Source: Acidobacteriota bacterium
GTDB taxonomy: Bacteria > Acidobacteriota > Aminicenantia > Aminicenantales > Saccharicenantaceae
DNA length: 64,000 bases
Assembly (NCBI GenBank): GCA_029569255.1
Contig: JAKQUO010000028.1
Coordinates: 1,335 to 65,334, forward strand
Direction: 5' to 3'
In this document: one piece after another, positions 1 to 64,000 of the stretch
Layout of the letters: each line of letters begins with the position of its first letter
Position numbering within the stretch: position 1 is the first letter of the stretch
Notes under the pieces: model-generated
What the model was told of the DNA's origin: nothing
Seen by the model: only the letters and a program-made list of their open reading frames with translations
Databases searched by the model: none
Program-made: the position numbers and the translations under genes

Positions 1-773
1 TTCTTGGCACGGCTCATAATCTCCTCGGCGACTTTCCGGTACTGCTCGGCCCCGATGGAGCCCGGCGCGTATGTGAAGATGGATTCTTTATAGGCGGGGG
101 CCTCCTCGAGCTTGACGCTCTTGGAGATGAATGTTTTGAGGACCTTGTTGCCGAAGACCCCGCGGATCCTCTTGACGACGTCCCGGGCGAGGTTGGTCCG
201 GCTGTCGTAAAGCGTGATCAGCACGCCCAGGACCTTCAAATGCGGATTGGCAATCCGCTTGACCTTCTCGATCGTCTCCAGGAGGTCGTCCGTCCCCTCG
301 AGACACAGATAGGACGACTGTATCGGGATGAGGATGTAATTCGCGGCCACCAGGGCGTTGAGCGTGATCAGCCCGAGCGTCGGGGGCGTATCGATGAAGA
401 CATATTGGTATTTCCCCCGGATCTGCTCCAGGGCGTCCTTGAGCCTGAAATGGGCGTCGAACTCGCCGGCGAGCGAAGGTTCGAGCTTGGCCATGGAGAT
501 CCGGGTGATGGCCATGTCCAGCCCGGGGATATTGGACCGGACGATGGTGTCCTCGATCTTTTCGCCCTTGTGCATGAGGACGTCGTAAAGGGATTTGGCG
601 TATTTCTCGGGATTGGGGACGGTGGAGATCGTGCTGTGGGCCTGAGGGTCCATGTCGATGAGAAGGACCTTCTTCCCCATGAGGGCGATGGCCGAGGCGA
701 CGTTGATGGACGTGGTCGTCTTTCCGACGCCGCCTTTTTGGTTCGTGATGGCGATGATCACGCGTCTCTCCAT
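1..773 (-). CDS. parA: ParA/Soj chromosome-partitioning ATPase; C-terminal end lies beyond the left window edge
   Basis: I translated the reverse complement by hand: MERRVIIAITNQKGGVGKTTTSINVASAIALMGKKVLLIDMDPQAHST..., a deviant Walker A (KGGVGKTT) typical of ParA/MinD. The start codon is at complement 771..773. The six-frame track misses it because the ORF runs off the window edge. Confidence 0.9.
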   Translation of the reverse strand, partial: MERRVIIAITNQKGGVGKTTTSINVASAIALMGKKVLLIDMDPQAHSTISTVPNPEKYAKSLYDVLMHKGEKIEDTIVRSNIPGLDMAITRISMAKLEPSLAGEFDAHFRLKDALEQIRGKYQYVFIDTPPTLGLITLNALVAANYILIPIQSSYLCLEGTDDLLETIEKVKRIANPHLKVLGVLITLYDSRTNLARDVVKRIRGVFGNKVLKTFISKSVKLEEAPAYKESIFTYAPGSIGAEQYRKVAEEIMSRAK

Positions 774-886
774 TCGCTATTGGGACCGAAGAGGCCTTTA
801 TAGACCAGGCAAAAGATAAAAGCAAGAGACACGGAAAAAAAAGCAGAGAAATCGAAACGGCATTAGAGCGGAGGCGCGCTCGTCCG

Positions 887-904
887 TTGTCGGCGTGCCG
901 ACAA
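887..904. promoter_or_regulatory. Near-perfect palindrome TTGTCGGCGTGCCGACAA; candidate protein-binding site
   Basis: Half-sites TGTCGGC / GCCGACA are inverted around a 2-nt centre. The motif recurs at 1098..1117. It lies in the 755-bp intergenic region between parA and the permease gene. Confidence 0.35.
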
Positions 905-1097
905 TCCGTCTAACCCTTATAATGGCAATAATTTATGGGTCCATTCCATTTCTGTGGGCGGCTATGTGATCATTTGCCGGCCCACCCAACCCGCACAACG
1001 TGGACGAGCTCCTGAAGTATCACTGTCCGCCACTGCTTCTGGAGAGCGAACGGGCCCTCCCCTGCCGGAACTTGATGATTTTCGCCCGAAGAAAGGA

Positions 1098-1117
1098 GAT
1101 GTCGGCATGCCGACATC
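1098..1117. promoter_or_regulatory. Perfect 20-bp palindrome GATGTCGGCATGCCGACATC; candidate operator
   Basis: The sequence equals its own reverse complement. It has the same half-sites as 887..904 and lies ~210 bp from that copy. Confidence 0.4.
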
Positions 1118-1505
1118 CTTGCCGAATACGCCCCCTAACAAGGCCTTATATACAATCGATAGCCTCGCGCGGCCGCCACGAGGTTCGCACGGGCTCGGCA
1201 GCCGGCTGAGTCCTGGATTTCGCTTTCTATCCAGAAAGAGTCGAAGAGGAGCAATCAAGGCGTTCTCACGATGCCTGCGCGCGGGTCTCGCCCCCGGACC
1301 GGCGCAAAGAAAAAACCGATCGTTCAGGAGCCGGTCAGGGACAATCGGCGAACGTCCGAAAAATCATATAAGTAATTGATAATAAAGTAAATACAAGGAT
1401 TCTCGTATCCTGTTGAAAATAAACGCACAAGAGAGAACCGGACCCATGGCGGAAGGCGGGACGGGGCCGCTGGCGAAGAAAGCTGGACAGCCGGTCGTTT
1501 TCGCG

Positions 1506-1511
1506 TAGAAT
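1506..1511 (+). promoter_or_regulatory. -10 box TAGAAT 17 nt upstream of the permease start codon
   Basis: cgcgTAGAATgggcccggtgacgcgccATG. The TA(G/A)AATgggcc context recurs at 25749 and 40513. No Shine-Dalgarno sequence lies between the box and the ATG. Confidence 0.35.
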
Positions 1512-1528
1512 GGGCCCGGTGACGCGCC

Positions 1529-2929
1529 ATGCCCGCAGCGCCCGGCGACCGGGAACCTGACTTTCTCAGGCGGCTCGGCCTCCTGGACACCTCTTTCCTT
1601 GTCATCGGAGCGGTCGTCGGCTCGGGCATCTTCATGACCCCCGGTCTCATCGCCGCCGGACTGCCCTCGCCCGGCCTCCTGCTGGCCGCCTGGCTCGCCG
1701 GCGGGCTGATCACCCTCTGCGGGGCCCTGTCCTTCGCCGAGCTCGGCGCGATGTACCCGGAGGCGGGCGGGCAGTATGTCTACGTCCGCGAGGCCTATGG
1801 CCGGGGGGCGGCCTTCCTCTTCGGCTGGGCGTTCTTCGGCTTCATCATGTGCGGCGGGCTGGCCGCCTTGGCCGTCGCGTTCGCCGAGTTCCTCGGCTCC
1901 TTGGCCCCCGCGCTCTCGACGGGCCATGTCCTTGTCCGGGCGGAGCTCTTCGGCCTCTCCTTTTCCCTGTCCGCCGGCCAGATCGTCGCCGCCCTCGCCA
2001 TCCTCCTCCTGACCCTTGTCAATTCCTTCGGCATCCGTTCCGGCGCCACGGTCCAGAACGTCCTGACGGTCGTCCGCCTGGGCCTGGTCGCCGCCCTGAT
2101 CGGCCTGGGCGTCCTCTTCGGGACCAAGGCCGGGGCCTCGAACTTCGCGCCCCTCTTCCCGCCCGGCTTCTCCTTCCCGGCCGTCCTCAAGCCCTTCGGC
2201 CTGGCCCTCGTGGCCGTGTTCTGGACGTACGACGGCTGGTATTCCGTCAACTGCACGGCCGGGGAGGTCCGCGATCCCGGCCGGACCATCCCGCGCGGCC
2301 TGACGATCGGCGTCCTGGCCGTGACCGCGATCTACGTCCTGGTCAACCTCGTCTATCTCCTGGCCCTGCCCCTCGCCGAGCTCCGCGGCGTCGTCCGCGT
2401 CGGCGAGCTGGCCGCCTCGGCCCTGTTCGGGGGCGGCGGGGCGGCCCTCTTCGCCGCCCTGATCATGGTCTCCGTCTTCGGCTGCCTCGACGGAAACCTC
2501 ATCTTCGGCCCCCGGGTCTTCTACGCCATGGGCCGGGACGGCTGTTTCTTCCGGGCCATGGGCCGTCTGGGACGGCGGAGCCGCGTCCCCAACGCGGCCC
2601 TGTGGGGCCAGGCCGCCTGGTCGTCGGTCCTGTGCCTCTCGGGCACCTACGAATCGCTCTACGAGTACATGGTCTTCGCCCTGCTCGTGTTCTTCGCCGC
2701 GACCGGCCTGGCCGTCTTCGTCCTCCGCCGGCGCCGGCCCGGCGCCGTCCGCCCCTACAAGACCTGGGGCTATCCCGCCGTGCCGATCGTCTTCATCGCC
2801 GCGTGCCTGGCCGTTTTCGTCAGCATGGTCGTCGCGGCTCCGCTGAGAGCGCTCGCCGGCCTGGGCCTCCTCCTGGCCGGCGTCCCCGTGTATGTCCTTT
2901 GGCGCCGCCGCGCCCCCCGGCGGGCATAG
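1529..2929 (+). CDS. APC-superfamily amino-acid/amine permease (about 12 TM helices)
   Basis: 466 aa, very hydrophobic, with motifs typical of amino-acid permeases (GSGIFMTPG, FAELGAMYPEAGGQYVYV). It sits directly upstream of the corrinoid methyltransferase cassette. Confidence 0.85.
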   Translation: MPAAPGDREPDFLRRLGLLDTSFLVIGAVVGSGIFMTPGLIAAGLPSPGLLLAAWLAGGLITLCGALSFAELGAMYPEAGGQYVYVREAYGRGAAFLFGWAFFGFIMCGGLAALAVAFAEFLGSLAPALSTGHVLVRAELFGLSFSLSAGQIVAALAILLLTLVNSFGIRSGATVQNVLTVVRLGLVAALIGLGVLFGTKAGASNFAPLFPPGFSFPAVLKPFGLALVAVFWTYDGWYSVNCTAGEVRDPGRTIPRGLTIGVLAVTAIYVLVNLVYLLALPLAELRGVVRVGELAASALFGGGGAALFAALIMVSVFGCLDGNLIFGPRVFYAMGRDGCFFRAMGRLGRRSRVPNAALWGQAAWSSVLCLSGTYESLYEYMVFALLVFFAATGLAVFVLRRRRPGAVRPYKTWGYPAVPIVFIAACLAVFVSMVVAAPLRALAGLGLLLAGVPVYVLWRRRAPRRA

Positions 2930-2991
2930 GGCTTCCACGCGGATACGTTTTCGTTTAAGATGGGAGGACCGCAAGGCGGCGTGATCGCGCG

Positions 2992-4776
2992 ATGAACGAA
3001 CAGACCTGCACCGTCGAGATCCTGCCCGACCGGATCAAGGCGCGGGCCAAGGCCGGCGAGCTCCTGGCCGACGTCCTGGACCGGGCCGGGGTGCCGCTCA
3101 GCCTCTACTGTCACAAGCGGGGCGTCTGCGGCAAGTGCGCCGTGCGCGTCCTCAGCGGCGCCCTCCCCTTCCCCGCCGCCCTCGAGGCCGCCCTCCTCGA
3201 GGCCCGGGGGCTCGGGCCCGACCACCGGCTGGCCTGCCTCTACGAGGTCCGCGGCGACGTCGTCGTCGAGACCATCCCCGGCTCGCGGCCGGAGAGGGTC
3301 TCCGTGATCGAGGCCGGGACCGGCGCGGCCGTGATCGTCGATCCGTCCGTCAAGAAGCTCTCCCTGTCCCTGGAACGGCCCTCGCTCTATTCGCCCACGT
3401 CCATCGCCGACGCCCTCCGCGCGGCCCTGCGGACGCCGGGGCTCGTCCTGCCGCTGGCCGCGCTGGCCAAGCTCGGCGGAACGCCGGCCCTCGCCCCCTC
3501 CCGGCCCGTCACGGTCGTCCTCTACGAGGATCTCGAGGTCCTCGACATCGAGCCCGAGGAGGGGGGGAAGGAGATCTTCGGCCTGGCCGTCGACTTGGGC
3601 ACGACGACGGTCGCCGCCGAGCTGGTCGACCTGCGCGCCGGCAAGGTCGTCGACCGGGCCGCGTCGGTGAACGCCCAGGTCTCCTACGGGGCCGACGTCG
3701 TCTCGCGGATCACGTTCGCCTTCGAGAACCCCGACAACCTCCGCCGTCTCCGCCGCGCCGCCGTCCAGCTCATCAACGACATGGCCGGCGCGATGGCCCG
3801 CCGAAGCGGCGTCGCCCGTCACCGGATCTACGACGCCGTCGTGGCCGGCAACACGGCCATGAACCACATCCTCTCCGGAGTCCCCGTCGATTCGCTGGCC
3901 ATGGCCCCCTTCCACGCCGTGTTCTCGGCGCTCCCCGCGGTCGCCGCCGCCGATATCGGGCTGGCCCTCCACCCCCAGGCCCGGATGTACGTCGCCCCGA
4001 ACATCAAGAGCTTCGTCGGCGGAGACGTCGCGGCCGGCCTCGCCGCCTCCGGGTTCGCGGCCAAGGCCGGGACGGCGCTCTACATCGACCTGGGGACCAA
4101 CGGCGAGATCGTGCTCAAGCGGGGCCGGGACTTCGCGGCCACCTCCACGGCGGCCGGGCCGGCCTTCGAAGGCATGACCATCAGCTGCGGCATGCTGGCG
4201 GTGGCCGGGGCCGTCCACGCCGCGTCCTGGGACCACGGCTTCAAGCTCCGGACGATCGACGACCTCCCGCCCCAGGGCATCTGCGGGACGGGGCTCGTCG
4301 ACGTGCTGGCCACGGCCCTTCGCCGCGGCCTCCTCGGGAGGGACGGCCGGATCGTCGGTCCCGAGAAGAAGATCCGGCTGGCCGACCGCCTGGCCCTGAC
4401 CCAGCAGGACGTCCGCGACGTCCAGCTGGCCGTGGCCGCGATCCGCAGCGGGGTCCGGCTGATGCTGCGCGAATTCCGGATCGCCCCGGCCGACATCGAC
4501 CGGGTCGTCGTCGCCGGGGCCTTCGGGAGCTCCCTCGACATCGACAACGCCGTCTCGATCGGGCTCCTGCCCAACATCGCCGCGGACAGGATCTCCTTCA
4601 TCGGCAACGCCTCTCTCGCCGGGGCCCGCCTGCTCCTCCTCTCCCGCCCGGCCCGCCAGGCCGCCGAGGACCTGGCCGCGCGGATCTCCCTCGTCTCGCT
4701 GGCCACCCGGCCCGACTTCCAGGACACCTTCGTCCAAAGCCTCGAATTCGCGCCCTTCCCGGAAGGCGGGCCATGA
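2992..4776 (+). CDS. RACo-type reductive activator of corrinoid proteins (N-terminal plant-type 2Fe-2S ferredoxin domain plus ASKHA-fold ATPase, DUF4445-like)
   Basis: 594 aa. N-terminal Cys cluster YCHKRGVCGKCAV...LACLY, followed by the long ATPase body seen in ATP-dependent corrinoid activators (RamA/RACo family). Confidence 0.75.
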   Translation: MNEQTCTVEILPDRIKARAKAGELLADVLDRAGVPLSLYCHKRGVCGKCAVRVLSGALPFPAALEAALLEARGLGPDHRLACLYEVRGDVVVETIPGSRPERVSVIEAGTGAAVIVDPSVKKLSLSLERPSLYSPTSIADALRAALRTPGLVLPLAALAKLGGTPALAPSRPVTVVLYEDLEVLDIEPEEGGKEIFGLAVDLGTTTVAAELVDLRAGKVVDRAASVNAQVSYGADVVSRITFAFENPDNLRRLRRAAVQLINDMAGAMARRSGVARHRIYDAVVAGNTAMNHILSGVPVDSLAMAPFHAVFSALPAVAAADIGLALHPQARMYVAPNIKSFVGGDVAAGLAASGFAAKAGTALYIDLGTNGEIVLKRGRDFAATSTAAGPAFEGMTISCGMLAVAGAVHAASWDHGFKLRTIDDLPPQGICGTGLVDVLATALRRGLLGRDGRIVGPEKKIRLADRLALTQQDVRDVQLAVAAIRSGVRLMLREFRIAPADIDRVVVAGAFGSSLDIDNAVSIGLLPNIAADRISFIGNASLAGARLLLLSRPARQAAEDLAARISLVSLATRPDFQDTFVQSLEFAPFPEGGP

Positions 4777-5663
4777 CCCATCCCCTGCTCGAGCTGGCCG
4801 AGAGGCGGACCGTGCTCCTCGACGGCGCCATGGGGACCATGCTCATGGCCCGGGGCCTGGCGGTCGGCATGGCCCCGGAGATCTGGAACGTCGAGAGGCC
4901 CGACCTCGTCCGCGAGGTCCACGCGGCCTACTTCGCCGCCGGGGCCGATGTCGTCTCGACGAACAGCTTCGGCGGGACGCCGCTGAAGCTGGCCGCCCAC
5001 GGCCTGGAGGGCCGGGCCTATGAATTGAACCACGCCGCTGCCCGCCTGGCCCGGGAGGCCGCCCCGCCCGGCCGATTCGTCGCCGGCAGCGTCGGGCCGA
5101 CCGGGAAGTTCCTCAGGCCCCATGGCCCGTGCTCGGAGCAGGACCTCGAGGCCGCCTTCGCCGACCAGGTCCGCGGCCTGGCCGCCGGCGGGGTCGACCT
5201 CGTCTTGATCGAGACCCAGTACGACCTCCGCGAGGCCCTGGCCGCCGTCCGCGGGGCCCGGAGCGTCGCCTCGCTCCCCATCTTCGTGACCATGACCTTC
5301 AACGACACGCCCCGGGGCTTCTTCACCCTCATGGGCGACACGCCGGCCCGCGCCGCCGGCGAGCTCGAGAGGGCCGGGGCGGCGGCCTTCGGGGCCAACT
5401 GCACCCTGGCCGCCGACCGGATGGCCGCCTGCGTCCGGGCCTGCCGCGGGGCCATCGGCCTGCCCCTTGTCGCCCAGGCCAACGCCGGGCGGCCGGTCGC
5501 CGGAGAGGACGGCCGGGTCACGTACAGCCAAACCCTCGAAGACTACGTTCGCCATGTCCCGGACATCGTCCGCGCCGGCGCCTCGTTCGTCGGCGGCTGC
5601 TGCGGGACGGACCCGTCCTTCATCCGGGCCATGGCCGGGATCGTCGGAAAGGAGGCGCCATGA
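4773..5663 (+). CDS. Stand-alone homocysteine S-methyltransferase-domain protein (Pfam S-methyl_trans type; MetH N-terminal / BHMT / MmuM fold), zinc-dependent thiol methyltransferase
   Basis: 296 aa. The ATG at 4773 overlaps the upstream stop (ATGA). Zinc-ligand motifs GANCT and the C-terminal VGGCCGTDPSFIRA match the MetH Hcy-binding domain. The track shows it only as the tail of the larger 3135..5663 ORF in the same frame. Confidence 0.8.
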   Translation: MTHPLLELAERRTVLLDGAMGTMLMARGLAVGMAPEIWNVERPDLVREVHAAYFAAGADVVSTNSFGGTPLKLAAHGLEGRAYELNHAAARLAREAAPPGRFVAGSVGPTGKFLRPHGPCSEQDLEAAFADQVRGLAAGGVDLVLIETQYDLREALAAVRGARSVASLPIFVTMTFNDTPRGFFTLMGDTPARAAGELERAGAAAFGANCTLAADRMAACVRACRGAIGLPLVAQANAGRPVAGEDGRVTYSQTLEDYVRHVPDIVRAGASFVGGCCGTDPSFIRAMAGIVGKEAP

Positions 5664-6313
5664 CCGAATCGGAGCTTTACCCCCGGATGAGCGAGGCCAT
5701 CGTCGCCGGCGACCGGGCCGCGGCCGCCGCGCTGGCCCGGGACGCCGTGCGCCAAGGCCTCGACCTTCTCGAGGTCGTCGACAAAGGCTATGTCCCGGGC
5801 ATCCAGAAGGTCGGCGTTCTCTGGGAGCAGGGCGAGTATTTCCTGCCCGAGCTCATCAGCAGCGCCGAGGCCATGAAGGCGGCCATGGCCGTCATCGACC
5901 CCGAGCTCACAAAGCGGAACCTCGGCTCGCGCCCCGGCGGCCGGGTCGTCATCGGGACGGTCGAGGGCGACATCCACGACATCGGCAAGAACCTGGTCGC
6001 CTCGATGCTCCAGGCCGGCGGCTTCGACGTCCACGACCTGGGCGCCGACGTCAAGCTGGAGCGCTTCATCGACAAGGCCGAGGAGGTCGGGGCGGGGATG
6101 ATCTGCCTCTCCGCGCTCCTGACGACGACCATGACCAACCAGCGGCGCCTGATCGGGATGCTCCGCGACCGGGGCCTGCGCGGCAAGTACAAGGTCCTGG
6201 TCGGCGGGGCCCCGGCCAGCCGCAAGTGGGCCGAGGAGATCGGGGCGGACGGCTACGCCGAGAACGCCGTGGCCGCGGTCAAGCTGGCCAAGTCCCTGGC
6301 CGCCGGCGCGTGA
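5660..6313 (+). CDS. Corrinoid (cobalamin)-binding protein, with B12-binding helical cap plus Rossmann domain
   Basis: 217 aa. DxHxxG cobalamin-ligand motif (EGDIHDIGKN). The GGAGG RBS is 6 nt upstream, and the ATG overlaps the preceding stop (ATGA). The layout resembles MtmC/MtgC and the MetH B12 domain. Confidence 0.85.
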   Translation: MTESELYPRMSEAIVAGDRAAAAALARDAVRQGLDLLEVVDKGYVPGIQKVGVLWEQGEYFLPELISSAEAMKAAMAVIDPELTKRNLGSRPGGRVVIGTVEGDIHDIGKNLVASMLQAGGFDVHDLGADVKLERFIDKAEEVGAGMICLSALLTTTMTNQRRLIGMLRDRGLRGKYKVLVGGAPASRKWAEEIGADGYAENAVAAVKLAKSLAAGA

Positions 6314-6358
6314 AGGCCCGGCAGGCCCGCGGGACGCCGGGAACGAAAGGGGCCGGAC

Positions 6359-7831
6359 ATGATCGACGCGAAACGACCGAAGATCGAGCTTCTCAGCCGC
6401 GAGTTCGTCGACAAGATCGTCGATGAGGGATTCACGCTCCTCGAACGCCACGGCGTCATGGTCGAGAACGCCGAGGCCTTGGATCTCCTGGGCGGGGCCG
6501 GGGCGAGGGTCGACAAGAACGGCCAGCGGGCCTTCCCGGGCCGGGCGCTCGTCGAGGCCTGCCTGGCCGCGGCGCCGGCGTCGATCGAGCTCCGTGACCG
6601 CAGCGGCGCCCGCGCCTTCACCGTGGGCGGCGACGAGGTCCATTTCGACCCGGGCTCGGCGGCCGTGACCATGCTCGACCACGCCGCTCGAGCGGAGCGC
6701 CGGGCGGTGACGGCGGACGTCATCGCCTTCTACAAGCTCGTCGAGACCCTGGAGAACTTCCATTTCCAGAGCACCGGCCTCATCGCCGCGGACGTCCCGG
6801 CCGCCGTCAGCGACGCCTATCGCCTCTACCTGGGCCTCATCCTGTCGGAGAAGCCCTTCGTCACCGGCACCTTCCGGGTCGAGGGCTTCGGGCCGATGAA
6901 GGACATGCTGGCCGCCGTCCGCGGCGGCGAGGACGCCCTCGGGCGGGCCCCCCTGGCCGTCTTCGACGCCTGCCCCTCCCCTCCCCTGAAGTGGAGCGAC
7001 CTGACCGTCCGGAGCCTCATCGACGCGGCCCGGGCGGGCGTCCCCTCCGAGCTCATCCCGATGGGCATGACCGGGGCGACCTCCCCGGTCACGATCGCCG
7101 GGACGCTCGTCCAGCACGTCGCCGAGAACCTCAGCGGCCTGACGATCAGCCAGCTGGCCCGCAAGGGCGCGCCCGTCATCTTCGGCGGCTCGCCGTCGAG
7201 CTTCGACATGCGCAAGGGGACGACCCCGATGGGGGCGATCGAGACGATGATGATCGACGCCGCCTACGCCCAGATCGGCAAGGCCCTCAAGCTCCCGACC
7301 CACGCCTACATGGGCCTGAGCGACTCGAAGGTCAACGACCCGCAGGCCGGCTTCGAGACGGCCCTGGGCGCCGTGCTCGGGGCCCTGGCCGGGGTCAACG
7401 TCATCTCCGGGCCGGGCATGCTCGATTTCGAGAGCTGCCAGAGCTTGGAGAAGCTGGTCATAGACGACGGGATCTGCGCCATGGCCTACCGGCTGCTCGG
7501 GGGCATCGCCCAGCGCGACGAGCCCGTCGCCCTGGGCGTGTTCGAGGGCTTCACGGCCGGCATGTCGTTCCTGTCCCACCCGCACACGCGGCAGTGGTAC
7601 CGGAAGGAGCATCTGGGCGCCGGCCTCGCCGACCGGGACCCCTACGACGCCTGGGTCGCCGCCGGCCGGACCTCCATCGTCGACAAGGCCCACGCCGACG
7701 TCGCCCGCCGCCTCGAGAAATACGCCGCGCCGCCCCTCGATCCGGCCGTCCGCAAGGAGCTCGACCGGATCATGGGGGCCTACGCGAAGTCGGCGGGCCT
7801 CGGCGCGCTGCCTCTTCCCAAGGGCTTCTAG
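6359..7831 (+). CDS. MttB-superfamily methyltransferase (trimethylamine methyltransferase family), non-pyrrolysine member
   Basis: 490 aa, uninterrupted (no in-frame TAG). The length and many conserved blocks match the MttB/MtgB family (TIM barrel). Substrate unknown. Confidence 0.85.
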   Translation: MIDAKRPKIELLSREFVDKIVDEGFTLLERHGVMVENAEALDLLGGAGARVDKNGQRAFPGRALVEACLAAAPASIELRDRSGARAFTVGGDEVHFDPGSAAVTMLDHAARAERRAVTADVIAFYKLVETLENFHFQSTGLIAADVPAAVSDAYRLYLGLILSEKPFVTGTFRVEGFGPMKDMLAAVRGGEDALGRAPLAVFDACPSPPLKWSDLTVRSLIDAARAGVPSELIPMGMTGATSPVTIAGTLVQHVAENLSGLTISQLARKGAPVIFGGSPSSFDMRKGTTPMGAIETMMIDAAYAQIGKALKLPTHAYMGLSDSKVNDPQAGFETALGAVLGALAGVNVISGPGMLDFESCQSLEKLVIDDGICAMAYRLLGGIAQRDEPVALGVFEGFTAGMSFLSHPHTRQWYRKEHLGAGLADRDPYDAWVAAGRTSIVDKAHADVARRLEKYAAPPLDPAVRKELDRIMGAYAKSAGLGALPLPKGF

Positions 7832-7985
7832 CCTGAATCGTTCGCCAATAGGACATTTTCGCTCTGCGGGCGAACCGTTCCCGGCCCCATCTGCTTCGTT
7901 CCCGGGGATTCGCAGCACTCGCGAGTACGGCTTCACCCCTCGGGCCTCGCATCCGAGGGCCGCCTCGATTCGTGAATAACCCGGG
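7832..7985. repeat. Dispersed intergenic repeat, copy A (~150 bp)
   Basis: Aligns to the reverse complement of 33935..34100 (for example ggccctcggatgcgaggcccgaggggtgaagc is identical in both). Its 5' 60 nt also match 14771..14829. Contains an internal hairpin: CCCTCGG, a 9-nt loop, then CCGAGGG. Confidence 0.7.
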
Positions 7986-8004
7986 CTAGCGCGATTCGGC
8001 CCGG

Positions 8005-9405
8005 CTAGTCCAGGTCCCAGACTTCGAGGTACTCGGGCACCTCGACCGTCCAGCGGCGCTCCCGCCGGACCCTCTCCGCGAAATCGGCGGCCACGTCCGC
8101 GTCGCCGTGGGTGACGAACAGCCGCCGGGGCGGGTTGCGGAAGCCGTCGAGCCAGCGGCCCAGGCCCCCGCGGTCGGCGTGGGCCGAGAAGCCGTTGATC
8201 TTCGTCACCCGGGCCCGGACCGGCATGGTCCGGCCGAGGAGACGGACTTCCGGCGCGCCTTCGAGGATCTGCCGGCCGAGCGTGTCCCGGGCCTGGTAGC
8301 CGACGAACAGGACGGTCGACTCCGGCCGGGCGATGTTCTGGGCCAGGTGGTGCTTGATCCGGCCGCCGGTGACCATGCCCGATCCGGCCATGATGACGGC
8401 CGGCCCGGCGGCCGTGTTGACGGCCTTCGATTCCTCGGGCGTCCGGACGATGGTCAGGCCGGGGAAGCGGAAGGGGTTCCGCCCCGAGGCGAAGAGGGCC
8501 CGGGTCTCCCCGTCGAAGTACTCGTCGTGGCGCTCGAAGGCCTCGGTCACTTCCCGGGCCATGGGGCTGTCGAGATAGACCGGCACGGGCGGGATGGCCC
8601 GGGCGTGGACGAGCTTGCTCAGGTGCCACATCAGGTCCTGGGCCCGCTCGATGGCGAAGGTCGGGATGACGACGTTGCCGCCCGCGGCGGCCGTCTCCCG
8701 GATGACCCGGCCGAGCAGGTCGCCGACCCGGCCGGGGTCCTCGTGGTCCCGGTCGCCGTAGGTCGATTCCATGACGACGTAGTCGGCGCCTCCGACGAGC
8801 GAGGGGTCGCGGACGAAGGGCATGTCCCACTGGCCGATGTCGCCCGAGAAGACGAGGGTCCGGGCCGCGCCGTTCTCCCGCACCGTCAGCTCGACCATGG
8901 CCGAGCCGAGGATGTGGCCGGCGTCGAGGAAGCGGACCGAGACGTTGTCGCCGAGCCGGAGCGGCGCGTCGTAATCGATGTCCTCGACGAGAGGCAAGGC
9001 CCGGCGGACGTCCTCGACCTTGTAGAGGGGGACGACCGGGCGCGGCGGCACGCGGCCCTCCTTCAGGTGCCGCTTCTTCTTGAAGGCCGCGTCCTCCTCC
9101 TGGATCTCGGCGGCGTCCAGGAGGGCGATCGACAGGATGTCGGCCGTCGCCGCGGTGGCCAGGATCGTGCCCGCGAAGCCGTCGCGGACGACCTTGGGGA
9201 TGAGGCCCGAGTGGTCGAGGTGGGCGTGGGTGAGAACGATGTAATCGAGCTTGTCCGGCCGGACCGGAAGCGGGTCCCAGTTCCGCCCGAGGAAGGCCCG
9301 TTCCTGATAGAGACCGCAGTCGACCAGGATCTTCAGGCCGCCCGCGTCGACGGCGTAGCACGACCCCGTCACCTGCCGCGCCGCGCCGAGGAAGGCCAGT
9401 TTCAT
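8005..9405 (-). CDS. MBL-fold metallo-hydrolase of the beta-CASP / RNA-metabolising type
   Basis: Real start MKLAFLGAARQVTGSCY at complement 9403..9405 (466 aa). The ORF in the track carries a 230-codon spurious N-terminal extension. HxHxDH motif (THAHLDHSG) and beta-CASP C-terminal region present. Confidence 0.8.
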   Translation of the reverse strand: MKLAFLGAARQVTGSCYAVDAGGLKILVDCGLYQERAFLGRNWDPLPVRPDKLDYIVLTHAHLDHSGLIPKVVRDGFAGTILATAATADILSIALLDAAEIQEEDAAFKKKRHLKEGRVPPRPVVPLYKVEDVRRALPLVEDIDYDAPLRLGDNVSVRFLDAGHILGSAMVELTVRENGAARTLVFSGDIGQWDMPFVRDPSLVGGADYVVMESTYGDRDHEDPGRVGDLLGRVIRETAAAGGNVVIPTFAIERAQDLMWHLSKLVHARAIPPVPVYLDSPMAREVTEAFERHDEYFDGETRALFASGRNPFRFPGLTIVRTPEESKAVNTAAGPAVIMAGSGMVTGGRIKHHLAQNIARPESTVLFVGYQARDTLGRQILEGAPEVRLLGRTMPVRARVTKINGFSAHADRGGLGRWLDGFRNPPRRLFVTHGDADVAADFAERVRRERRWTVEVPEYLEVWDLD

Positions 9406-9413
9406 CGGGTTCT

Positions 9414-10280
9414 TCAGTAGGGGTGGGCGCGGTAGTATTCGGCTTGGGCGGCCACGAAGACGGTCCTCATCCAGGCCCGGAACAGGACGTAGGCCTGCAT
9501 CCAGGCCAGCCCGGCCGCGACCCCGGCGACGCCCGGCGCGGCGAAGCGGCCCAGGACGACGTAGAAGACCGCCGTGCCGGCGACGGTCAGGAGGGCGAGG
9601 AGGAGATAGACGGCCCAGGCCCGGAAGAAGCGCTTCCCCAGGAACTTGAGGGCGTGGCGGAGGGCCCGGAGGACCTTGGCTTCGGCGTCGGCGACGACGG
9701 CGATCCGGGCGTAGTCGACGATCATGCGGACGGCGCTGAGGAGGAGCAGGGCGATGAGGAAATGGAGGTTCGACAGGATGAGCCGCGGCCACTCGGTCAC
9801 GGCGCTCTCCGTCGCGGGCCGGATCAGGGCCGAGAGCAGGTTGAGGACGGCCGCGAAGGCGAGGACGTGGAAGACGAGCGAGACGAGGAAGATGCGGACG
9901 AAGCGCCAGAAATAGCGGCCGCAGTCGGCGAAGAAAGGCTCGAGCGTCGTCCGGCCCTCCCGGTCGAGGAGACGGCCGACGACGCCGCCGTTCAGGAACA
10001 GGGAGAGGGCGAAATAGAGCAGGGCCGCGGCCAGCGCCTGGCCGATCACGGCCGGCGCCGCGTCGCCGTACTTGAGCGCGGCCTCCCCGAGCCACATGAC
10101 GTCCACGGGCCGGACGTTCGAACCGAGGAAAGAATGGCCGAGCTCGCTCTGGACGACGGCGAAGAACGGGAGCAGGACCGCGGCCGCGAAACCGAGGTTG
10201 AAGACGTAGAGGATGACCGCGAGCCGGGGCTTGCGGACCGCCGAGCCCAGGCCCTTGACGACGGCTTGGAGAACGCTCAC
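9414..10280 (-). CDS. Hypothetical polytopic membrane protein
   Basis: 288 aa with several hydrophobic helices and coding-like composition, unlike the surrounding GC artefacts. No family recognised. Confidence 0.55.
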   Translation of the reverse strand: MSVLQAVVKGLGSAVRKPRLAVILYVFNLGFAAAVLLPFFAVVQSELGHSFLGSNVRPVDVMWLGEAALKYGDAAPAVIGQALAAALLYFALSLFLNGGVVGRLLDREGRTTLEPFFADCGRYFWRFVRIFLVSLVFHVLAFAAVLNLLSALIRPATESAVTEWPRLILSNLHFLIALLLLSAVRMIVDYARIAVVADAEAKVLRALRHALKFLGKRFFRAWAVYLLLALLTVAGTAVFYVVLGRFAAPGVAGVAAGLAWMQAYVLFRAWMRTVFVAAQAEYYRAHPY

Positions 10281-10290
10281 GGGACCCTCC

Positions 10291-12429
10291 TCAGCTCCAC
10301 GACCCGACGAAATGCAGGAGGCACTGGACGGTGAAGAGGGCCTGGCTCATCAGCTTGACGACGCTGCGCCTGAGGCCGTCGACGCCGCGGCTGTTGTTGG
10401 CCAGGTTGGCGTCGATGAGCCAGACGCCCTCGGGATCGACCTGGGCGCTCTCGGCCTTGACCGGCTTGAGGAACTCCAGCCGGGCCCAGCGGGCCTGCCC
10501 GTCCCAGGTCCGGGTCTCCGTCGACCCGTCCTCGAAGCGGGCCAGGACCCGGACCGAGGCGTCGCCGCCGAGCCTGGCCTCGCCGTAGCGCCTCAGCACC
10601 ACCGTCGTGAGATAGGCGTCCTTCCCGGCCTCGCCCCCGGGCGCCTTGGCCCGGGCGGCCTCGAACTCCGCGGCCTTCTTCCGGGTCCATTCCTCCCTCG
10701 AGCCGTCCAGGTCGTAGACGCCGCGGCGCCGGGCCGGGACCTTGACCGAGGATACGGAGGCGACGCCGTAATCGAAGGTCTCCGTGCCTTCGAAGAACGT
10801 GTCGAAGAACCAGGTCATGTCCCGGCCGGAAACCTCGTTGACGACGCCGATGAAATCGTCCTTGGTCGGATGCCGGAACCGGAAGCGCGTGTGGTAGGTC
10901 CGCATGATGCGCGGCCAGGCCGGCTCCCCGAGATAGGCCTCCAGGGTGCGGAGCAGCGTCGCGGCCCGCATGTAGACGTTGGCCGCGTAGCTCACCTGGT
11001 CGTAGAACTTCCAGGACCAGGCCGTGACCGGGTCGTAGCGCACCACGTTGATGGCCGCCGCCCGGTCCGTCTCGAAGTCGAAGACCCGGGGCAGGCGCAG
11101 GAACCAGTCCAGCGGGAAGCCCTTGAACCTCAGGGGCAGGGCCCCGGCGCCGTAGGCCCGGGCCAGGACCTGGCCCGTCGAGTAGGTGTTGAAGCCCTCG
11201 TCGAGCCAGGCCGCCTCGAACTCGTTCGTGGCGACCAGGCCGTACCAGTAGCCGTGGCCGAACTCGTGGACGATGACGCCCTCCGGAGAAAGGGCCTTCC
11301 GGCTCGCCAGGACGCTCGTGCCGGCGGTGAAGAGGGTCGGGTATTCCATCCCCCCGCTCCCCGTCCGGTAGGGGGGATCGACCATGGTCACGGTCTCGTA
11401 GGGATAGGGGCCGTACCAGAGGCCGTAGTATTTGATGGCCGCCCGCAGGGCCTTGAAATGGCGGTCGATCTGGCTCTTGTGCTCCGGGGCGATGAGCAGG
11501 ATCATCTTGACGTTGGGCAGCCGGACCTCCTCGAGCGGCAGGCCGAGAAGCTCGGCCGTCTCCCGGTATTCCTGGGCGGTCACCTCCCGGTCGGCGATGA
11601 AGTCCCGCTCGATCAAGAGATACCGCGGATCGGCCGTCCAGGCGAAGTCGTGGACCATGGCCTGGCTGAAGGTCAGGGTCTTCCGGCCTGTCGATCCGTC
11701 GGCCTGGGCCCCGGTCCGCTTGCCCGTAGCGCCGACGACGAAGCCCTCAGGAACGGTGATGTGGACGACGAAGTCGGCGAAATCGGCGAAGAACTCGGAG
11801 TTCATGTGGTAGGCGTGGCAGTTCCAGCCCCGGCCTTCCTCGTAGACGCCGGGCTTGGGGAACCACTGGCCGATGAAAAAGGAGTTCTTGTAATAGCCGG
11901 ACCGGGCCACGGTCCGGGGGACCTTGCTCCGGAACTCGAGCCGGAGGTGGACGCTCTCCCCGGGCTGGACCGGCGTCGGGAGGAGGATGCGGGCGACGGT
12001 CTGGTCGCCGGCCGTCTCGGGGCCGTCGGGGAGGACGAATTGGAGGCCGGGCTTGAGGTCGGAGCCGTCGGCGAGGCGGATATCGGTGAGGTCGATCCAG
12101 CCCCATTCGCCGTCGCCGGGGGCGGCGCCCGCGCGGAACATCGTCTCGGCCAGCGATTCCCGCATGAAGGCGCTGTCCTCGTTCTTGAAGGCGTTCCAAT
12201 AGAGGTGAAGGAGCATGTCGGGGACGACGTCCCGGGTGGGGTTGGTCCAGACGATCTCCTCCTTGCCGTGGAGCATCTTGCCGGCCGCGTCGAGCTCGAC
12301 CCAGATCTCGTAGCGCAGGCCGGGCCCGCCCGGGGTCGCGAGGGGCTCTTGGGCCGCCAGGAAAGGCGCCGCGGCCAGGAGGACGAGCGAGGCGCCGACG
12401 ACCGCGCGGGCGCATTTGCGGATGTTCAT
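10291..12429 (-). CDS. Secreted M1-family zinc metallopeptidase (aminopeptidase N-like)
   Basis: HEFGHGYW (HExxH) zinc motif. Signal peptide MNIRKCARAVVGASLVLLAAAPFLAAQ. Preferred start is the second ATG (12429), preceded by GGGGGAG. Confidence 0.85.
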   Translation of the reverse strand: MNIRKCARAVVGASLVLLAAAPFLAAQEPLATPGGPGLRYEIWVELDAAGKMLHGKEEIVWTNPTRDVVPDMLLHLYWNAFKNEDSAFMRESLAETMFRAGAAPGDGEWGWIDLTDIRLADGSDLKPGLQFVLPDGPETAGDQTVARILLPTPVQPGESVHLRLEFRSKVPRTVARSGYYKNSFFIGQWFPKPGVYEEGRGWNCHAYHMNSEFFADFADFVVHITVPEGFVVGATGKRTGAQADGSTGRKTLTFSQAMVHDFAWTADPRYLLIERDFIADREVTAQEYRETAELLGLPLEEVRLPNVKMILLIAPEHKSQIDRHFKALRAAIKYYGLWYGPYPYETVTMVDPPYRTGSGGMEYPTLFTAGTSVLASRKALSPEGVIVHEFGHGYWYGLVATNEFEAAWLDEGFNTYSTGQVLARAYGAGALPLRFKGFPLDWFLRLPRVFDFETDRAAAINVVRYDPVTAWSWKFYDQVSYAANVYMRAATLLRTLEAYLGEPAWPRIMRTYHTRFRFRHPTKDDFIGVVNEVSGRDMTWFFDTFFEGTETFDYGVASVSSVKVPARRRGVYDLDGSREEWTRKKAAEFEAARAKAPGGEAGKDAYLTTVVLRRYGEARLGGDASVRVLARFEDGSTETRTWDGQARWARLEFLKPVKAESAQVDPEGVWLIDANLANNSRGVDGLRRSVVKLMSQALFTVQCLLHFVGSWS

Positions 12430-12454
12430 GGCTCCCCCTTTCGGGCCCATGGGT

Positions 12455-12907
12455 TCAGCCCTTCAGCCATTCTTCCCAGGCGACGCGCCGGGGAAAGTGG
12501 ATGAAGACGAGGACGAGAGAGACGGCCAGGAGCCGGTAGAAATCCGCGGCGCCTCCGCCGATGAGGAAGAGGACGAGGCCGAGCAGGGCCGGGACCTCGC
12601 CGAGGACCACGGTCAGGAACGAGGCCCTCTGGAGCCGCAGGAGGGCCGTCGCGGCGTCCTCCCCCGCCCGGCGGTTGAAGAGGCGCGGCCGGAGGAGGAG
12701 GATGAGGAGGACCGCGGCGGCGCCGGCGCCGTAGAACGCGTAGCGGAGGGGCTGCGTGTCGCCGACCGAGGCGAAGCCGCGGAAGGGCTCGAGGGTCGCC
12801 TTCAGGGCCTCGACCGTGGCCAGGTACAAGAACAGGCTGGCCAGAGCCGCCGCGGCAACCCACGTCGCCGGCCTGAGGGCGCGCCCGATCTCGTCCAGAG
12901 GGTTCAT
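12455..12907 (-). CDS. Small hypothetical membrane protein (3-4 TM helices)
   Basis: 150 aa, hydrophobic. Co-directional with the M1 peptidase and immediately upstream of it. Confidence 0.5.
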   Translation of the reverse strand: MNPLDEIGRALRPATWVAAAALASLFLYLATVEALKATLEPFRGFASVGDTQPLRYAFYGAGAAAVLLILLLRPRLFNRRAGEDAATALLRLQRASFLTVVLGEVPALLGLVLFLIGGGAADFYRLLAVSLVLVFIHFPRRVAWEEWLKG

Positions 12908-13014
12908 GTCGGCCTCCCCGAACGGCCCCCGCGAGGCGGCCGCTCCCCGCGATTATATGAGATATCGGGGCTTCATGGGAAGGGCCCTCGATATCCGCCG
13001 GGCGGCGGCCGGGC

Positions 13015-14181
13015 TCAATCGACGTAGAGCAGGAAGCCCTTGAGGTAGGCCGTCTCGGGATGGCAGATATTGACCGGGTGATCGAAGGCCTGGCGGTGCT
13101 TCTGGAGGATCCGGACCCGCCTTCCCGCTTCGCGGGCCGCCTGGAAGACGACCTGCTGGAAGAGGGTCTCGTCGACGAAATGGGAGCAGGAGAAGGTCAG
13201 GACCAGGCCGGGGGTCCGGATCCGCTGGAAGGCCAGGCGGTTGATGTCCTTGTAGCCCCGGCAGGCGGCCACGACGTCGGCCCGCTTCTTGGCGAAGGCC
13301 GGCGGATCGAGGATGATGTAGTCGTGGTCGAGGCCCGGCTCGCGGAGGAACTCGAAGACGTCGGCCGTGAAGAACAGGCCGGCGTCCGAAGGGAGGCCGT
13401 TGAGCTCGAAGTTCTCCCGGGCCAGGGCCAGGGCCTCCTCCGACGAATCGACCGAATCGGCCCGGACGGCGCCGCCGAGAAGGGCCGAGACCGAGAACGA
13501 TCCCGTGTAGGAAAAAGCGTTCAGGACCCGGCGCCCCGCCGCGGTCTCGCGGACGAGCCGCCGGGACCCGCGCTGGTCCAGGTAGAAGCCCGTTTTCTGG
13601 CCATGGGCCAGGCCCGCCCAGAACGGCACGCCGTCCTCCAGGATGCGGACCCGGTCGACGGGCTGGCCGAAGAGGACGGCCTCGAACGGCTCCAGGCCTT
13701 CTTCCCGCCGGGCCGGGAGGTCGGACCTCTCGAGGATGGCGCGGGGTTCCAGGGCCGCTTGCAGGGCCTCGAGGACGAGCGGCTTGAGCTTCTCCATGCC
13801 CAGGGTCGCGATCTGGAGGACGAGGACGTCGTCGTAGAGGTCGGCGACGAGCCCGGGCAGCCCGTCGCCCTCGGCGTTGACCAGCCGGACGGCGCTGGTC
13901 GAGGCGGGGTCGAAGAAGGCCTTCCGAAGGGCCAAGGCCCGCCCGAGGCTGGCCCGGACCGCCGCGTCCGGAGGCTCCGTCCCGAAGGCGATCATCCGTC
14001 CGGCGATGGCGCTCTTGCGGTTGAAATAGGCGTGACCGAGAAGCTCGCCTCCGGCGCTGCGGACCGCGAGGACCTCCCCGTCCTCGAAATCGGGCAGGTC
14101 GCGGACCGCGCCCGAGAAGATCCAGTGATGACGGTTCTTGACCGCCTTGTCGCGGCCGGGCTTGAGGACGGCGGCGTTCAC
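13015..14181 (-). CDS. rlmI: 23S rRNA (cytosine1962-C5)-methyltransferase RlmI
   Basis: N-terminus VNAAVLKPGRDKAVKNRHHWIFSGAV matches the E. coli RlmI N-terminus ([24 protein letters not shown]). GTG start preceded by GGAGGGG. PUA plus class I SAM-methyltransferase body. The upstream portion of the track ORF is artefact. Confidence 0.75.
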   Translation of the reverse strand: MNAAVLKPGRDKAVKNRHHWIFSGAVRDLPDFEDGEVLAVRSAGGELLGHAYFNRKSAIAGRMIAFGTEPPDAAVRASLGRALALRKAFFDPASTSAVRLVNAEGDGLPGLVADLYDDVLVLQIATLGMEKLKPLVLEALQAALEPRAILERSDLPARREEGLEPFEAVLFGQPVDRVRILEDGVPFWAGLAHGQKTGFYLDQRGSRRLVRETAAGRRVLNAFSYTGSFSVSALLGGAVRADSVDSSEEALALARENFELNGLPSDAGLFFTADVFEFLREPGLDHDYIILDPPAFAKKRADVVAACRGYKDINRLAFQRIRTPGLVLTFSCSHFVDETLFQQVVFQAAREAGRRVRILQKHRQAFDHPVNICHPETAYLKGFLLYVD

Positions 14182-14615
14182 CCGCCCCTCCCCGGCCTCT
14201 CTCGTTCCTCGGCGGCCAGGCGGGCCAGCATCCGGACGACCGGGCGGTCCGGCTTGGAGAAAAGGGATTCGTCCATCTCGGCCGGGGCCAGCCAGCGGAC
14301 CTCGTCGTGGTCGGTCGGACGGAGGTCGCCCCCGAGAAGCTCGGCCCGATGGACGATGAGCTCGAAGCTCGCGTGCGCCCCGGCGAAGGGGACCGAGCAA
14401 AGGAACTCTCCGACCCGGGCCCGGACCCCCAGCTCCTCCTCGAGCTCGCGCCGCAGCCCTTTTTCCGGCGCCTCCCCGTCCTCGAGCTTGCCGCCCGGGA
14501 ACTCCCAGAGGCCCTCGGCCACGAGCCCCGCCTTCCGCCTGGCGCACAGGACCTTGCCGTCCCGCTCGATGACCGCCGCCGTCACCTTCCTTGTCTTGCT
14601 CTCTTCGGCTTCCAT
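14178..14615 (-). CDS. NUDIX hydrolase (MutT-like)
   Basis: Nudix box GLWEFPGGKLEDGEAPEKGLRRELEEELG. Start MEAEESK (M17 of the track ORF). Its stop overlaps the rlmI start. Confidence 0.7.
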   Translation of the reverse strand: MEAEESKTRKVTAAVIERDGKVLCARRKAGLVAEGLWEFPGGKLEDGEAPEKGLRRELEEELGVRARVGEFLCSVPFAGAHASFELIVHRAELLGGDLRPTDHDEVRWLAPAEMDESLFSKPDRPVVRMLARLAAEERERPGRGG

Positions 14616-14735
14616 GTCTCGCCGTTTCCGCCCCATCTTATTCCAGCCCCGCCCCGTTGACAAGCGCGCCGTCCCGTCCGGCGCGCCGCCAGCCTGAATG
14701 ACTCATGTCGGTTGCCGGGTGCTCGAGGCGCGTGC

Positions 14736-14766
14736 CGGGACATGTGCCGCCCCGGCACGTGTCCCG
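14736..14766. promoter_or_regulatory. 14-3-14 inverted repeat CGGGACATGTGCCG ccc CGGCACGTGTCCCG (1 mismatch); candidate operator in a divergent promoter region
   Basis: Between the NUDIX gene (-) and glgA (+). The 3-nt spacer is too short for a stable RNA loop, so a dimeric DNA-binding site is the likelier reading. Confidence 0.35.
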
Positions 14767-14770
14767 CAGG

Positions 14771-14829
14771 CCTGAATTCGGGCGTTCTCACCCTCCGGGC
14801 GAACCGATCCGGCCCCATCCGCTTCGGGG
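14771..14829. repeat. Dispersed intergenic repeat, truncated copy B
   Basis: cctgaattcgggcgttctcaccctccgggcgaaccgatccggccccatccgcttcgggg matches the first ~76 nt of copy A and the reverse complement of the 3' part of copy C. Confidence 0.6.
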
Positions 14830-14842
14830 ACGGCGGTGATTG

Positions 14843-14851
14843 TGCTAGAAT
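14843..14851 (+). promoter_or_regulatory. Extended -10 promoter TGcTAGAAT, 9 nt before the glgA ATG (leaderless-type)
   Basis: gattgTGcTAGAATgacgggaccATG. The gattgtgcTA context recurs upstream of the M20 peptidase (30671) and the M16 operon (44822). Confidence 0.45.
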
Positions 14852-14860
14852 GACGGGACC

Positions 14861-16306
14861 ATGAAAGTCGCATTCCTCGCCTCCGAAGTCAACCCTTACG
14901 CCAAAACGGGCGGGCTGGCCGATGTGGCCGGGTCCCTGCCCAAATTCCTCGTCCGCCAGGGGGCCGAAGTCCGGACCTTCATGCCCCTCTACCGGGAGGT
15001 CCGGAAGAAGAGCCTGCCGCTCGAGCCGGTCCTCGACAAGGCCAAACTGACCATGGGGGGCCGGTCCATCCCCTACGCCGTCTTCGCCCACCGGGCCGAG
15101 GGCGTCACGACGTTCTTCGTCGACCACCCCGGCTATTTCGACCGGGACGCCCTCTACGGCACGCCGGCCGGCGATTACCCCGACAACGCCGAGCGCTTCG
15201 GCTTCTTCTCCCGGGCCGCCCTGGAGACGATGCGGGCCGTCGGCTTCCGGCCGGCGATTGTCCACGCCCACGACTGGCAGGCGGCGGCCGCCGTCGCCTA
15301 CCTCAGGTTCGTCCATGCCGGCGACCCCTTCTTCTCCGGCGCCCGCTCGGTCTTCACCATCCACAATCTGGCCTACCAGGGGCTGTTCGGGAAGGAGGTC
15401 CTGCCGGCGATCGGGCTCCCCGAGTCCCTCTTCAACATGAACGACCTCGAATTCTTCGGCCAGGTCAACACCCTCAAGGCCGGCATCCTCTACTCGACGG
15501 CGGTCACCACCGTCAGCCCGCGCTACAGCCGGGAGATCCAGACGCCCGAGTTCGGCTGCGGCCTGGACGGGCTGCTGCGGAGCCGGGCCGGCGTCCTCCA
15601 CGGCATCCTCAACGGCGTCGACTACCAGGACTGGGACCCGGCCACGGACCCCCTCATCCCGCGCAACTACGCCCCCGGCGACCTGGCCGGCAAGAAGGCC
15701 TGCCGCGAAGAGCTCGCCCGCCTCTTCGGCCTGGCTCTCCAGCCCGGCCGTCCGCTGGCCGGCATGGTGACGCGCCTGGCCGGGCAGAAGGGCCTCGACA
15801 TCGTCTGCGAGGCCCTCGAAGCGCTCCTCGGCCAGGGCCTGTCGCTCGTCATCCTGGGCACGGGCGACCGGAAGATCCAGGACTTCCTCGCCGCCGCCCA
15901 GAAAAAGCACGCCGCCCAGTTCGGGCTGAAGATCGCCTTCGACGAGAAGATCGCCCGCACGATCTACGCCGGGAGCGACATCTTCCTCATCCCCTCGCGC
16001 TACGAGCCCTGCGGCCTGACCCAGATGTACGCGATGAGGTACGGGACGGTCCCCGTCGTCCGGGCCACCGGCGGCCTCGACGACAGCGTCGAGGAGTTCG
16101 ACGCCGCGGCGGCGGCGGGCAACGGCTTCAAGTTCGCCGAGGCCGCTCCCGGGCCCCTGCTCGAGGCCTCGGCCCGGGCCGTCGCGGCCTTCGGCCGCCC
16201 GGCCGACTGGAGCGCGCTCGTCCGCAACGCCATGTCCGCGGACTTCTCCTGGGGCCGCTCGGCCGAGACCTACCTCGGCCTCTACGAGATGATCGCCGCT
16301 TCTTGA
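14861..16306 (+). CDS. glgA: Glycogen synthase (ADP-glucose type, GT5)
   Basis: MKVAFLASEVNPYAKTGGLADVAGSLP (KTGGL motif). 481 aa. Confidence 0.9.
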   Translation: MKVAFLASEVNPYAKTGGLADVAGSLPKFLVRQGAEVRTFMPLYREVRKKSLPLEPVLDKAKLTMGGRSIPYAVFAHRAEGVTTFFVDHPGYFDRDALYGTPAGDYPDNAERFGFFSRAALETMRAVGFRPAIVHAHDWQAAAAVAYLRFVHAGDPFFSGARSVFTIHNLAYQGLFGKEVLPAIGLPESLFNMNDLEFFGQVNTLKAGILYSTAVTTVSPRYSREIQTPEFGCGLDGLLRSRAGVLHGILNGVDYQDWDPATDPLIPRNYAPGDLAGKKACREELARLFGLALQPGRPLAGMVTRLAGQKGLDIVCEALEALLGQGLSLVILGTGDRKIQDFLAAAQKKHAAQFGLKIAFDEKIARTIYAGSDIFLIPSRYEPCGLTQMYAMRYGTVPVVRATGGLDDSVEEFDAAAAAGNGFKFAEAAPGPLLEASARAVAAFGRPADWSALVRNAMSADFSWGRSAETYLGLYEMIAAS

Positions 16307-16307
16307 C

Positions 16308-17336
16308 CTAAGGCTGCTTCAGGAACTGGGCCGCGGTCTCCGGCGGGACCGGATTGATGTAGAACCCCGTCCCCCATTCGAACCCGGCCATCTTCGTCAG
16401 GACGGGGATGATCTCCACGTGCCAGTGCGACTTCAGGTGGATGTCCGGCCAGCTCTTGAGCGAGAGGGCCGGGTTGGGGGCCTGGTGGAGGACCATGTTG
16501 AAGGGCGGGTCGCCGACCGTTTCCTTGAGCCGGGTCAGGACGGCCTTCAGGATTCCGGCCAGGGCCAGGAGCTCGTCCTCGCCGGCGTCGGTGAAGAAGG
16601 CCGAGTGCCGCCGCGGGAAGACGGCCATCTCGAACGGCGAGCGCGAAGCGTAGGGCGCGATGGCCGTGAAATGGGCGTTGCGGGCCACCAGCCTCTTCCC
16701 CGCCGCCTCCTCCTCCCGCAGGACGCGGCAGAAGACGCACTCCTTGAAGGTCCGGAACATCCGGTCGGCGCCGTAGATTTCCTCCTTGATGCGCTTGGGG
16801 ACGATCGGCGTCGCCACCAGCTGCGAGTGCGGGTGGCTCAGCGAGGCCCCGGCCTCCCTGCCCTTGTTCTTGAAGATCTGGACGTACTGGTAATGGAGGT
16901 CGCGTTCGATGGCCCGGATCCGGAGCTGGAAGACCCTGAACACGTCGCGGATATGGGCGACGGCGAGGTCCCCGAGCTCGAGGGCGTGGTCCGGGTTCTC
17001 GATGACGACCTCGTGGACGCCGCGGCCCTCCATCGACTGGAAGGCGCCCTCCGTGGCCCGGGGCGGCGGCGGACCGGGGGTCAGGGCCGGGAACTTGTTG
17101 GGCACGACCCGGACCGTCCAGCCCGGCGTGTCGGGGCCCGTCCCCGCTTTCCGCAGGGCGAAGACCTCGGGCGGCGTCTTCGCCTCGTTGCCTTCGCAGA
17201 ACGGACAGAACCCGGGCGCCTCCGGGGGCGGGGCCGCGCCTCCGGCCGGCCGGAAGTCGTCGGGGCGCTTGCTGCGTTCGGTGGCGATGATGACCCATCG
17301 CCCGCTGACCAGGTCTTTTCTCAGCTCCGACATCAT
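16308..17336 (-). CDS. Galactose-1-phosphate uridylyltransferase-family (GalT/HIT-like) nucleotidyltransferase
   Basis: CPFCEGNE zinc knuckle and HPHSQ active-site motif. The ATGATG start overlaps the stop of the receiver gene. Its position in a glycogen operon makes an NDP-glucose phosphorylase/uridylyltransferase role plausible. Confidence 0.75.
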   Translation of the reverse strand: MMSELRKDLVSGRWVIIATERSKRPDDFRPAGGAAPPPEAPGFCPFCEGNEAKTPPEVFALRKAGTGPDTPGWTVRVVPNKFPALTPGPPPPRATEGAFQSMEGRGVHEVVIENPDHALELGDLAVAHIRDVFRVFQLRIRAIERDLHYQYVQIFKNKGREAGASLSHPHSQLVATPIVPKRIKEEIYGADRMFRTFKECVFCRVLREEEAAGKRLVARNAHFTAIAPYASRSPFEMAVFPRRHSAFFTDAGEDELLALAGILKAVLTRLKETVGDPPFNMVLHQAPNPALSLKSWPDIHLKSHWHVEIIPVLTKMAGFEWGTGFYINPVPPETAAQFLKQP

Positions 17337-17689
17337 TCCCCCAGCAGCTGCTTGATCCGGGCCTTGAGCTCTTCGAGCGAGGCGGACTTGACGACGTAGG
17401 CGTCGGCCGCCCAGGTCATGAAGTCCTCCTTGTAGCTCTGGTAGGCCGAGTTGATGATGATGGGGATGTCCTTGCGCAGGCCCATGATCTCGGTGATGAG
17501 CTCGATGCCGTTCTTGCCCGGCATGCGGATGTCGGTGACGATGAGGTCGAAGGACCCCTCCCGGAGGGCGGCCAGGGCCGCCTCCGCGTCCGTCACCGCC
17601 GTGATCTCGTAGCCCTCTCCCCGGAGCTCCTCCTCGTAGAGCAGGCAGAGGGGCTTCTCGTCCTCGACGAGCAGGATCCTTTTTGTCAT
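17333..17689 (-). CDS. Single-domain response regulator (CheY-like receiver)
   Basis: MTKRILLVEDEKPLCLLYEEELRGEGYEITAVTDAEAALAALREGSFDLIVTDIRMPGKNG (D..D...K receiver signature). 118 aa. The upstream part of the track ORF is artefact. Confidence 0.85.
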   Translation of the reverse strand: MTKRILLVEDEKPLCLLYEEELRGEGYEITAVTDAEAALAALREGSFDLIVTDIRMPGKNGIELITEIMGLRKDIPIIINSAYQSYKEDFMTWAADAYVVKSASLEELKARIKQLLGE

Positions 17690-19035
17690 GACGTCGACTC
17701 CCTTTCCTGGCTGATGAATTGCAATTTGAAGACCGAGCCCCGGCCGACCCGGCTGAGGACCTCGACCGACCCGCCGCAGGTGTCCATGACCCGCTTGATG
17801 AACGGCAGGCCCAGGCCCATGCCCTTGTCCTTGGTCGTGAAGAAGGGCTGGAAGAGATGGGCCTTGGCCGGATTGGTGAGGCCCCGGCCCGTGTCCCGGA
17901 CGGACAGGGCGAAGGCCGTCGGGGACCTTCGGTAGGTGCGGACCGAGATGGTCCCGCCCGGCGGGGTGGCGTCGAAGGCGTTGTCGATGAGATTGCGCAG
18001 GACCTCGCCGAAGGAGGTGGGGTCGCAGAGGATCTTGGGCGGGCAGGCGTCCACCTTGGCGTCGAGCGTGTACGCCTTGGCCCGGCTCTGGACCTGCGGG
18101 CTGTCCAGCACCTCGGCGATGGCCGGCGCGGGATCGAAGAAGACGGGCTCCTTGAGGCTGACCTTGAGGAAGTGGCCCATCTGGTAGATGATGACCTCGA
18201 GCCGGCGGATCTCGTCCCGGATGATGTTCAGGTTGCGGACCCTCTTCTCCTCCGGCAGGTCGGGCTTGAGGAGCTGGTCGGTGAAGCCGCCGATGGCCAC
18301 GATGGGATTGCGGAGCTGGTGGGTGACGAACATGGCCATCTCGCCCATGGCCGCCATCTTCTCCATGTTGAGGAGCCGGCGGTGGAGCGTCGTCGAGTGG
18401 ATGTAGTTGCCGGCCATCAGGCCGCAGATGCCGGCCAGCTTGATGTCGGAGGGCGAGATCGGCGTCCGGGTGATGGCGTTGTCGAGGATGATCTCGCCGA
18501 CGACGTCGTCGCCGGCGACGAGCGGGACGCAGAGGAACTCGTCGACGCCGATGATGTTGAGGAAGCGGCGGTCGACCCGGGGCTCCTGGGCCGCCTCGCG
18601 GACGTGGAGGATCTCCTTGCGGCCGGCCACGGAGGCCGGGATGAGGGCCTTCGGGTCGTTGGCCGGGTAGACCAGGCCCCGGAGGCGGGCGCTGAGCGTG
18701 TCCGCGTTCTTGTTGACCAGGGCCCGGTTGTGCTCGAGGATCTCGACATAGCCGATGCCCGGCGTCGACAGGACCTCCCAGATGAGCCCGGCCTCCTCGG
18801 CCGAGCGCGGCCCCAGCCACATCTCGCCTCTGAGGCGGTCGTCGCTCTTGAGGAAGAGCATGGCCCGGTTGAAGCCGACGCCCGAGCCCGAGGTCAGGGC
18901 GGTCAGGACGACGAGGAGGTTGTCCTCGAGCGAGAAGGGCTGGAAGAAGCTCTGGGAGATGATGGACAGGAGCATCAGCTCGCGGGGCGCCTCCCGCTCG
19001 AAGCTCGGGGAGAGGATGTTGTAGGTCTCGATCAT
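17686..19035 (-). CDS. Sensor histidine kinase with GAF sensor domain (GAF, HisKA, HATPase_c)
   Basis: H-box FVTHQLRNP. N/G boxes (NLIDNAFDAT, RDTGRGL, GMGLGL). Start MIETYN at complement 19033..19035 overlaps the glgC stop (ATGA). Its stop overlaps the receiver start. Confidence 0.8.
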   Translation of the reverse strand: MIETYNILSPSFEREAPRELMLLSIISQSFFQPFSLEDNLLVVLTALTSGSGVGFNRAMLFLKSDDRLRGEMWLGPRSAEEAGLIWEVLSTPGIGYVEILEHNRALVNKNADTLSARLRGLVYPANDPKALIPASVAGRKEILHVREAAQEPRVDRRFLNIIGVDEFLCVPLVAGDDVVGEIILDNAITRTPISPSDIKLAGICGLMAGNYIHSTTLHRRLLNMEKMAAMGEMAMFVTHQLRNPIVAIGGFTDQLLKPDLPEEKRVRNLNIIRDEIRRLEVIIYQMGHFLKVSLKEPVFFDPAPAIAEVLDSPQVQSRAKAYTLDAKVDACPPKILCDPTSFGEVLRNLIDNAFDATPPGGTISVRTYRRSPTAFALSVRDTGRGLTNPAKAHLFQPFFTTKDKGMGLGLPFIKRVMDTCGGSVEVLSRVGRGSVFKLQFISQERESTS

Positions 19036-20216
19036 TCGGAGGACCATCCCTTGGGGACCACCCGGACGCCGGCCCGGCTCGTCTTGAAGTTGCGGGCGTC
19101 CTTGTCGGCGTCGAAACCGATCTCGAAGCGTTCGGGGACCGCGGCGGACTTGTCGATGATGACCTTGCGCAGCCGGGCGCCCCGGAGGACGCGGACGTTG
19201 TCGAAGACGATCGAGTCGACGATGTCCGCTCCGGGCTCGACCCGGACGCCGGCGCCGACGATCGAGTTGACGATCCGGCAGTCGCTGAACGAGCCGCCGG
19301 CGCCGACGATCGAGTTCCGGATGTCCCCGCCGGCCACGAACGTCGGCGGGTACTGGGGCTTGTAGGTCCGGACCGGCCAGGCCGGGTCGCGCAGGATGAG
19401 CGGCGGCGCCGGCGAGAGGAAGGCCATGTTGGCCTCCCAGTAGGCGTCGATCGTGCCGATGTCCTCCCAGTAGTCGTCGAACGTGTAGGCGAAGACGCGG
19501 TGGCTCTTGATGAGGGCCGGGATGATGTCGCGGCCGAAGTCGTGCGTGCTCCTTGACGACCGGGCGTCCCGGAGCAAGGCCTTGATCAGGACCGCCGTCT
19601 TGAAGAGATAGACGCCCATGGAGATGAGGCTTTTGCCCGCGTCCCACGGCGTCGCGAAGGGTTTCTTGGGCTTCTCCATGAACTCGACGATCCGCCGCTC
19701 GCCGTCGACGCCGATGACGCCGAAGCGGGAGGCCTCGCTCACGGGGATGGTCCGGGTCATGATCACGGCGTCCGCGTCCGCCTGGCCGAAGAAGAGGAGC
19801 AGCTTGCGGTAGTCGGAGCTGTAGATGTGGTCGCCGGACAGGACCAGGACGGCCTCGGGGCTCTCCTGCTGGATGGTGTAGATGTTCTGGAGGACGGCGT
19901 CGGCCGTGCCCGCGTACCAGCTGTCGCTGACCCGGCCCTGGGCCGGGAGGGACAGGATGTAGTCGCCGCTCTCGGCATGGAAGATGTTCCAGCCGTTGAA
20001 GATGTGGCGGTCGAGGGAGAGCGACTTGTACTGGGTCAGGAGGGCGATCCGCCGCAGGCCCGAGTTCAGGGCGTTGGACAGGCTGAAGTCGATGATCCGG
20101 TAGGCCCCGAGGAAGGGGACGGACGGCTTGGCCCGGTCGCGCGTCAGCGGATAGAGACGCTCGCCCTTGCCCCCGCAGAGGACCATGGTCAGGGTCTTCT
20201 TAGATAACAGTTCCAT
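19032..20216 (-). CDS. glgC: Glucose-1-phosphate adenylyltransferase
   Basis: MVLCGGKGERLYPLTRDRAKPSVPFLGAYRIIDFSLSN plus C-terminal left-handed beta-helix repeats. An alternative start 30 nt downstream is possible. Confidence 0.85.
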   Translation of the reverse strand: MELLSKKTLTMVLCGGKGERLYPLTRDRAKPSVPFLGAYRIIDFSLSNALNSGLRRIALLTQYKSLSLDRHIFNGWNIFHAESGDYILSLPAQGRVSDSWYAGTADAVLQNIYTIQQESPEAVLVLSGDHIYSSDYRKLLLFFGQADADAVIMTRTIPVSEASRFGVIGVDGERRIVEFMEKPKKPFATPWDAGKSLISMGVYLFKTAVLIKALLRDARSSRSTHDFGRDIIPALIKSHRVFAYTFDDYWEDIGTIDAYWEANMAFLSPAPPLILRDPAWPVRTYKPQYPPTFVAGGDIRNSIVGAGGSFSDCRIVNSIVGAGVRVEPGADIVDSIVFDNVRVLRGARLRKVIIDKSAAVPERFEIGFDADKDARNFKTSRAGVRVVPKGWSSE

Positions 20217-21855
20217 CGGGCATCACGATCTCTTTGAAGATGCGGTCGTCGGACTCGAAGGCCTCGAGGAGCGAGACCTCGGCGGGGCCGAGGGCCCGGC
20301 CGGCCTCGAGCCAGCCGAGGAGGGTCAGGGCCCTGTCGAAGTGCTCGGCGGCCCGGCTCTCGGCGTAGTCGCGGGCCGACCGGGTCGAGACGAGGAACGG
20401 CCAGTCGGAGCTCTCGAGCAGGTATTTCTCGCGGAAGAACTGGCGGAGGAGCCGCCGGTCGAGGCCGGCCAGCCGGGGCGTCAGGGCCGCCGCGGCCGCC
20501 TCGACGCGGTAGATCTTCTCCCAGATCCAGGCCGTGTCCCGGTTGAGCCAGTTCCCGTGGAAGCCGCCCTGGCCCCAGGACCCCTCGGGGAGGGCGACGG
20601 ACGCGGCCGGCGGCATGGCCTCGAGCGCGGCCCCGGCGGTCGCCGGCCGGACCGGGCCCGCCTGGAGCTTCTTGACGACCCGGTAGAGCCACTCGGGCCC
20701 TTCGAACCACCAGTGGCCGAAGAGCTCGGTGTCGTAGAGGGCGGCGACCGTCCCCGCCTCCCTCGCCGCGAGCGTCGCCTCGAGGGCCGAGACGAAGTGG
20801 GCGGCGTGCTCTTCCGCCCGGGCCGCGGTCCGGTCCGGCTCGTAAGGCTCTTTGAGGCCCAGGTCGGCCTCGCCCGAGGTGACGCGCCAGTAGCGCATCC
20901 CCCCCGGGAAGCGCTTCTTGTGGAACTCCAGGTAGTCGCCGTCGCCGGGATAGCCCGTGTCCCGGCTCCAGACCTGCGCGCCGGAGACGTCGTCCCGGGC
21001 GAAGAACGGGAGTCCCGAGGGAAGGGCCGCGTAGGGGGAATAGGGGTCGCGGGACGGCGCCTCGGCCGGCCGGACGGCCTCCCGGGCCTTCTCCCAGAGG
21101 AGCCTCAAGCCGGGAAAACGGTCGAGGTAGACGCCCTCGGTCTCCCCGCCCCTGAGAAGGTGCGCGTCGACGAAGAAATAGCGGAGGCCCTCCTGGCCCA
21201 GGATCTCGTCGAGGCCGAGCCGGGGATGGGCGTCGCCGTCGCCGACCGGGCTCTTCCAGGCGTAGCCCGGCCGGTAGGCGCACTCGGGGAGCCAGAAGCC
21301 GAGGGCCTCCCGGCCGAAATATCTCTTGTACGTGTGGAGGCCCTGGCGGACCTGCTGGCGGACCGTCTCGTCCCGCGAAAGAAGGGCGAGATAGGCGTGC
21401 GTCGCCGCCGAGGTCAGGACTTCGATGTGGCCGCGGTCCTGGAGGGAGCGGAACGCGCCGAGAATGTCCCCGCCGGCGCGGCCGTGGAAGCTCGCCCGGA
21501 GCTCCCGGTACCAGCCCTCCCAGAACGCCGCGAGGTCCCGGAGGCCGCTCTCCCCCGCGCGCTCGAAGTGGGCCCGGTCGTCGGCCGCGGCGTCCTCCTT
21601 CATCCTCAGGTACGCGTCGAAGCCCCCGGCGAAGACGGGGTCCTTGAGCTGCTCCATGAGGACCGGCGTGAAGCTGACGCTCGTCCGGGCGGAGATGCCC
21701 TCGGCGGCCAGGCGCTCGAAGACGTCGAGGAGCGGCAGATAGGTCTCCGCGGCGGCCTCGTAGAGCCAGTCCATCCCGTGCGGCCAGCTGCCGTGGTCCA
21801 GGACGTACGGGATGTGGCTGTGGAGGACGAGCGAGAAATACTTACCGGGCATCAC
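20200..21855 (-). CDS. GH57-family glycoside hydrolase (1,4-alpha-glucan branching enzyme type)
   Basis: 551 aa. N-terminal FSLVLHSHIPYV and the GH57 catalytic region. Overlaps neighbouring genes by 14-17 nt. Confidence 0.8.
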   Translation of the reverse strand: MMPGKYFSLVLHSHIPYVLDHGSWPHGMDWLYEAAAETYLPLLDVFERLAAEGISARTSVSFTPVLMEQLKDPVFAGGFDAYLRMKEDAAADDRAHFERAGESGLRDLAAFWEGWYRELRASFHGRAGGDILGAFRSLQDRGHIEVLTSAATHAYLALLSRDETVRQQVRQGLHTYKRYFGREALGFWLPECAYRPGYAWKSPVGDGDAHPRLGLDEILGQEGLRYFFVDAHLLRGGETEGVYLDRFPGLRLLWEKAREAVRPAEAPSRDPYSPYAALPSGLPFFARDDVSGAQVWSRDTGYPGDGDYLEFHKKRFPGGMRYWRVTSGEADLGLKEPYEPDRTAARAEEHAAHFVSALEATLAAREAGTVAALYDTELFGHWWFEGPEWLYRVVKKLQAGPVRPATAGAALEAMPPAASVALPEGSWGQGGFHGNWLNRDTAWIWEKIYRVEAAAAALTPRLAGLDRRLLRQFFREKYLLESSDWPFLVSTRSARDYAESRAAEHFDRALTLLGWLEAGRALGPAEVSLLEAFESDDRIFKEIVMPDGTVI

Positions 21856-23815
21856 TTTCCCTGAGCGCGACCGACAAGCGTTGCGTGGTGCCGGGGGCCA
21901 GCTCCAGCGGCCAGACCGGACAGAGACAATAACCCTGGTGGATTATATCAAAACCCTCCTCGGATTGGGAGAGCGTCCGCAGGGGGAACGCCCACAGGGC
22001 CGCGGCCCCGGCCGGCTCGAAGAGGAGCGCGCCACCGTAGAGGGACACCCGGCCGTCGTCCCGGAGCTCGTACTCGTGGGGAAAGGCCAGCAGGTTCCAC
22101 TCGGAGCCGAAGAGAAGGGAGAGAGGCCGGCCGGCCCCGTTCTCGATCTCGATGTCGACGCGGAGCGCCCCGCCGGCGCTGGCGATCGTCTTGCGGAGGA
22201 CGATGGGCCGGCCGCCCTCCTCCCCCCGGACCGAGCCGCGCCGCTCCAGCCGGAGCGACGGGCCCGCGATGGCCGGCGTGAAAGCGCCGCCGACGAAATC
22301 GCCCAGCTCCTCGAAGGCGGCCGAGCGGAACGCCTCGGCCGTCGTGCCCGGGGCGAAGACATGGTCGATGAGCGAGAGGCGCGGATAGAGGTCGTAGCGC
22401 AGGAGCTCGGCGGTGTCCGGAGGGAGCCTCTTGGCGAGCTCGTGGATGCTCTTCCCCGTCCCGCCCTCCCCTTCCCCGTCCTTCGCGCCCTGCCGGTGGT
22501 AGGCCTCCGGCCGCCGGCCGAGGACGTCGGAGATGTTCCGCGAGGCGGGCCGGTGGTCGATCTCGACCAGGGCGCCGCCGGCGGAGGGCTTGACCATCAG
22601 GCCGAACGCGGCGTCCCGGTAGACCAGCTCCCGGAACCCGTCCCCGTCGTAGTCGAGCGTGATCCAGCCCGGCGGGTCGGGCGTCCGCTTCTCGGCCTCG
22701 AGGAGATGGTGATAGGCGGCCTCCCGGAGATGGGGCAGGTAGAGCCCCCCGAAGACGCCGTGCCAGTACGGGTCGTTGCACTGGCCCCGGTAGAGGTGCC
22801 TCAGCCCCTCTCCGGGCGCCCCGGCGGCGCGGAGGCCGTCCGAGACCATGACCATGCGCTTGTGAAGCCGGTTGGCCTCGGGATACTTGCGCAGGAAGTC
22901 CCGGAAGAACCCGCCCCGGAGGAAGCGCCGGGCCTCGGGCGGGACGCCGGCCTTGAGCCGGGCGAGCGCCTCCTGGTCCTCGGGTTCGAGGACCCACTCC
23001 GTCATCTCCTCGTACGACGCCGGGGGCAGGTAGATCCGCGCGGCCGGGGGGTTCGTGTCCAGGAACTCGGAGAAGGAGACCGTCCGGATGCCCCGGTCTT
23101 CGACATGGGCCAAGAAGGACCGCAGCCAGCCGCCGTCGTAGACCCGGGCGCGGGTGCCGGGCCAGAGCCCGAACTTCTCCCCGTCGTCGCCGAGGATGGC
23201 CGTCCCCCCGGCGTCGTGGATGGCCCGCAGCCGGGCGTCGACGTCGCCGAGGGGATGGAACGGGACGAGGTAGCGGAGCGCCTTGTCGACCGGGAAGACC
23301 CGGAGCGTCCGGCCCTCCTCCTCGGTGATGTAGCTCGCGCCGAGGTCGCGGACGCCGGCGCAGCGGAAGTGCTCCTCGTCGAGGAGCGTGTATTCGAGGC
23401 CGGCCTCGGCCAGGACCTTGGGGAGATGGGGCTCCCAGACGCGCTCCGTGAGCCAGAGGCCGCGCGGCCGCTGGCCGAAGCTCTCGCGGATGAAGTCGTT
23501 CATCATCCTCAGCTGGCCGGCCCGGTCGGCCTCGGGGATGAGGGACAGGACCGGCTCGTAGAAGCCGCCGCCGAGGAGCTCGACCTGGCCGCGGCCGGCG
23601 AGCTCCCGCACGAGGTCCCAGCAGCCCCTCTCGTTCTTCTCCATGTGCTCCCAGAGCGGTCCGGAGAAGTGGAGGGCGAAGCGGAACCCGGGATGGCCGG
23701 CCAGGACCTCGAGGAACGGCCGGTAGCAGGCGTCGAAGGCCGCCTTGACGACGTGATCGAAGTTGCCGACGGGCTGGTGGTTGTGGACCGCGAACAGGAA
23801 GAGGCGGCGGCTCAT
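21842..23815 (-). CDS. GH57-family glycoside hydrolase (alpha-amylase / 4-alpha-glucanotransferase type)
   Basis: 657 aa. LFLFAVHNHQPVGNF N-terminus typical of GH57. Confidence 0.8.
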   Translation of the reverse strand: MSRRLFLFAVHNHQPVGNFDHVVKAAFDACYRPFLEVLAGHPGFRFALHFSGPLWEHMEKNERGCWDLVRELAGRGQVELLGGGFYEPVLSLIPEADRAGQLRMMNDFIRESFGQRPRGLWLTERVWEPHLPKVLAEAGLEYTLLDEEHFRCAGVRDLGASYITEEEGRTLRVFPVDKALRYLVPFHPLGDVDARLRAIHDAGGTAILGDDGEKFGLWPGTRARVYDGGWLRSFLAHVEDRGIRTVSFSEFLDTNPPAARIYLPPASYEEMTEWVLEPEDQEALARLKAGVPPEARRFLRGGFFRDFLRKYPEANRLHKRMVMVSDGLRAAGAPGEGLRHLYRGQCNDPYWHGVFGGLYLPHLREAAYHHLLEAEKRTPDPPGWITLDYDGDGFRELVYRDAAFGLMVKPSAGGALVEIDHRPASRNISDVLGRRPEAYHRQGAKDGEGEGGTGKSIHELAKRLPPDTAELLRYDLYPRLSLIDHVFAPGTTAEAFRSAAFEELGDFVGGAFTPAIAGPSLRLERRGSVRGEEGGRPIVLRKTIASAGGALRVDIEIENGAGRPLSLLFGSEWNLLAFPHEYELRDDGRVSLYGGALLFEPAGAAALWAFPLRTLSQSEEGFDIIHQGYCLCPVWPLELAPGTTQRLSVALRESDAR

Positions 23816-23833
23816 CCCGGCTCCTCGGGGCCC

Positions 23834-24913
23834 TCAGCGGTGCAGGAAGCAGCGTTCCGAATCGACCTCGCCCGGCTTGCGGGTGGCGATCATGGCCAGG
23901 CCGAGCTCGTCGGCCTTGTCTATGACCTCCCGGTCCCTGACCGATCCCAGCGGGTAGATGATGGCGCTGATGCCGTTCCTTCCGGCCAGCTCGACGACGT
24001 CGGGGAAAGGCATGAACGCGTCGGAGGCGAGGACGCATCCCTCCGGCCCGTAGCCGCGCCGGGAGAGCCGGATCGCGTCCTCGGCCGAGTCGACGCGGCT
24101 CCGCTGCCCGGAGCCGATGCCGTGGGTCTTGTCCCCCGTGCCGATGACGACCGCGTTGGACCGGGTGAAGCAGGCCACCGTCCAGTTGAAGAGGGCCGCC
24201 CGCACCTCCTCGGGGCCGGGCCGCCTCTTGGAGACGACGTCCACGGACTCGGCCGAGACGATTTTCGAGTCGAAGCGCTTCTGGACGAGCAGCCCCCCGG
24301 CCACGCGCTTGAGCTCGAGGCCGCTGTCGACCGACGGCGCGTCGAGGGCGGCGCCCATCTTGACGACGCGCAGGACCTTGCGGGCGGCCAGGGCCTCCAG
24401 GGCATCGGCGGCGAAGTCGGGCGCGTAGACGACCTCGACGTTGCGCGGGCTCTCGGCGAGGAGCCGGGCCAGCGCCGCGGTGACCCGGTAGCCGACGACG
24501 ACGACGCCGCCGAAGTTCGACAGCGGGTCGCACCCCCAGGCCTTCTCGAAGGTGGCCACGGCCTCGTCGCCCAGGGCGACCCCGCTCGGCATCTCGTGCT
24601 TGATGATGACGCAGGCCTGGCGTCCCGGGAAGACCTGGACGAGCTTGCGGGCCAGCCGCTGGCCCAGGTCCATGTCCCCGACGTTGATGTAGCTCAGGCC
24701 CTTGGTGCCCTCCTGGAGGACCTCGATCCGGCCCATGTTGGGCCCTTCGGCCCCGACCTCCTGGTAGAAGGCGGCCGGAGTGCCGGGATTCTCGCCGTAG
24801 CGCATCGGGAACTTCTTGACGAACGCGCTCTCGCCGACGCGCAGGGTCTCCGGGAAGTCCTCCCGCACCTTGGCTTGGTACTGGCTCCGGGCCGTCCGTT
24901 CGGGCTCGCTCAT
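23834..24913 (-). CDS. AICAR transformylase-only PurH (AICARFT domain without the MGS-like IMP cyclohydrolase domain)
   Basis: 359 aa. C-terminus ASDAFMPFPDVVELAGRNGISAIIYPLGSVRDREVIDKADELGLAMIATR...RCFLHR matches the bacterial PurH C-terminal AICARFT signature (ASDAFFPF...IIQPGGS.RD...FTG.RHFRH). No N-terminal IMPCH domain. Confidence 0.75.
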   Translation of the reverse strand: MSEPERTARSQYQAKVREDFPETLRVGESAFVKKFPMRYGENPGTPAAFYQEVGAEGPNMGRIEVLQEGTKGLSYINVGDMDLGQRLARKLVQVFPGRQACVIIKHEMPSGVALGDEAVATFEKAWGCDPLSNFGGVVVVGYRVTAALARLLAESPRNVEVVYAPDFAADALEALAARKVLRVVKMGAALDAPSVDSGLELKRVAGGLLVQKRFDSKIVSAESVDVVSKRRPGPEEVRAALFNWTVACFTRSNAVVIGTGDKTHGIGSGQRSRVDSAEDAIRLSRRGYGPEGCVLASDAFMPFPDVVELAGRNGISAIIYPLGSVRDREVIDKADELGLAMIATRKPGEVDSERCFLHR

Positions 24914-24917
24914 GGGG

Positions 24918-25649
24918 TCATGTCCTTTCGTGCCGGTTGATGACGCGGACCTCGGACCTGTCCGGCGCGGCCGGATCGAGGAAGACGACGGCGACGGCGA
25001 CGCGGAAGTCCCTGCCCTCGGCGGCCGGCCCGAGGGCGCCGTAGCACGCCGCCGCCGTCTCCGCGGCGGTCGAGCCGACGAGGTCGACGAAGCGCGGCTC
25101 GCCCCGGAAGACCGGCAGCGGGTCGGCGTTCGGGCCTTCGTAGGTCGAGACGAGGCGCCCCTCCCCCGCCCGGAGGCGGACCTCGAAGAAGCTCCGCAGC
25201 GTCTCCCCCGACGGCCCGCGGCGGACGACGCCCAGGGCCGCGCCCGAGGCCGCCAGACAGCCGCTGATCCGCGGCGTGAAGATGGGCGCGTCCGGCTCGA
25301 AGTCCCAGCCGGCGAGGGCGGCCGAGAGGATGGGGACCGGGCCGAGCCCGGGCCGGAGCCAGTCGCGGACGTCGGCCGTCTGCTTGCCGTTCGAGACGGC
25401 GACGCCGCCCGGCGAGAACAAGAGGGCGGGATAGACGAGCAGGTCGACGTTCCCCGTCTTGAGCGCGGCCTCGTCGGTCGGCTCGACCCACACGCCGCCG
25501 TCCCGATGGACGAGCTTCCGGGCCTGGCTCGACGGCGAGCGCCCGGTGATGGCGTAGACGACCGCGGCCCGCCCGGAGGGGGCGGCGCCGATGACGATCA
25601 CCCGGCCGGGATACTCGAGCGCCGCCATGTCGATGCGTTGAGGGTCCAT
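24918..25649 (-). CDS. Archaeal-type IMP cyclohydrolase PurO homologue
   Basis: YPGRVIVIGAAPSGRAAVVYAITGRSPSSQAR and LLVYPALLFSPGGVAVSNGKQTAD align with Methanocaldococcus PurO blocks ([52 protein letters not shown]), as recalled from memory. Confidence 0.6.
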   Translation of the reverse strand: MDPQRIDMAALEYPGRVIVIGAAPSGRAAVVYAITGRSPSSQARKLVHRDGGVWVEPTDEAALKTGNVDLLVYPALLFSPGGVAVSNGKQTADVRDWLRPGLGPVPILSAALAGWDFEPDAPIFTPRISGCLAASGAALGVVRRGPSGETLRSFFEVRLRAGEGRLVSTYEGPNADPLPVFRGEPRFVDLVGSTAAETAAACYGALGPAAEGRDFRVAVAVVFLDPAAPDRSEVRVINRHERT

Positions 25650-25745
25650 CGGAACGTCCTTTCCCGCCTCACTTTAACAGAGCCCCCGCGCGAAGTCAAA
25701 GAGGGCCGGCGGCCGCTTCCGCCCTTGAGCGCCCGGGAGAGATTC

Positions 25746-25754
25746 TGGTAGAAT
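25746..25754 (+). promoter_or_regulatory. Extended -10 promoter TGgTAGAAT for the LOG-family gene
   Basis: gattcTGgTAGAATgggccggaaaggcggtcccgATG. Confidence 0.4.
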
Positions 25755-25774
25755 GGGCCGGAAAGGCGGTCCCG

Positions 25775-26497
25775 ATGCCCGAAGAATCCTTCCGCGACCC
25801 TCATTTCATCGAATCCCTGGAAGGCCGGACGCTCCGGATCCTGAGCGAGTACCTCGGCCCCATGGCGCGCCTCGACAAGGCCAAGGTCAACAGCACCATC
25901 CTCTTCCTGGGCTCGGCCAAGGCCAACCCGGCCGACGCCGCCTCCGCCTTCCACCGTTATTATTGGGAGGCCGAGGAGCTGGCCTACCTCCTGGCCAGGT
26001 GGGCCATCTCGGTCAAGGCGCCGAAGGGCAAGGACTTCGTCGTCTGCACGGGCGCCGGGCCGGGGATCATGGAGGCGGCCAACCGGGGCGCGGCCCGGGC
26101 CGGCGGCAAGACGATCGGCATGAACATCTCCCTCCCCCAGCCCCAGCCGTCCAACCCCTACATCACCCCGGAGCTGTCCTTCTCCTTCCATTACTTCTTC
26201 ATGCGCAAGTTCTGGCTGACCTACAAGGCCAAGGCGATCATCGCCTTCCCCGGCGGCTTCGGCACGCTCGACGAGTTCTTCGAGATCGCGACGCTCCTCC
26301 AGACGAGCAAGATCTCGAAGCGGGAGATGGCCCTCGTCCTCTACGGCGGCGACTACTGGCGGGACCTGATCGATTTCGACTCGATGGCCGCCAAGGGCGC
26401 CATCTGCGCCGACGACCTCAAGCTCTTCCGCGTCTGCTCGACGCCGCGCCAGGCATTCGCCTATCTCAAGAAGCGCCTGTCGGAGACCCTTGCCTGA
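25775..26497 (+). CDS. LOG-family protein (TIGR00730 Rossmann fold; cytokinin-riboside-5'-monophosphate phosphoribohydrolase-like)
   Basis: GGKTIGMNISLP and PGGFGTLDEFFE motifs. 240 aa. Confidence 0.8.
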   Translation: MPEESFRDPHFIESLEGRTLRILSEYLGPMARLDKAKVNSTILFLGSAKANPADAASAFHRYYWEAEELAYLLARWAISVKAPKGKDFVVCTGAGPGIMEAANRGAARAGGKTIGMNISLPQPQPSNPYITPELSFSFHYFFMRKFWLTYKAKAIIAFPGGFGTLDEFFEIATLLQTSKISKREMALVLYGGDYWRDLIDFDSMAAKGAICADDLKLFRVCSTPRQAFAYLKKRLSETLA

Positions 26498-27164
26498 CGG
26501 GGCCGCCCGCGCCCCGGCCGTCGCGGCCGTCCTCGCCGCGCTCCTCTCCGTCGCCTGCGCCCGTCTGCCCATGGGCCCGCGGGGCGGCGTCCAGACCGGC
26601 GTCGCTTCCTGGTACGGCCAGGACTATCACGGCCGGCCGACGGCCAGCCGCGAGGTCTTCGACATGAACGACATGACCGCGGCCCACCGGACCCTGCCGT
26701 TCGGCACGAACGTCATGGTGACGAACCTGGCCAACGACCGCTCGGTCGTCGTCCGCATCAACGACCGCGGCCCCTTCGTCCCGGGCCGCGTCATCGACCT
26801 GTCCTACGCAGCGGCCCGGGTCCTGGGCCTCGTCGGCCCGGGCACGGCCCGCGTCCGCCTGGAGACTCTGGGCGCCGCCGCGCCGCCGCGTCCGGAGCGG
26901 GAGGCCGAGGTCTGGATCCAGGTCGGCGCCTACTCGGTCCAGGAAAACGCCTACGCGGTCAAGCGGCGCCTCGAGCGGACCTGCCCCGGGGTCGCCGTCG
27001 TTCGCCTCGATACGGGAAGCGGCGCCTTCTACCGGGTCCGGGTGAAGACGACCGAGGCCGAGGCTCAGGCCTTGGCCCGGCGCCTGGCGGACGAGGGCTA
27101 TCCGGTCATCATCATCCGGGACGGGGCTCCCCGCCGGCCCGGCGACGGCCGGGCCGCCGTTTGA
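26490..27164 (+). CDS. RlpA-like septal-ring lytic transglycosylase lipoprotein (DPBB domain plus SPOR domain)
   Basis: Lipobox LLSVAC. ASWYGQDYHGRPTASRE...RINDRGPF DPBB signature. C-terminal SPOR-like region. Confidence 0.75.
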   Translation: MPDGAARAPAVAAVLAALLSVACARLPMGPRGGVQTGVASWYGQDYHGRPTASREVFDMNDMTAAHRTLPFGTNVMVTNLANDRSVVVRINDRGPFVPGRVIDLSYAAARVLGLVGPGTARVRLETLGAAAPPRPEREAEVWIQVGAYSVQENAYAVKRRLERTCPGVAVVRLDTGSGAFYRVRVKTTEAEAQALARRLADEGYPVIIIRDGAPRRPGDGRAAV

Positions 27165-28173
27165 ACAGGTAGGCCGCGTCCCGGTGCCTGTTCTCGACCC
27201 CGTCGTGGACGGCGTAGCGGCCGCCCTCGAAGAAGCCGGCCGCGCCGAACTCCCCTTTCTTGCTGAGGGCGTAGAACTCGAGGCCGAAGTTCGGCCGGCC
27301 GTCGGCGTCGCGCAGCCGGGGGATGAGCCGGACCTTGGCCGCGACCGCCTCGAGGGCCTCGAGGCAGGCCTGCTCGGGGCCGGCGCCCCGGCCCATGGCC
27401 TCGACGATGCGGAAGCTGGCGCAGGTCAGGAGATTGGCCTCGCCCAGCCCGGTCGATCCGGCCGCGCCGATGTCGTTGTCGACATAGAGCCCGGCCCCGA
27501 TGACGGGCGAGTCCCCGACCCGGCCGGCCAGCTTCCAGCTGAGGCCGCTCGTCGTCGTCACCCCGGCCAGCCGGCCGGCGGCGTCGACGGCGATGCAGTT
27601 GATGGTGCCGTGCGTCGTCGGGACCTCGCGGCCCTCCGCCTCGGGCGCGCCGGACTTCTTCTCTTTCCAGAGCATCCAGGCCTCCCGGGACTTCTCGGTG
27701 AGCAGGTCCTCCTCCTCGAAGCCCTGGGCCTTGGCGAATTTCAAGGCCCCCTCGCCGACGAGCAGGACATGGGGAGTCCTCTCCATGACCAAGCGGGCCA
27801 CCTTGGACGGGTTCCGGATGTTCCGCAGCGCGGCCACGGCCCCGGCCGAATGGGTCGGGCCGTCCATGACCGAGGCGTCGAGCTCGACGACGCCGTCCTC
27901 GTTCGGGAGCCCGCCGTAGCCGACGGACATGTCGTCCGGGTCGTCTTCGACGATGTTCACCCCGGCGATCACGGCGTCGAGGGGCGCGCCTCCCGCCCGG
28001 AGGACATCCATGGCCTTGGCCGTGGCCTTGAGGCCGTTGCCGCTGGCCACGACCCGGGGGCCGGGGGGGGAGCCGGGCGCCGTCGCGGCCCGGAGCTTCA
28101 GGCCGCTTCCGGCGGCGAGCGCGGCCGCGCCCGCCCCGGTCCGGAGGAAGTCCCGTCTCGACAAAGCCGTCAT
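27112..28173 (-). CDS. Tat-secreted N4-(beta-N-acetylglucosaminyl)-L-asparaginase / isoaspartyl-peptidase-family Ntn hydrolase
   Basis: Twin-arginine signal SRRDFLRTGAGAAALAA. The TTHGTINCIAVDAAG...GDSPVIGAG motifs match the glycosylasparaginase family. Confidence 0.7.
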   Translation of the reverse strand: MTALSRRDFLRTGAGAAALAAGSGLKLRAATAPGSPPGPRVVASGNGLKATAKAMDVLRAGGAPLDAVIAGVNIVEDDPDDMSVGYGGLPNEDGVVELDASVMDGPTHSAGAVAALRNIRNPSKVARLVMERTPHVLLVGEGALKFAKAQGFEEEDLLTEKSREAWMLWKEKKSGAPEAEGREVPTTHGTINCIAVDAAGRLAGVTTTSGLSWKLAGRVGDSPVIGAGLYVDNDIGAAGSTGLGEANLLTCASFRIVEAMGRGAGPEQACLEALEAVAAKVRLIPRLRDADGRPNFGLEFYALSKKGEFGAAGFFEGGRYAVHDGVENRHRDAAYLFKRRPGRRRAGGEPRPG

Positions 28174-28174
28174 G

Positions 28175-30583
28175 TCATCTCCCCCTTTCTTCTTCCCCGG
28201 GCCGGGAGCCCGCCGGCCCGGGGGCCTTCTCCAGGTCCTCGAGGAGCTGGACGAGCACGACGTGCTCGCCCCCGGGCACGCCGAACTTGCGGGCCCGGCC
28301 GTGAAAGACGTCCGCGACCCGGCCGTCGACGAGGAGCTGGTACTTGCCCCGCTTGAGGAGCGTCAGCGACACCTTGACGTCCTTGAGGGCGTTGATCTCG
28401 AACGACACCTCCGCCTCGCTGTAGAGGAACTTCCGGACGACCGCGCCGCCGCCGACGGAGACGACCGTCACGCCTTCCTCCCTCAGCACGGTCGCCCCGC
28501 CCGAGGCCTCGACCTCGTAGTGGCGGCCCTGGATGAGGACGCGGGAGAGCCGGGCCCTCTTCTCCGGTTTGAGGATGCCGAAGCGGAAGCCCTCGTGGGG
28601 CGTGAAGTCGAGGCACTCCTCGACCGCGATCAGGGCGGCCAGGGGGCCGCCGCTCGCGAACCTCTGGCCGGCGGCCGCGCCGGTCAGGGAATCGAAGGCC
28701 TCGGGCGAGAGCCCGAAGCTCTTGAAGCTCCGCATGAACATCTCGGCGCTCTTCCGGGCGAACTCCGAAGCGACGACGTCCTGGCGGCAGGCCTTGAGGC
28801 CCTGATAGACGAGGTAGTTCGCCCACGGGCGGACGGCGCCGCGCCAGGCCTCCTGGCTTTCCGGCCGGAAGGCCGGGTCGTCGCGGGAGACCGACGGGAT
28901 GACGTAGTCCCCCCAGAACTGGCGGGGGTCGAGCAGCCGCTTGAGCATGCGCTGGACCCGGGCCTCGTCGGGGATGCCGGCGAGAAGGGTGAAGAAGGCC
29001 GAGGCGGCCTTGTGGACGGAGAACCGTCCGTCCCAGTGACGGTCGAAATAGAAGCCTTCCCGCTCGTTCCACAGCTGGCTGTTGACGAGGCCCTTCACCC
29101 TCCTGTACTGGTCCCGGTAGCGCTCGGCGTCGGCCGCCCGGCCCAGGACGGCGGCCATCTCGGCGAGCGACCAGGCGTCCAGGGCGTAAAGGGCGTTGAG
29201 GTCGAGGCAGTTCATGGCCAGCGTGCCGGTCTCCTCGTTGAATGGGGCGTCGTCCCAGTTGGGCAGATCGTCCTGGCCGGATTCCCAACCGGCCCGGATG
29301 CGCCCCGGCGCGTTCTTCTCCCAGGACGGGGCGTCCTTGGCGATGAGGGCCTTGTCGGACCCCCATTCGAGGAGCCCGTCGCCGTTGCCGTCCCGGCGGG
29401 CCGCGCCGCCGGGCTGGGGCGCCGTCCAGAACTCGTGCCAGCGCTGGAGATAGGGATAGGCGCGCCGGAGGAGGTCCAGGTCCCCCAGCCGTTCGAAGAG
29501 CTTCAGGGTGACGTAAGCGCCGACCGGCGGCTGGGACCGGTCGGCGCTCCCTCCCGTCCGGCCGCGCCAGCCCGGCAGGCGGCCGTCCGGGTACTGGGTC
29601 TCGAGGACGGCCGTCAGGGCGTCGACGGCCAGCTTCTGGCTCTCGAGCGAGACGGCCAGGACGTCGAGGAAGGCGTCGGTCCCCTGGATCGTCCAGTCGT
29701 CCGGCCGCCCGTCGGGCCGCGGCATGAGGGCGGCCCGGCCGTCCGGCAGGTAGAGGCGGTGGCGGCCGGGCTGGTAAAGGACGTTCCAGTGGAGGCAGTT
29801 CGTCACGGCCTCGGCGACGCCGGCGTAGAGGCCGAGGAGCTTGACCCTTTTTTGCTCGTAGATGCGGGCTTCCTCGTCGAGAAGGGCGCCGATGTTCGCC
29901 GCGTTCCGGTAGCGGGCCAGGCGGTCGGTGAGCTCGCGGGGCGTCCCCCCGACACAGGCCGCGAAGGCGATGACCCGGTCTCCGTCGGGGAGGTAGGTCC
30001 GGGCGGCGCCGCCGGGGGGAGCGGCGGCCGGCTCGCCGGGGCGGCTCGCCCAGATGAGGTAGAGGGGCCCCCCGGCCGGCCCGACCCGGCCGCTGACTTC
30101 GCCGTCGGGAAGGACGGCGTATTCGCCCTTGAGGCCCCAGGGCACGTAGTGGACGATCGAGACCTTGACGTCGGCCGGGGCGGTGAAGCGGCCGATGACG
30201 ACCCGCTCGTCCCGACGGGACCATTCGAAGGTCAGGGCGTCCCGCCGCGGCGCCGGCTTCATCAGGACGGGCGTCGCCGCGCCGAGCTTGAAGGGCAGCC
30301 CGAGGTCGAAACGGGCGCGGGCGAACAGCCCGTCGGGCGACTGGGGGCCGAGCTCGGACGCGAGGTAGTAGAGATCGGCGCCTTCGGCCGTCTCCTCGCC
30401 CCGTTCGACCCGGACGAGGAAGGCGTAGGCGCAGTCCGCCGACGGCGCGAGGACCAGGCCGGGCCAGCCGGCCGCGTCGAGCGAGCCGATGCAGGTCGCC
30501 TTCCAGGGATAGAAGATCTCGGGCGAGAGGACGAGGGCGGCGGCGGCCAGGAGCGCGGCGGCGAGCGCAGTCCTCTTCAGCAT
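28175..30583 (-). CDS. Secreted GH63-like (alpha/alpha)6-barrel glycoside hydrolase (processing alpha-glucosidase I / YgjK-like)
   Basis: 802 aa. Signal peptide MLKRTALAAALLAAAALVLS. Long (alpha/alpha)6 glucosidase-like region. Family assignment is made from overall sequence character, not a single motif. Confidence 0.6.
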   Translation of the reverse strand: MLKRTALAAALLAAAALVLSPEIFYPWKATCIGSLDAAGWPGLVLAPSADCAYAFLVRVERGEETAEGADLYYLASELGPQSPDGLFARARFDLGLPFKLGAATPVLMKPAPRRDALTFEWSRRDERVVIGRFTAPADVKVSIVHYVPWGLKGEYAVLPDGEVSGRVGPAGGPLYLIWASRPGEPAAAPPGGAARTYLPDGDRVIAFAACVGGTPRELTDRLARYRNAANIGALLDEEARIYEQKRVKLLGLYAGVAEAVTNCLHWNVLYQPGRHRLYLPDGRAALMPRPDGRPDDWTIQGTDAFLDVLAVSLESQKLAVDALTAVLETQYPDGRLPGWRGRTGGSADRSQPPVGAYVTLKLFERLGDLDLLRRAYPYLQRWHEFWTAPQPGGAARRDGNGDGLLEWGSDKALIAKDAPSWEKNAPGRIRAGWESGQDDLPNWDDAPFNEETGTLAMNCLDLNALYALDAWSLAEMAAVLGRAADAERYRDQYRRVKGLVNSQLWNEREGFYFDRHWDGRFSVHKAASAFFTLLAGIPDEARVQRMLKRLLDPRQFWGDYVIPSVSRDDPAFRPESQEAWRGAVRPWANYLVYQGLKACRQDVVASEFARKSAEMFMRSFKSFGLSPEAFDSLTGAAAGQRFASGGPLAALIAVEECLDFTPHEGFRFGILKPEKRARLSRVLIQGRHYEVEASGGATVLREEGVTVVSVGGGAVVRKFLYSEAEVSFEINALKDVKVSLTLLKRGKYQLLVDGRVADVFHGRARKFGVPGGEHVVLVQLLEDLEKAPGPAGSRPGEEERGR

Positions 30584-30713
30584 CGCGCGTCCGGGCCGTC
30601 GGCCTCCTCGCTGACTACTTTAAGGGAAACAGGCGGTCAAATCAAGGCGAAGGAGGTGCTTTTTCCCGGCGATTGTGCTAAATTATCCGTCCCTATTTCA
30701 TCCGGAGGGACCG

Positions 30714-31844
30714 ATGGATTTCCGGCTCTACTTCCGCTCCCGCCAAGGCGAGATGGTCCACCTTCTGAAGCAGCTCGTCGCGCTCGAATCCCCGAGCGGC
30801 GACAAGAAGGCCGTCGACGCGTGCGCCGCGTTCGTCGTCAGGGAGCTGAAGCGGGTCGGATGCCGGACGGCGCTCCACCCGCAGAAGGACATCGGCGACC
30901 TCGTCGTGGCCGAATTCGCCCCCGGCAAGCTCAAGGACGCCGACGACGAGATCCTCGTCCTCAGCCACGTCGACACGGTCTGGCCGGTCGGCAAGCTGGC
31001 CACGATGCCCTTCTTCGTCCAGGGCCACAGGCTCCACGGCCCCGGCGTCCTGGACATGAAGGCCGGCCTGGTCATGCTCGTCCACGCCCTGCGGAGCCTC
31101 CACAGCCTCAACCTCAAGCCCCGGAAGAGGATCACGGTCGTCCTCAACACCGCCGAGGAGACGGGGCACCCGGCGGCGACGGAGCTCATCCGCAAGCAGG
31201 CCCGCCGGGCCTCCCTCGTCCTCTGCCTCGAGCCCGCCCTGCCCGGCGGCGCCCTCAAGCTCGAACGGAAGGGCCGCCTGGTCGCGCGCCTGGACGTCCG
31301 CGGCCGCGCGGCCCACGCCGGCACGCCCGAGAAGGGCGTCAACGCCGCCGAGGAGCTGGCCGCCCAGATCGCCCGGCTCAAACGGCTGCGGACGCGCGAG
31401 ACGACGGTCAATGTCGGCCGGATCGGTGGCGGCGAGGCGCCCAACATCGTCGCCGAGAGCGCCTGGGCCTTGCTCGACGTCCGTTTTTGGAAGGCCGCCG
31501 ACCGGGACCGGGCCCTGAAGCTCCTCCGCGACTCCGCTCCGGCGCTGCGCGGGGCCCGGCTCAAGGTGACCGTCGAGAGCGCGACCCCGCCGCTCGAGAA
31601 GACGAAAGCCTCCGAACGGCTCTTCGCCCAGGCCCAGGAGATCGCGGCCGGCCTGGGGCTCGCGCTAAAGGCCGGCAAGGCGGGCGGCGGGTCCGACGCT
31701 TCGATCGCCGCCGGCGTGGGCATCCCCGCCCTCGACGGGCTCGGGCCCGACGGCGACGGCCTCCACGCCGAGAACGAGCACCTGCTCCTGCCGTCGTTCG
31801 TGGAGCGGACGGCCCTGCTGACCGAGCTTCTGAGGTCTCTCTAG
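30714..31844 (+). CDS. M20-family metallopeptidase (carboxypeptidase G2 / glutamate carboxypeptidase-like)
   Basis: HVDTVWP...GPGVLDMKAG metal-binding blocks. Start MDFRLYF preceded by GGAGGGA. TAAATT -10 at 30679..30684. Confidence 0.75.
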   Translation: MDFRLYFRSRQGEMVHLLKQLVALESPSGDKKAVDACAAFVVRELKRVGCRTALHPQKDIGDLVVAEFAPGKLKDADDEILVLSHVDTVWPVGKLATMPFFVQGHRLHGPGVLDMKAGLVMLVHALRSLHSLNLKPRKRITVVLNTAEETGHPAATELIRKQARRASLVLCLEPALPGGALKLERKGRLVARLDVRGRAAHAGTPEKGVNAAEELAAQIARLKRLRTRETTVNVGRIGGGEAPNIVAESAWALLDVRFWKAADRDRALKLLRDSAPALRGARLKVTVESATPPLEKTKASERLFAQAQEIAAGLGLALKAGKAGGGSDASIAAGVGIPALDGLGPDGDGLHAENEHLLLPSFVERTALLTELLRSL

Positions 31845-31889
31845 GAACCGATCGCATCGGCGAGAAAACACCATATTAAGGAGTGCGGC

Positions 31890-33038
31890 ATGATCAAAAA
31901 GTATTATCTCCTCTCCCCCGGCCCCACCCCGGTCCCCGAGCGGGCCCTGTCGGCGGCGGCCGAACCCATCTTCCACCACCGGACCCCCGAGTTCTCGGCC
32001 CTGTTCATGGAGGTCACGGAAGGCCTCAAGGAGGTCTTCGGGACCAAGGAGGACGTCTACATCCTGACCTCCTCGGGCACGGGCGCCATGGAGACCGCCG
32101 TGGTCAACCTGCTCAGCCCCGGCGACAAGGTCCTGACCATCAGCGGCGGCAAGTTCGGCGAGCGCTGGGGCAACATCTGCAAGGCCTACGGCGTCGCCTA
32201 CAAAGAGATCGCCCTCGACCCGTGGGGCAAGGACTTCAGCAAAGAGGAGCTCGAGGCCGAGCTCAAGGCCATGCCCGACTGCAAGGCCGTCTTCGCCACG
32301 CTGTCCGAGACCTCCTCCGGGGCCATGTTCGACATCCGGGGCTTCGGCGAGGCCGTGGCCAAGACGCCGGCCGTGCTCGTCGTCGACGGCATTTCCGGCG
32401 CCGGCGTCACCCCCTGCCCTATGGACGACTGGAAGGTCGACGTCTTCCTGTCGGGCTCCCAGAAGTCGTTCATGATCCCGCCCGGCTTGGCCTACATCGC
32501 CCTGAGCCAGAAGGCCTGGGCCCTGGCGGCCAACTCCAAGCTGCCCAAGTTCTACTTCGACCTCAAGAAGGCCAAGAAGAACCTGGCCGACAAGACGACC
32601 CCCTGGACGCCGGGCATCTCCCTCATCGTTCAGCAGAAGCACGCCCTGGACATGATCAAGAAGCTGGGGCTCGAAGGCCTCTTCGCCCACCATCGCGTCC
32701 TCGCCGACGCCACCCGGGCCGGCGTCAAGGCCCTCGGCCTCGAGCTGCTGGCCCAGCGTCCGGGCAACGTCCTGACCTGCTGCAAGGTGCCGGCCGGGAT
32801 CGAGGGCGGCAAGCTGGTCAAGACCATGCAGGGCAAGTACATGGCCTACATCGCCGGCGGGCAGGAGCCCTACAAGGGCAAGATCTTCCGCATCGCCCAC
32901 CTCGGCTACATGGGCGGCTTCGACATCATCACGGCCCTGTCGGCCCTGGAGATGACCCTCATGGACCTCGGCCACAAGTTCGAGGCCGGGGCGGGCATCA
33001 AGGCGGCCCAGGCCGTCCTCAAGGAGAACTGGCAATGA
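31890..33038 (+). CDS. Class V aminotransferase (serine-pyruvate / phosphoserine aminotransferase type)
   Basis: YLLSPGPTPVPERAL N-terminus. SQKSFMIPPGLAY region carrying the PLP lysine. Translationally coupled to serA (ATGA). Confidence 0.8.
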   Translation: MIKKYYLLSPGPTPVPERALSAAAEPIFHHRTPEFSALFMEVTEGLKEVFGTKEDVYILTSSGTGAMETAVVNLLSPGDKVLTISGGKFGERWGNICKAYGVAYKEIALDPWGKDFSKEELEAELKAMPDCKAVFATLSETSSGAMFDIRGFGEAVAKTPAVLVVDGISGAGVTPCPMDDWKVDVFLSGSQKSFMIPPGLAYIALSQKAWALAANSKLPKFYFDLKKAKKNLADKTTPWTPGISLIVQQKHALDMIKKLGLEGLFAHHRVLADATRAGVKALGLELLAQRPGNVLTCCKVPAGIEGGKLVKTMQGKYMAYIAGGQEPYKGKIFRIAHLGYMGGFDIITALSALEMTLMDLGHKFEAGAGIKAAQAVLKENWQ

Positions 33039-33934
33039 TCAAGATCCTCATCGCCGACGGCATGGACAAGGCGGCCCTGGACCAGCTCAAGGCCGTTCCG
33101 GGTTTCGAGGTCACCGTCAACAAGGGCATGAGCGAGGCCGACCTCGTCGCCGCGGCGCCGGGCCTGAGCGCCATCGTCGTCCGCAGCGCCTCCAAGATCA
33201 CCCGCCCGGTCCTCGAGGCCGGGAAGGACCTCAAGGTTCTGGTCCGGGCCGGCATCGGCCTCGACAACATCGACCGGGCCGCGGCCAAGGAGAAAGGCGT
33301 CTTCGTGGCCAACACCCCGGCCGCGACCTCCATCACCGTGGCCGAGCACACCTTCGGGCTCATGCTGGGCGCGGTCCGCAACCACTGGAAGGCCATCCTG
33401 ACGATGAAGGCCCACAAGTGGGAGAAGAAGGCCCTCGAGGGGACGGAGCTCTACGGCAAGACCCTCGGCATCATCGGCTTCGGCCGGATCGGCCAGGAGG
33501 TCGCCAAGAGGGCCCTGGCCTTCGGCATGACCGTCGTCGCCTTCGACATCGTGCCCATCAAGACGGACCTCCCCGTGAGGCAGGTCCCGCTCGACGAGCT
33601 CCTGCCGGCCGCGGACCTCATCACCCTGCACGTCCCCAAGCAGGCCAAGCCGGTCCTGGGCGAGGCGGAGTTCGGCAAGATGAAGAACGGGGTCATCGTC
33701 GTCAACGTGGCCCGAGGCGGCGTCGTCGACGAGAAGGCCCTGCTCGCGGCCCTGAACTCCGGCCGGGTCCGGGCGGCGGCGCTCGACGTCTTCGACAAAG
33801 AGCCGCCCGAGGACTTCTCCCTGGTCGACCACCCCAACGTCATCCCCATCCCCCACCTGGGGGCGGCGGCGGCGGAGGGGCAGCAACGGGCCGGCCTCGA
33901 GGTCGTCCGCATCCTGAAGGAGAAGCTGGCCTAA
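33035..33934 (+). CDS. serA: D-3-phosphoglycerate dehydrogenase (short form, no ACT domain)
   Basis: GKTLGIIGFGRIGQEVAKRA NAD-binding motif. D-isomer 2-hydroxyacid dehydrogenase catalytic R/E/H residues. 299 aa. Confidence 0.8.
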   Translation: MIKILIADGMDKAALDQLKAVPGFEVTVNKGMSEADLVAAAPGLSAIVVRSASKITRPVLEAGKDLKVLVRAGIGLDNIDRAAAKEKGVFVANTPAATSITVAEHTFGLMLGAVRNHWKAILTMKAHKWEKKALEGTELYGKTLGIIGFGRIGQEVAKRALAFGMTVVAFDIVPIKTDLPVRQVPLDELLPAADLITLHVPKQAKPVLGEAEFGKMKNGVIVVNVARGGVVDEKALLAALNSGRVRAAALDVFDKEPPEDFSLVDHPNVIPIPHLGAAAAEGQQRAGLEVVRILKEKLA

Positions 33935-34100
33935 CCTGGATTATTCGCGGATCGGGACGGCCCTCGGATGCGAGGCCCGAGGGGTGAAGCTGTCCTCTTC
34001 GGCACTGCGAACCCCCGGGAACGAAGCGGATGGGGGCCGGATCGGTTCGCCCGGAGGGTGAAAACGCCCGACGGGGGGCCGGGCATGTCCGGCCGCCGGG
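33935..34100. repeat. Dispersed intergenic repeat, copy C (inverted relative to copy A)
   Basis: Starts right after the serA stop. Its reverse complement aligns with 7856..7985 over ~130 nt with few substitutions. Carries the same CCCTCGG...CCGAGGG hairpin and a GGCCGGGCATGTCCGGCC near-palindrome. Confidence 0.7.
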
Positions 34101-34137
34101 GGGCGCGAGCGCCTGCCTATGTCTATTTGGCCCGTTC

Positions 34138-34146
34138 TGCTAAAAT
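34138..34146 (+). promoter_or_regulatory. Extended -10 promoter TGcTAAAAT, ending 7 nt before the ATG (leaderless mRNA predicted)
   Basis: cTGcTAAAATagcccccATG. The same gcTAAAATag-N6-ATG arrangement occurs at 54053..54072. Confidence 0.45.
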
Positions 34147-34153
34147 AGCCCCC

Positions 34154-35305
<1,152 letters not shown>

Positions 35306-35427
35306 AGGATCGGGTCGGCGAGAGACGCGGAGCCGCATCCCCGCGAGACGTCCGCAGGGGCCTCCCGGCCCCTCTCCTTTCGTCCCCGAAGGTTCGCGGA
35401 TCGCCCGGGCCCGAGGGCCGGGGCTGT

Positions 35428-35970
35428 CTAGGCCGGGCGTTCCCGCAGCTGTCGCAGGTAGATCTCCCTGACCTCGCGGAAATAGGCCTGGGGAGGCTCG
35501 CGCCGGAGGTCGGGATAGGTCCAGTCGAGCGTCCGGACGCCCGTCCGGGTGAAGAGGCACTCCAGGTGGGCGTAGATGCCCCGCGCGAGCGGGATCCGGT
35601 GGGCGAAGTCCTTGGCCGTGGCCATGACGACGGCCGAGGCGGTCAGGTAGCCGGGATCGATGTTCACCGGCCGCCCGGTGACCCCGCGCCCCTGCCGGAC
35701 CATGGCCTCGAGCTCGATCGCCCAGAGCTTCGCCGCCGGAAGCGACTCCGGCGGGACGAGCGTCTCGAAGCTGAGGAAGCGCCGCAGGAGGTCCCCGCCC
35801 ATCTCGTCCTCGTAGTAGCCGGTGAGGTCGAAAGGAAAGGCCGGGCTCTCCGAGTCGGCCCTCCCCCACTCCGCCTCGAGACGGGCCTTGACCTCTTCGT
35901 AGAGCGGGCTTTCCCTGTAGATGACGCCGCAGATCAGCTTGACCGGCGCGAACTCCCTCGGCTGGGCCAT
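35428..35970 (-). CDS. DUF4416-like hypothetical protein
   Basis: 180 aa. N-terminus [25 protein letters not shown] resembles the DUF4416 family, recalled from memory. Confidence 0.45.
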
Positions 35971-36154
35971 CTCTAGAGCGGAGTATACACCATCCTCGGA
36001 TATCTCGCCATTCTTGGGATCGGCCGCCGAGCGACGCGATGGGGAGGGCCATCGAGCCCGGCTTGGACAATGTCAGCCGGGGCGCGCGGCGGATGAGGGC
36101 GGGATGATCCGCCGAAGCGCCTGGCGGCCGATTGCACGGCGGCGTGATTTTCCT

Positions 36155-36160
36155 TATAAT
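36155..36160 (+). promoter_or_regulatory. -10 box TATAAT, 9 nt upstream of the asnS GTG start
   Basis: ccttATAATgagcgcattGTGaaatgg. Confidence 0.4.
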
Positions 36161-36169
36161 GAGCGCATT

Positions 36170-37462
<1,293 letters not shown>

Positions 37463-37470
37463 CCCGGCCG

Positions 37471-38817
37471 ATGCGCGGCGCCCCGGGCGGCCGGCGCGCC
37501 GGAACGATCGCCCTCATCAGTCTCGGCTGCGCCAAGAACCTGGTCGACAGCGAGGTCATGCTCGGCGCGCTCAAGCGGGCCGGCCACGCTGTCGGCGCCC
37601 GGGCCGAGGACGCCGACGTCGTCATCGTCAACACCTGCGGCTTCATCAAGCCGGCCCGCGAGGAGTCCGAACGGGCGCTCCGGAAAGCCCTCGGCCTCAA
37701 GCGCCGCGATCCCCGCAAAACCGTCGTCGCGGCCGGCTGCTACGTCGAGCGGGACCGGCCCCGCCTGGAGCGGGCTTTCCCCGGGGTCGACGCCTGGACC
37801 GGGGTCCGCGACTTCGACCGGATCGCGGAGATCGCGGCCGGTCGGAAGGTCCGGCCCGGCCGGCGGACGTTCCTTTGCTCGGACGCGTCCCCCCGCGTGG
37901 TCACGACCCCCGGGACCTGGGCCTACGTCAAGGTCTCCGAGGGCTGTTCCCGCCGCTGCGCCTTCTGCGCCATCCCGCTCATCAAGGGGCCCTACGTCTC
38001 CCGCTCCGCGGCCTCGGTCGTCCGCGAAGCCCGGGCGCTCGCGGCCCTCGGGGTCCGGGAGGTCGTTCTCGTCTCCCACGACACGACCCGCTTCGGCCGC
38101 GACCGGGGCCGCCGCGGCGGACTGGCCCGCCTCCTCGAACGCCTCGCCGAGGTCGACGGGCTGGCCTGGGTCCGCTTCCTCTACGGCTATCCCGAGGAGA
38201 TCGACGACGCGCTTCTCGACGCGATGGCCGGGCCCAAGATCTGCCGCTACCTCGACGTCCCCTTCCAGCATGCCGACGCCGGACTCGTCAAAGCCATGCG
38301 GCGCGGGACGGACGGCGTCAAGGCCCTGAGGCTCATCGACCGGGTCCGGGACAAGCTCCCGGACGTCGCCCTCCGGACCTCGCTCATCGTCGGCTTCCCC
38401 GGCGAAGGGCGGCGGGAGTTCGCGGCCCTGCGGCGCTTCGTCGAGGCGGCCCGCTTCGACCATCTCGGCGTCTTCGCCTACTCGCCCGAAGCCGGGACCC
38501 CGGCCGTCCGCCTGCGCGAGACGGTGAGCGAGGCCGAGAAGGAGGCGCGGCGGCGCGAGATCATGGAGCTCCAGGCAGGGCTCTCGCGCCGGGCCAACGC
38601 CCGGCGGATCGGCCGGACGATCGACGTCCTGGTCGAGGGCCCGGACCCGGAGAAGCCCGGCCTCTGGACCGGGCGGGGCCGCTTCCAGGCCCCCGAGGCG
38701 GACGGGACCGTCCGCTTCGGGCTTCCTTCCGGGATGACCGAGCCGCCCGCGGCCATCGTCCCGGTCCTCATCGCTTCGGCCGGCGATCACGATCTCGAGG
38801 GGAGACTGGCCGGATGA
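37471..38817 (+). CDS. rimO: Ribosomal protein S12 methylthiotransferase RimO (radical SAM, MiaB family)
   Basis: ISLGCAKNLVDSE N-terminal cluster. CSRRCAFCAIP radical-SAM CxxxCxxC. C-terminal TRAM domain. Confidence 0.85.
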   Translation: MRGAPGGRRAGTIALISLGCAKNLVDSEVMLGALKRAGHAVGARAEDADVVIVNTCGFIKPAREESERALRKALGLKRRDPRKTVVAAGCYVERDRPRLERAFPGVDAWTGVRDFDRIAEIAAGRKVRPGRRTFLCSDASPRVVTTPGTWAYVKVSEGCSRRCAFCAIPLIKGPYVSRSAASVVREARALAALGVREVVLVSHDTTRFGRDRGRRGGLARLLERLAEVDGLAWVRFLYGYPEEIDDALLDAMAGPKICRYLDVPFQHADAGLVKAMRRGTDGVKALRLIDRVRDKLPDVALRTSLIVGFPGEGRREFAALRRFVEAARFDHLGVFAYSPEAGTPAVRLRETVSEAEKEARRREIMELQAGLSRRANARRIGRTIDVLVEGPDPEKPGLWTGRGRFQAPEADGTVRFGLPSGMTEPPAAIVPVLIASAGDHDLEGRLAG

Positions 38818-39269
38818 AGGCCTTGTCGCGGGCGTTCGCCACGTTCTTCGGCCTGGGCCGCGTTCCCCTCGCCCCCGGCACCGCCGCCAGCGCCGTCGCC
38901 GCCGTGGCCTACAAGCTCTTCCTTCACGGCCTGGCCCGGCCGTTCTACGCTCTCCTTGTCGTCGCCCTGTTCCTGCTCGGGGCCGCGGCCGCGAAGGCCG
39001 CCGCCGCGGAGTTCGGGCATCCCGACCCGGGCCGGGTCGTCGTCGACGAGGTCTGCGGCCAGCTCGTCGCCTCGGCCTTTCTCCCGGGGACCTGGGCCGC
39101 CGCAGGGGTCTCCTTCGCCCTCTTCCGCTTTTTTGATATCATCAAGCCCTGGCCGATCCGGAAGCTGGAGAAGCTCCCCGGCGGCTGGGGGATCATGGCC
39201 GACGACATCGCCGCGGGCCTGGCCGCCGCGGCGGTCGCCCGAGTGGCCCTTGCGGGGCTCTTCCGATGA
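38814..39269 (+). CDS. pgpA: Phosphatidylglycerophosphatase A
   Basis: FFGLGRVPLAPGTAASAVA...GWGIMADDIAAG. ATGA overlap with rimO. Confidence 0.8.
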   Translation: MKALSRAFATFFGLGRVPLAPGTAASAVAAVAYKLFLHGLARPFYALLVVALFLLGAAAAKAAAAEFGHPDPGRVVVDEVCGQLVASAFLPGTWAAAGVSFALFRFFDIIKPWPIRKLEKLPGGWGIMADDIAAGLAAAAVARVALAGLFR

Positions 39270-40522
39270 AGACCGAGATCATCGCCGTAGGCACGGAGCT
39301 CCTGACCCCCGATTTCCAGGACACAAACTCCCTCTTCCTGACCGCGGGACTGAACGCGGCCGGGATCGAGGTCGCCTTCAAGTCCGTCGTCGGCGACGAC
39401 TCGCGGGACTTGGCCTGCGCCCTGCGGACGGCCATTGGCCGGGCCGACCTCATCCTCTGCATGGGCGGGCTCGGCCCGACCGAGGACGACCGGACCCGCG
39501 AGACCCTGGCCCGGGTCCTGGGAAAGAAGCTCTTGTTCCGCAAGGAGATCGCGGCCCGCATCCGCGAGAGGTTCCGCCGCCGGGGCCTCCGGGCGCCCGC
39601 GGCGAACCTCAAGCAGAGCTACGTCATCGACGGGGCCGAAACGCTCGACAATCCCAACGGGACGGCTCCGGGGCTGTGGCTGGCCGCGGGCCGCCGCCGA
39701 ATCGCCCTGCTGCCCGGTCCGCCCCGGGAGATCCGGCCGATGTTCGAAAGCCATGTTCTGCCGCGCCTTGAGAGGCGGGGCGGCGCGACCGTCCTCCGGC
39801 GCGTCATCCGGCTGACCGGACTCGGCGAGTCGGCCATGGAGATGAAGCTCAAGCCCGTCTACGCGATCGTCCCGCCGGGAGTCGGGGTGACGACGCTGGC
39901 CTCGCCCGGCGACCTGTCGATCCGCTTGACGGCCCCCGTCAAGGGGCCGGTCGAGGCCGCCGAGGCCCGCCTCGACCGGATCGTCCGGGCCATCGACCGC
40001 GCCCTCGGGCCCTACATCTATTCCCGCGACGGTTCCAGCCTCGAGGCCGTCGTCGGCGGGCTGCTCCGTTCGCGCGGCTTGACGATCGCCTGCGCCGAGT
40101 CCTGCACCGGCGGCCTCATCGCCAGCCGGATCACCGACGTCCCCGGCAGCTCCGCCTATTTCCTCGAGTCCGCGGTCACGTACGGCGACCGGTCCAAGAC
40201 GCGGCGCCTCGGCGTTCCCAAGGCCCTGATCGAGCGCCACGGCGCCGTCAGCGCCGCCGTGGCCCGGGCCATGGCCGCGGGCATCCGCCGGACGTCCGGG
40301 GCCGGCCTCGGGCTCGCCGTGACCGGCGTCGCCGGGCCGGGGGGCGGGACGGCCAGCAAGCCGGTCGGCCTCGTCTACATCGCCTTGGCCCGGGCGAGGG
40401 GGACCGCCGTGACGCGGAGCCTTTTTTTCGGCAGCCGCGAGGACGTCAAGTTCCAGTCGTCCCAGAAGGCCCTGGACCTGGTCAGGAAATCCCTTACCCC
40501 GGCCCGCGGAAAACCGCTATAA
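39266..40522 (+). CDS. cinA: CinA (MoCF-binding domain plus C-terminal NMN deamidase PncC domain)
   Basis: MKTEIIAVGTELL...ILCMGGLGPTEDD...ACAESCTGGLIAS. ATGA overlap with pgpA. Confidence 0.85.
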   Translation: MKTEIIAVGTELLTPDFQDTNSLFLTAGLNAAGIEVAFKSVVGDDSRDLACALRTAIGRADLILCMGGLGPTEDDRTRETLARVLGKKLLFRKEIAARIRERFRRRGLRAPAANLKQSYVIDGAETLDNPNGTAPGLWLAAGRRRIALLPGPPREIRPMFESHVLPRLERRGGATVLRRVIRLTGLGESAMEMKLKPVYAIVPPGVGVTTLASPGDLSIRLTAPVKGPVEAAEARLDRIVRAIDRALGPYIYSRDGSSLEAVVGGLLRSRGLTIACAESCTGGLIASRITDVPGSSAYFLESAVTYGDRSKTRRLGVPKALIERHGAVSAAVARAMAAGIRRTSGAGLGLAVTGVAGPGGGTASKPVGLVYIALARARGTAVTRSLFFGSREDVKFQSSQKALDLVRKSLTPARGKPL

Positions 40523-41094
40523 TGGGCCGAGGAGCGCCCGTGAGAGCCTTCATCGCCATCGACCTCGACCCCGGGCTCAAGGCGGCGGTGCGCGACCTCG
40601 TCCGCGGGCTCGAGGCCTTCGGGGCCGACGTCCGCTGGACCAAGCCCGACGGCCACCACCTGACCCTGAAGTTCCTGGGCGAGATCGGAGACGCGGCGGC
40701 GGAACGGGTCAAGGCCGTTCTGAAGGACACGGCCTCCCGGCACGGCCCCCTCCCGCTCAGGCTGGCCGGGACGGGCGCCTTCCCCGGCGCGCGGAACCCG
40801 CGCGTCCTCTGGATCGGGGTCGCCGCCGGGCCCGAGCTCGCCGCCCTCCAGGCCGACCTGGAACAGGCGCTCGCGAGAGAGGGCTTTCCGCCCGAGGGCC
40901 GCGCCTTCAAGGCCCACCTGACCCTGGGCCGGGTCAAGGGCCGGGCCCGGCTCGACAAGGTCATGGCCGAGCTCGCCGCCCGCGACGGCGACGACTTCGG
41001 CGGCATGACCGCCGCCGCGGTCGCCCTGTTCGAAAGCCGCCTCCGCCCCGGCGGGGCGGAGTATCGCGTCATCGAGGAGGCCCCTCTCGGATGA
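40522..41094 (+). CDS. thpR: RNA 2',3'-cyclic phosphodiesterase (LigT/ThpR, 2H phosphoesterase)
   Basis: Two HxTLxF motifs (HHLTLKFLG, HLTLGRV). A GTG start at 40540 is an alternative. Confidence 0.75.
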   Translation: MGRGAPVRAFIAIDLDPGLKAAVRDLVRGLEAFGADVRWTKPDGHHLTLKFLGEIGDAAAERVKAVLKDTASRHGPLPLRLAGTGAFPGARNPRVLWIGVAAGPELAALQADLEQALAREGFPPEGRAFKAHLTLGRVKGRARLDKVMAELAARDGDDFGGMTAAAVALFESRLRPGGAEYRVIEEAPLG

Positions 41095-41681
41095 AGATCC
41101 TCTTCGCTCTCGCCTCGTATCTCCTGGGCTCCGTCCCGACGGGCTATCTCCTGGTCCGCTGGACCGGGCGCGAGGATGTCCGCGACCTCGGCAGCGGCAA
41201 CACGGGCGCGACGAACGTCCTCCGGGTCAAAGGCTGGAAGGCCGCCCTGCCTGTCGCCGTCTTCGACGTCCTCAAGGGCTTCCTGCCGGCGTTCCTGGCC
41301 CTGCGCTGGTTCGCCGACCCCGGCTTCGCCGCGCTCTGCGGACTGTTCGCGGTCGCCGGCCACTGCTATCCGTTCTCGATCGGGTTCCGGGGCGGCAAGG
41401 GCGTGGCGACGTCGTTCGGCGCCTTCGTCGCGATCGCCCTCTGGCCCAGCCTGGCCGGCCTGGGTGTCTTTCTCGTCGCCGTCGGGGTCACCGGCTACGT
41501 CTCGCTCGGGTCGATCCTCGGCTCGCTCGCCTTCCCGGCCGTCCTGGCGGTCGCCGGCGGCCCTTGGCGGGCCGCGGCCGCGAGCGCGGCCATCGCCGGC
41601 CTGGTCGTCCTGCGGCACAGCGGGAACATCGTCCGTCTCCTCGCCGGCCGGGAGCGCAAGCTCGGGGAGAAGGCGTCATGA
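41091..41681 (+). CDS. plsY: Glycerol-3-phosphate acyltransferase PlsY
   Basis: LLGSVPTGYLL...DLGSGNTGATNVLRVKG. ATGA overlap. Confidence 0.85.
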   Translation: MKILFALASYLLGSVPTGYLLVRWTGREDVRDLGSGNTGATNVLRVKGWKAALPVAVFDVLKGFLPAFLALRWFADPGFAALCGLFAVAGHCYPFSIGFRGGKGVATSFGAFVAIALWPSLAGLGVFLVAVGVTGYVSLGSILGSLAFPAVLAVAGGPWRAAAASAAIAGLVVLRHSGNIVRLLAGRERKLGEKAS

Positions 41682-42673
41682 AGGCGGCGGTCGTCGGCGG
41701 CGGCAGCTGGGGCTCGGCCGTCGCCCGCTATCTCGGCTCGCTCGGCCTGCCGACGCGGCTCTGGATCCGCGAGGACGACATCCTGCGGGAGGCCCGGACG
41801 ACGCGGGAGAACACGACCTTCCTCCCCGGGTTCAAGTTCCCGCCCGAGGTCGAGTTCTCCGGCGACCTGCGGGAGACGGCGGCCTCGGCCGACGTCGTCT
41901 TCATCGCCGTGCCGTCGCAGTTCTGCCGGGCCGCCTACGCCCGGATGGCCCCGGCCCTGCGGAAGGACCAGACCCTGGTCAGCCTGACCAAGGGCTTCGA
42001 CAAGCGGACCCTGAGGCGGATGAGCCAGGTCATGGAAGAGGTCTTCGCCGGGCGCGTCGTCCCGCGCCTGACCGTGCTCTCCGGGCCCAGCTTCGCCCGC
42101 GAGGTCGCCTCGGGCCACCCGACCGCCGTGGTCGTCGCGTCGCGGGAGGCGGCCGCGGCCCGGGACGTCCAGCGCCTCGTCTCCAGCCTGACCCTCCGGG
42201 CCTACACCTCGAGCGACGTCGTCGGGGTCGAGGTGGCCGGGGCCCTGAAGAACGTCATCGCCATCGCCTCCGGCATCGTCGACGCGCTCGAGTTCGGCCT
42301 GAACTCGAGGGCCGCCCTGATCACCCGCGGCCTGGCCGAGATCACCCGTCTTGGCGTCGCCCTCGGGGCGCGGAGGGAGACCTTCGGCGGGTTGGCCGGA
42401 GTCGGCGACCTCGTCCTGACCTGCACCGGCGAGCTCAGCCGGAACCACCGCGTCGGCCAGGAGCTCGGCCGGGGCCGGTCCCTGAAGGAGATCCTGGCCG
42501 GCATGAAGATGGTCGCCGAGGGCGTGCACACGGCCGTGACCGCGCGCCGGCTCGCCCTGTCCCTCGGCGTGGAGATGCCCATCTCGGAACAGATCTATCA
42601 GCTGCTCTACCGCGGCAAGCCGGTCGAGAGGGCCGTGGCCGAGCTGATGTCCCGGACGCTCAAGGCCGAATGA
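41678..42673 (+). CDS. gpsA: NAD(P)H-dependent glycerol-3-phosphate dehydrogenase
   Basis: MKAAVVGGGSWGSAVARYL. ATGA overlap with plsY. Confidence 0.9.
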   Translation: MKAAVVGGGSWGSAVARYLGSLGLPTRLWIREDDILREARTTRENTTFLPGFKFPPEVEFSGDLRETAASADVVFIAVPSQFCRAAYARMAPALRKDQTLVSLTKGFDKRTLRRMSQVMEEVFAGRVVPRLTVLSGPSFAREVASGHPTAVVVASREAAAARDVQRLVSSLTLRAYTSSDVVGVEVAGALKNVIAIASGIVDALEFGLNSRAALITRGLAEITRLGVALGARRETFGGLAGVGDLVLTCTGELSRNHRVGQELGRGRSLKEILAGMKMVAEGVHTAVTARRLALSLGVEMPISEQIYQLLYRGKPVERAVAELMSRTLKAE

Positions 42674-42702
42674 GGGACGGGAGACCGCGAAGGAGGGACG
42701 GG

Positions 42703-43467
42703 ATGCGCGTGAAGACCGTGGCCGTGCTGACGATCTGCGCCAGCCTCGCCTTCTGCGCCTCGGCGCAGAAGAAGGTCGAGCGGGCGCGGGCGAAGGACCC
42801 GAAGTACCAGTACAACCTCGGGAACTTCTACCTCAACCAGAACAACGTCGACGAGGCGATCAAGAGCTACGTCCGGGCCCTGTCCCTCGATACCCGCTTC
42901 TATCCCGCCTACAACGCCCTCGGGCTGGCCCACTCCATGCGGGGCCGCCTCGACGAGGCCGCCAAGTCCTATCTCAAGTGCCTGGAAATCAACCCGGGGT
43001 TCACCGAGGCCCGCAACAACCTGGGCACGGTCTACCAGGAGATGAAGCAGTACGGCAAGGCCGAGGCCGAGTTCAAGGCGGCCCTCCAGGACCCGGGCTT
43101 CCAGAACCGCGAGCTGCCGTATTTCAACCTGGCCCGCCTCTACGTCCTGCAGGACCGGCTCGACGAGGCCGCGGAGAGCGTCGACAAGGCCCTCCAGATC
43201 CGGCCGCGGCTGGCCATGGCCCACAACCTCCGCGGCCTCATCCTGGAGAAGAAGAACGACCTGGCCGGGGCCGTGGCCGCCTACGAGCAGGCGGTCAAGA
43301 TCGTCCCCGACGATGTCGTGTTCAGCTACAACCTGGCCGTGGCCTGCTTCAAGAGCGCGGAGTACGCCAAGGCCAAGGAGCTCTTCCTCAGGCTCCAGGG
43401 CAAGGTCTCCGACGCCGAGACGAAGGACACGATCGCCCGCTACCTCCGGCTCATCGGCGACCGCTGA
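42703..43467 (+). CDS. Secreted/lipoprotein TPR-repeat protein
   Basis: Signal/lipobox MRVKTVAVLTICASLAFCAS followed by about 6 TPR units. AAGGAGGGA RBS. Confidence 0.7.
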   Translation: MRVKTVAVLTICASLAFCASAQKKVERARAKDPKYQYNLGNFYLNQNNVDEAIKSYVRALSLDTRFYPAYNALGLAHSMRGRLDEAAKSYLKCLEINPGFTEARNNLGTVYQEMKQYGKAEAEFKAALQDPGFQNRELPYFNLARLYVLQDRLDEAAESVDKALQIRPRLAMAHNLRGLILEKKNDLAGAVAAYEQAVKIVPDDVVFSYNLAVACFKSAEYAKAKELFLRLQGKVSDAETKDTIARYLRLIGDR

Positions 43468-43470
43468 GCC

Positions 43471-46204
<2,734 letters not shown>

Positions 46205-46208
<4 letters not shown>

Positions 46209-47653
46209 GAGGCGTCGTCGCCGTCGCGGCCCTGGCCGTCCGGCTGGCCTTGTCCCCGGCCTTCGGCCAGGAGCGCTTCCGGCGGACCCCTCCCCTGCCC
46301 GACGCCCGGCCCGTCGAGCTCAAACTCCCGGAGGTCCGGACCGCCGTGCTGGAGAACGGGCTGACGGTGGCCACCGCCGTCCAGCCCGGGGCGCTCACGG
46401 CCACCCTGATGCTCGTCGTCAAGGCGGGCGAGGCCGATTCGCCGCCGGACCGGCCCGGCCTGGCCGGGTTGACGGCGCGGATGATCGGCAAGGGGACAAA
46501 GAGGCTCTCGGCCGAGTATTTCGAGAACATGGTCGAAGCGATGGGGACGGAGCTCTCCGCCGAGACCCGCATGGACTACACGACGGTGTCCCTGCGCGTC
46601 CTCCCCGAGCAGCTGGACCGGGGCATCTTCGCCCTGAGGCTGATGGTCCTCGAGGCCTCGTTCTCCGAGCGCGAGCTGGCCGCCGTCCGAAGGGAGGCCT
46701 TCTGGGGGCTTGTGGACCGGATGAAAGACCCCGAGGCCCTGGCCCGGAGGCATCTCTTCCGCGTCCTCTTCGAGGGGCATCCGTACCGGACGGCGGCCTA
46801 CGCCGAGGACGTCATCAAGTTCATCGCCGCCAAGGACGTCGCCGCCTTCTACGAGGCCTTCTACCGGCCGGCCAACGCCGCCGTGATCGTCTTCGGGGCC
46901 ATCGACGGCGAGACGGCGGCCCGCCGGGTGGCCGGCCACTTCGGCGGCTGGCAGGGCGCCTTTCCCGGTCGGGTCGCCGTGCCGCCGCCATCCCCCAACG
47001 CCCGCGACCGCGTCTGCTTCGTCGAGGCGCCCAACGCCCCCTCGGCCGCCGTGGTCGCAGGCAACGTCGTCATGGACGCCTCCGGCCCGGACGTCTTCCC
47101 CTTCCTCGTCCTCATGCAGGTCCTGGGCGGGACGACGCGGAGCCGCCTGTTCATGAGCCTGCGCGAGACCAAGGGCTACGCCTTCTACGCGTTCAGCGAG
47201 GCCGCGTTCTTCCGCTCGTGCGGCGCCTATTGGGCCCGGGCCCTCGCCCCGCCCGAGACGATCGTCGCCGCGGCCCGGGAGATCCTGCGCGAGATCGAGG
47301 CCCTGGCCGCGGCGCCGGCCGGGCCCGCCGAGATCGAGGAGGGCAAGTCCTTTCTCATCGGCAACCTGCCCGCCCGGTTCGAGTCCCCCGAGGGGTTCGC
47401 CGAGGGCCTGGCCCGCCGCGTCGCCCTGGGCCTCGACGAGGCCCAGTGGGACAAAGGGCCGGAACGGGTCAAGCTGGTCAACGCGGACACGGCCGGGGCC
47501 GCCGCCCGCAGGCACCTGGCCGCCCGTCCGATCGTCGTCATCGCGGGCCGGCCGGAATGGCTCGGCCCGGTGGCCGAGGCGTTCGCCTCGGTCGAGGTCT
47601 ACGACCCCGCCGGAACGCTCGTTCGAACGCTCGTCAAAGGAGAGAGGCAATGA
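46205..47653 (+). CDS. Secreted M16-family protein, non-catalytic type (no HxxEH)
   Basis: Signal peptide MRGVVAVAALAVRLALSPAFGQE. The motif position reads GLAGLTARMIGKGTK. ATGA overlap with the upstream M16 gene. Confidence 0.8.
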
Positions 47654-49332
47654 AGATCATCGAATGCGTCCCCAATTTCAGCGAAGGCCGCGACAAAGAG
47701 AAGATCGGGGCCATCCGAGGCGAGATCGAGGCCGTCCCCGGCGTCAAGCTCCTCGATGTGGACCCGGGGGACTCGACCAACCGGACCGTCGTGACCTTCA
47801 TCGGAACGCCGGAGGCGGTGAAAGAGGCCGCCTTCCGGGCCATCGCCAAGGCCGCCGAGGTCATCGACATGCGCGGGCACAAGGGCGCCCACAGCCGGAT
47901 CGGGGCCACCGACGTCTGCCCGTTCGTCCCCGTCTCGGGCGTGACCATGGACGATTGCGTCAAGCTGGCCGGCGAGCTCGGCGCCCGCGTCGCCTCCGAG
48001 CTGGGGATCCCCGTCTACCTCTACGAGGCGGCGGCCCGCAAGCCGGAGCGCCGCAACCTGGCCGTCGTCCGGGCCGGCGAGTACGAAGGCCTGCCCGAGA
48101 AGCTCAAGGACCCCCGCTGGGCGCCCGATTTCGGCAAGCCCGTCTTCAACCCCAAGTCCGGGGCGACCGTCGTCGGCGCCCGGGAGTTCCTCATCGCCTA
48201 CAACATCAACCTGAACACCCGGGACCGCAAGCTGGCCCACGAGATCGCCCTGAGCCTGCGAGAGAGCGGCCGGGCCAAGCGGGACAAGGACGGCAACGTC
48301 GTCAAGGACGCCCGGGGCCGGACGGTCAAGGTCCCCGGCCGGTTCAAGGAGGTCAAGGCCGTCGGCTGGTACGTCGAGGACTACGGCGTCGCCCAGGTCT
48401 CCGTCAACTTCACCAACTACAAGGTGACGCCCGTCCACGTCGTCTTCGACGAGGCCCGGCGCCTGGCCGGAAAGCTCGGCCTCCGGGTGACCGGCAGCGA
48501 GCTCGTCGGCCTCATCCCCCTGGAGGCCTTGCTCGCGGCCGGCCGCCATTACCTCGAGAAACAGGGCAAGAGCCCGGGCGTGCCGGAGGAGGAGCTCGTC
48601 CGCATCGCGGTCAAGTCGCTCGGGCTGGCCGACGTCGCCCCCTTCGATCCGGAGAAGAAGATCATCGAATATCAGTTCCGCGACGGCGGGGCCCGCCTCG
48701 TCCGGATGTCCCTGGCCCGTTTCGCCGACGAGCTGTCCATGGATTCGCCGACGCCCGGCGGCGGCAGCGTCGCCGCTCTCTGCGGCAGCCTGTCCGCGGC
48801 CCTGGCGGCCATGGTGGCCAACCTGACGGTCGGCAAGAAGGAGTACCAGGGCGTTTGGGCGGACATGGCCGAGACGGCCGTCCGGGCCCAGCGGCTCAAG
48901 AGCGCCCTCCTCGAGGCCGTGGACCGGGACACGAAGGCGTTCGACAAGGTCATGGACGCCCTCCGCCTGCCCAAGACCACGCCGGAGCAGGCCGAGGAGA
49001 AGGACCGGGCCGTCGAGGCGGCGAACAAGGAGGCCACGCTCGTCCCGCTCGAGGTCCTTGAGAAGGCCGTCGAGGCGGTGACCCTGGCCCGGCGGGCGGC
49101 GGCCGAGGGCAACAAGAACTCCGTGAGCGACGCCGGAGTGGCCGGGTTGGCCGGGCAGGCCGCGGGCGACGGGGCCTACTACAACGTCCTCATCAACCTG
49201 GCCGGGATCAAGGACCGGGCGTTCGCCGCCCGGGTCAGGCGCGACGCGGACCGGGCCAAGAGGGCGCTCGACAGGGAAGGCAAGGCCGTCAGGGACATCC
49301 TGGCCCGGGCCTTGAGAGCCTCGAAGGGCTGA
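47650..49332 (+). CDS. ftcD: Bifunctional glutamate formimidoyltransferase / formimidoyl-THF cyclodeaminase (FtcD, fused form)
   Basis: N-terminal formiminotransferase domain (MKIIECVPNFSEGRD...). C-terminal cyclodeaminase domain (SPTPGGGSVAALCGSLSAAL...). ATGA overlap with the M16 gene. Confidence 0.8.
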   Translation: MKIIECVPNFSEGRDKEKIGAIRGEIEAVPGVKLLDVDPGDSTNRTVVTFIGTPEAVKEAAFRAIAKAAEVIDMRGHKGAHSRIGATDVCPFVPVSGVTMDDCVKLAGELGARVASELGIPVYLYEAAARKPERRNLAVVRAGEYEGLPEKLKDPRWAPDFGKPVFNPKSGATVVGAREFLIAYNINLNTRDRKLAHEIALSLRESGRAKRDKDGNVVKDARGRTVKVPGRFKEVKAVGWYVEDYGVAQVSVNFTNYKVTPVHVVFDEARRLAGKLGLRVTGSELVGLIPLEALLAAGRHYLEKQGKSPGVPEEELVRIAVKSLGLADVAPFDPEKKIIEYQFRDGGARLVRMSLARFADELSMDSPTPGGGSVAALCGSLSAALAAMVANLTVGKKEYQGVWADMAETAVRAQRLKSALLEAVDRDTKAFDKVMDALRLPKTTPEQAEEKDRAVEAANKEATLVPLEVLEKAVEAVTLARRAAAEGNKNSVSDAGVAGLAGQAAGDGAYYNVLINLAGIKDRAFAARVRRDADRAKRALDREGKAVRDILARALRASKG

Positions 49333-49334
49333 CC

Positions 49335-50156
49335 CTATCCCCGGCCCGGCCGCGCGGCCCGGCCCTTCCGTCGCAGCGAGAACGCGGCGAAGGCGGCGAA
49401 GCAGAGGATGACGATGGCCGCCGAGGCCGGGATGTTCAGGGCGACCGACAGGGCCAGGCCGCCGGCCACGGCCAGGACGGCCACGGCGATCGAGGCCCTC
49501 ACCGCTCCCCGGAAGCTCGAGGCGACCTGGAGCCCGGCGGCCGCCGGGATGACCAGGAGCGCGGCCACGAGCAGGATGCCGGCGATCTTCATCCCCAGCA
49601 CGATCGTGACGGCCGTCAGGACCATGAGCAGCGTATCCAGACGGCCGACGGGGACGCCGGCGGCGCGGGCCGATTCCCGGTCGAAGGTCATGTAGAGAAG
49701 CTTGGCGTAGTTCAGCCGGACCGCGGCCAGGACGGCGGCGGCCAGGACGAGGGTCAGGACGACCTCGACCGGCTCGATGGCCAGGATGTCGCCGAAGAGA
49801 TAGGCCATGAGCTCGACGTTGAAGCTGCGGGCGAGCGAGGCCAGCAGGACGCCGGCGGCCAGGCCCAGGCTGCTGAAGATGCCGATGGCCGTGTCGCCGT
49901 GGAGGCCGGCCCGGTCCTTGATCCGCATGACCCCGACGGCCGCGGCGACGGCCACGGCCAGGGCCGCCGCGAGCGGCAGGACGCCGAGGAACAGGCCGAA
50001 GGCCACCCCGGCGAAGGCGATGTGGGCCAGCCCGTGGCCGATCATGGCGTCCTTGCGGAGGACCAGGAAAAGGCCCAGCACGGCGCAGGCCACGGCGATC
50101 AGGACGCCGGCCAGGAGGCCGCGCTGCAGGAAGCCGTATGCGAGCAGGGCGTCCAT
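49335..50156 (-). CDS. Metal (Zn/Mn) ABC transporter permease, ABC-3 family
   Basis: 273 aa, about 8 TM helices. ZnuB/MntB-like. Confidence 0.8.
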   Translation of the reverse strand: MDALLAYGFLQRGLLAGVLIAVACAVLGLFLVLRKDAMIGHGLAHIAFAGVAFGLFLGVLPLAAALAVAVAAAVGVMRIKDRAGLHGDTAIGIFSSLGLAAGVLLASLARSFNVELMAYLFGDILAIEPVEVVLTLVLAAAVLAAVRLNYAKLLYMTFDRESARAAGVPVGRLDTLLMVLTAVTIVLGMKIAGILLVAALLVIPAAAGLQVASSFRGAVRASIAVAVLAVAGGLALSVALNIPASAAIVILCFAAFAAFSLRRKGRAARPGRG

Positions 50157-50163
50157 CGTCGCG

Positions 50164-50913
50164 TCAGTGCTCGTGGGAGATGAAGTGGTCGCCGCGCTCG
50201 ACCATGGCCCGGAAGACGTCCGAGCGGCAGAACTCGGCGTGGCTGCCGTGGTAGGCCAGCCTCTGGTTGAGGCAGGCGACGCTCGTGACGTGCTTGTTGA
50301 CGATGCCGTAGTCGTGGGTGATGAGGACGATGGTCAGCCCCTCGTCGCGGTTGAGCCGGCGGAGCATGTCGTAGAACGCCGCCTGGGTCTCGGCGTCGAC
50401 GCCCGTCGTCGGCTCGTCGAGGAACAGGATCCGGGGCGAGGTGACCAGGGCCCGGGCGATGAAGACGCGCTGCTGCTGGCCGCCGGAGAGGTGCCCGACG
50501 GGCCAGCGGGCGAAATCGGCCATGCCGACGGCCCGGAGGGCCCGGACGACCCGGCCGCGCCCCCCTCCTCTCCCGGCCCGCCCGGCGGCGAGCAGGGCCA
50601 TGGCCACGACCTCTTCGGCCGAGGCCGGGAAGAGCGGATCGATGTGGGTCGCCTTCTGGGGGACGTAGCCGATCCCGGACCGGTCCGCGAGATCGCCGGG
50701 CGGCGCCCCGAGGAGCTCGACACGGCCCTCGGTGGGCTGGAGCAATCCGAGGATGATCTTGACCAAGGTCGTCTTGCCCGAGCCGTTGGGCCCGATGATG
50801 GCCAGGAAATCGCCTTCCTTGATGGCCAGGTCGATGCCGGTGAGGACGGGGGTCCCGTGGTAGGCGAAGGACACGCCGCGGACGGCGACGAGGTCCATGG
50901 GATTCACCGGCAT
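50164..50913 (-). CDS. Metal ABC transporter ATP-binding protein (ZnuC-like)
   Basis: Walker A GPNGSGKTT. Signature LSGGQQQRV. Walker B ILFLDEPT. Confidence 0.85.
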   Translation of the reverse strand: MPVNPMDLVAVRGVSFAYHGTPVLTGIDLAIKEGDFLAIIGPNGSGKTTLVKIILGLLQPTEGRVELLGAPPGDLADRSGIGYVPQKATHIDPLFPASAEEVVAMALLAAGRAGRGGGRGRVVRALRAVGMADFARWPVGHLSGGQQQRVFIARALVTSPRILFLDEPTTGVDAETQAAFYDMLRRLNRDEGLTIVLITHDYGIVNKHVTSVACLNQRLAYHGSHAEFCRSDVFRAMVERGDHFISHEH

Positions 50914-51821
50914 CCCAGCCCGTCCCGGAGAGCGGCCAGGTTCTCTTCCATGAGCCCGAAGAAGGACGCGCCGCCTGCCTGCTGTTCCCTGGTCACGTTG
51001 TGCCCGGAGTGAAGGACGAAGACCCGGCCGCCGATCTCGCGGGCCAGCGTCCTCGAAAGGTCCGGCGCCACCGAGTTCTCGAAGAAGACGGTCGTGATCC
51101 CCTCCGCCCGGCAGAAGTCGACGGCTGCCATGAGGTCCCTGGGCCGGGGCTGGGCGTCCGGGCTGAGGCCGTAAAGGGACATCTGGACCAGCCCGTACCT
51201 TCGGGCGAGGTAGCCGAAGGCGCCGTGCCCGGCCAGGACGACGGTCCGGCCGCGGCAGCCGTCGAGGCCCCGGCGGTAGGCCGCGTCGAGGCCTCTCAGG
51301 CGGCCCGCGAGCCTCGCGGCGTTGGCCGTGAACAAGGCCTCCCCGGCCGGATCGAGACGGCCGAGCTCGGCGGCGATCCGTTCCACGATCCTCTGGTCGA
51401 GCTCGAAATCGAGCCAGACGTGTGGATCGAGGGCGCCGTGGCCGTGAGCCTCTTCCCCGCCGCCTCCCCCGGGCCCGGGGAGGCCCAAGCCGGCCGCGGC
51501 CTCGAGCGTCCTGACGCGCCCCGGCGGAAAGGCCTTGAGCAGCCCCGGCAGCCAGGGCTCAAGGCCGGAGCCGATGAAGAGGAGGAGGTCGCACTCGGCC
51601 AGCCGGGCGATGTCGCCCGGTCGCGGCTGCCAGGTGTGGACTCCGGCCCCGGGCGGCAGCAACAGCGAGACCTCGGCCCTGTCGCCGGCGACCTCGGCCG
51701 CGAACTCCTTCAAGGGCAGAACGGTGGCGAGGACCCGGAGCTTGGCCGGGGCCGCGGCGGCGGCCGTCACGGCGGCCGCGGCCAGGGCGGCGGCGAGGAG
51801 GAAACGGGCGGGCGCTCTCAT
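50904..51821 (-). CDS. Metal ABC transporter substrate-binding protein (ZnuA/TroA family)
   Basis: 305 aa. Signal peptide MRAPARFLLAAALAAAAV. DPHVWLD metal-site motif. His-rich loop EEAHGHG. Start at complement 51819..51821, well inside the 847-aa track ORF. Confidence 0.75.
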   Translation of the reverse strand: MRAPARFLLAAALAAAAVTAAAAAPAKLRVLATVLPLKEFAAEVAGDRAEVSLLLPPGAGVHTWQPRPGDIARLAECDLLLFIGSGLEPWLPGLLKAFPPGRVRTLEAAAGLGLPGPGGGGGEEAHGHGALDPHVWLDFELDQRIVERIAAELGRLDPAGEALFTANAARLAGRLRGLDAAYRRGLDGCRGRTVVLAGHGAFGYLARRYGLVQMSLYGLSPDAQPRPRDLMAAVDFCRAEGITTVFFENSVAPDLSRTLAREIGGRVFVLHSGHNVTREQQAGGASFFGLMEENLAALRDGLGCR

Positions 51822-51852
51822 CCCCCCGATTATACTCCCCCGCCCCGGCTTG

Positions 51853-51867
51853 AATCCATCGCGGATT
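51853..51867. promoter_or_regulatory. Palindrome AATCC-N5-GGATT in the divergent znuA / pepD intergenic region; candidate metalloregulator (Zur-like) operator
   Basis: Position between the zinc-uptake operon and a zinc-dependent dipeptidase gene. Not a match to the E. coli Zur box. Confidence 0.2.
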
Positions 51868-51917
51868 TGTGGCATCATCATCGTCTCCGCAACCCATCCC
51901 TCCGATAGGAGAACGAC

Positions 51918-53372
51918 ATGGCCACCACTCTCGGCGAGCTCAATCCCCGGCTTCTTTGGAAGCATTTCGCCAAGATCCTGACCATCCCCCACTGCTCGGG
52001 CCACGAGAAAGCCCTGGGCGACTATGTCCTCGGCGTCGCCGCGGCCCTCGGACTTCCCGGCAAGCGCGACAAGGTCGGCAACGTCGTCGTCGGCAAGCCG
52101 GCGACGGCCGGACGCGATGGCGCGGTCGGCGTCATCCTCCAGGGGCACCTGGACATGGTCTGCGAGAAGGACTCGGACAAGACCCACGACTTCTCCAAGG
52201 ACCCCATCCAGGCCGAGATCAAGGGCGATTGGGTCTACGCCCGGGGGACGACCCTCGGCGCCGACAACGGCATCGGCCTGGCCGCGGCCCTCGCGGTCAT
52301 GGAGGACGCCTCCCTCGTCCACGGCCCGCTCGAGTTCCTCTTCACGGTCGACGAGGAGACGGGTCTGACCGGGGCCAACAAGATCCAGAAGGGCTTCCTC
52401 GCGGGCAAGATGCTCCTCAACCTCGACAGCGAGGACGAGGGCGTCTTCACCATCGGCTGCGCCGGCGGCGCCGATTCCAAGCTCGTCCTGCCGCTCGAGC
52501 GGAAGAAGACCGCTTCGAAGAACCTCTACAGGCTCCATGTCCGCGGCCTCCGCGGCGGCCATTCCGGGATCGACATCAACCAGGGCCGGGGCAACGCCAT
52601 CAAGCTCCTGGCCCGGGTCCTGGACCAGGCCCGGGCGACGGCCGAGTTCGAGCTCGTCGGCGTCGAGGGGGGCAGCAAGCACAACGCCATCCCCCGCGAG
52701 GCCGTCGCCGTCCTGGCCTGCCCTCCGGTCCAAGTGCGGCCGCTGGCCGCGGCGGTCAAGAAGGCCTTCGACAAGATCAAGGTCGAGTTCAAGGCCGTCG
52801 AGCCCGGGGCCGACTACACCCTCGAGCCCCTGTCGGGCAGGGACTTCGCCCTGAGCCGGGCGAGCCGGCAGGTCCTCGTCGATTTTCTCCTGGCCCTCCC
52901 CCACGGCGTCATCGCCATGCACCCCGAGATCGCCGGCCTGGTCGAGACCTCGACCAACCTGGCCATCGTCAAGACGGGGAAGAAGGACTTCTCCGTCCTC
53001 TGCAGCACCCGCAGCTCGGCCGCCTCGGCCCTCGAGGCGACGCGCGGCGTCATCCGGTCCGTCTGCGCCCTGGCCGGGGCCAAGGCCGAGCTCGAGGACG
53101 GCTACCCCGGCTGGATGCCCGACCTCGAGTCCCCGCTCCTCGGAAAGCTCAAGGGCATCTACCGGGCGACCTTCGGCAAGGAGGCCGAGGTCATGGCCAT
53201 CCACGCCGGGCTCGAATGCGGCATCATCGGCGAGAAGTTCCCGGGCATGGACATGATCTCCTTCGGCCCGACCATCAAGAACCCGCACTCGCCGGAGGAG
53301 CACGTCCACATCGGCTCCGTGGAAAAGTTCTGGACGTTCCTCACGGCGTCGATCGACGGCCTTTCGGCGTGA
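51918..53372 (+). CDS. pepD: Aminoacyl-histidine dipeptidase (M20C, PepD-like cytosol non-specific dipeptidase)
   Basis: 484 aa. HLDMVCEKD and [12 protein letters not shown] metal-binding blocks. [11 protein letters not shown]-terminus typical of PepD. Confidence 0.75.
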
Positions 53373-53449
53373 ACAGAAGACGATTCCTGGCCGCCGCTGG
53401 CCTCGCGGCCGCGGCCAAGGCGTTCGGCGGCCGGCAAAGGAGCGCACCG

Positions 53450-53830
53450 ATGAAGAGACAGGTCCAGACCGACAAGGCCCCCAAGGCCATCGGCCCGTAT
53501 TCGCAGGGCATCGTCGCCAACGGCTTCGTGTTCTGCTCGGGCCAGATCCCCATCGACCCGGCCACGGGGGAGCTCAACAACGGCACGATCGAGGAGCAGA
53601 CCCGCCAGGTCCTCAAGAACGTCGCGGCCGTCCTCGAGGCGGCCGGCTCGTCGCTCGAGGAGGCGGTCAAGTGCACGGTCTTCCTCCAGGACATGAACGA
53701 TTTCGCCAAGATGAACGCGGTCTACGCCGAGTTCTTCAAGGCCCCCAGCCCGGCCCGGGCCGCCGTCCAGGTCGCCCGGCTGCCGCGCGACGTCAAGGTG
53801 GAGATCGAGGCCATCGCGCTCGTCAAGTAG
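53450..53830 (+). CDS. ridA: RidA-family reactive enamine/imine deaminase (YjgF/TdcF)
   Basis: [25 protein letters not shown]...[33 protein letters not shown]. Confidence 0.85.
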
Positions 53831-54055
53831 CCGCTTTCAGGAGCGTCCGCCGGGGGCCTCGGGGATCGTCTCCGTTCGCTGCAGCGATTTTTTACGCCGC
53901 CCCGGTCCGGAGCCCGTTCTTAGGTCTCCGTCCCGAGGCCGGCTAAATCGCTGCTTCATGCTCACTCTGACGATACCCCTCACCCCAGCTTCGGCGGTTC
54001 GCAGTCTCCCGTCCCGGCACAAGCCCGGGACATGGACTGGAAGTCCGGGATCCGC

Positions 54056-54061
54056 TAAAAT
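54056..54061 (+). promoter_or_regulatory. -10 box TAAAAT ending 8 nt before the fmdB-like ATG (leaderless-type)
   Basis: ccgcTAAAATagatcctcATG, the same architecture as at 34138..34156. Confidence 0.4.
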
Positions 54062-54069
54062 AGATCCTC

Positions 54070-54288
54070 ATGCCTATTTATGAATACGATTGCAAGGCCT
54101 GCGGCAGGAGGTTCGAGCGCCTCGTCGCCGCCGGGAAAGAGAAGGACGTCGCCTGCGACGCCTGCGGGTCGGCCGACGTCGCGAGGCTGGTCTCCTGCTT
54201 CGGCATCGGCGGAGGCGGGAGCCGGCTCAAGGCTTCCTCGTCGGGCTGCGCGAGCTGTTCGACCAAGTCCTGCGGCACCTGCCACTGA
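54070..54288 (+). CDS. FmdB-family zinc-ribbon protein (putative regulatory)
   Basis: MPIYEYDCKACGRRFE...CDACGS: two CxxC pairs at the spacing typical of FmdB proteins. Confidence 0.7.
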   Translation: MPIYEYDCKACGRRFERLVAAGKEKDVACDACGSADVARLVSCFGIGGGGSRLKASSSGCASCSTKSCGTCH

Positions 54289-54379
54289 ACGGACGGGCGA
54301 TCCGGGTCCCCGCCTCGTTCCCGGGCGGTTCCCTCTATTGACACGGTCCCGGGCTTGACGATTAAATAGGCCCTCGCCC

Positions 54380-56404
54380 ATGCTCAAAACGCTCCATGCC
54401 GCCAGCGTCCGCGTCGGCGTGGACACCGGCGGCACGTTCACCGACGTCGTCGTCTGGCGCGACGGGCGGCTCTCCAACAGGAAGGTCCTGTCGACGCCGG
54501 AGGACCCCTCATGGGCCGTCTTCGAGGGGCTGGCCGGCGTCCTGGACGACCCGCAGGCCGCGTTCATCGTCCACGGCACGACGGTGGCCACCAACGCCCT
54601 CCTCCAGCGCCGGGGCGGCCGCGTCGCCCTGGTCACGACGGCCGGCTTCGAGGACGTCCTGGCCATCGGACGGCAGACCCGCCGGGCCCTCTATTCCCTC
54701 CAACCCGAGGCGCGGTTCGAGCTCGTGCCGGCCGGGCGCCGCTTCGGCCTCCGCGAGCGGACCCTGGCCTCGGGCCGCGTGGAGCGGGCGGTCAGCCGGG
54801 CCGAGGCCCGCGGGCTGGCCGCCCGGATCAAGGCCGCCGGGGCCGAGGCCGTGGCCGTCTGCCTGCTGCATTCCTACGCCAACCCGAAGAACGAGGAAGC
54901 GGTCGCCGCCGAGCTCGAGCGGGCCGGCCTGCTCGTCGCGGTCTCGAGCCGCCTTCTCCCGGAGCACCGCGAGTTCGAGCGCATGTCGACGACGGCCACC
55001 AACGCCTACCTCATGCCGGTCATGGACCGCTACCTCGACCGGCTCGGCCGCGGCCTCCGCGGGGCCGAGCTGCGGATCATGCAGTCGAACGAGGGCTACA
55101 TCTCGCCGGCCCGGGCCCGCCTCGAGCCGATCAAGACCGCCCTGTCCGGGCCGGCCGGAGGGGTCGTCGGCGCCCGGGCCCTGGCCCGGGCGGCCGGGTT
55201 CCCCGACGTCGTCAGCTTCGACATGGGCGGGACCTCGACCGACGTCTCGCTCATCGAGGGCGCGATCCGGCGGACCCACGAGAGCCGGGTCGGGGACTTC
55301 CCCATCCGCCTGCCCGTCATAGACATCCACTCGGTCGGTTCCGGCGGCGGATCGATCGCCGAGGTCGACCGGGGCGGCTCCCTCCGCGTCGGCCCCCGGA
55401 GCGCCGGGGCCGACCCCGGCCCGGCCTGCTACGGCCGGGGCGACCTGCCGACCGTGACCGACGCCAACCTCTGCCTCGGGCGCCTGGACCCGGACTTCTT
55501 CCTGGGCGGCCGGATGCGGATCTATCCCGAGAGGAGCCGGGCGGCCGTCGGGGCCCTGGCCCGCCGGATCGGGAAGTCCGAGCGGGAGACGGCGCTGGGC
55601 ATCGTCGCCATCGCCAACGCCAACATGGAGAAGGCCATCCGGGTCATCTCCGTCGAGCGCGGCCACGACCCCCGGGCCTTCGCCCTTTTCCCCTTCGGCG
55701 GGGCCGGCGGCATGCACGCCGTCGAGATGGCCGGGCACCTGGGCATGCCCGCCGTCGTCGTCCCCCGCAACGCCGGCGTCCTCTCGGCTTTCGGGCTGCT
55801 CGTGGCCGACCCGGTCAAGGATTACACGAAGTCCGTCATGAAGCCCGCCGCCGCCGTCGGCTCCTCCCGGCTCGAGGCGGAGTTCCGCAAGCTCGAGGCG
55901 GCGGCCCGCCGCGACATGGCCGGCGACGGCTTCGCCGCGGCGGACCTCGTCCTGGAGCGGTCGCTCGACTGCCGCTACATCGGCCAGTCCTACGAGATCG
56001 CGGTGCCGTTCGTCCGGGGGCCGGGCCCGGCCGGCCGGGCCTTCCTCGAGGCCTTCCACCGCCGCCACGCCCGCCTCTATTCCTACAGTCAAGACGGACG
56101 GCCCGTCGAGATCGTCAACATCCGCCTCAAGGCGGCGGCCGTGACCGCCAAGGTCCCGATGGCCCGGGAGCCCGGCGCGCGCGCGCTCGACCCGAGGGCC
56201 GTCGTCCGGAAGCGGCCCGTCTTCTACGGAACGAAGAGCTTGGAAGGAGCCGTCCTCGACAGGTCCCGGCTCCGGCCCGGGAACACGGTCGCCGGCCCGG
56301 CCCTGGTCATCGACCCCGAATCGACGGCCTTCATCCCGCCCGGGCACGCCGCCCGGGTCGACGGCTTCGGCAACCTCGTCATCCGCAAGGCCAGGCGCAG
56401 ATGA
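54380..56404 (+). CDS. Hydantoinase/oxoprolinase family protein, A (beta) subunit (HyuA-like)
   Basis: VGVDTGGTFTDVVV N-terminal ASKHA motif. 674 aa. Confidence 0.85.
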   Translation: MLKTLHAASVRVGVDTGGTFTDVVVWRDGRLSNRKVLSTPEDPSWAVFEGLAGVLDDPQAAFIVHGTTVATNALLQRRGGRVALVTTAGFEDVLAIGRQTRRALYSLQPEARFELVPAGRRFGLRERTLASGRVERAVSRAEARGLAARIKAAGAEAVAVCLLHSYANPKNEEAVAAELERAGLLVAVSSRLLPEHREFERMSTTATNAYLMPVMDRYLDRLGRGLRGAELRIMQSNEGYISPARARLEPIKTALSGPAGGVVGARALARAAGFPDVVSFDMGGTSTDVSLIEGAIRRTHESRVGDFPIRLPVIDIHSVGSGGGSIAEVDRGGSLRVGPRSAGADPGPACYGRGDLPTVTDANLCLGRLDPDFFLGGRMRIYPERSRAAVGALARRIGKSERETALGIVAIANANMEKAIRVISVERGHDPRAFALFPFGGAGGMHAVEMAGHLGMPAVVVPRNAGVLSAFGLLVADPVKDYTKSVMKPAAAVGSSRLEAEFRKLEAAARRDMAGDGFAAADLVLERSLDCRYIGQSYEIAVPFVRGPGPAGRAFLEAFHRRHARLYSYSQDGRPVEIVNIRLKAAAVTAKVPMAREPGARALDPRAVVRKRPVFYGTKSLEGAVLDRSRLRPGNTVAGPALVIDPESTAFIPPGHAARVDGFGNLVIRKARRR

Positions 56405-57972
56405 GAACTCCCGACCCGATCGAGCTGGAGCTCTTCAAGAACGTCTTCATCGCCGTCTCCGAGGAGATGGGGGCCGTCCTCGGCCGCACGGCCCTGTCCC
56501 CCAACATCAAGGAGCGCAAGGACTATTCCTGCTCGCTCTTCAACGCCCGGGGCGAGACGCTGGCCCAGGGCTCCCACATCCCCGTCCACCTCGGGGCCAT
56601 GCCGCTGTCCGTGCAGGCCGCCCTCCGGGCCATGGCCTTCGACCGGGGCGACCTCGTCATCCTCAACGACCCCTACCGCGGCGGGACCCACCTGCCCGAC
56701 ATCACCTGCATCTCCCCCGTCTTCCTGGGGAGGCGCCTGAGCTTCTTCGTCGCCAACCGGGCCCACCACTCCGACGTCGGGGGCATGACCCCGGGCTCCA
56801 TGCCCCTGGCCACCGAGCTTTTCCAGGAGGGGCTGATCATCCCGCCGCTCAAGCTCTACGCCCGGGGCCGGATGAACCGGGACGTCTTCGACCTCCTTCT
56901 CTCCAACGTCCGGACGCCCGACGAGCGGCGCGGCGACCTGCTGGCCCAGATCGCGGCCAACGAGGTCGGCCGGACCCGGCTCGAGGAGGCCGTCCGCCGC
57001 TTCGGCGCGGCCAAGGTCCGGCTCTATTCGAAGCTCATCCAGGATTACACCGAAGGCATCCTGCGGGCCGCGATCAGGGCCATCCCCGACGGCGTCTACG
57101 CCTTCGAGGACCGCCTCGACGACGACGGCGTCTCGAACCGCCCGGTCAAGATCGGCGTCCGGGTGACCGTCCGCGGCGACCGGGCCGTGATCGACTTCAG
57201 CCCGTCCTCGCCGCAGACCGAGGGCGGGGTCAACGCCAACTACGCCATCACCTCGTCGGCCGTCCTCTACGTCTTCCGCTCGCTCGTCGAGGAGGACATC
57301 CCCTTCAACACGGGGCTGATGCGGCCGCTCGAGATCGTGGCCCCGCCCCGCTCGATCGTCAACGCCGTCTTCCCGGCCGCCTGCGCCGGCGGCAACGTCG
57401 AGACGTCGCAGCGCATCGTCGACGTCCTGCTCGGCGCCCTGGCCCAGGCCCTGCCCGGCCGCATCCCGGCGGCGAGCCAGGGCACCATGAACAACATCGC
57501 CTTCGGCGGATACGACCCGGACGCGGCCAGGCCCTTCGCCTATTACGAGACGATCGGCGGCGGCATGGGGGCCGGCGCCTCGGCCGACGGCCTCGACGGG
57601 GTCCACACCCACATGACCAACTCCCTCAACACGCCGATCGAGGCCCTGGAGAACTACCTGCCGCTGCGGATCCGGCGCTACGGGCTGCGCCGCGGCTCGG
57701 GGGGCCGCGGCCTCCACCGCGGCGGCCGGGGGATCGTCCGGGAATACGAGTTCCGCGTCCCGGCCGCGCTGACCATCATGTCGGAGCGGCGGCGCTTCGC
57801 GCCCTACGGCGTCCGGGGCGGGCGGCCGGGAGCCAGGGGCCGGAACACGCTCGTCACCGCCCGGGGGACCCGGGTCCTCGGCTCCAAGGTCAACATCAAG
57901 CTCCGCCCGGGCGACGTCCTCAGGATCGAGACGCCCGGCGGCGGCGGCTACGGCCGGGCCCGGGGCCGGTGA
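56401..57972 (+). CDS. Hydantoinase B / oxoprolinase family protein (HyuB-like)
   Basis: IELELFKNVFIAVSEEMG...NDPYRGGTHLPD. ATGA overlap with the HyuA-like gene. Confidence 0.85.
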   Translation: MRTPDPIELELFKNVFIAVSEEMGAVLGRTALSPNIKERKDYSCSLFNARGETLAQGSHIPVHLGAMPLSVQAALRAMAFDRGDLVILNDPYRGGTHLPDITCISPVFLGRRLSFFVANRAHHSDVGGMTPGSMPLATELFQEGLIIPPLKLYARGRMNRDVFDLLLSNVRTPDERRGDLLAQIAANEVGRTRLEEAVRRFGAAKVRLYSKLIQDYTEGILRAAIRAIPDGVYAFEDRLDDDGVSNRPVKIGVRVTVRGDRAVIDFSPSSPQTEGGVNANYAITSSAVLYVFRSLVEEDIPFNTGLMRPLEIVAPPRSIVNAVFPAACAGGNVETSQRIVDVLLGALAQALPGRIPAASQGTMNNIAFGGYDPDAARPFAYYETIGGGMGAGASADGLDGVHTHMTNSLNTPIEALENYLPLRIRRYGLRRGSGGRGLHRGGRGIVREYEFRVPAALTIMSERRRFAPYGVRGGRPGARGRNTLVTARGTRVLGSKVNIKLRPGDVLRIETPGGGGYGRARGR

Positions 57973-57995
57973 AGGAGGAGGCCCTGAAGTGAGCC

Positions 57996-58472
57996 CTAGG
58001 CCTTCTTGAGCTTGTCCTTCTCGATGAGCAGCATGCCCTGGTAGGAAACGTAGTTCAGGAGGATCATGACCCGCTCGTTCGGGCCGAGCTCCTTGCGGAA
58101 GATCCCCTTGAGGCCCTTGAGCGGCCCCTCGACGACCTCGATCTCGTCCCCGGCGACCGGCTCCTCCCCGTACTTCTCGAAAACGACGAGCCCGTCCTTT
58201 TCCCGGGCCTTGATGCCGAGGATGACCTCTTCCGGGACCGGGGTCGGGCCGGCGTCGTTGCCGACGACGCGCTTGACGCCGCGGGTGTATTTGACCATCT
58301 GGTACTGCTCGGGATATTCGAAGAGAAGGAAAGCGTAGCCGGGAAAGAAGGGCCCGACCCGCTTCTCGCGGACGTACTTCGGGCAGTAGATGGTGAACCC
58401 GCCCTCGGTGAAGAGGCGTTCGACCTGGCCCTCCTTCTTCGGCCTGGTGTTGACGACGTACCAGCGCGGCAT
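57996..58472 (-). CDS. RfaH-like NusG-family transcription antiterminator (NGN plus KOW domains)
   Basis: 158 aa. MPRWYVVNTRPKKEGQVERL...PFFPGYAFLLFEY and the C-terminal GDEIEVVEGPLKGLKGIFRK...MLLIEKD are collinear with E. coli RfaH as recalled. Start at complement 58470..58472, overlapping the upstream stop (TGATG). Confidence 0.75.
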   Translation of the reverse strand: MPRWYVVNTRPKKEGQVERLFTEGGFTIYCPKYVREKRVGPFFPGYAFLLFEYPEQYQMVKYTRGVKRVVGNDAGPTPVPEEVILGIKAREKDGLVVFEKYGEEPVAGDEIEVVEGPLKGLKGIFRKELGPNERVMILLNYVSYQGMLLIEKDKLKKA

Positions 58473-59314
58473 CAGCGGGCCTTGCGTTCCGGGTCGGCGA
58501 GCCCCATCCGGCCGTAGACCTCGGGCCGCCGGTCCTCGAGGAAATGGCGGGCGGCGTGCGAGGCCCGGTTCCGCCGGAGATCGCAGTCGGCGAAGAGGAT
58601 GTGGTCCTCGCCTCGCGGGGCCCGGGCGATGACCCGCCCGTCCGGATCGACCACGTAGGACTCCCCGGCGAACTCCAGCGCGTCCTCGCGCCCGACCCGG
58701 TTCGCCAGGGCGGCGAAGTAGCCGTTCTGGAAGGCGGCCACCTGGAGCTCGGCCTCGAAAATGCCCTCGGTCCACTCCCCGACCGCCCCGGCCTGGGGCA
58801 CGACGACGAGCTCGGCCCCGGCCAGCCGCAGCCCTCTCATGTATTCGGGAAAATGGCGGTCGTAGCATATGGCGACGCCGATCCGGCCGGCGGCCGTGTC
58901 GAAGACGAAGCTCTCCCGGTCGCCCGGGGCGTAGTAGCCGCGTTCGTGGAAGCCGGGGCCCTCCATGATGTGGACCATGCGCGTGACGCCGAGGAGGCGG
59001 CCGTCGGCGTCGATGACCGGCGAGGAATCGAAGGTCCTCTCCCCGTCCCGCTCGAACAGGTTCAGGACGGCCACCGTGCCGGTCTCGCGGGCCAGGGCGC
59101 GGAAGAGGTCGGTCGTCGGGCCCGGGACGGGCTCGGCCAGACCGGGGCTCGAGGCGGTCGCGGGGGATCGCGGATAGAACGGGGTGAAGGCCAGTTCGGC
59201 GAAGGCGACGAGCTTCGCCCCGGCCCGGGCGGCCTCGAGGAAGGCGCGCTTGCCCCGCTCCAGGTTCTCGGCCGGTTCGCCGGTCGCGCGCTGCTGGACG
59301 AGGGCGATCTTCAA
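58472..59314 (-). CDS. Carbon-nitrogen hydrolase (nitrilase-superfamily) protein
   Basis: LKIALVQQRA...GRIGVAICYDRHFPE (catalytic Cys). TTG start overlapping the pepP stop as TTGA. The 754-aa track ORF is mostly artefact. Confidence 0.7.
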   Translation of the reverse strand: MKIALVQQRATGEPAENLERGKRAFLEAARAGAKLVAFAELAFTPFYPRSPATASSPGLAEPVPGPTTDLFRALARETGTVAVLNLFERDGERTFDSSPVIDADGRLLGVTRMVHIMEGPGFHERGYYAPGDRESFVFDTAAGRIGVAICYDRHFPEYMRGLRLAGAELVVVPQAGAVGEWTEGIFEAELQVAAFQNGYFAALANRVGREDALEFAGESYVVDPDGRVIARAPRGEDHILFADCDLRRNRASHAARHFLEDRRPEVYGRMGLADPERKAR

Positions 59315-60699
59315 GCGCGGCAGGCCCTCTCGACGTCGGCGATCGTCTTCGGGATGGGCGGGCCGAGGACCTTGCGGCCCCTGTCCGTGACCAGGACGTC
59401 GTCCTCGATGCGGACGCCCCCGAAGTCGAGGAACTTCTCGACGGCGTCGTAGACGATGAAGTCCCCGTGTCTCTTCTCCTTGCGCCACAGGGCGTACAGG
59501 GCGGGGATGAAATAGAGCCCCGGCTCGACCGTCAGGACGTGGCCGGGCTTGAGCTCCCGGGCCATGCGCAGGTAGGCCAGCCCGAACTGCCGGCTGCGCT
59601 CGACCTTCTCGCCGTACCCGACGTAGTTCTCGCCGTAGTCCTCCATGTCGTGGACGTCCAGGCCGATGTTGTGGCCCAGGCCGTGGGGGAAGAAGAGGGC
59701 GTGGGCCCCGGCGGCGACCGCCTCGGCCGCGTCGCCCTTCATCAGGCCGAGCCCCTTGAGGCCTTCGGCCATGAGCCGGGCCGTCCGGAGATGGACGTCC
59801 TTGAAGTTGACGCCGGGCTTGATCGCCTTGATGGCCGATTCCTGCCCGGCCAGGACGATCCCGTAGATGTCCTTCTGGCGGCGGTTGAACTTGCCGCCCA
59901 CGGGGATGGACCGGGTGATGTCCGAGGCGTAGCCGCTGGGCGCCTCCGCGCCGCAGTCGCAGAGGAGCATCCGGCCCCGGGTGAGGACGTTGTCTTGGGC
60001 GTGCATGTGGAAGATCTGGCCGTTGACCGTGACGATGGGCGGGAAGGCCAGGCGGCAGCCGTTGGCCAGGGCGATGCCCTCCATGGCCCCGGAGATCTGG
60101 TACTCGTACCGGCCGGGCTTGGCCAGGGCCATGGCCGCCAGGTACATCTCGCGGCTGACGGCCGCGGCCGACTCCATCTCCCGGACCTCCTCCTTGGTCT
60201 TGATGATGCGCTGCTCGACCGCGGCCTTGATGAAGGAGGCCGAGGCCTTGGCCTTGAGCTCGCCGACCGGGACGCCCAGGAGCCCGCTCAGGACGATCTT
60301 GTTGTCCGGCCGGTAGGGCGGCAGGTAATGGATGGTCCTGCCGGCGGCCAGGGCCTTGCGCACGACCTCGTCGAAGGCGGCCCGCGGCTTGACCCGCCCG
60401 ACGCCGGCCTCGAGGGCCCGGTCCTTGAGCTTGGGCAGCTCCCCCTCCCAGATGATGTCCTCGATGCCGTGGTCGTCGCCGAACAGGGTGTCGCGGCCCT
60501 CGTCGGCGTCTATGACGGCGGCCAGGCCGGGCGAGGCCAGCCCGAAGAAGTACAGGAACGAGCTGTCCTGGCGGTAACGGTAGGCGTTGGCCGGGTAGTT
60601 CATCGGGCTTTCCTCGTTGGCCAGGAAGATCATCAGGCCCGAGCCGACCGACTTCTTCAGGCGCTTCCGTCGCTCGACGTAGGTCGCGGCTTTGAACAT
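59311..60699 (-). CDS. pepP: Xaa-Pro aminopeptidase (M24B, PepP/PepQ-like)
   Basis: 462 aa. Pita-bread metal ligands in CDCGAEAPSGYASDITR...HGLGHNIGLDVHD...VEPGLY. Confidence 0.8.
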   Translation of the reverse strand: MFKAATYVERRKRLKKSVGSGLMIFLANEESPMNYPANAYRYRQDSSFLYFFGLASPGLAAVIDADEGRDTLFGDDHGIEDIIWEGELPKLKDRALEAGVGRVKPRAAFDEVVRKALAAGRTIHYLPPYRPDNKIVLSGLLGVPVGELKAKASASFIKAAVEQRIIKTKEEVREMESAAAVSREMYLAAMALAKPGRYEYQISGAMEGIALANGCRLAFPPIVTVNGQIFHMHAQDNVLTRGRMLLCDCGAEAPSGYASDITRSIPVGGKFNRRQKDIYGIVLAGQESAIKAIKPGVNFKDVHLRTARLMAEGLKGLGLMKGDAAEAVAAGAHALFFPHGLGHNIGLDVHDMEDYGENYVGYGEKVERSRQFGLAYLRMARELKPGHVLTVEPGLYFIPALYALWRKEKRHGDFIVYDAVEKFLDFGGVRIEDDVLVTDRGRKVLGPPIPKTIADVERACRA

Positions 60700-60806
60700 G
60701 TCGTCCTCCTCGAAGGGTCTCCCCGGATTCTATCACAGTGCCGGCGCCGATTGAAACGGCCGGGGCGCGATGCTATGATGCGGAGGCATCCCGGGAGGAG
60801 GCCGTC

Positions 60807-62216
60807 ATGGGCGGACTGTTCGGCGTCGTCGGCGAGGGCGATATCGTCGAGGACCTGTACTACGGCACCGATTACCACTCGCACCTGGGGACGAAGCGGG
60901 GCGGCCTGGCCGTCGGCAACGGCCCGGGCATCGTCCGCTACATCCACAACATCGAGAACGCCCAGTTCCGGTCGAAGTTCGGCGACGACGTCGTCAAGCT
61001 CCGCGGCTCCCGGGGCATCGGCGTCATCAGCGATTTCGAGGACCAGCCGCTCCTCATCCGCTCCCACCTCGGCAGCTACGCGATCGCCACGGTCGGGGTC
61101 ATCAAGAACATCGACGCGCTGGTCGAGCGGGCCTTCAAGGGCAAGTGCCTCCACTTCGCCGAGATGCGGGGCGGCGAGATCAATCCGACCGAGCTCGTCG
61201 CGGCCGTGATCGACCGCGAGGACTCCTTCGAGGACGGCATCCGCTCGGCCTGGGAGCTCATCCGGGGCTCGTCGTCCATCCTCATCCTGACCGAGGACGG
61301 CGTCCTGGCCGCCCGCGACAAGTACGGCCGGTCGCCCCTCGTCATCGGCGCGAAGCCGGGCGCGGTCGCCGTCACCCTCGAGACCTGCGCCTTCCCCAAC
61401 CTCGGTTTCAGGGTCGAGCGCTACCTCGGCCCGGGCGAGATCGTCCGCCTGACCCCCGAGGGCGCCGAAACGGTCGTCCCGCCGGCGAAGAAGCTCCAGA
61501 TCTGCGCGTTCCTCTGGGTCTATTACGGCTACCCGGCCTCGAGCTACGAGGGCATCAACGTCGAGACGGTCCGCAACCGCTGCGGCGAGTCCCTGGCCCG
61601 GAACGACGACGTCAGGATCATCGACCTCGTGGCCGGGATACCCGATTCCGGCATCGGGCACGGCCTGGGCTACGCCGGCCAGGCCGGCATCCCTTTCCGC
61701 CGCCCCTTCGTCAAGTACACGCCGACCTGGGCCCGGAGCTTCATGCCCCTGAGCCAGGAGGTCCGCGACCACGTCGCCCGGATGAAGCTCATCCCCATCC
61801 GGGAGCTCATCCAAGGCAAGAGGCTCCTGTTCTGCGAGGACTCGATCGTCCGCGGCACCCAGCTCAAGGACACCATCCAGCGTCTCTACGAGTTCGGGGC
61901 GGTCGAGGTCCACATGCGGCCGGCCTGCCCTCCCCTCGTCTACGGCTGCAAGTACCTCAACTTCTCGCGCGCCCGCTCCGAACTCGACCTGGCCGCCCGC
62001 AAGGCCATCGCGGCGCTCGAGGGGCCGGAGCCCAAGAACGTCGCCGAGTACGTCCGGGCCGGCTCGGAGAGATACGAGGCCATGGTCGCCTGGATCGCCC
62101 AAAAGCTCGGCCTGACCTCCCTTCGCTACCAGAAGCTCGAGGACCTGGTCGCGGCCATCGGCCTGCCCAAGGAGAAGCTCTGCACCTACTGCTGGGACGG
62201 CGTCGGGACCGACTAG
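60807..62216 (+). CDS. Amidophosphoribosyltransferase (PurF)-family protein lacking the N-terminal Cys nucleophile
   Basis: Starts MGGLFGVVGEG (canonical PurF is MCGIVGI). GGAGG RBS 6 nt upstream. Ntn-glutaminase-like domain plus C-terminal PRTase domain (DSIVRGTQ PRPP loop). Confidence 0.75.
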   Translation: MGGLFGVVGEGDIVEDLYYGTDYHSHLGTKRGGLAVGNGPGIVRYIHNIENAQFRSKFGDDVVKLRGSRGIGVISDFEDQPLLIRSHLGSYAIATVGVIKNIDALVERAFKGKCLHFAEMRGGEINPTELVAAVIDREDSFEDGIRSAWELIRGSSSILILTEDGVLAARDKYGRSPLVIGAKPGAVAVTLETCAFPNLGFRVERYLGPGEIVRLTPEGAETVVPPAKKLQICAFLWVYYGYPASSYEGINVETVRNRCGESLARNDDVRIIDLVAGIPDSGIGHGLGYAGQAGIPFRRPFVKYTPTWARSFMPLSQEVRDHVARMKLIPIRELIQGKRLLFCEDSIVRGTQLKDTIQRLYEFGAVEVHMRPACPPLVYGCKYLNFSRARSELDLAARKAIAALEGPEPKNVAEYVRAGSERYEAMVAWIAQKLGLTSLRYQKLEDLVAAIGLPKEKLCTYCWDGVGTD

Positions 62217-62279
62217 GGATCAAGAGACCGGACAAAGGCCGAAGGCCTTATCTATCGAAAGGGGAAATCCGGGTTCGTG

Positions 62280-62356
<77 letters not shown>

Positions 62357-62367
62357 GTACTTGCGTC

Positions 62368-62395
62368 ATTATAGCAAATGACGCCGGATTGTCAA
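62368..62395 (-). promoter_or_regulatory. Consensus sigma-70 promoter for the tRNA-fMet gene
   Basis: On the minus strand: TTGACA, 16-nt spacer, TATAAT, then 7 nt to the tRNA 5' end. Confidence 0.6.
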
Positions 62396-62523
62396 CCCGG
62401 CCGGCGGTTCCTTTCCGGGTTCGGCCCGGCGCCGGCAAAGACGCGGGAAGCCGCGGTCGGGGCATCGCTCTTCAACGGCTTGACAACACCCCCGGGGAAA
62501 ACTCAATATAGGGTCGAAAAACC

Positions 62524-63015
62524 ATGGCCTGGGCCGTTTTCATCGTCCTGTCCGTCCTGTGCGTCGGCGCTGTCGCGGCCATGATCGTCTCCCGGAACCA
62601 GGCCCACAACGCCCTCTTCCTCGTCCTCGCCTTCGCCTCGCTCGGCGGGCTCTTCGGCCTTTTAGACGCCCCGTTCGCGGCGGCCGTCCAGGTCCTCGTC
62701 TACGCCGGGGCCATCATGGTCCTGTTCCTGTTCGCCATCATGATGTTCAACCTGCGCCGGCCGGCGCCGCGGGAGAAAAAAACGCTCCGGGCCGCCCTCG
62801 CGGCGGGCCTCGGGACCGTCCTTTTCGTCGAACTTGTCCTCGCGGCCCGCAAGGCCCTGGCCGGGAGCGTCCCGACCGGCGCCCCGGGCGGGATCGAGGG
62901 CCTGGGCCGGCTCCTCTTCACCGACTATCTCTACGCCTTCGAGATCACGTCCCTTCTCATCCTCGCCGCCCTCGTCGGCGCCCTGGCCCTTGCCGGGAAG
63001 AAAGAGGACGCTTGA
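62524..63015 (+). CDS. nuoJ: NADH-quinone oxidoreductase subunit J
   Basis: 163 aa, 5 TM helices, typical NuoJ/ND6 hydrophobic profile. Confidence 0.8.
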   Translation: MAWAVFIVLSVLCVGAVAAMIVSRNQAHNALFLVLAFASLGGLFGLLDAPFAAAVQVLVYAGAIMVLFLFAIMMFNLRRPAPREKKTLRAALAAGLGTVLFVELVLAARKALAGSVPTGAPGGIEGLGRLLFTDYLYAFEITSLLILAALVGALALAGKKEDA

Positions 63016-63314
63016 TCCCGCCGCCGGCCTTCCTCTTCCTGGCCGTCCTTCTCTTCGGCCTCGGGGTCCTGGCCTTTTTCGTCAAGAAGGACCTGCTCAC
63101 GCAATTCATGGCCGTCGAGATCATGCTCAACGCCGGGAACCTGGCTTTCCTGTCCCTGGCCAAGGCCTTCGGCCGAGCCGAAGGGCAGGCCCTCGTGCTT
63201 TTCGTCATCACGGTCGCCGCGGCCGAGGCCGTCGTCGGGCTGGCCATCATCGTCGTCGTCTTCCGCCAGCGCCGTTCCCTCCGGACCGACGAGCTCAAGG
63301 ACCTGAAGGGCTGA
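63012..63314 (+). CDS. nuoK: NADH-quinone oxidoreductase subunit K
   Basis: 100 aa, 3 TM helices, conserved ...VEIMLNAGNLAFL...AAEAVVGLAI. TTG start overlapping the nuoJ stop (TTGA). Confidence 0.8.
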   Translation: MIPPPAFLFLAVLLFGLGVLAFFVKKDLLTQFMAVEIMLNAGNLAFLSLAKAFGRAEGQALVLFVITVAAAEAVVGLAIIVVVFRQRRSLRTDELKDLKG

Positions 63315-63315
63315 C

Positions 63316-64000
63316 ATGGCCGAGGCGTTCTGGCTCATCCCGCTCATCCCCGGCGCGGGCGCGCTCGTCCTGCTTCTTTTCGGGTCCAGGATGCCCCGGC
63401 GCTGGGTCTCGTGGCAGTCCACGCTCGCCGTCCTGGCCTCGTTCGTTCTCTCGGCCGCCGGCTTCGCGCGCCTCGTACGGGCCGGGCCGGACGCTCCGGC
63501 CCTGGCCAAGACGCTCCTACCGTGGATCGCCAGCGGCTCGTTCGTCGCCGAATTCGCCTTCTCCTTCGACCGGCTCTCGGCCGTCATGGCCCTCGTCGTC
63601 ACGGGCGTCGGCCTGCTCATCCACGTCTATTCGGTCGGCTACATGGCCGGGGACAAGGCCTACGCCCGTTATTTCGCCTACCTCAACCTGTTCATGTTCT
63701 TCATGCTCGTCCTGGTCACGGCCTCGGACATCGTCCTGATGTTCATCGGCTGGGAGGGCGTCGGGCTCTGCTCCTACCTTCTCATCGGCTTCTGGTTCGA
63801 CCGGCCGGCCGCGGCCAAGGCCGGCCTGAAAGCCTTCGTCGTCAACCGTGTCGGCGACGCGGCCTTCATCGTCGGCCTGCTCTTCCTCCTCACGGCGGTC
63901 GGGGACCCGAGCTTCGCCGCGATCAACGCCGCCCCCGCGGCCGGCCTCGTCGGGCCGGGCCTCGCCACCCTCGCCGCCGTCCTGCTCTTCGTCGGGGCGA
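63316..64000 (+). CDS. nuoL: NADH-quinone oxidoreductase subunit L; 3' end beyond the right window edge
   Basis: Hand translation MAEAFWLIPLIPGAGALVLLLFG...SGSFVAEFAFSFDRLSAVMALVVTGVGLLIHVYSVGYMAGD...FIGWEGVGLCSYLLIGFW. Not in the ORF track because it runs off the edge. Confidence 0.85.
   Translation, partial: MAEAFWLIPLIPGAGALVLLLFGSRMPRRWVSWQSTLAVLASFVLSAAGFARLVRAGPDAPALAKTLLPWIASGSFVAEFAFSFDRLSAVMALVVTGVGLLIHVYSVGYMAGDKAYARYFAYLNLFMFFMLVLVTASDIVLMFIGWEGVGLCSYLLIGFWFDRPAAAKAGLKAFVVNRVGDAAFIVGLLFLLTAVGDPSFAAINAAPAAGLVGPGLATLAAVLLFVGA

Follow-up and report, generated by a model that had tools for sequence, protein, structure and literature searches.

An Aminicenantes operon predicted to encode a disassembled cobalamin-dependent methionine synthase with an MttB-superfamily methyltransferase

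It is fairly probable that five genes of Candidatus Aminicenantes, contained in a 64-kb stretch of DNA (the window, meaning the whole stretch that was analysed), constitute one operon coding a disassembled cobalamin-dependent methionine synthase, in which an MttB-superfamily enzyme replaces the methyl-tetrahydrofolate-binding module in cis. Judged from sequence, methionine would probably be derived from a methylated amine and not from methyl-folate. Gene order, domains, motifs, conservation and family placement are shown by the sequence; the catalytic steps given next, the direction of methyl flow, the acceptor and the substrate are inferred. In the MT1 step, the MttB homologue would move a methyl group from a methylated amine to the Co(I) of a separate corrinoid protein. 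In the MT2 step, a MetH-type zinc enzyme would methylate homocysteine from methyl-Co(III), yielding methionine and Co(I). A repair step would be provided by a RACo protein, which would re-reduce the oxidised Co(II) cofactor using its 2Fe-2S cluster and ATP. The cargo of the LAT-type permease would more probably be an amino acid from the methionine/homocysteine family than the methyl donor.

Gene order and conservation of the operon

The five open reading frames lie at 1529-7831 of the 64-kb window, all on the + strand. The coordinates are exactly those of the original prediction, whose domain calls were also borne out by Pfam. Three genes had been described as joined by ATGA, and two such overlaps were found, at 4773-4776 (RACo and homocysteine methyltransferase) and 5660-5663 (homocysteine methyltransferase and corrinoid protein); 45 nt separate the corrinoid-protein gene from the downstream MttB gene. 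Orthologous loci down to 67% identity keep both the operon, with its genes intact, and the genes on either side of it; in a 78% orthologue the gene order is kept, with the MttB gene fragmented in the assembly. The operon is carried by approximately 20 GTDB species, and the homocysteine methyltransferase stays between the RACo and corrinoid-protein genes in approximately 20 species; the permease is present in the closest orthologous operons. This conservation favours function over decay, in agreement with the original prediction, and the cassette is judged from its sequence to be real and probably functional.

A survey of 80 species-representative loci, with up to 9 kb fetched per side, was used to look for synteny of MttB, corrinoid protein and PF02574 genes, as had been proposed with the original prediction. 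An MttB gene was located within 5 kb of a stand-alone homocysteine methyltransferase in 34 of the 80 loci. At least seven further lineages, one being archaeal, have clusters containing all three genes; among them are Zixibacteria, Desulfobacterota, a Pseudomonadota MAG, Melainabacteria and Bathyarchaeia. A shorter form, comprising the homocysteine methyltransferase and MttB with or without an activation domain and with the corrinoid gene undetected, was found in Verrucomicrobiia, Acidobacteriota, Polarisedimenticolia and Dongiaceae. Most clusters in other lineages carry a MetH-type activation domain (PF02965) instead of RACo, a version confirmed at four loci, and both kinds of activator are present in a few Aminicenantes relatives (three loci).

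The original prediction knew of no described pathway with such wiring; the wiring had, however, been hypothesised already. Williams et al. (2022) reported a cluster in diverse bacteria of a non-pyrrolysine MttB/MtgB homologue, a homocysteine S-methyltransferase, a corrinoid protein and an activation protein, and proposed, as a genomic hypothesis with the donor unspecified, that it serves corrinoid-dependent methionine synthesis (PMC9324843); a related system was described by Mausz et al. (2025) (PMC12478193). Like the 2022 cluster, the operon groups the three core modules with an activator, and the function proposed for both is the same (PMC9324843). The two differ in their activators, a stand-alone SAM-binding PF02965 protein in the published cluster and an ATP-dependent RACo carrying a 2Fe-2S domain in the window, and in the LAT-type permease that heads the operon. 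As a compact set of five genes with its own activator, the operon would be convenient for reconstitution and thereby for a test of the 2022 hypothesis.

The corrinoid protein, the activator and the MttB homologue

The corrinoid protein (5660..6313, + strand, 217 aa) consists of a B12 cap (B12-binding_2, PF02607) and a Rossmann domain (B12-binding, PF02310), and its DxHxxG motif, noted in the original prediction, reads D104-I-H106-D-I-G109 in the translation. It scored 222.4 bits against TIGR02370 ("methyltransferase cognate corrinoid protein"), above the cut-off of 215.3, and 231 bits as an MtgC-like protein versus only 129 bits for the MetH B12 region. By sequence it is a methylamine-type corrinoid protein (TIGR02370) and not a MetH B12 domain.

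The RACo/RamA-type reductive activator of corrinoid proteins (2992..4776, + strand, 594 aa; Fer2 PF00111, PF17650, PF17651, PF14574) has an N-terminal 2Fe-2S ferredoxin domain, a linker, a middle domain and an ASKHA ATPase domain (Pfam, 226 bits), and its scores against the AcsV-like (393 bits) and RamA-like (157 bits) models were both under their cut-offs. The translation contains C40, C46, C49 and C82 in the ferredoxin domain and the ASKHA motifs DLGTTT and DLGTNGE. The SAM-binding reactivation domain PF02965 had no match among the window genes in the Pfam scan, and an activation-domain HMM had none in the first 20 kb of the window. The RACo protein is predicted to stand in for the SAM-dependent reactivation domain by ATP-dependent reduction.

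The MT1 candidate (6359..7831, + strand, 490 aa) belongs to an uncharacterised clade of non-pyrrolysine MttB-superfamily substrate:corrinoid methyltransferases. It matched MTTB (PF06253) with 305 bits over residues 4-470, and in the PDB it matched D. hafniense MtgB (208 bits) and M. barkeri MttB (190 bits); its TIGR02369 score of 364 is below the cut-off of 525. No in-frame stop was found on reading the translation, as predicted, and Leu320 aligns with Pyl334 (X in chain 7xcl). The glycine-betaine-binding residues of MtgB are Y97, R312, H348 and F356 (PMC13080624), and none of the four is kept in the alignment, where they correspond to S100, H315, S350 and E358. With all four binding residues replaced, glycine betaine is predicted not to be the methyl donor. 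A programmatic check found S100, H315 and E358 conserved in the clade to which the window protein belongs, with members from Aminicenantes to Zixibacteria and Bathyarchaeia. The Zixibacteria and Bathyarchaeia clusters are of the 2022 type, and their MttB proteins, with these three residues, are 48-50% identical to the window protein.

The operon resembles the methylamine and quaternary-amine systems, namely MttB/MttC/MtbA of methanogens and MtgB/MtgC/MtgA, MtpB, MtcB, MtyB and MthB with MtqC/MtqA of anaerobic bacteria, in having an MttB-superfamily MT1, a cognate corrinoid protein and a RamA/RACo activase. Coenzyme M, likewise a thiol, receives the methyl group in the methanogen systems. As MT2 the methylamine and quaternary-amine systems use a UroD-family CoM methylase or a pterin-binding THF methyltransferase, whereas that of the window belongs to PF02574. 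Characterised bacterial MttB members keep R312, which is reported to be conserved in all characterised members, together with an aromatic pair for acidic quaternary amines, whereas the window protein has His, Ser and Glu there. As far as sequence can tell, the acidic quaternary amines of the characterised members are probably not its donor. The description of the cassette as methylamine-driven stays putative: its MttB homologue lacks every experimentally defined glycine-betaine-binding residue. [quoted passage not shown]

If the direct route from the MttB homologue to homocysteine were true, it would constitute cobalamin-dependent, folate-independent methionine synthesis, and a large orphan clade of MttB-superfamily proteins, with members in several bacterial phyla and in one archaeal class or more, would gain its first function. 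Aminicenantes abound in anoxic sediments and digesters, and there both the supply of methionine and the demand for B12 would come to depend on the availability of methylated amines.

Pterin modules, the homocysteine methyltransferase and the permease

Pfam scans of the approximately 40 called genes of the 64-kb window returned no PF00809, PF02007, PF02219 or MetE, and the ORFs in all remaining gaps, read by eye, were other things, none of them pterin-binding, MtrH, MTHFR or MetE. The predicted absence of a pterin-binding gene therefore holds for the window; it fails as proof for the genome, and related Aminicenantes have stand-alone pterin modules at another locus. The window is a small fraction of a genome (4.3-4.4 Mb in related complete genomes), and a pterin module, MetH or MetE may be encoded outside it. 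A pterin-binding gene was found in none of the 34 MttB-linked loci, with up to 9 kb fetched on each side. In relatives the interval between NifS and DUF4416 is occupied by a homocysteine methyltransferase, a pterin module or both, and the corresponding junction of the window (35306-35427) contains no gene. Other Aminicenantes commonly carry a stand-alone pterin module, which may or may not lie beside a homocysteine methyltransferase, and in the complete genome CP070825.1 the pterin module sits apart from any homocysteine methyltransferase.

The alternative that survives best is a shared hub as in Ruegeria, for which Mausz et al. showed that MtgB, MtgC, MtgD and MtgE genetically link glycine-betaine demethylation and methionine synthesis (PMC12478193). 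The corrinoid protein would serve several partners; a pterin module elsewhere would supply methyl-THF methyl groups for methionine and accept those from MttB for C1 metabolism; and the MttB homologue would be an optional donor, with direct flow to homocysteine minor or incidental. In Ruegeria pomeroyi, the one relative that has been studied genetically, the pterin module MtgD is essential for methionine synthesis, and the authors' model is a methyl-THF route and not direct transfer from MtgB to MtgE (PMC12478193), a dependence that counts against the direct route in the window operon. Methionine synthesis and glycine-betaine use each require both MtgC and MtgD, and the corrinoid protein joins the two processes (PMC12478193). 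The parts also correspond by domain architecture: both MtgBCDE and the three-part (split) MetH of Phaeobacter inhibens, which has a RamA-like activator, are matched in a separate MttB-family donor enzyme (MtgB), a corrinoid protein (MtgC), a PF02574 module (MtgE) and a RamA-like ferredoxin/DUF4445 activator (PMC12478193, PMC5764234). The known systems in addition have the essential MtgD and a DUF1638 protein, neither of which is in the window. Their genes are mostly dispersed, with mtgE usually away from mtgBCD, whereas the window parts form one operon, and their donor is glycine betaine, whose binding residues the window MttB lacks.

A shared hub is also favoured by the frequent stand-alone pterin modules of Aminicenantes and by the folate enzymes of the window, both of which count against the direct route, and by the second, divergent MttB paralogue in three related operons, which fits several donors feeding one hub. 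As the neighbour-joining tree suggests, the homocysteine modules form a single orthologous group with differing neighbours (alone, permease, pterin module, MTHFR or MttB), and this variation of context within the group is as compatible with a shared housekeeping role as with a dedicated one. Against it stand the absence of a pterin gene from the window and the 34 MttB-linked loci and the empty site at which relatives usually carry the module. The contig lists weigh weakly on the same side: the pterin-module list has five contigs in common with the L035-type homocysteine-methyltransferase list and none with the window-type list. We regard the shared hub as a genuine but lesser possibility; if true, the MtgBCDE principle of aerobic marine Proteobacteria would hold in anaerobic Acidobacteriota as well.

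The opposite extreme is that the operon is the sole methionine synthase of the Aminicenantes lineage, with no folate-binding module, that the MttB clade without R312 and both aromatics is a new class of methyl-donor module, and that its substrate is an environmental methylated amine or an endogenous N-methyl compound. Taken together, these propositions are unlikely. With an environmental amine, methionine synthesis would depend on an external methyl donor; an endogenous N-methyl compound would be of a type not so far known to feed cobalamin enzymes.

The preferred reading, a disassembled methionine synthase, draws on the homocysteine methyltransferase (4773..5663, + strand, 296 aa; S-methyl_trans, PF02574, 242 bits), a stand-alone homocysteine-binding module in the MT2 position. 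Its PDB matches were Thermus MetH (8g3h, 167 bits) and T. maritima MetH (1q7m, 153 bits), with weaker matches to MmuM (5dml, 94 bits) and BHMT (70 bits), and it scored 120 bits against the NCBIfam MmuM model (cut-off 215). By these comparisons it is of MetH type, not MmuM or BHMT, which upholds the original placing of such a module in the methyl-acceptor slot of an MttB/corrinoid system. A MetH-type module is the kind that takes its methyl group from methylcobalamin and therefore supports the corrinoid-to-homocysteine route. The cysteine motifs predicted to be intact were read in the translation as GANCT (C210) and GGCCGT (C276, C277). These three cysteines, which we take to be the Zn ligands, are invariant across 43 homologues and align with cysteines of Thermotoga maritima MetH (GINCSL, GGCCGT), and the MetH homocysteine-pocket residues DGAMGT, IET..D, NC and GGCCGT are conserved. 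More than 120 orthologue clusters exist at 67% identity or above, and those with a name are Aminicenantes. The operon is predicted to share with MetH the homocysteine-binding zinc barrel, the B12 cap, the Rossmann domain with its His-on DxHxxG motif and the methyl-Co(III)-to-homocysteine chemistry; it differs in that the modules are separate proteins and in that the pterin-binding PF00809 and SAM-dependent activation domains are absent from the operon and the 64-kb window.

BHMT, bacterial Bmt and MmuM have the same PF02574 fold and zinc-thiolate activation of homocysteine, but their methyl group comes straight from betaine, S-methylmethionine or SAM and no corrinoid takes part, whereas the window gene lies between those for a corrinoid activator and a corrinoid protein. 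In E. coli, mmuPM is a pair of a permease and a PF02574 protein. The first gene of the operon could likewise import S-methylmethionine (or SAM could be used), with the PF02574 protein methylating homocysteine independently of cobalamin and with RACo, the corrinoid protein and MttB forming a separate system whose acceptor module is elsewhere. The APC-superfamily permease (1529..2929, + strand, 466 aa; AA_permease_2, PF13520, 201 bits) indeed accompanies the homocysteine methyltransferase in three relatives with the same ParAB locus (L029, L030 and L082), with RACo, corrinoid protein and MttB undetected nearby, a firm case of an MttB-less pair being L030 only, as less than 1 kb of sequence lies downstream in L029 and L082. 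The permease scored only 27.6 bits against the S-methylmethionine permease model (cut-off 716); its best NCBIfam match was the L-type amino acid transporter subfamily (211 bits, well under the cut-off). This result, the far closer relationship of the PF02574 protein to MetH modules than to MmuM, the ATGA overlaps that tie its gene to both the RACo and corrinoid-protein genes and the retention of that order in approximately 20 species make an mmuPM-like pair very improbable. The pairing in relatives also means that the permease, which had been cited as dedicated and as support for function, gives no pointer to an imported methylamine.

It is likewise highly unlikely that the thiol enzyme is no methionine synthase but methylates a thiol other than homocysteine, or demethylates methionine or a methyl-thioether onto the corrinoid like methanogen MtsA, for although the zinc-dependent thiol methyltransferases of methanogen Mts systems can run reversibly, the MetH homocysteine pocket is conserved, MttB-family enzymes are known only as methyl donors to Co(I), and the reverse direction would leave two methyl-donating modules with no acceptor and so no outlet.

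Upstream region and flanking genes

The operon is flanked upstream by a divergent ParB-ParA pair and downstream by a convergent beta-CASP gene. FTCD and AICARFT are encoded in the window, indicating that the organism uses folates. The 750-bp upstream spacer matched no family in Rfam, and there is thus no sign of a riboswitch leader. A consensus scan identified a promoter-like site (TGGACA-16-TAGAAT, 1484..1511, + strand, 10/12 matches) 17 nt 5' of the permease start codon, and alignment of the orthologous upstream regions revealed a conserved -10-like block, C.TA.AAT.

Organisation and family affinities of the operon

Five co-directional open reading frames were confirmed on the plus strand of the window between positions 1529 and 7831, position for position as in the original prediction, and Pfam assignments were unambiguous for all five, bearing out the domain calls made there. 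The genes encode an amino-acid permease (1529-2929; PF13520, 201 bits), a RACo-type activator (2992-4776; Fer2, RACo_linker, Raco_middle and RACo_C_ter, 226 bits), a stand-alone homocysteine S-methyltransferase (HMT, 4773-5663; PF02574, 242 bits), a corrinoid protein (5660-6313; B12-binding_2 and B12-binding) and an MttB homologue (6359-7831; MTTB PF06253, 305 bits). ATGA overlaps join the RACo stop to the HMT start at 4773-4776 (ccATGAcc) and the HMT to the corrinoid-protein gene at 5660-5663, and 45 nt separate the corrinoid-protein and MttB genes. The expected sequence features were also present: four cysteines in the RACo ferredoxin domain, GANC210T and GGC276C277GT in the HMT, DxHxxG in the corrinoid protein (D104, H106, G109) and zero internal stops in the MttB gene. 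Since the upstream neighbours ParA and ParB are on the opposite strand and a convergent beta-CASP nuclease gene lies downstream, the operon comprises exactly these five genes.

A promoter-like site is located 17 nt 5' of the permease start codon. No Rfam match was obtained in the upstream spacer at gathering thresholds, nor in positions 770-1560 at E values up to 5, and when 14 orthologous upstream regions were aligned, the only features to emerge were a -10-like box close to the start codon and, towards parA, a palindrome; a riboswitch or other ligand-responsive RNA leader was therefore dropped. The 16-bp palindrome, TGTCGGCNNGCCGACA, occurs in two exact copies (888-903 and 1100-1115) in the AT-richer parA-permease spacer, with a chance expectation of 0.03 per window. 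Other Aminicenantes keep the motif in the corresponding spacer (consensus TGTCGGC..GCC GACA), and with the parAB genes adjoining it could serve as a parS-like site specific to this lineage or as an operator.

The HMT was closest to the homocysteine modules of MetH from Thermus (8g3h, 167 bits) and T. maritima (1q7m, 153 bits), compared with 94 bits for MmuM and 70 bits for BHMT, and on these scores would resemble the methylcobalamin-accepting type. The corrinoid protein scored above the curated cut-off of TIGR02370, which describes cognate corrinoid proteins of methylamine methyltransferases, whereas its match to the MetH B12 region was much weaker. By sequence affinity, the whole system is a chimera of a methylamine-type donor side and carrier with a MetH-type acceptor side. 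The explanation we favour, with moderate confidence, is a split cobalamin-dependent methionine synthase: the orphan MttB-family enzyme encoded in cis would methylate the corrinoid protein, the MetH-type homocysteine module would demethylate it, and RACo would be its repair enzyme.

A three-part MetH composed of PF02574, PF00809 and corrinoid proteins, reactivated by a ferredoxin/DUF4445 RamA-like protein, was demonstrated in Phaeobacter by Price et al. 2018 (PMC5764234). Williams et al. 2022 (PMC9324843) describe, for Ca. Electryoneota and "diverse bacteria", a cluster in which a non-pyrrolysine MtgB/MttB homologue is encoded together with a corrinoid protein, a homocysteine S-methyltransferase and an activation protein; they propose that it makes methionine by a new corrinoid-dependent route whose methyl donor is unknown. 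In the Ruegeria glycine-betaine system (Mausz et al. 2025, PMC12478193), MtgE supplies the PF02574 module, and methionine synthesis as well as glycine-betaine demethylation requires both MtgC and the pterin module MtgD. With this proposal and its genetically supported relative in Ruegeria, the wiring, which the original prediction took to be undescribed, is a published hypothesis. Compared with these known systems, as far as the texts of the reports describe them, the features particular to the window operon are its RACo-type activator, its permease, its single tight arrangement and its Aminicenantes host.

Conservation and genomic contexts of the HMT

Identical and near-identical copies of the HMT carry the NCBI name Candidatus Aminicenantes, and relatives at 67% identity or more form over 120 protein clusters. 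The order ParB-ParA, five-gene operon, beta-CASP was found with all genes intact in contigs bearing 100% and 67% identical orthologues; around a 78% orthologue the order is unchanged, with an MttB gene that the assembly gives in fragments. The operon is real and probably functional. In locus L005 (a 1.06-Mb contig of an ENA assembly), the MttB orthologue lies in five frame fragments (locus positions 11582-13056) and the permease gene is also split, which is more plausibly a result of indel errors in the assembly than a genuine pseudogene.

The synteny survey suggested in the original prediction was performed on one genome per GTDB species, with an 8-sequence HMT alignment as query. It returned 80 stand-alone-HMT loci, which were annotated with purpose-built HMMs and spot checks with Pfam, neighbours being counted up to 5 kb from the HMT gene. 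An MttB-family gene was present in 34 of the 80 loci, accompanied by a corrinoid protein in 28; RACo was found in 21 and a MetH-type activation domain (PF02965) in 15. Thirty loci had none of MttB, corrinoid protein, RACo, PF02965 or pterin-binding genes within this distance.

The arrangement in Aminicenantes is (permease-)RACo-HMT-corrinoid protein-MttB, that in Zixibacteria and Bathyarchaeia is corrinoid protein-HMT-activation domain-MttB, and that in Verrucomicrobiia, Acidobacteriota, Polarisedimenticolia and Dongiaceae is HMT-MttB-activation domain. Desulfobacterota carry a distant MttB clade (28% identity) followed by corrinoid protein and HMT, and Melainabacteria share this arrangement, with a still more divergent MttB (23% identity). 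Other contexts were HMT-pterin module, MTHFR-HMT, permease-HMT and HMT alone. A neighbour-joining HMT tree, constructed without support values, tracks taxonomy, and contexts differ within Aminicenantes, which suggests one orthologous HMT that moved between neighbourhoods rather than distinct paralogues. Three Aminicenantes operons (L020, L037 and L053) contain both RACo and a PF02965-like MetH-type SAM-binding activation domain; in L012 the activation domain is present and RACo was not detected.

Search for a pterin module, and other genes of the window

Longest-ORF calling is unsuitable for a window of 70% G+C owing to antisense shadow ORFs, so genes were called with GC3/GC2 filters, domain matches and the gene calls of metagenome contigs. 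About 40 called genes were scanned against Pfam as concatenated queries and the ORFs in every remaining gap were read. No PF00809, MtrH, MTHFR or MetE gene was found within the 64-kb window by these means, in agreement with the earlier statement that it holds no pterin-binding gene. Among the 80 surveyed loci, a pterin-binding gene lay within 5 kb of the HMT in five, and in none together with MttB.

These observations bear on the main alternative, a hub model in which a pterin module (a PF00809-type methyl-THF-binding protein) elsewhere in the genome supplies or drains the methyl groups. The neighbourhood at 31890-40522 matches the NifS-DUF4416 region of relatives, which continues in several Aminicenantes with AsnS, RimO, PgpA and CinA. 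At this junction L027 carries the HMT alone, L034, L035 and L089 carry the HMT with a stand-alone pterin module, and L088 (complete genome CP070825.1) carries the pterin module alone; that module has no adjacent HMT, and the genome's HMT was not among the matches listed. In the window, no gene lies in the 122 bp (35306-35427) between NifS, a cysteine desulfurase (33968-35305), and the DUF4416 gene (35428-35970), so the pterin module is missing from its usual place in relatives. In the source genome the homocysteine module lies within the MttB operon and not at the NifS-DUF4416 site, and in Aminicenantes the split methionine synthase modules seem to shift between two loci. Among the matches listed, and as weak evidence, Aminicenantes pterin modules and L035-type HMTs had five contigs in common, and neither list had any in common with the window-type list. 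A pterin module acting from elsewhere is considered less likely than the favoured explanation.

An S-adenosylhomocysteine hydrolase (43487-44740, minus strand) and two folate enzymes, a formiminotransferase-cyclodeaminase (47653-49332, plus strand) and an AICAR transformylase/archaeal-type IMP cyclohydrolase (23834-25649, minus strand), indicate that homocysteine recycling through the methyl cycle and folate metabolism are present in the organism. The window also contains a glycogen cluster at 14861-23815 (GlgA-type starch synthase, GalT-like protein, GlgC, GH57 branching enzyme and GH57 amylase/4-alpha-glucanotransferase); minus-strand genes for a GAF-domain histidine kinase and a response regulator interrupt it at 17333-19020. 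Genes for hydantoinase/oxoprolinase A and B, followed by minus-strand NusG-like and carbon-nitrogen hydrolase genes, occupy 54380-59310, the short NusG-like paralogue lying at about 57996-58430. A tRNA with anticodon CAU is encoded at 62283-62356 on the minus strand.

The permease and the substrate of the MttB homologue

The permease is a LAT-like amino-acid transporter. In some low-G+C Aminicenantes (L029, positions 7479-9885, L030 and L082) this permease and the HMT sit together at the ParAB locus, where RACo, corrinoid-protein and MttB genes were not detected; L030 is the only firm case, as the L029 and L082 sequences end less than 1 kb past the HMT. The two-gene form may be either ancestral or reduced. 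These pairs argue that the permease travels with the homocysteine module and not with the donor module, and the "dedicated permease" of the original prediction is consequently poor evidence for methylamine import. Such pairs recall a corrinoid-independent, mmuPM-like permease and HMT; this, and an HMT acting on a different thiol or in the reverse reaction, are minor alternatives for an enzyme whose best matches are MetH modules.

The MttB homologue matched D. hafniense MtgB at 208 bits and M. barkeri MttB at 190 bits, which places it at a roughly equal distance from both, and the pyrrolysine position is held by Leu320. Mutagenesis and a substrate-bound crystal structure identified Y97, R312, H348 and F356 as the glycine-betaine-binding residues of MtgB, and R312 is reported to be shared by every member characterised so far, each of them acting on acidic quaternary amines (PMC13080624). 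The four residues align with S100, H315, S350 and E358 of the window protein, Ser350 being assigned from pairwise alignments only. S100, H315 and E358 are conserved throughout the window-type clade (48-100% identity), to which the Zixibacteria and Bathyarchaeia proteins also belong, and the E358 position is Ile in a subclade at 43-46% identity. Pocket residues unlike those of MtgB yet conserved in the clade point to a conserved and specific substrate that is probably not an acidic betaine. The methyl donor of the operon is a testable question, the wiring hypothesis as published being a genomic one.

A second MttB paralogue, with only 25-27% identity and different pocket residues, lies beside the main one in three related operons (L011, 3529-4950; L025, 12228-13649; L012, 4641-6065), which suggests that one corrinoid protein could be fed by several methyl donors.

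What the first reader, a model, noticed from the sequence alone, without database searches (positions are those of the whole stretch)
7832..7985. Dispersed ~130-150 bp intergenic repeat family (3 copies, mixed orientation, one truncated)
Region 7856..7985 (between convergent genes) aligns over ~130 nt with the reverse complement of 33935..34100 (immediately after serA). A 59-nt truncated copy lies at 14771..14829 in a divergent promoter region. Shared blocks include GGGCGAACCG(A/T)TCCGGCCCCAT(C/T)(C/T)GCTTCG and an internal hairpin CCCTCGG, 9-nt loop, CCGAGGG. Because of the element, two spurious ORFs translate to near-identical peptides (MRGPRGEAVL..ANPRERS.WG..RFARR): 7770..7952 (-) and the N-terminal 62 codons of the 33968 ORF. 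All copies are intergenic and lie next to promoter-like (CCGGGACATG-type) palindromes. It could be a MITE/REP-like mobile element, a small-RNA gene family, or a transcription terminator or insulator module.
Basis: seen in the sequence. Interest (0 to 1): 0.5.

Follow-up and report, generated by a model that had tools for sequence, protein, structure and literature searches.

The report
Decayed copies of a small transposon
The three repeats are worn-down copies of a roughly 190-bp non-coding "hitch-hiker" transposon (a MITE) that is scattered through genomes of the uncultured bacterial group Aminicenantes and tends to land on stop codons; it is an undescribed family of an ordinary, well-known kind of element.

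Summary
Copy A (7828-7989) and copy B (33931-~34075) are 82-83% identical over about 135 nt in opposite orientation. Copy C (14770-14829) is a fragment. The same element occurs in at least 5 Aminicenantes MAGs and in 71 metagenome contigs. Its canonical form is 180-195 bp. It has terminal inverted repeats (CCTGnATTATTCAC...GTGAATAAGTCAGG) flanked by a 4-bp direct duplication of a YTAR target (CTAG, CTAA or TTAG). Related genomes hold empty sites at both full window copies, and the window is itself empty where relatives are filled (58461-58464). The serA stop codon was hit independently, in the opposite orientation, in another lineage. YTAR contains TAG/TAA, so insertions often sit on stop codons, and the duplication regenerates them (MTTB and serA here). 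The element therefore passes the structural tests for a MITE, presumably moved in trans by a DDE transposase that makes 4-bp staggered cuts (IS5-, IS701- or IS1380-like). That transposase was not found. All three window copies are defective: A has an internal deletion, B has lost its 3' end and C has lost its 5' half. The element has a conserved fold supported by covariation. It shows no Rfam match, no orientation bias and no preservation at orthologous loci, so an RNA function is unproven. It is a new member of a known kind, of modest interest.

The parts
7828..7831 (.). Copy A: target-site duplication CTAG. It lies at the 3' side in element orientation. Bases 7829-7831 (TAG) are the stop codon of the MTTB-family methyltransferase gene 6359-7831(+).
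   Evidence: In relatives without the element the MTTB stop lies 0-2 nt from the beta-CASP stop.
7832..7985 (-). Copy A body (154 nt; the element reads 5'->3' on the - strand). Both terminal inverted repeats are present: the 5' repeat at 7972-7985 and the 3' repeat at 7832-7845. The core hairpin is intact. The second hairpin (AAAACGCCC-loop-GGGCGTTTTT) is deleted or degenerate.
   Evidence: nhmmer: profile positions 2-151, E 2e-41.
7986..7989 (.). Copy A: second copy of the CTAG target duplication. The beta-CASP RNase gene stop (8005-8007, - strand) lies 15 nt further on.
33931..33934 (.). Copy B: 5' target-site copy CTAA. Bases 33932-33934 (TAA) are the stop codon of the serA-like 2-hydroxyacid dehydrogenase gene.
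33935..34075 (+). Copy B body. It holds the 5' terminal inverted repeat (33935-33948), the complete core hairpin, the small hairpin and the 5' arm of hairpin 2. It is then truncated, and no 3' inverted repeat or 3' duplication is recognisable.
   Evidence: nhmmer profile positions 2-140, E 8e-42. A weight-matrix scan finds no 3' end. Comparison with empty and filled relatives.
34076..34153 (+). Not part of the element. This is the native serA-nifS spacer: a GC-rich palindrome at 34077-34094, a terminator-like hairpin with T-rich tail at 34101-34128, and a TGCTAAAAT box at 34138-34146, 7 nt before the nifS-like ATG (34154).
   Evidence: The same GTTCTGCTA(G/A)AATAGCCC block and a hairpin with T-run are present in relatives L259 and L258, which lack copy B. 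Terminator-like hit.
14770..14829 (-). Copy C: a 5'-truncated fragment. It holds the 3' arm of the core, the small hairpin, and a shortened 3' end with an inverted-repeat remnant CCTGAAT at 14770-14776. It lies in the divergent NUDIX / glgA promoter region.
   Evidence: nhmmer profile positions 91-146, E 4e-13. Present in all six related contigs.
58461..58464 (-). Empty target site in the window (CTGG on the - strand). The orthologous place in metagenome contig L168 carries a full element flanked by CAGG/CTGG.

Best explanation

Canonical element. It is 180-195 bp long and non-coding. It has 13-14-bp terminal inverted repeats: CCTGnATTATTCAC at the 5' end and GTGAATAAGTCAGG at the 3' end. Internally it folds as a long imperfect core hairpin, a 4-bp mini-hairpin, and a second hairpin AAAACGCCC-[17-31 nt, usually purine-rich, variable loop]-GGGCGTTTTT.

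How it moves (inferred). A DDE-type transposase supplied in trans binds the terminal repeats and inserts the element at YTAR tetranucleotides (CTAG > CTAA, TTAG) with a 4-bp staggered cut. This leaves a 4-bp direct duplication.

Why it sits on stop codons. In these 60-70% G+C genomes YTAR is rare (about 1 per kb) and largely coincides with TAG/TAA stop codons. Insertions therefore often land on a stop codon, sometimes on the shared CTAG/CTAA of two convergent genes. The duplication regenerates the stop on both sides, which makes the insertion nearly harmless.

What is shown and what is inferred. Shown: the repeats, the duplication, the target, the copy spread, filled versus empty sites, recurrent hits on one site, and decay by deletion. 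Inferred: the transposase class and mobilisation in trans.

The window copies. Copy A keeps both ends but has lost hairpin 2. Copy B has lost its 3' end. Copy C has lost its 5' half. B and C cannot be mobile. All three are most likely neutral relics whose only visible effects are longer intergenic spacers and spurious ORFs.
For: Ends. 43 distinct full-length copies share the same termini, and the terminal motif occurs in the window only at the element ends (3 matches against 0.00 expected).

Duplication. The 4 nt outside the repeats match as direct repeats, not inverted ones. Outer positions match in 24 and 27 of 34 copies as direct repeats, against 13 and 15 of 34 as inverted repeats. Seven exact non-palindromic direct pairs (CTAA/CTAA, TTAG/TTAG, ATAG/ATAG, TCAG/TCAG, TAAG/TAAG) stand against one inverted pair. 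The flanking 4-mers are CTAG 31, CTAA 15 and TTAG 12 of 111 ends.

Spread.

The window is from Aminicenantes. It shows about 82% nucleotide synteny with MAG POMEDNA-B01, and homologues of its proteins carry that name.

Filled versus empty sites. At site A, relatives have MTTB and beta-CASP stops overlapping on CTAA (L252) or 2 nt apart (L249-251). At site B, L256 has the serA TAA directly followed by the nifS start, and L259 has only the native spacer. The window is empty at 58461-58464 where L168 is filled with a clean junction, and near 23832 where L138 holds a copy within a longer, rearranged spacer.

Recurrent targeting. L258 carries a fragment at the same serA stop codon in the opposite orientation. 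L229 and L210 have opposite orientations at one site.

Stop codons. A real gene's stop lies inside the duplication at 25 of 111 ends, or about 18 of 41 elements, against 14.7% of all YTAR sites. In L150, L149 and L175 both convergent genes end in the two duplication copies.

Decay. Orthologous copies carry different internal deletions (L133, L147, L094, L210), and repeat-only mini-elements of 34-46 nt exist.

Assembly. Two Logan contigs break inside copy A, as expected for a multi-copy repeat.

Literature. A 4-bp CTAG duplication is documented for IS5-family ISKpn26 (PMC8023600), and exactly 4-bp duplications for the IS701 family (PMC2266710).
Against: No autonomous partner was found. No other occurrence of the terminal repeat lies next to a transposase gene in 1.85 Mb of fetched loci, and no long protein shares the element's internal reading frame. 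Mobilisation in trans and the transposase family therefore remain inferred.

The roughly 120-nt interior is unusually well conserved between species (over 90% at most columns), while flanking genes are about 81% identical. A purely selfish, neutrally decaying repeat does not obviously predict this. It needs either a 'only intact copies transpose' filter, horizontal spread, or a function.

The ascertainment pattern forced one 19-nt block to be invariant in the metagenome copies.

Many duplications are imperfect (old copies). The window's copy B has only one recognisable end.
Confidence: 0.9

Rival explanations
1. The element is, or additionally carries, a functional structured RNA. Examples would be a small-RNA gene ending at the GGGCGUUUUU hairpin, or an mRNA 3'-end or stability module. 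On this reading the conserved core is kept by selection on the RNA, and transposition only spreads it.
For: The fold is conserved. 97.4% of cells pair, and 12 pairs show compensatory changes against 4.4+-1.4 in shuffles and 2-5 in slid controls. Variable positions fall in loops. One strand always folds better: -86.5 vs -73.6 kcal/mol in 43 of 43 copies. Departures from Watson-Crick pairing are G.U-type on that strand more often than A.C-type (44 vs 12 cells; 22 vs 11 pairs). The core is more conserved than neighbouring genes.
Against: No Rfam family matches, even at E<=10. Orientation relative to neighbouring genes is random (27 vs 32 gene 3' ends and 24 vs 25 gene 5' ends on the two sides). 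Orthologous copies are not preserved but lose internal segments. All three window copies are truncated or deleted. The copies share ancestry, so the strand asymmetry amounts to about one observation, and 22 vs 11 pairs is only p~0.08. The hairpin-2 loop is inverted in a propagated subfamily. Hairpin structure and compensatory change are also expected for transposon ends and single-stranded DNA intermediates. No promoter is evident.
Confidence: 0.12
2. The element is a portable bidirectional intrinsic terminator, analogous to SPRITE of S. pneumoniae. On this reading it is retained because it supplies transcription termination after the stop codons it lands on.
For: Canonical copies contain AAAAACGCCC...GGGCGTTTTT, which reads as stem plus U-run in both directions. 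Mean stability is -13.3 kcal/mol forward and -12.5 reverse. 59 of 108 scored flanks are gene 3' ends, and many insertions sit exactly on stops. MITEs with terminator-like sequences are described in the literature (PMC10969869).
Against: The loop is 17-31 nt (mean 25), far longer than in typical intrinsic terminators, and the G+C part of the stem is only 5 bp. Window copies A and C lack this hairpin and B is cut after its 5' arm. No terminator-like site is called in copy A. About 45% of flanks are gene 5' ends. At site B the relatives already have their own hairpin with T-run.
Confidence: 0.1
3. The element is a MITE of the IS630/Tc1-mariner type that duplicates only TA inside a CTAG target. 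On this reading the outer C and G belong to the inverted repeats.
For: Most ends read CTAG, and IS630 is known (from my own knowledge, not checked here) to target CTAG and duplicate TA.
Against: Positions 1 and 4 of the flanking tetranucleotide agree as direct repeats (24/34 and 27/34) and not as inverted complements (13/34 and 15/34). CTAA...CTAA and TTAG...TTAG pairs occur repeatedly, while the CTAA...TTAG pairs expected under this model never occur.
Confidence: 0.04
4. The repeats are a local segmental duplication confined to this genome region, or they encode a small protein (the 34-aa MRGPRGEAVL... frame).
For: Three copies lie within 26 kb. A 34-codon frame is open in about two thirds of canonical copies.
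Against: Dozens of unrelated insertion sites occur in many genomes. The frame is shifted in about 9 of 42 copies and in both window copies. Changes are non-synonymous and sit in hairpin loops, and there is no ribosome-binding site. The protein database holds only 13 tiny 'hypothetical' ORFs of 43-74 aa with no Pfam domain.
Confidence: 0.02

Closest known systems
MITEs derived from DDE insertion sequences that make 4-bp target duplications (IS5-group elements such as ISKpn26 with a CTAG duplication; the IS701 family; the IS1380 family)
   Same: It is small and non-coding, has terminal inverted repeats, and makes a 4-bp duplication of a CTAG-like (YTAR) target. Copies are dispersed and polymorphic, and deletion derivatives keep both ends.
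   Different: No parent IS with matching ends was found, so the family cannot be assigned. The ends (CCTG...) do not match the IS701 end consensus quoted in PMC2266710. From memory they do not match the GG-type ends of IS5 either. The host phylum (Aminicenantes) has no described MITE (0 papers).
Correia elements (CREE/NEMIS) of Neisseria
   Same: Both are elements of about 100-200 bp with terminal inverted repeats. Both are hundreds-of-copies-scale intergenic repeats that fold into long hairpins and sit next to gene ends.
   Different: From my own knowledge, Correia elements duplicate TA, carry IHF sites and promoter parts, and are cut by RNase III. None of this was seen or tested here. There is no sequence similarity, and the target here is a 4-bp YTAR.
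SPRITE / BOX / RUP repeats of Streptococcus pneumoniae
   Same: SPRITE is a dispersed repeat with a Rho-independent-terminator-like hairpin (PMC10969869). The canonical element here also carries a terminator-like hairpin. Nesting of one repeat in another occurs in both (L012 and L200 here).
   Different: The hairpin here has a 17-31-nt loop and is missing from the window copies. There is no sequence similarity. Mobility signatures (terminal repeats plus duplication plus empty sites) are explicit here.
REP/BIME elements with RAYT transposases
   Same: Both are GC-rich palindromic intergenic repeats found after gene ends.
   Different: REPs are 20-40 nt, have no terminal inverted repeats of this kind and no target duplication. 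The element here is about 190 nt and has both.

Membership tests
MITE (non-autonomous DNA transposon) | Short (<~500 bp) and without coding capacity | tested here: met
   180-195 bp. The internal 34-codon frame is frameshifted in about 9 of 42 copies and matches no real protein.
MITE (non-autonomous DNA transposon) | Terminal inverted repeats | tested here: met
   CCTGnATTATTCAC / GTGAATAAGTCAGG in 43 distinct full-length copies. The terminal helix pairs in 96% of cells, with 4 co-varying positions. Copy A has both ends.
MITE (non-autonomous DNA transposon) | Target-site duplication flanking the repeats | tested here: met
   4-bp direct repeats of consensus YTAR. The direct-repeat model beats the inverted-repeat model. 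A single copy of the 4-mer is present at the empty site 58461-58464.
MITE (non-autonomous DNA transposon) | Many dispersed copies at unrelated sites | tested here: met
   72 distinct sites among the fetched loci. There are 5 copies or fragments in about 100 kb of unbiased sequence: the window plus L247-L259.
MITE (non-autonomous DNA transposon) | Insertion polymorphism: filled and empty orthologous sites | tested here: met
   Sites A and B are empty in relatives. The window is empty where L168 and L138 are filled. Independent insertions in opposite orientation at one site.
MITE (non-autonomous DNA transposon) | A cognate autonomous element with the same ends that supplies the transposase | tested here: inconclusive
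   None was found in 1.85 Mb of loci or by peptide search.
IS5-group-derived element | 4-bp duplication at CTAG/YTAR | tested here: met
   Literature example ISKpn26 (PMC8023600). This feature is not exclusive: IS701 also gives exactly 4 bp (PMC2266710).
IS5-group-derived element | Ends similar to those of an IS5-family member encoding a DDE transposase | not testable with these tools
   No ISfinder library is available and no parent was found.
IS630/Tc1-mariner-derived MITE | 2-bp TA duplication | tested here: not met
   The outer two positions of the tetranucleotide behave as a direct duplication.
REP/BIME | 20-40-nt imperfect palindrome, no duplication, RAYT association | tested here: not met
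   The element is about 190 nt with terminal repeats and a duplication.
Any Rfam RNA family | Covariance-model match | tested here: not met
   No hit at the gathering threshold in the window. None at E<=10 on copy A. None at E<=1 on three canonical copies.
Intrinsic-terminator module (SPRITE-like) | Stable GC-rich stem, short loop, U-run, with termination shown | tested here: inconclusive
   Canonical copies have a 9-11-bp stem with a 17-31-nt loop, a U-run on both strands and -13 kcal/mol. Window copies A and C lack it and B is truncated within it. Termination itself cannot be tested here.

The most novel reading that the evidence does not exclude
The element may be more than a selfish MITE. 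Its roughly 120-nt core would be a structured RNA kept by selection on one strand (compensatory changes, an excess of G.U-type substitutions, conservation above that of neighbouring genes). Together with the symmetric terminator-like hairpin and the out-reading ATG in its 3' end, it would form a mobile 'gene-end/gene-start cassette'. That cassette would home to stop codons, regenerate them, and supply 3'-end formation or a new start codon to neighbouring genes across the phylum. One case was seen: in L168 the element supplies MNKSGWYV... to a gene that in the window begins MPRWYV....
Probability: 0.12. Interest if true: 0.55.

Novelty: new member of a known kind. Interest (0 to 1): 0.3.

Why it matters
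Annotation. These copies create spurious ORFs, such as the 62 extra N-terminal codons on the nifS-like gene and the 60-codon ORF at 7770-7952. They also break short-read assemblies.

Biology. This is the first described transposable repeat family in Aminicenantes, a ubiquitous uncultured lineage. It gives a clean example of how target choice alone (YTAR in a GC-rich genome) can steer a transposon onto stop codons, where the duplication restores the stop and the insertion costs little.

Practical use. Presence/absence of copies differs completely between relatives of about 81% nucleotide identity, so the family could serve as a strain marker.

None of this changes what is known about how MITEs work.

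Tried and rejected
Rfam. Gathering threshold on the whole window, E<=10 on copy A and E<=1 on three canonical copies all gave nothing relevant.

First genome-collection pattern (GGGCGAACCGNTCCNGNCCC).

Metagenome 19-mer. 49 of 120 loci were chance hits inside coding DNA.

Viral collection. Two hits, neither an element, so there is no sign of phage carriage.

Search for an autonomous partner. Scanning all loci for further terminal repeats found only mini-elements.

Treating the internal frame as a transposase remnant. Only tiny ORFs were found.

Weight-matrix search for a 3' end of copy B. Nothing was found. Comparison with relatives then showed that the sequence beyond about 34075 is native spacer.

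Small-protein reading. Rejected.

TA-duplication (IS630) model. Rejected.

Orientation bias test. None was found. The ORF heuristic used is crude: it mis-called the flanks of copy B.

Literature. No paper links Aminicenantes and MITEs, and 'YTAR' together with 'IS5 family' returned nothing.

Possible remnant in the L247 spacer at site A. It is statistically above shuffles, but nhmmer is silent, so it is left as a lead.

Full report
1. THE OBSERVATION

Copy A (7851-7989, + strand) matches the reverse complement of B (33931-34069) at 82-83% over 134-139 nt (blastn E 2e-35; inverted pair I1). Copy C (14778-14826) matches B at 96% over 50 nt (E 2e-17). A profile built later from 42 family members finds these three places and nothing else below E=1 in the window. 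The two look-alike peptides exist and are by-products of the repeat.

2. THE SAME SEQUENCE ELSEWHERE

An exact-protein look-up of glgA returned six near-identical metagenomic contigs. Two Logan contigs end inside copy A, which is what assemblers do at multi-copy repeats.

A scan of species-representative genomes was mostly noise. It did yield true homologues in 8 loci from at least 5 MAGs, three of them labelled Candidatus Aminicenantes. One 8-kb locus holds three copies.

A 19-mer scan of metagenome contigs gave 120 loci. 71 of them hold the element and the other 49 are chance matches in coding DNA.

The window itself is from Aminicenantes. It is syntenic at about 82% nucleotide identity with MAG POMEDNA-B01, and homologues of its MTTB and NifS proteins carry that name.

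3. ANATOMY

I read the element on the strand on which B is '+'. Forty-three distinct full-length copies are 180-195 nt long. They share this layout:
- a 4-nt flank;
- CCTGnATTATTCAC;
- a core of about 100 nt that folds as a long imperfect hairpin;
- a mini-hairpin CCC-GGAG-GGG;
- a second hairpin AAAACGCCC-[loop]-GGGCGTTTTT;
- ATGAATAAGTCAGG;
- a 4-nt flank.

The first and last 13-14 nt are inverted repeats of each other.

The outer 4-mers are direct repeats, not part of the inverted repeat. Their outer positions agree in 24 and 27 of 34 copies as direct repeats, against 13 and 15 of 34 as inverted repeats. Non-palindromic pairs such as CTAA/CTAA, TTAG/TTAG, ATAG/ATAG and TCAG/TCAG occur 7 times, against one inverted pair. 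The 4-mers are CTAG (31), CTAA (15) and TTAG (12) of 111 ends, giving a consensus of YTAR. This is a 4-bp target-site duplication. A TA-only (IS630-type) duplication is excluded by the same counts.

Deletion derivatives that keep both ends exist, down to 34-46-nt elements made of little more than the two terminal repeats.

4. MOBILITY

Site A. Relatives with the same MTTB -> <- beta-CASP arrangement differ at the junction:
- in L252 the two stop codons overlap on one CTAA;
- in L249-251 the stops are 2 nt apart;
- L247/248 have a 66-nt spacer holding a 41-nt stretch that resembles the element. Its score of 38 is above all 2000 shuffles and all 1966 random window 66-mers, but nhmmer finds nothing there;
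- the window has CTAG, then the 154-nt element, then CTAG.

Site B:
- in L256 the serA TAA is followed directly by the nifS start;
- L259 has only a 78-nt native spacer, made of a hairpin with T-run and a TGCTAGAAT box;
- L258 has a 75-nt 3' fragment of the element in the opposite orientation, right after the same stop codon (nhmmer E 5e-7).

This comparison also shows that window sequence beyond about 34075 is native spacer. Copy B is therefore 3'-truncated.

Sites where the window is empty. The window has a single CTGG at 58461-58464 where L168 has CAGG-element-CTGG, with flanks 81-83% identical. It has nothing near 23832 where the 81%-identical syntenic contig L138 has a copy, although that spacer is 310 nt in L138 against 18 nt here, so the junction is not clean. 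L229 and L210 hold the element in opposite orientations at one orthologous site.

The insertion pattern therefore differs completely between relatives of about 81% identity.

5. STOP CODONS

YTAR contains TAG or TAA and is rare in these genomes (552 sites in 512 kb). The stop of a real gene (at least 100 codons, GC3 at least 0.75) lies inside the duplication at 25 of 111 ends, or about 18 of 41 elements. Of all YTAR sites, 14.7% serve as such stops. In L150, L149 and L175 both convergent neighbours end in the two copies of the duplication. That is the filled counterpart of the overlapping-stop arrangement seen empty in L252.

In the window, the MTTB stop (7829-7831) and the serA stop (33932-33934) lie in the duplications.

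Part of this enrichment must come from selection removing insertions inside genes. The rest follows from target choice alone.

6. STRUCTURE, AND WHETHER IT MEANS AN RNA

The fold is well kept. 97.4% of cells pair. Twelve pairs show compensatory change, against 4.4+-1.4 in shuffles and 2-5 in slid controls. Variable positions sit in loops.

The reading strand folds better in all 43 copies (-86.5 vs -73.6 kcal/mol). Departures from Watson-Crick pairing are G.U-type more often than A.C-type (44 vs 12 cells; 22 vs 11 pairs).

These points hint at constraint on one strand, but several things weigh against an RNA function:
- the copies share ancestry, so the asymmetry amounts to about one observation;
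- 22 vs 11 pairs is weak (p~0.08);
- orientation relative to genes is random;
- orthologous copies lose different internal pieces (L133, L147, L094, L210);
- the hairpin-2 loop is inverted in a propagated subfamily;
- Rfam has no match.

Locus-specific deletions, combined with a uniform full-length consensus across many sites, fit a filter in which only intact copies are mobilised.

Hairpin 2 looks like a bidirectional terminator. Its loop, however, is 17-31 nt and the hairpin averages only -13 kcal/mol. Copies A and C lack it, and B is cut off just after its 5' arm.

7. THE WINDOW COPIES
- Copy A: 7832-7985 on the - strand, flanked by CTAG on both sides. Both ends are present and hairpin 2 is lost.
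- Copy B: 33935 to about 34075 on the + strand, after CTAA. The 3' end is lost.
- Copy C: 14770-14829 on the - strand. Only the 3' half remains.

B and C cannot transpose, and A might. I see no evidence that any of the three has a role. The promoter-like TGCTAnAAT boxes before nifS and glgA are native, because they are conserved in relatives that lack the element.

8. COMPARISON AND NOVELTY

The element meets every structural criterion of a MITE except an identified autonomous partner. A 4-bp CTAG duplication is known for IS5-family ISKpn26 (PMC8023600), and exactly 4-bp duplications for the IS701 family (PMC2266710). From my own knowledge, IS1380 also gives 4-5 bp. The family therefore cannot be assigned.

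Functionally it resembles Correia, ERIC, RUP and SPRITE-type repeats reviewed in PMC10969869. No paper links Aminicenantes with MITEs.

VERDICT

This is a new member of a known kind. It is solidly a MITE family (confidence 0.9) of modest interest (0.3). A low-probability (about 0.12) but more interesting possibility remains: that the conserved core acts as an RNA or as a gene-end cassette.

Noticed in passing
L168 622-812 vs window 58430-58500 (- strand): In L168 the element sits inside the first codons of a gene that in the window begins MPRWYVVNT. The element's terminal ATGAATAAGTCAGG plus the CTGG duplication gives a new in-frame start, MNKSGWYVINT. The 3' inverted repeat can therefore act as a portable start codon. 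With a canonical CTAG/CTAA target the same frame ends at once (MNKSG*).
   Followed up: partly
window 34138-34146 and 14843-14851; L258, L259: TGCTAAAAT and TGCTAGAAT (extended -10-like boxes) lie only 7-9 nt upstream of the start codons of the nifS-like and glgA genes. The nifS box is conserved in relatives L258 and L259. This suggests very short or absent leaders in this lineage.
   Followed up: no
In relatives they are followed by T-runs (terminator-like). GGGACAYG occurs 12 times in the window against 5.7 expected, but only 14736-14766 forms a palindrome.
   Followed up: partly
L012 5005-5110 (= L171, L222) and L200 ~990-1085; ortholog L129: In two distinct insertion sites the apex of the element's core hairpin is replaced by the same ~105-nt sequence, made of interleaved GGGACATG/GGGACACG palindromes. 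L129, orthologous to the L200 site (flanks 90-94% identical), has the normal apex. This means either a second small mobile element that nests in the MITE, or gene conversion between copies.
   Followed up: partly
L229 7755-7940 vs L210 2319-2438; window 33935 vs L258 1883-1957: The same orthologous target site carries the element in opposite orientations in different lineages. This indicates either repeated independent insertion into a hot spot or inversion between the terminal repeats.
   Followed up: partly
L252 4467-4470: Convergent MTTB and beta-CASP RNase genes overlap by 4 nt, sharing one CTAA as both stop codons (TAA forward, TAG reverse). This compact arrangement is exactly the element's preferred target.
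   Followed up: yes
L247 4474-4539 (PPR_0101 MAG): The 66-nt MTTB/beta-CASP spacer is bounded by ATTTGGCCC...GGGCCAAAT and contains a 41-nt stretch about 80% identical to the element core. The motif ATTTGGCCCG also occurs at window 34124-34133, just after copy B. It may be a heavily decayed copy or a GC-adapted variant.
   Followed up: partly
alignment A2 columns 146-176 (L220, L165, L203, L128): The hairpin-2 loop is purine-rich (73-96%) in 35 of 40 copies. It is pyrimidine-rich, apparently inverted, in a subfamily found at four or more sites. Otherwise the loop is the only hypervariable part of the element.
   Followed up: no
L001 and L004, position 1: Logan assemblies of two samples break at the same base inside copy A. 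This is a practical sign that the element fragments short-read assemblies of this lineage.
   Followed up: no
window 33968-34153: The longest ORF for the nifS-like cysteine desulfurase starts inside the element and adds 62 spurious codons. The real start is 34154 (MIYLDHNAT), as in all homologues of 383-384 aa.
   Followed up: yes

Follow-up and report, generated by a model that had tools for sequence, protein, structure and literature searches.

The window, a stretch of 64,000 nucleotides from an uncultured Acidobacteriota bacterium (contig JAKQUO010000028.1), contains eight minus-strand genes that run from purO to the gene of a GalT-like protein, with intergenic gaps of at most 18 nt and five stop/start overlaps (Table 1). 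All eight open reading frames are present with the identities and coordinates proposed in a first-pass annotation of this DNA, and the domain assignments, which we checked with Pfam and NCBIfam, agree with them. The junctions were read from the sequence. Gaps of 4 nt and 18 nt follow the stops of the PurO-like and AICAR formyltransferase (AICARFT) genes, respectively; the two GH57 genes overlap by 11 nt, and the second GH57 gene overlaps glgC by 17 nt. ATGA overlaps occur at the remaining three junctions, GlgC/kinase, kinase/receiver and receiver/GalT-like. The first two had already been noted, and the ATGATG previously described at the third corresponds to the overlap GAATGATGTCG. The glgA gene, also placed correctly at the outset, is convergent with the cluster on the other strand, with 1 nt between its end and the stop codon of the GalT-like gene.

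Table 1. Features of the cluster and its flanks, in window coordinates
Feature	Position	Strand	Basis
GlgA, ADP-glucose-type glycogen synthase (481 aa)	14861-16306	+	TIGR02095
Class I GalT/HIT-family nucleotidyltransferase (342 aa), At5g18200-like, candidate ADP-glucose phosphorylase	16308-17336	-	Profiles, PDB matches, motifs
Single-domain response regulator (118 aa)	17333-17689	-	Pfam Response_reg, motifs
Soluble GAF-HisKA-HATPase histidine kinase (449 aa)	17686-19035	-	Pfam, motifs
GlgC, glucose-1-phosphate adenylyltransferase (394 aa)	19032-20216	-	TIGR02091; Pfam NTP_transferase, LbH
GH57 glycogen branching enzyme (550 aa)	20200-21852	-	Pfam GH57, BE_C
GH57 4-alpha-glucanotransferase-type enzyme (657 aa)	21842-23815	-	Pfam GH57, AmyA-A_glucT_m, AmyA-gluTrfs_C
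AICAR formyltransferase, PurH C-terminal domain only (359 aa)	23834-24913	-	Pfam AICARFT_IMPCHas
PurO-like IMP cyclohydrolase (243 aa)	24918-25649	-	Pfam IMP_cyclohyd
Sigma-70-like promoter candidate, TTGACT-17-TAAAGT with TG	25671-25699	-	Consensus match only; 22 nt upstream of purO ATG
LOG/TIGR00730-family protein, divergent from purO	25775-26497	+	Profile searches; context only

Three other public assemblies with independent gene calls have identical gene lengths and order, so the arrangement is not an artefact of assembly or ORF calling. The start of the kinase at its ATGA overlap agrees with the conserved N-termini of its relatives. From 14.5 to 27.5 kb, a scan that covered sigma-70-type sites only gave a single match on the minus strand, the promoter candidate ahead of purO; promoters within the coding sequences may also exist. 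Terminator-like sites in the scanned region showed no excess over chance. Both the packing, recognized from the start as operon-like, and the scan are compatible with a single transcript from purO to the GalT-like gene, and the genes of the cluster are probably co-transcribed and translationally coupled. The core of the module, positions 16308-23815 plus the convergent glgA, is an Aminicenantes glycogen cluster built around ADP-glucose.

The first-pass annotation had proposed examining related genomes for this synteny. The order GlgC-kinase-receiver-GalT is kept in 14 of the 18 Aminicenantes loci that cover the region, down to 59% identity of the GalT-like protein, and the convergent glgA in 15 of the 18; the association also recurs across phyla, as described below.

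The histidine kinase and its receiver

The kinase matches Pfam HisKA and HATPase_c and has the expected boxes, with H239 in THQLRNP, the N-box NLIDNA at 348, the G1 box DTGRGL at 381 and the G2 box GMGLGL at 405. Its sensor, residues 1-215, carries a GFNRA motif and passes the Pfam GAF cut-off (25.0 against 22.4). An AlphaFold model of the sensor (pLDDT 82, pTM 0.84) was matched by Foldseek with probability 1.0 to the GAF domains of PDE6, PDE10A, PtsP and NifA; these matches are generic, at 11-19% identity, and point to no particular ligand. The receiver (Pfam Response_reg, 81.3 bits) has no output domain and retains D10, D53, S81 and K101, that is, the acidic pocket, the phospho-acceptor Asp, and the Ser/Thr and Lys of the switch. 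The motifs of both proteins are intact. The initial description of a GAF kinase paired with an output-less CheY-like receiver stands. In a PDB search of the receiver, TrrA was an outlier as best match (102 bits against 66 for the next), and the alpha4-beta5 signature, AY..YK..F..WAADAYVVKS, is TrrA-like. By sequence, the receiver belongs with the Thermotoga TrrA-type single-domain receivers.

A metagenome scan seeded with the sensor domain of the kinase alone recovered full-length kinases at 40 loci, accompanied by a receiver in 33 and by a glycogen gene in 29. When only full-length kinase loci of at least 9 kb are counted, 18 of 19 contain one or more glycogen genes; the corresponding figure for GAF-GGDEF proteins that carry this sensor is 0 of 16. 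Kinase homologues in other phyla align over their full length, sensor motifs included. In 20 of 42 kinase-receiver loci the kinase is preceded by GalT or GlgA, and in 16 of the 42 GlgC follows the receiver. It is now apparent that the pair is not specific to one lineage and is a conserved cross-phylum companion of ADP-glucose genes, a new point that the first-pass annotation did not contain. Adjacency through the ATGA overlap and the co-occurrence in 33 of 40 loci suggest that the two proteins are a cognate pair.

The single GAF domain of the cytoplasmic kinase presumably binds an intracellular metabolite. The kinase would read a metabolic cue and phosphorylate its output-less cognate receiver. 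The phosphorylated receiver may then bind a target protein, for which GlgC, GlgA and the GalT-like enzyme are the most plausible candidates, and this contact would set the flux through the ADP-glucose node. Direct control of an enzyme by the receiver is purely conjectural, and we put forward only tentatively that the GAF kinase and the TrrA-like receiver form a dedicated cross-phylum regulator of the ADP-glucose node, in which the phosphorylated receiver would bind one of these three proteins directly and so switch glycogen synthesis at the post-translational level.

The pair may instead control transcription of the glycogen genes indirectly, with the receiver as a phosphorelay intermediate or a phosphate sink for an unlinked DNA-binding regulator. 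Many single-domain receivers are such shuttles or sinks, as in the case of Spo0F- and CheY-type proteins, and in 13 of the 42 kinase-receiver loci unrelated genes follow the receiver. However, the clusters examined have no conserved Hpt protein or DNA-binding regulator, and the alpha4-beta5 output face of the receiver is strongly conserved across phyla, which speaks for a single conserved partner; no proteins other than GlgC, GlgA and the GalT-like protein are conserved along with it. Indirect control is a possibility that we regard as doubtful.

Glycogen enzymes and the GalT-like protein

GlgA passes its TIGRFAM model TIGR02095 with 552.4 bits against a cut-off of 328.45, and GlgC passes TIGR02091 marginally, with 425.3 bits against 424.9. 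The first GH57 protein matched the 4-alpha-glucanotransferase of T. litoralis (PDB 1K1W) at E 1e-143. The second matched PDB entries 5WU7, 1UFA and 3N8T at E of about 1e-123 and the NCBIfam branching-enzyme models at E 1e-148, yet it scores below their equivalog cut-offs (495.7 against 920); it has the GH57 catalytic domain, the BE_C domain and the likeness to solved branching enzymes by which a branching enzyme is recognized. The window ORFs scanned included no glgP, glgX or pgm. GlgC would produce ADP-glucose, GlgA would consume it for alpha-1,4 chains, and the branching enzyme and the 4-alpha-glucanotransferase would remodel these chains.

The GalT-like protein passes the Pfam models for both halves of GalP_UDP_transf (PF01087, N-terminal, 62.0 against 22.1; PF02744, C-terminal, 33.9 against 29.2) as well as NCBIfam TIGR00209, galT_1 (113.9 against 102.1). 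Its HxHxQ motif, S167-H168-P169-H170-S171-Q172 with H170 as the nucleophile, aligns with HSHSQ of Arabidopsis At5g18200 and HPHGQ of E. coli GalT. Residues C44, C47, H108 and H168, which we take to be Zn ligands from what is known of E. coli GalT, align with the ligands of the E. coli and Arabidopsis proteins. The bit score is 236.7 to At5g18200 (PDB 1Z84), 165.4 to P. aerophilum GalT and 99.2 to E. coli GalT, with identities of 37% (full length, E 4e-69), 33% and 28%, respectively. In addition, the protein shares with At5g18200 a CPFCxGxE...PE.F insert and a C-terminal GFExGTGxYINPV block, both absent from P. aerophilum and E. coli GalT. Two reports that cite McCoy et al. (2006) describe At5g18200 as an ADP-glucose phosphorylase with a Km of 7 uM for ADP-glucose (PMC6329318, PMC4136846).

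The gene neighbourhood points in the same direction. In other phyla, glgA is adjacent to the GalT-like gene on the same strand in 26 of 62 loci and at least one glycogen gene is present in 33, the fetched flank of the other 29 having none; the neighbours kept across phyla are glgA, glgC and GH57 genes. Neither galK nor galE, whose absence had been remarked on at first reading, was found among the approximately 40 window ORFs scanned, nor among 10 sampled neighbours of homologues that lack glgA at other loci. The earlier suggestion of an NDP-glucose phosphorylase in place of a Leloir enzyme therefore holds up at the level of sequence, given the best solved homologue and the cross-phylum linkage to glgA, glgC and GH57 genes. 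Most likely, the enzyme would exchange the AMP group between glucose-1-phosphate and phosphate (ADP-glucose + Pi <-> ADP + glucose-1-phosphate) and may serve as a valve for the pool of ADP-glucose. Its specificity is not secure, because it is only 37% identical to At5g18200, it passes galT_1, and a homologue with 33% identity, that of P. aerophilum, carries the name GalT.

A genuine Leloir UDP-glucose:galactose-1-phosphate uridylyltransferase in this setting would channel carbon from galactose to glucose-1-phosphate for glycogen synthesis. The family profiles, the intact HPHxQ motif and Zn ligands, and the resemblance to P. aerophilum GalT would all fit such an enzyme, but the score and shared indels lie nearer the plant phosphorylase and the partners across phyla are glycogen genes with no galK or galE in the samples above, and we consider this role improbable.

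The purine genes

The PurO-like protein matches Pfam IMP_cyclohyd with 102.6 bits against a cut-off of 28.1 and falls below the NCBIfam equivalog cut-offs (66.6 against 150). The AICARFT protein matches Pfam AICARFT_IMPCHas with 207 bits, and its alignment to the PurH model covers positions 192-504 of 510. Nine Aminicenantes relatives have PurO-AICARFT upstream of the glycogen genes, separated from them by a gene of about 1.4 kb; a secreted M28 peptidase, a third GH57 protein or both are encoded in between. Six other Aminicenantes relatives have no purine genes in the upstream flank. These intervening genes indicate that the direct AICARFT/GH57 junction is derived in this lineage, where the purine genes were probably joined directly to the cluster through loss of the genes between. 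A divergent LOG/PurO pair is retained in loci L004, L005, L017 and L029, and the LOG-family gene goes with the purine pair rather than the glycogen module.

The first-pass annotation had read the purine genes at the head of the transcript as a hint of co-regulation between glycogen turnover and purine or energy status; although only 18 nt without a promoter-like or terminator-like site separate the AICARFT stop from the GH57 start, and three other assemblies have the same junction, such functional integration is very unlikely in view of the genes that intervene in nine relatives, the missing upstream purine genes in six, the lack of any locus outside Aminicenantes that joins PurO/AICARFT with the glycogen module, and the LOG-family gene as the conserved partner of PurO. 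PurO and AICARFT may be read through with the glycogen genes and yet stand outside the functional module.

Significance and comparison with known systems

In summary, we read the locus as an ADP-glucose glycogen cluster with a GalT-like valve and an embedded signalling pair, the purine genes being neighbours, and give this reading as a whole a probability of about 0.68. Control of bacterial glycogen synthesis is thought to be exerted mainly through allosteric effects on GlgC and through global transcription factors. In many phyla, mostly uncultured ones, the signalling pair accompanies glgC, glgA and the GalT-like gene, and this points to an additional, dedicated layer of control. A switch by direct binding of the receiver would, if true, be a form of regulation previously undescribed for bacterial glycogen metabolism. 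The TrrA-type receivers, which have solved structures but are orphans in function, may gain a physiological role in this way. That the At5g18200-like enzyme is conserved in linkage with glgA suggests that phosphorolysis of ADP-glucose is routine in the glycogen metabolism of prokaryotes, and no plant curiosity. Genes of this type currently carry the annotation galactose-1-phosphate uridylyltransferase, by which reconstructions of metabolism may be misled as to the use of galactose.

The cluster resembles the classical GlgC-GlgA pathway with a GH57 branching enzyme, of the type of Thermus thermophilus TT1467 and Thermococcus kodakarensis TK1436, in that GlgC and GlgA pass the TIGRFAM cut-offs and the GH57 branching enzyme and 4-alpha-glucanotransferase match solved enzymes. 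It differs in holding a two-component pair and a HIT-family nucleotidyltransferase inside the cluster, and in having glgA inverted relative to the other genes. For the nucleotidyltransferase, the closest solved homologue is At5g18200 of Arabidopsis thaliana (PDB 1Z84, 2H39), with the same HxHxQ motif, Zn ligands, insert and C-terminal block. That protein is a cytosolic plant enzyme without operon context, whereas the bacterial protein, of limited identity to it and with a predicted activity, is encoded together with enzymes that make and use ADP-glucose.

The purine pair resembles archaeal-type split IMP synthesis, in which a PurO-family cyclohydrolase stands beside a PurH without the N-terminal IMPCH/MGS domain. 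Compared with archaeal-type PurO, the protein described here is bacterial, has a sub-equivalog score and exceeds the 199-position model by about 40 aa, and the link of the pair to the glycogen genes is positional only.

For the signalling pair, the comparison is with the ThkA/TrrA two-component system of Thermotoga maritima. TrrA (TM1360; PDB 3A10) is a 116-aa output-less receiver that has the signature TAY..Y....WAADxYVVKS in common with our receiver, and the kinase core of ThkA (TM1359; PDB 3A0R) was the second-best PDB match for the kinase, at 84.7 bits. We know of no physiological role for ThkA/TrrA, though both are structurally characterised. In the solved fragment of ThkA a PAS domain adjoins the DHp helix, whereas the kinase of this cluster has a GFNRA-type GAF domain.

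The predicted operon and its purine flank

The eight co-directional minus-strand genes described in the first-pass annotation were recovered, with their coordinates, from the ORF listing and by direct reading of the junctions, and all of the labels given to them there were supported by Pfam and NCBIfam. At their seven junctions the genes are separated by 4 or 18 nt (two cases), overlap by 11 or 17 nt (two cases) or overlap at an ATGA (three cases), and the same eight gene lengths with a convergent glgA appear in the gene calls of three independent public assemblies. The first GH57 matches the 4-alpha-glucanotransferase of Thermococcus litoralis (1K1W, E 1e-143). For the second, which has a BE_C domain, the matches are GH57 branching enzymes of solved structure (E about 1e-123). 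GlgC exceeds the cut-off of the ADP-glucose-type model by a narrow margin (425.3 bits vs 424.9), and GlgA clears its NCBIfam cut-off with ease.

Features of the cluster and of its surroundings in the window
Feature	Coordinates	Strand	Length	Remark
Permease, RACo-type activase, MttB-family row	1529-7831	+		
NUDIX hydrolase, MutT-like	14181-14597	-		small; divergent from glgA
glgA	14861-16306	+		convergent; end 1 nt from GalT-like stop
GalT-like	16308-17336	-	342 aa	
Receiver	17333-17689	-	118 aa	
Histidine kinase	17686-19035	-	449 aa	
GlgC	19032-20216	-	394 aa	
GH57 (second)	20200-21852	-	550 aa	
GH57 (first)	21842-23815	-	657 aa	
AICARFT	23834-24913	-	359 aa	
PurO-like	24918-25649	-	243 aa	
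Sigma-70-like site	25699-25671	-		directly upstream of purO
LOG/TIGR00730	25775-26497	+		divergent from purO; 125-nt spacer
MGH1-like/GH63/trehalase-type protein	28178-30583	-	802 aa	signal-peptide-like N-terminus

The window has a G+C content of about 70%, and by exact protein matches it belongs to Candidatus Aminicenantes, a class-level group of Acidobacteriota. A scan of the cluster found a single sigma-70-like site on the minus strand, and terminator-like sites at the chance rate (5 found vs 4.8 expected). The GalT/glgA junction folded no better than shuffled sequences (z -0.88), and an Rfam search of the cluster gave no RNA element, the region upstream of purO lacking a ZTP riboswitch as well. 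In most respects the cluster is a predicted glycogen operon of the ordinary kind.

The purine genes at its head had been taken to suggest co-regulation of glycogen turnover with purine or energy status. Within Aminicenantes, GlgC, the kinase, the receiver, the GalT-like protein and the convergent glgA are kept together down to 59% GalT identity, and the flank upstream of the glycogen genes varies. PurO and AICARFT lie upstream in nine relatives, in which a gene of about 1.4 kb separates AICARFT from the glycogen genes; it encodes a secreted M28 peptidase in the loci L001-L005 and L029 and a third GH57 of 441 aa in L015 and L016, and the spacer of about 1.6 kb in L017 gives a weak partial M28 match. 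In six further relatives the flank contains the M28 and third GH57 genes but lacks the purine genes. The window has neither the M28 nor the third GH57 gene, which makes its 18-nt junction between AICARFT and GH57 a derived one. Read-through co-transcription of the purine and glycogen genes is possible in the window; designed co-regulation of the two is not supported, and the purine link to the glycogen cluster is incidental.

The conserved partner of PurO is instead a divergent LOG/TIGR00730 gene. Because this divergent pair is retained in four of the comparison loci (L004, L005, L017 and L029), it suggests a small purine-related unit apart from the glycogen genes. The spacer of the pair holds two promoter-like sites placed back-to-back, and the similarity of the LOG/TIGR00730 family to the nucleotide nucleosidase PpnN is weak.

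Several observations were made in passing. The third GH57, a shorter protein (about 441 aa), is encoded immediately before the GH57 glucanotransferase in most of the Aminicenantes relatives (L006, at 2216-3541, and L007-L016), and its gene recurs close to that of the GalT-like protein in many phyla besides (loci L027, L028, L031, L033, L040, L041, L043, L045, L060, L066 and L077-L079). The position of the NUDIX gene is conserved in three further loci (L161-L163). On the same strand as the cluster, about 2.5 kb past its purO side, lies the gene for the MGH1-like/GH63/trehalase-type glycoside hydrolase domain protein. Farther away, an amino-acid permease, a RACo-type corrinoid activase and an MttB-family methyltransferase stand in a row that resembles a unit for demethylating quaternary amines or methylamine. 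Seven MAG records labeled "uncultured Eubacteriales bacterium" (L002, L005, L007, L009, L012, L015 and L016) have the Aminicenantes-type cluster in the same gene order, with GalT-like proteins 59-83% identical to that of the window, and these taxonomic labels look wrong.

The GalT-like protein and the proposed ADP-glucose node

The GalT-like protein belongs to the class I GalT/HIT family, with the HPHSQ motif and zinc ligands present, and it also passes the NCBI galT_1 cut-off. Among solved structures its closest relative is Arabidopsis At5g18200 (236.7 bits, 37% identity), well ahead of the GalT proteins of Pyrobaculum aerophilum (165.4 bits, 33%) and E. coli (99.2 bits, 28%). Two features, an insert that follows the CPFC motif and a GFExGTGxYINPV block at the C-terminus, are common to the GalT-like protein and At5g18200 and are absent from the P. 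aerophilum and E. coli GalTs. Accounts that draw on McCoy (2006) describe At5g18200 as an ADP-glucose phosphorylase, not a GalT, with a Km for ADP-glucose of 7 uM (PMC6329318, PMC4136846; also bioRxiv 10.64898/2026.09.13.751320).

A GalT-seeded scan, in which each species was represented by one genome, gave 80 loci, of which 62 lie outside Aminicenantes (46-52% identity), in Thermotogota, Bacillota, Nitrospirota, Elusimicrobiota, Verrucomicrobiota, Planctomycetota and others. Among these 62, glgA is a same-strand neighbor of the GalT-like gene in 26, and at least one glycogen gene is nearby in 33. Neither galK nor galE occurred among ten sampled neighbors in loci without glgA, or among the window ORFs scanned. 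The similarity to At5g18200 with its shared indels, the glycogen-gene linkage including glgA, and the failure to find galK or galE make NDP-glucose phosphorylase, as first guessed, the best-supported reading. Homology and synteny thus support a phosphorylase, of which the specificity is extrapolated at 37% identity. No paper on a bacterial ADP-glucose phosphorylase was found in our literature search. In one Planctomycetia MAG locus (L069) two GalT-like genes are in tandem (4551-5564 and 5591-6583).

The conserved unit is proposed to be an ADP-glucose node, in which GlgC forms ADP-glucose, GlgA consumes it and the GalT-like enzyme would phosphorolyse it; GH57 enzymes are frequent companions of these genes. 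With the node go a cytoplasmic GAF kinase and an output-less receiver. The kinase may sense an intracellular metabolite and phosphorylate the receiver, which could modulate GlgC, GlgA or the GalT-like enzyme through direct contact, the last acting as a putative valve that converts ADP-glucose to ADP and glucose-1-P. The plant enzyme is described in PMC4136846 as phosphorolytic.

The kinase/receiver pair across phyla

The window kinase is a soluble protein (highest Kyte-Doolittle score over 19 residues, 1.49) in which the H-box, N-box and G boxes are intact. Among the GalT-seeded loci, a kinase and receiver stand beside GlgC, GalT or GlgA in WOR-3, NC10, Planctomycetota, Ratteibacteria, Thermodesulfobacteriota and unclassified MAGs. 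These kinases align to the window kinase along their whole length, including the sensor motifs ILTxxTxGxGLGFNRAxLFL, GPxSxEEAxxIW and VPL...G....DN. Outside Aminicenantes the kinases are longer (764-877 aa), with additional N-terminal GAF or PAS domains; the Aminicenantes kinase is the minimal form. The sensor is confidently predicted to have a GAF fold (pLDDT 82). Fold searching matched it only to generic GAF domains (those of the cyclic-nucleotide, PtsP and NifA types, 11-19% identical), and so no ligand can be named for it. The sensor subfamily is modest, with 483 cluster representatives at E <=1e-10 among 1.84 billion. A word-indexed homologue search with the sensor domain alone returned only 26 Aminicenantes fragments, with no wider spread, and a search with the full kinase returned only relatives of at least 76% identity. 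A GGDEF protein adjoining the GalT-like gene in locus L050 was considered and rejected, its sensor not being the same as that of the window kinase.

To remove the conditioning on GalT, metagenome contigs were scanned with sensor-domain patterns only, seeded by a four-sequence alignment, an eight-sequence cross-phylum alignment being too divergent for seeding. The resulting 80 loci fall into two classes. Full-length kinases (40 loci) have a receiver in 33 and a glycogen gene in 29, and in 18 of 19 loci of at least 9 kb; sensor-GGDEF fusions (38 loci) have a receiver in none and a glycogen gene in two, and in none of the 16 loci of at least 9 kb. In the fusions, of which there are about 38 among the metagenome loci L081-L160 (for example at 7932-9128 of L160 and 7944-9125 of L135), the GFNRA-type GAF is joined to a diguanylate cyclase (GGDEF) domain, in general with no glycogen genes nearby. 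One and the same sensor thus serves as a portable module for at least two outputs.

Kinase and receiver occur together in 42 loci outside Aminicenantes when the genome and metagenome scans are pooled; GlgC is the gene after the receiver in 16 of these, and a GalT-like or GlgA gene precedes the kinase in 20. A conserved extra partner 3' of the receiver was considered and rejected, the genes there being otherwise unrelated housekeeping genes (rRNA methyltransferase, DnaA, GlnE). No conserved DNA-binding partner was present in the kinase/receiver loci examined.

Relation to the TrrA/ThkA system

The window receiver, which lacks an output domain, retains D10, D53, S81 and K101. The alpha4-beta5 region, the face by which receivers normally contact partners, is strongly conserved in 59 receivers of these loci (TAY..YK..F..WaADAYVVKS.DL.ELK). 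The literature searched describes no two-component system of such kind in a glycogen cluster, and for ThkA/TrrA (TM1359/TM1360) of Thermotoga maritima our search found no functional data or physiological role. The embedded TrrA-like signaling pair is a conserved and apparently undescribed companion of ADP-glucose metabolism. TrrA (3A0R, 3A10) is the top PDB match of the receiver, at 102 bits vs 66 for the next, and has the same alpha4-beta5 signature. Among PDB matches of the window kinase, the core of the ThkA kinase ranks second; however, the solved ThkA fragment has a PAS domain beside the DHp helix, where the window kinase has a GAF domain.

What the first reader, a model, noticed from the sequence alone, without database searches (positions are those of the whole stretch)
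23834..25649. Split PurH: AICAR-transformylase-only protein paired with an archaeal-type PurO IMP cyclohydrolase
The 359-aa protein has the complete AICARFT C-terminal domain of PurH, including the ASDAFFPF...RHFRH end, but no MGS-like IMP-cyclohydrolase domain. Immediately upstream on the same strand (4-nt gap) is a 243-aa protein whose conserved blocks align with Methanocaldococcus PurO, the unrelated archaeal IMP cyclohydrolase. A PurO plus truncated-PurH pair in a bacterium suggests non-orthologous displacement of the cyclohydrolase step, possibly after lateral transfer from archaea.
Basis: partly seen in the sequence, partly recalled or inferred. Interest (0 to 1): 0.55.

Follow-up and report, generated by a model that had tools for sequence, protein, structure and literature searches.

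The report
Split purine genes purO plus AICAR transformylase
An Aminicenantes bacterium appears to make IMP with two adjacent small genes, a PurO-type cyclohydrolase and a stand-alone AICAR transformylase, instead of the usual fused PurH; this arrangement is real but was already described for other bacteria in 2019.

Summary
ORF 24918-25649(-), 243 aa, is a PurO-family protein. It scores 102.6 bits on Pfam PF07826, and its AF2 model (pLDDT 95) best matches the PurO crystal structures 1kuu and 2ntk. ORF 23834-24913(-), 359 aa, is an AICAR-transformylase-only protein (PF01808, 207 bits). It covers PurH profile positions 192-504 of 510 and keeps the catalytic Lys-His. The two genes are 4 nt apart.

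The sequence is from a Candidatus Aminicenantes MAG. The exact PurO protein is already named "IMP cyclohydrolase" at NCBI. The pair is a lineage trait: purV directly follows purO in 74 of 78 informative species-level genomes.

The general phenomenon is published. Cruz et al. 2019 (PMC6486802) described bacterial purO/purV pairs that replace purH, though not in this phylum.

The suggestion of archaeal lateral transfer is not supported. This PurO belongs to a large, longer (about 240 aa) type found mainly in bacteria. It is 22-25% identical to Methanobacteriales PurO and shows no compositional anomaly.

I could check for a purH or IMPCH domain only in the 64-kb window, where there is none. The whole genome was not testable. 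No bacterial PurO has been tested biochemically. Verdict: an ordinary new member of a known kind, of low interest.

The parts
24918..25649 (-). purO-like gene: 243-aa PurO-family (Ntn-fold) IMP cyclohydrolase of the long, about 240-aa type found mainly in bacteria
   Evidence: Pfam PF07826 scores 102.6 bits against a cut-off of 28.1. hhalign of the family profile against an archaeal PurO profile gives probability 99.2%, E 7e-20. The AF2 model has pLDDT 95.1; the top Foldseek PDB hits are 1kuu, 2ntk and 2ntm at E 4e-15 to 2.5e-14 and TM 0.72/0.85, and the next hits are proteasome subunits with TM below 0.45. Residues invariant with archaeal PurO: Y13 G15 R16 R37 Y73 N87 G88 E118 D120 T125 R127 I128 Y170. 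The identical protein is named 'IMP cyclohydrolase [Candidatus Aminicenantes bacterium]' at NCBI.
23834..24913 (-). purV gene (AICARFT-only; called 'PurH1' in the other nomenclature): 359-aa 10-formyl-THF-dependent AICAR transformylase without the IMPCH/MGS domain
   Evidence: PF01808 scores 207 bits. The protein aligns to PurH model positions 192-504 of 510. phmmer against M. tuberculosis PurH 3zzm gives E 9e-44 over chain residues 222-516. The motifs IIKHEMPSG (K105-H106), SNAVV...GIGSGQRSRVDS and ASDAFMPFPD are conserved. All 120 best homologue clusters are 352-365 aa long and 76-100% identical.
24914..24929 (-). purO-purV junction: a Shine-Dalgarno-like GAAAGGA (24929-24923) inside the 3' end of purO, the purO stop TGA (24920-24918) and a 4-nt spacer (24917-24914) before the purV ATG
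   Evidence: Read directly from the sequence. In the 64 loci whose PurV is more than 60% identical to the window's (the Aminicenantes-type pairs) the estimated purO-purV gap is 1-15 nt. This fits co-transcription and translational coupling, which is an inference.
25671..25699 (-). sigma-70-like promoter candidate for purO-purV: TTGACT, 17-nt spacer, TG-TAAAGT, ending 22 nt upstream of the purO ATG. A Shine-Dalgarno-like GGAAAGGA lies at 25664-25657.
   Evidence: The consensus scan found 2 sites in 23500-26000 against 0.0 expected from shuffles. Both lie in the 125-nt divergent intergenic region. This is a consensus match only. No riboswitch was found upstream, ZTP included.

Best explanation
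This is a two-gene operon, purO-purV, of an Aminicenantes (Acidobacteriota) bacterium. I infer that it carries out the last two steps of IMP synthesis in place of the usual fused PurH. PurV is a homodimeric AICAR transformylase that keeps the PurH catalytic Lys-His. It would formylate AICAR with 10-formyl-tetrahydrofolate to give FAICAR. The PurO-type enzyme has an Ntn-hydrolase-like fold unrelated to the MGS-like IMPCH domain of PurH. It would close the ring of FAICAR to give IMP.

The genes are 4 nt apart, with a ribosome-binding site for purV inside purO. They are therefore probably co-transcribed and translationally coupled, which would give balanced amounts of the two enzymes. That matters because the transformylase reaction needs to be pulled forward by the cyclohydrolase.

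Shown here: the domain content, the fold, conservation of active-site-region residues, gene adjacency and its conservation across the lineage. Inferred: the two catalytic activities, co-transcription, and the absence of purH from the rest of the genome.
For: - HMM membership of both proteins.
- PurV aligns to solved PurH AICARFT domains with the KH catalytic dyad and the substrate and folate motifs intact.
- The PurO-like model (pLDDT 95) has solved PurO structures as its only strong fold matches.
- Profile-profile probability against archaeal PurO is 99.2%.
- Residues invariant across archaeal and bacterial-type sequences include Arg, Glu and Tyr side chains, the classes proposed as catalytic for PurO (PMC6797443 citing Kang 2007).
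- purV directly follows purO in 74 of 78 informative species-level genomes, with 1-15 nt gaps in the 64 Aminicenantes-type pairs.
- PurV length (352-365 aa) and sequence are conserved in all 120 best homologue clusters.
- None of the 56 genes called in the 64-kb window has an MGS/IMPCH domain, is a full-length purH or is a second AICARFT.
- Folate/C1 enzymes are present nearby: FTCD and a methyl-corrinoid:THF module.
- Published comparative genomics reports that bacterial purV/purO pairs anticorrelate with purH. Of the 20 genomes with both genes, 1 also had purH (PMC6486802, Table 1).
Against: - No bacterial PurO has been assayed. Only archaeal enzymes have been (PMC6797443; literature searches).
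- The protein scores below NCBI's PurO equivalog cut-offs.
- Absence of purH, purJ or purP from the rest of the genome was not testable.
- The only other purine-pathway-like gene in the window is a PurF-like protein below its family cut-off, so a complete de novo pathway is not demonstrated.
- Three related genomes have purO with no purV within 5 kb.
Confidence: 0.85

Rival explanations
1. Recent lateral transfer of purO from archaea into this bacterium, displacing the IMPCH domain.
For: PurO was first regarded as an archaeal signature protein. The family is homologous to archaeal PurO. A few contigs labelled as archaeal (L083 Thermoplasmatota, L077 Nanoarchaeota) carry the long type.
Against: - Identity to Methanobacteriales PurO is only 22-25%, against 44-52% to PurO on Spirochaetota-, Thermodesulfobacteriota- and Thermoplasmatota-labelled contigs.
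- The protein is well below the archaeal equivalog cut-offs.
- It shares two insertions and a C-terminal extension with a family of 1405 clusters found mainly in bacteria.
- In an NJ tree a long branch separates the archaeal sequences from the whole long-type clade.
- GC3 of 0.96 equals that of the neighbouring genes.
- The gene is present across the Aminicenantes.
- The published tree places bacterial PurO outside archaeal PurO (PMC6486802).

My archaeal sample was Methanobacteriales only, so an ancient transfer from another archaeal group is not excluded.
Confidence: 0.05
2. The pair is an accessory or redundant copy. A normal purH or purJ exists elsewhere in the genome, and purO-purV serves a specialised role, for example recycling AICAR released by histidine biosynthesis.
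For: Whole-genome absence of purH was not tested. Cruz et al. found 4 of 22 bacterial purO genomes that also had purH. The pair is not next to other pur genes; it sits beside glycogen genes and a LOG-family gene.
Against: - Of the 20 published genomes with both purV and purO, 1 had purH.
- There is no purH or IMPCH in the 64-kb window.
- The pair is strongly conserved across the class.
- Recycling AICAR uses the same two reactions, so this is not really a different mechanism.
Confidence: 0.07
3. The PurO-like protein has a different activity from IMP cyclohydrolase, acting as another Ntn-fold amidohydrolase or cyclohydrolase, and only PurV acts in purine synthesis.
For: - The score is below the equivalog cut-offs.
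- Identity to the characterised enzyme is about 23%.
- Extra insertions are present.
- No bacterial member has been assayed.
- Position Tyr56 of the archaeal active site is not conserved in bacterial PurO (PMC6486802). In this protein the aligned residue is Leu70 or Asp69, depending on the alignment.
Against: - The residues conserved between the archaeal and bacterial types are the ones that are family-invariant in archaeal PurO: mth Y2 G4 R5 R25 Y59 N73 G74 E104 D106 T110 R112.
- The published count is 10 of 14 active-site positions identical.
- purO is tightly coupled to purV in 74 of 78 genomes, and it pairs with two or more deeply divergent PurV lineages.
Confidence: 0.05
4. Artefact: a purH truncated by a frameshift or an assembly error.
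For: None beyond the short length of the protein.
Against: - The identical 243-aa and 359-aa proteins occur on 39 and 38 independent contigs respectively, and four loci from separate samples that were read carry both genes in the same arrangement.
- All 120 best homologue clusters are 352-365 aa long.
- The upstream ORF is a complete protein of an unrelated fold with a confident model.
- GC3 of 0.96 in both frames shows ordinary coding sequence.
Confidence: 0.01

Closest known systems
Bacterial purV/purO gene pairs replacing purH (Cruz et al. 2019, Genome Biol Evol, PMC6486802)
   Same: The two protein families are the same: an AICARFT-only 'PurV' and a PurO homologue. The genes are adjacent or operonic, and the inferred role is the same, namely steps 9 and 10 of purine biosynthesis without PurH. 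The PurO is of the same divergent type, with the active-site region conserved.
   Different: That survey of 1266 complete bacterial genomes found the pair in Clostridia, Bacilli, Actinobacteria, Spirochaetes, Fibrobacteres and Epsilonproteobacteria, not in Acidobacteriota/Aminicenantes. Here the pair is a class-wide trait of the Aminicenantes. Their PurV is a distinct lineage, only 28-30% identical to the PurV that accompanies the closest non-Aminicenantes PurO and 36.5% identical to the M. tuberculosis PurH C-domain. The pair is not in a pur cluster.
Archaeal PurO (MTH1020, PDB 1kuu/2ntk-2ntm; MJ0626; TK0430)
   Same: The fold is the same (Foldseek E about 1e-14, TM 0.85 on the target). The family is homologous (hhalign probability 99.2%). 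The conserved Arg, Glu, Tyr, Asn-Gly and Thr-Pro-Arg positions are shared.
   Different: Sequence identity is only 22-25%. The protein is about 40 residues longer, with two internal insertions (around residues 145-152 and 172-181) and a longer C-terminus. It is below the NCBIfam equivalog cut-offs. In methanogens PurO usually partners with the formate/ATP-dependent PurP rather than with a folate-dependent transformylase. The archaeal enzyme has been shown to be active; this one has not been tested.
Bifunctional PurH/ATIC (for example PDB 3zzm, 1zcz, 1g8m)
   Same: PurV corresponds to the whole C-terminal AICARFT domain, from the linker onward, with the catalytic Lys-His and the substrate-binding motifs.
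   Different: PurV lacks the N-terminal MGS-like IMP cyclohydrolase domain. That function is supplied by an unrelated fold encoded immediately upstream, so the gene order matches the domain order in PurH.
NCBIfam NF005492 (PRK07106) stand-alone AICAR formyltransferase
   Same: It is also an AICARFT-only protein.
   Different: This protein scores only 100 bits against a cut-off of 415. It is closer to the C-terminal half of bifunctional PurH (282 bits). NCBI therefore leaves it as 'hypothetical protein'.

Membership tests
PurO / IMP_cyclohyd (Pfam PF07826) | Score above the Pfam gathering threshold | tested here: met
   102.6 bits against a cut-off of 28.1, E 2.7e-29, covering residues 13-204.
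PurO archaeal equivalog (NCBIfam TIGR01922, NF003167) | Score above the curated equivalog cut-off | tested here: not met
   53.3 bits against 158.35, and 66.6 against 150. The protein belongs to the divergent long subfamily found mainly in bacteria, not to the curated archaeal equivalog.
PurO / IMP_cyclohyd | Ntn-hydrolase-like four-layer fold that superposes on solved PurO structures | tested here: met
   AF2 model with pLDDT 95.1 and pTM 0.93. Foldseek finds 1kuu, 2ntk and 2ntm at E 4e-15 to 2.5e-14, TM 0.72 (query) and 0.85 (target). The next hits are proteasome subunits with E above 6e-4.
PurO / IMP_cyclohyd | Conserved active-site residues (Arg, Glu and Tyr proposed as catalytic; 14 positions in mthPurO) | tested here: inconclusive
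   Residues invariant across archaeal and bacterial-type sequences: Y13 G15 R16 R37 Y73 N87 G88 E118 D120 T125 R127 I128 Y170, corresponding to mth Y2 G4 R5 R25 Y59 N73 G74 E104 D106 T110 R112 and others. S38 aligns with mth Ser26, while Ser24 aligns with G36. The position aligned with mth Tyr56 is not Tyr, as reported for bacterial PurO. The primary structure paper (Kang 2007) was not available, so the exact list of 14 residues could not be checked one by one.
PurO / IMP_cyclohyd | Catalyses FAICAR to IMP | not testable with these tools
   This needs an enzyme assay or complementation. In the papers searched, only archaeal members have been assayed (PMC6797443).
AICARFT domain of PurH (Pfam PF01808), as a stand-alone 'PurV' | PF01808 above threshold, with no MGS/IMPCH domain in the same polypeptide | tested here: met
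   207 bits against a cut-off of 25, and it is the only Pfam family hit. The protein aligns to PurH model positions 192-504 of 510.
AICARFT domain of PurH | Catalytic Lys-His dyad and the AICAR- and folate-binding motifs | tested here: met
   K105-H106 in IIKHEMPSG aligns with IIKHANPCG of 3zzm. SNAVV...GIGSGQRSRVDS and ASDAFMPFPD are conserved.
Bifunctional PurH equivalog (NF002049, TIGR00355) and stand-alone AICARFT equivalog (NF005492) | Score above the curated cut-off | tested here: not met
   282 against 402, 237 against 528 and 100 against 415. This is expected for a half-length protein of a separate lineage, and it explains the 'hypothetical protein' label at NCBI.
purV/purO system replacing purH (Cruz et al. 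2019) | purO and purV co-occur, adjacent on the same strand | tested here: met
   The gap here is 4 nt. purV directly follows purO in 74 of 78 informative species genomes.
purV/purO system replacing purH | No purH (or purJ) elsewhere in the genome | not testable with these tools
   Only the 64-kb window could be scanned; none of its 56 called genes qualifies. Whole genomes could not be searched.

The most novel reading that the evidence does not exclude
The PurO cyclohydrolase and its transformylase partner have separate evolutionary histories. The window's PurO is as similar to Spirochaetota PurO (48-52% identity) as it is to PurO of other Aminicenantes (47-50%). Its PurV, in contrast, is 67-73% identical within the class, only 28-30% identical to the Spirochaetota or Thermodesulfobacteriota PurV, and 36.5% identical to a bona fide PurH C-domain. 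One reading is that purO spread between bacterial phyla and repeatedly displaced the IMPCH-coding 5' half of a resident purH in situ, since the gene order purO-purV mirrors the domain order IMPCH-AICARFT. On that reading PurV arose several times by fission.
Probability: 0.25. Interest if true: 0.35.

Novelty: new member of a known kind. Interest (0 to 1): 0.2.

Why it matters
The finding adds little of principle. It extends a documented case of non-orthologous displacement, PurO in place of the IMPCH domain of PurH, to a whole uncultivated class, the Aminicenantes. It also shows that the long PurO type is far more widespread than the 22 genomes reported in 2019: at least 588 species genomes and 1405 clusters at 50% identity.

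The practical value is for annotation. NCBI leaves the transformylase partner as 'hypothetical protein' and JGI labels it as bifunctional PurH. Automated metabolic reconstructions of these MAGs may therefore wrongly score purine biosynthesis as incomplete, or assign the cyclohydrolase step to the wrong protein. No bacterial PurO has been tested biochemically, so one assay would validate thousands of annotations.

Tried and rejected
- **ZTP or other riboswitch upstream of purO.** Rfam found nothing at gathering thresholds over the whole window. A permissive scan of 25600-25830 gave only a chance-level hit. The candidate promoter leaves a leader of only about 15-20 nt.
- **PRK07106-type PurV beside PurO in Spirochaetota, Thermodesulfobacteriota and Thermoplasmatota.** I supposed these PurVs were of the NF005492 type. 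That is wrong: they score only 108-119 bits against a cut-off of 415, and they too resemble the PurH C-terminal half.
- **A PurV-specific N-terminal motif (Y..K....FP[DE]) as a possible PurO-docking element.** Rejected. As far as I recall the E. coli sequence, the FPxTL...MRYGEN stretch is the normal start of the AICARFT domain in PurH. This rests on memory and was not tested.
- **In-frame stop codons in high-GC3 frames elsewhere in the window (possible recoding).** Rejected. They are antisense shadow frames that share the third-codon position with the real genes.
- **Reading Kang et al. 2007 for the 14 active-site residues.** The paper is not held, and no supplement is held for Cruz et al..
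- **Genome scan with a 40-sequence alignment.** I repeated it with 10 sequences.
- **NJ tree of PurO.** It separates the Methanobacteriales sequences from the long type, but the deep branches within the long type are short. I draw no conclusion about transfers between bacterial phyla from it.
- **Whole-genome search for purH.** No available tool could scan the source genome or the complete Aminicenantes chromosomes.
Full report
**Observation**

The two ORFs are present exactly as described, on the minus strand: 24918-25649 (243 aa) and 23834-24913 (359 aa). The stop codon of the first is at 24920-24918. It is followed by the 4-nt spacer CCCC and then the ATG of the second at 24913. A GAAAGGA Shine-Dalgarno-like element lies inside the end of the first gene. 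Both ORFs have GC3 of 0.96, typical of real genes in this 70% GC sequence. The long ORFs on the opposite strand are antisense shadows.

**The 359-aa protein (PurV)**

- It matches Pfam PF01808 (AICARFT_IMPCHas) at 207 bits and no other family.
- Against NCBI's full-length PurH model it aligns only to positions 192-504 of 510. That is the linker plus the whole AICAR-transformylase half. There is no MGS-like cyclohydrolase half.
- Against solved structures it aligns to residues 222-516 of M. tuberculosis PurH (3zzm, E 9e-44). The catalytic Lys-His is conserved (K105-H106 in IIKHEMPSG), as are the SNAVV...GIGSGQRSRVDS and ASDAFMPFPD motifs.
- The C-terminus reads SERCFLHR rather than RHFRH.

**The 243-aa protein (PurO-like)**

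- It matches PF07826 (IMP_cyclohyd) at 102.6 bits against a cut-off of 28.1.
- It is well below NCBI's archaeal PurO equivalog cut-offs: 53 against 158, and 67 against 150.
- Direct sequence similarity to the solved Methanothermobacter PurO is weak (E about 1e-4, roughly 25% identity).
- A profile of 40 family members matches a profile of archaeal PurO with 99.2% probability (E 7e-20).
- An AlphaFold2 model (pLDDT 95.1, pTM 0.93) has the three PurO crystal structures as its only strong matches: 1kuu, 2ntk and 2ntm, E 4e-15 to 2.5e-14, TM 0.72/0.85. Proteasome subunits of the wider Ntn fold follow far behind.
- In a joint alignment with Methanobacteriales PurO the invariant positions are Y13 G15 R16 R37 Y73 N87 G88 E118 D120 T125 R127 I128 Y170. 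These correspond to Y2 G4 R5 R25 Y59 N73 G74 E104 D106 T110 R112 of the structurally characterised enzyme.
- Arg, Glu and Tyr side chains are the proposed catalytic groups of PurO (PMC6797443).
- I could not obtain the primary structure paper, so the 14 published active-site positions were not checked one by one. The published comparison reports 10 of 14 identical between archaeal and bacterial PurO (PMC6486802).

**Origin and distribution**

- The exact 243-aa protein is in NCBI as "IMP cyclohydrolase [Candidatus Aminicenantes bacterium]". The exact 359-aa protein is there as "hypothetical protein", while JGI calls it bifunctional PurH.
- The PurO-like family has 1405 clusters at 50% identity.
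- The best 80 loci are mostly Aminicenantes/Acidobacteriota. A group comes from Spirochaetota, Leptospirales and Thermodesulfobacteriota, and two contigs carry archaeal labels.
- In 74 of the 78 loci not cut by a contig end, a PurV gene follows purO directly on the same strand. The estimated gap is 1-15 nt in the 64 pairs whose PurV is more than 60% identical to the window's.
- Three genomes have purO with no purV within 5 kb.
- All 120 best PurV homologue clusters are 352-365 aa long. The short length is therefore a stable trait and not a truncation.

**Surroundings**

- I called 56 genes in the window using codon-position GC. I annotated them with Pfam and with precomputed Pfam hits on identical contigs.
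- There is no MGS/IMPCH domain, no full-length purH and no second AICARFT.
- The only other purine-like gene is a PurF-like protein at 60807-62216, below its family cut-off.
- Folate/C1 enzymes are present: a fused formiminotransferase-cyclodeaminase and a corrinoid-dependent methyltransferase module. This fits a folate-dependent transformylase.
- Upstream of purO a 125-nt divergent intergenic region holds two sigma-70-like sites, one for each direction, against 0.0 expected. It holds no riboswitch.
- Downstream, a GH57 glycogen cluster follows purV after 18 nt with no terminator. In other Aminicenantes 1.5-3 kb is inserted there, so that linkage is not conserved.

**Comparison with what is known**

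Cruz et al. 2019 (PMC6486802) surveyed 1403 complete genomes.
- They named the stand-alone AICARFT gene purV.
- They reported 22 bacterial purO genes, 19 genomes with purV/purO and no purH, and 1 genome with all three.
- They found an anticorrelation with purH and conservation of the PurO active site.
- Their tree separates bacterial PurO from archaeal PurO. They read this as vertical descent rather than archaeal transfer.
- Their bacterial set did not include Acidobacteriota.

Only archaeal PurO enzymes have been assayed (PMC6797443). I found no paper on purine biosynthesis in Aminicenantes and no experimental work on a bacterial PurO. This locus is therefore a new lineage-level example of a described arrangement.

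**The archaeal-transfer idea**

The protein is 22-25% identical to Methanobacteriales PurO. It is 44-52% identical to PurO on Spirochaetota-, Thermodesulfobacteriota- and Thermoplasmatota-labelled contigs. It shares two insertions and a longer C-terminus with the whole long type. In an NJ tree it sits across a long branch from the archaeal sequences. It shows no compositional anomaly. A recent transfer from archaea is thus not supported. My archaeal sample was Methanobacteriales only, so I cannot exclude an ancient event.

**A side observation on evolution**

PurO and PurV diverge discordantly.
- PurO identity between the window and Spirochaetota is 48-52%, the same as between the window and other Aminicenantes (47-50%).
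- PurV identity is 67-73% within the class. It is 28-30% to the Spirochaetota or Thermodesulfobacteriota PurV and 36.5% to the M. tuberculosis PurH C-domain.
- None of these PurVs belongs to NCBI's stand-alone AICARFT family NF005492.

This is compatible with separate histories for the two partners, but the deep branches of the PurO tree are unresolved. I give the idea about 25% probability.

**Verdict**

The functional reading, that a PurO-type cyclohydrolase plus a stand-alone AICAR transformylase does the job of PurH, is well supported by inference, with confidence about 0.85. The archaeal-transfer suggestion is not supported. The arrangement is already known in other bacteria and the PurO gene is already annotated. 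Interest is low at about 0.2. The main practical point is that the transformylase partner is unnamed or misnamed in public annotations.

Noticed in passing
window 25775-26497 (+): A LOG/TIGR00730-family gene (Pfam Lysine_decarbox/SLOG, with weak similarity to the PpnN nucleotide nucleosidase) is divergently adjacent to purO. They share a 125-nt promoter region. The arrangement is kept in 58 of 80 species loci, so a link to purine-nucleotide metabolism is possible.
   Followed up: partly
window 60807-62216 (+): A PurF-like amidophosphoribosyltransferase homologue (TIGR01134, 178 bits, below the 350-bit cut-off; only a weak Pfam GATase_7 hit). It is the only other purine-pathway-like gene in the window.
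   Followed up: partly
window 2992-7831 (+): A four-gene module: a RACo reductive activator, a homocysteine-S-methyltransferase-like (methyl-THF) protein, a corrinoid-binding protein, and an MttB-family methyltransferase encoded by an uninterrupted ORF (no in-frame stop). It looks like a methylamine or quaternary-amine demethylation system that feeds THF.
   Followed up: no
window 47650-49332 (+): A fused formiminotransferase-cyclodeaminase (FTCD_N, FTCD and FTCD_C domains, 560 aa), which is another folate-dependent C1 enzyme. It sits next to two M16 peptidase genes.
   Followed up: no
window 14924-23815: A glycogen cluster built on GH57 enzymes: a GH57 4-alpha-glucanotransferase, a GH57 branching enzyme, glgC, a histidine kinase, a response regulator and galT, with glgA on the opposite strand. 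It starts 18 nt after purV on the same strand with no terminator. Other Aminicenantes have 1.5-3 kb inserted between purV and the GH57 gene.
   Followed up: partly
window 23834-24913 (-) and homologues: Annotation gap. NCBI labels the exact protein, and every other homologue in the listing that carries an NCBI name, as 'hypothetical protein'. JGI labels these homologues as bifunctional 'AICAR transformylase/IMP cyclohydrolase PurH'.
   Followed up: yes
L083 5001-7141; L077 5001-5687: Long-type PurO occurs on contigs labelled Thermoplasmatota archaeon (followed by a PurV about 100 nt downstream) and Nanoarchaeota archaeon (no PurV nearby). This could be real or a binning or labelling error; I did not check.
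   Followed up: no
L031, L077, L082 (PurO at about 5001-5710): Two low-GC Aminicenantes genomes (one of them the complete chromosome CP070825.1) and the Nanoarchaeota-labelled contig L077 carry purO with no purV within 5 kb downstream. The pairing is therefore not universal.
   Followed up: partly
window 9414-10280 (-) and 12455-12907 (-): Two confidently coding ORFs (288 aa and 150 aa, GC3 about 0.95) have no Pfam match at E below 1e-4.
   Followed up: no
window 54380-57972 (+): A hydantoinase/oxoprolinase A and B subunit pair. An L-PSP/RidA gene lies upstream, and a carbon-nitrogen hydrolase and an aminopeptidase P gene lie downstream on the opposite strand.
   Followed up: no
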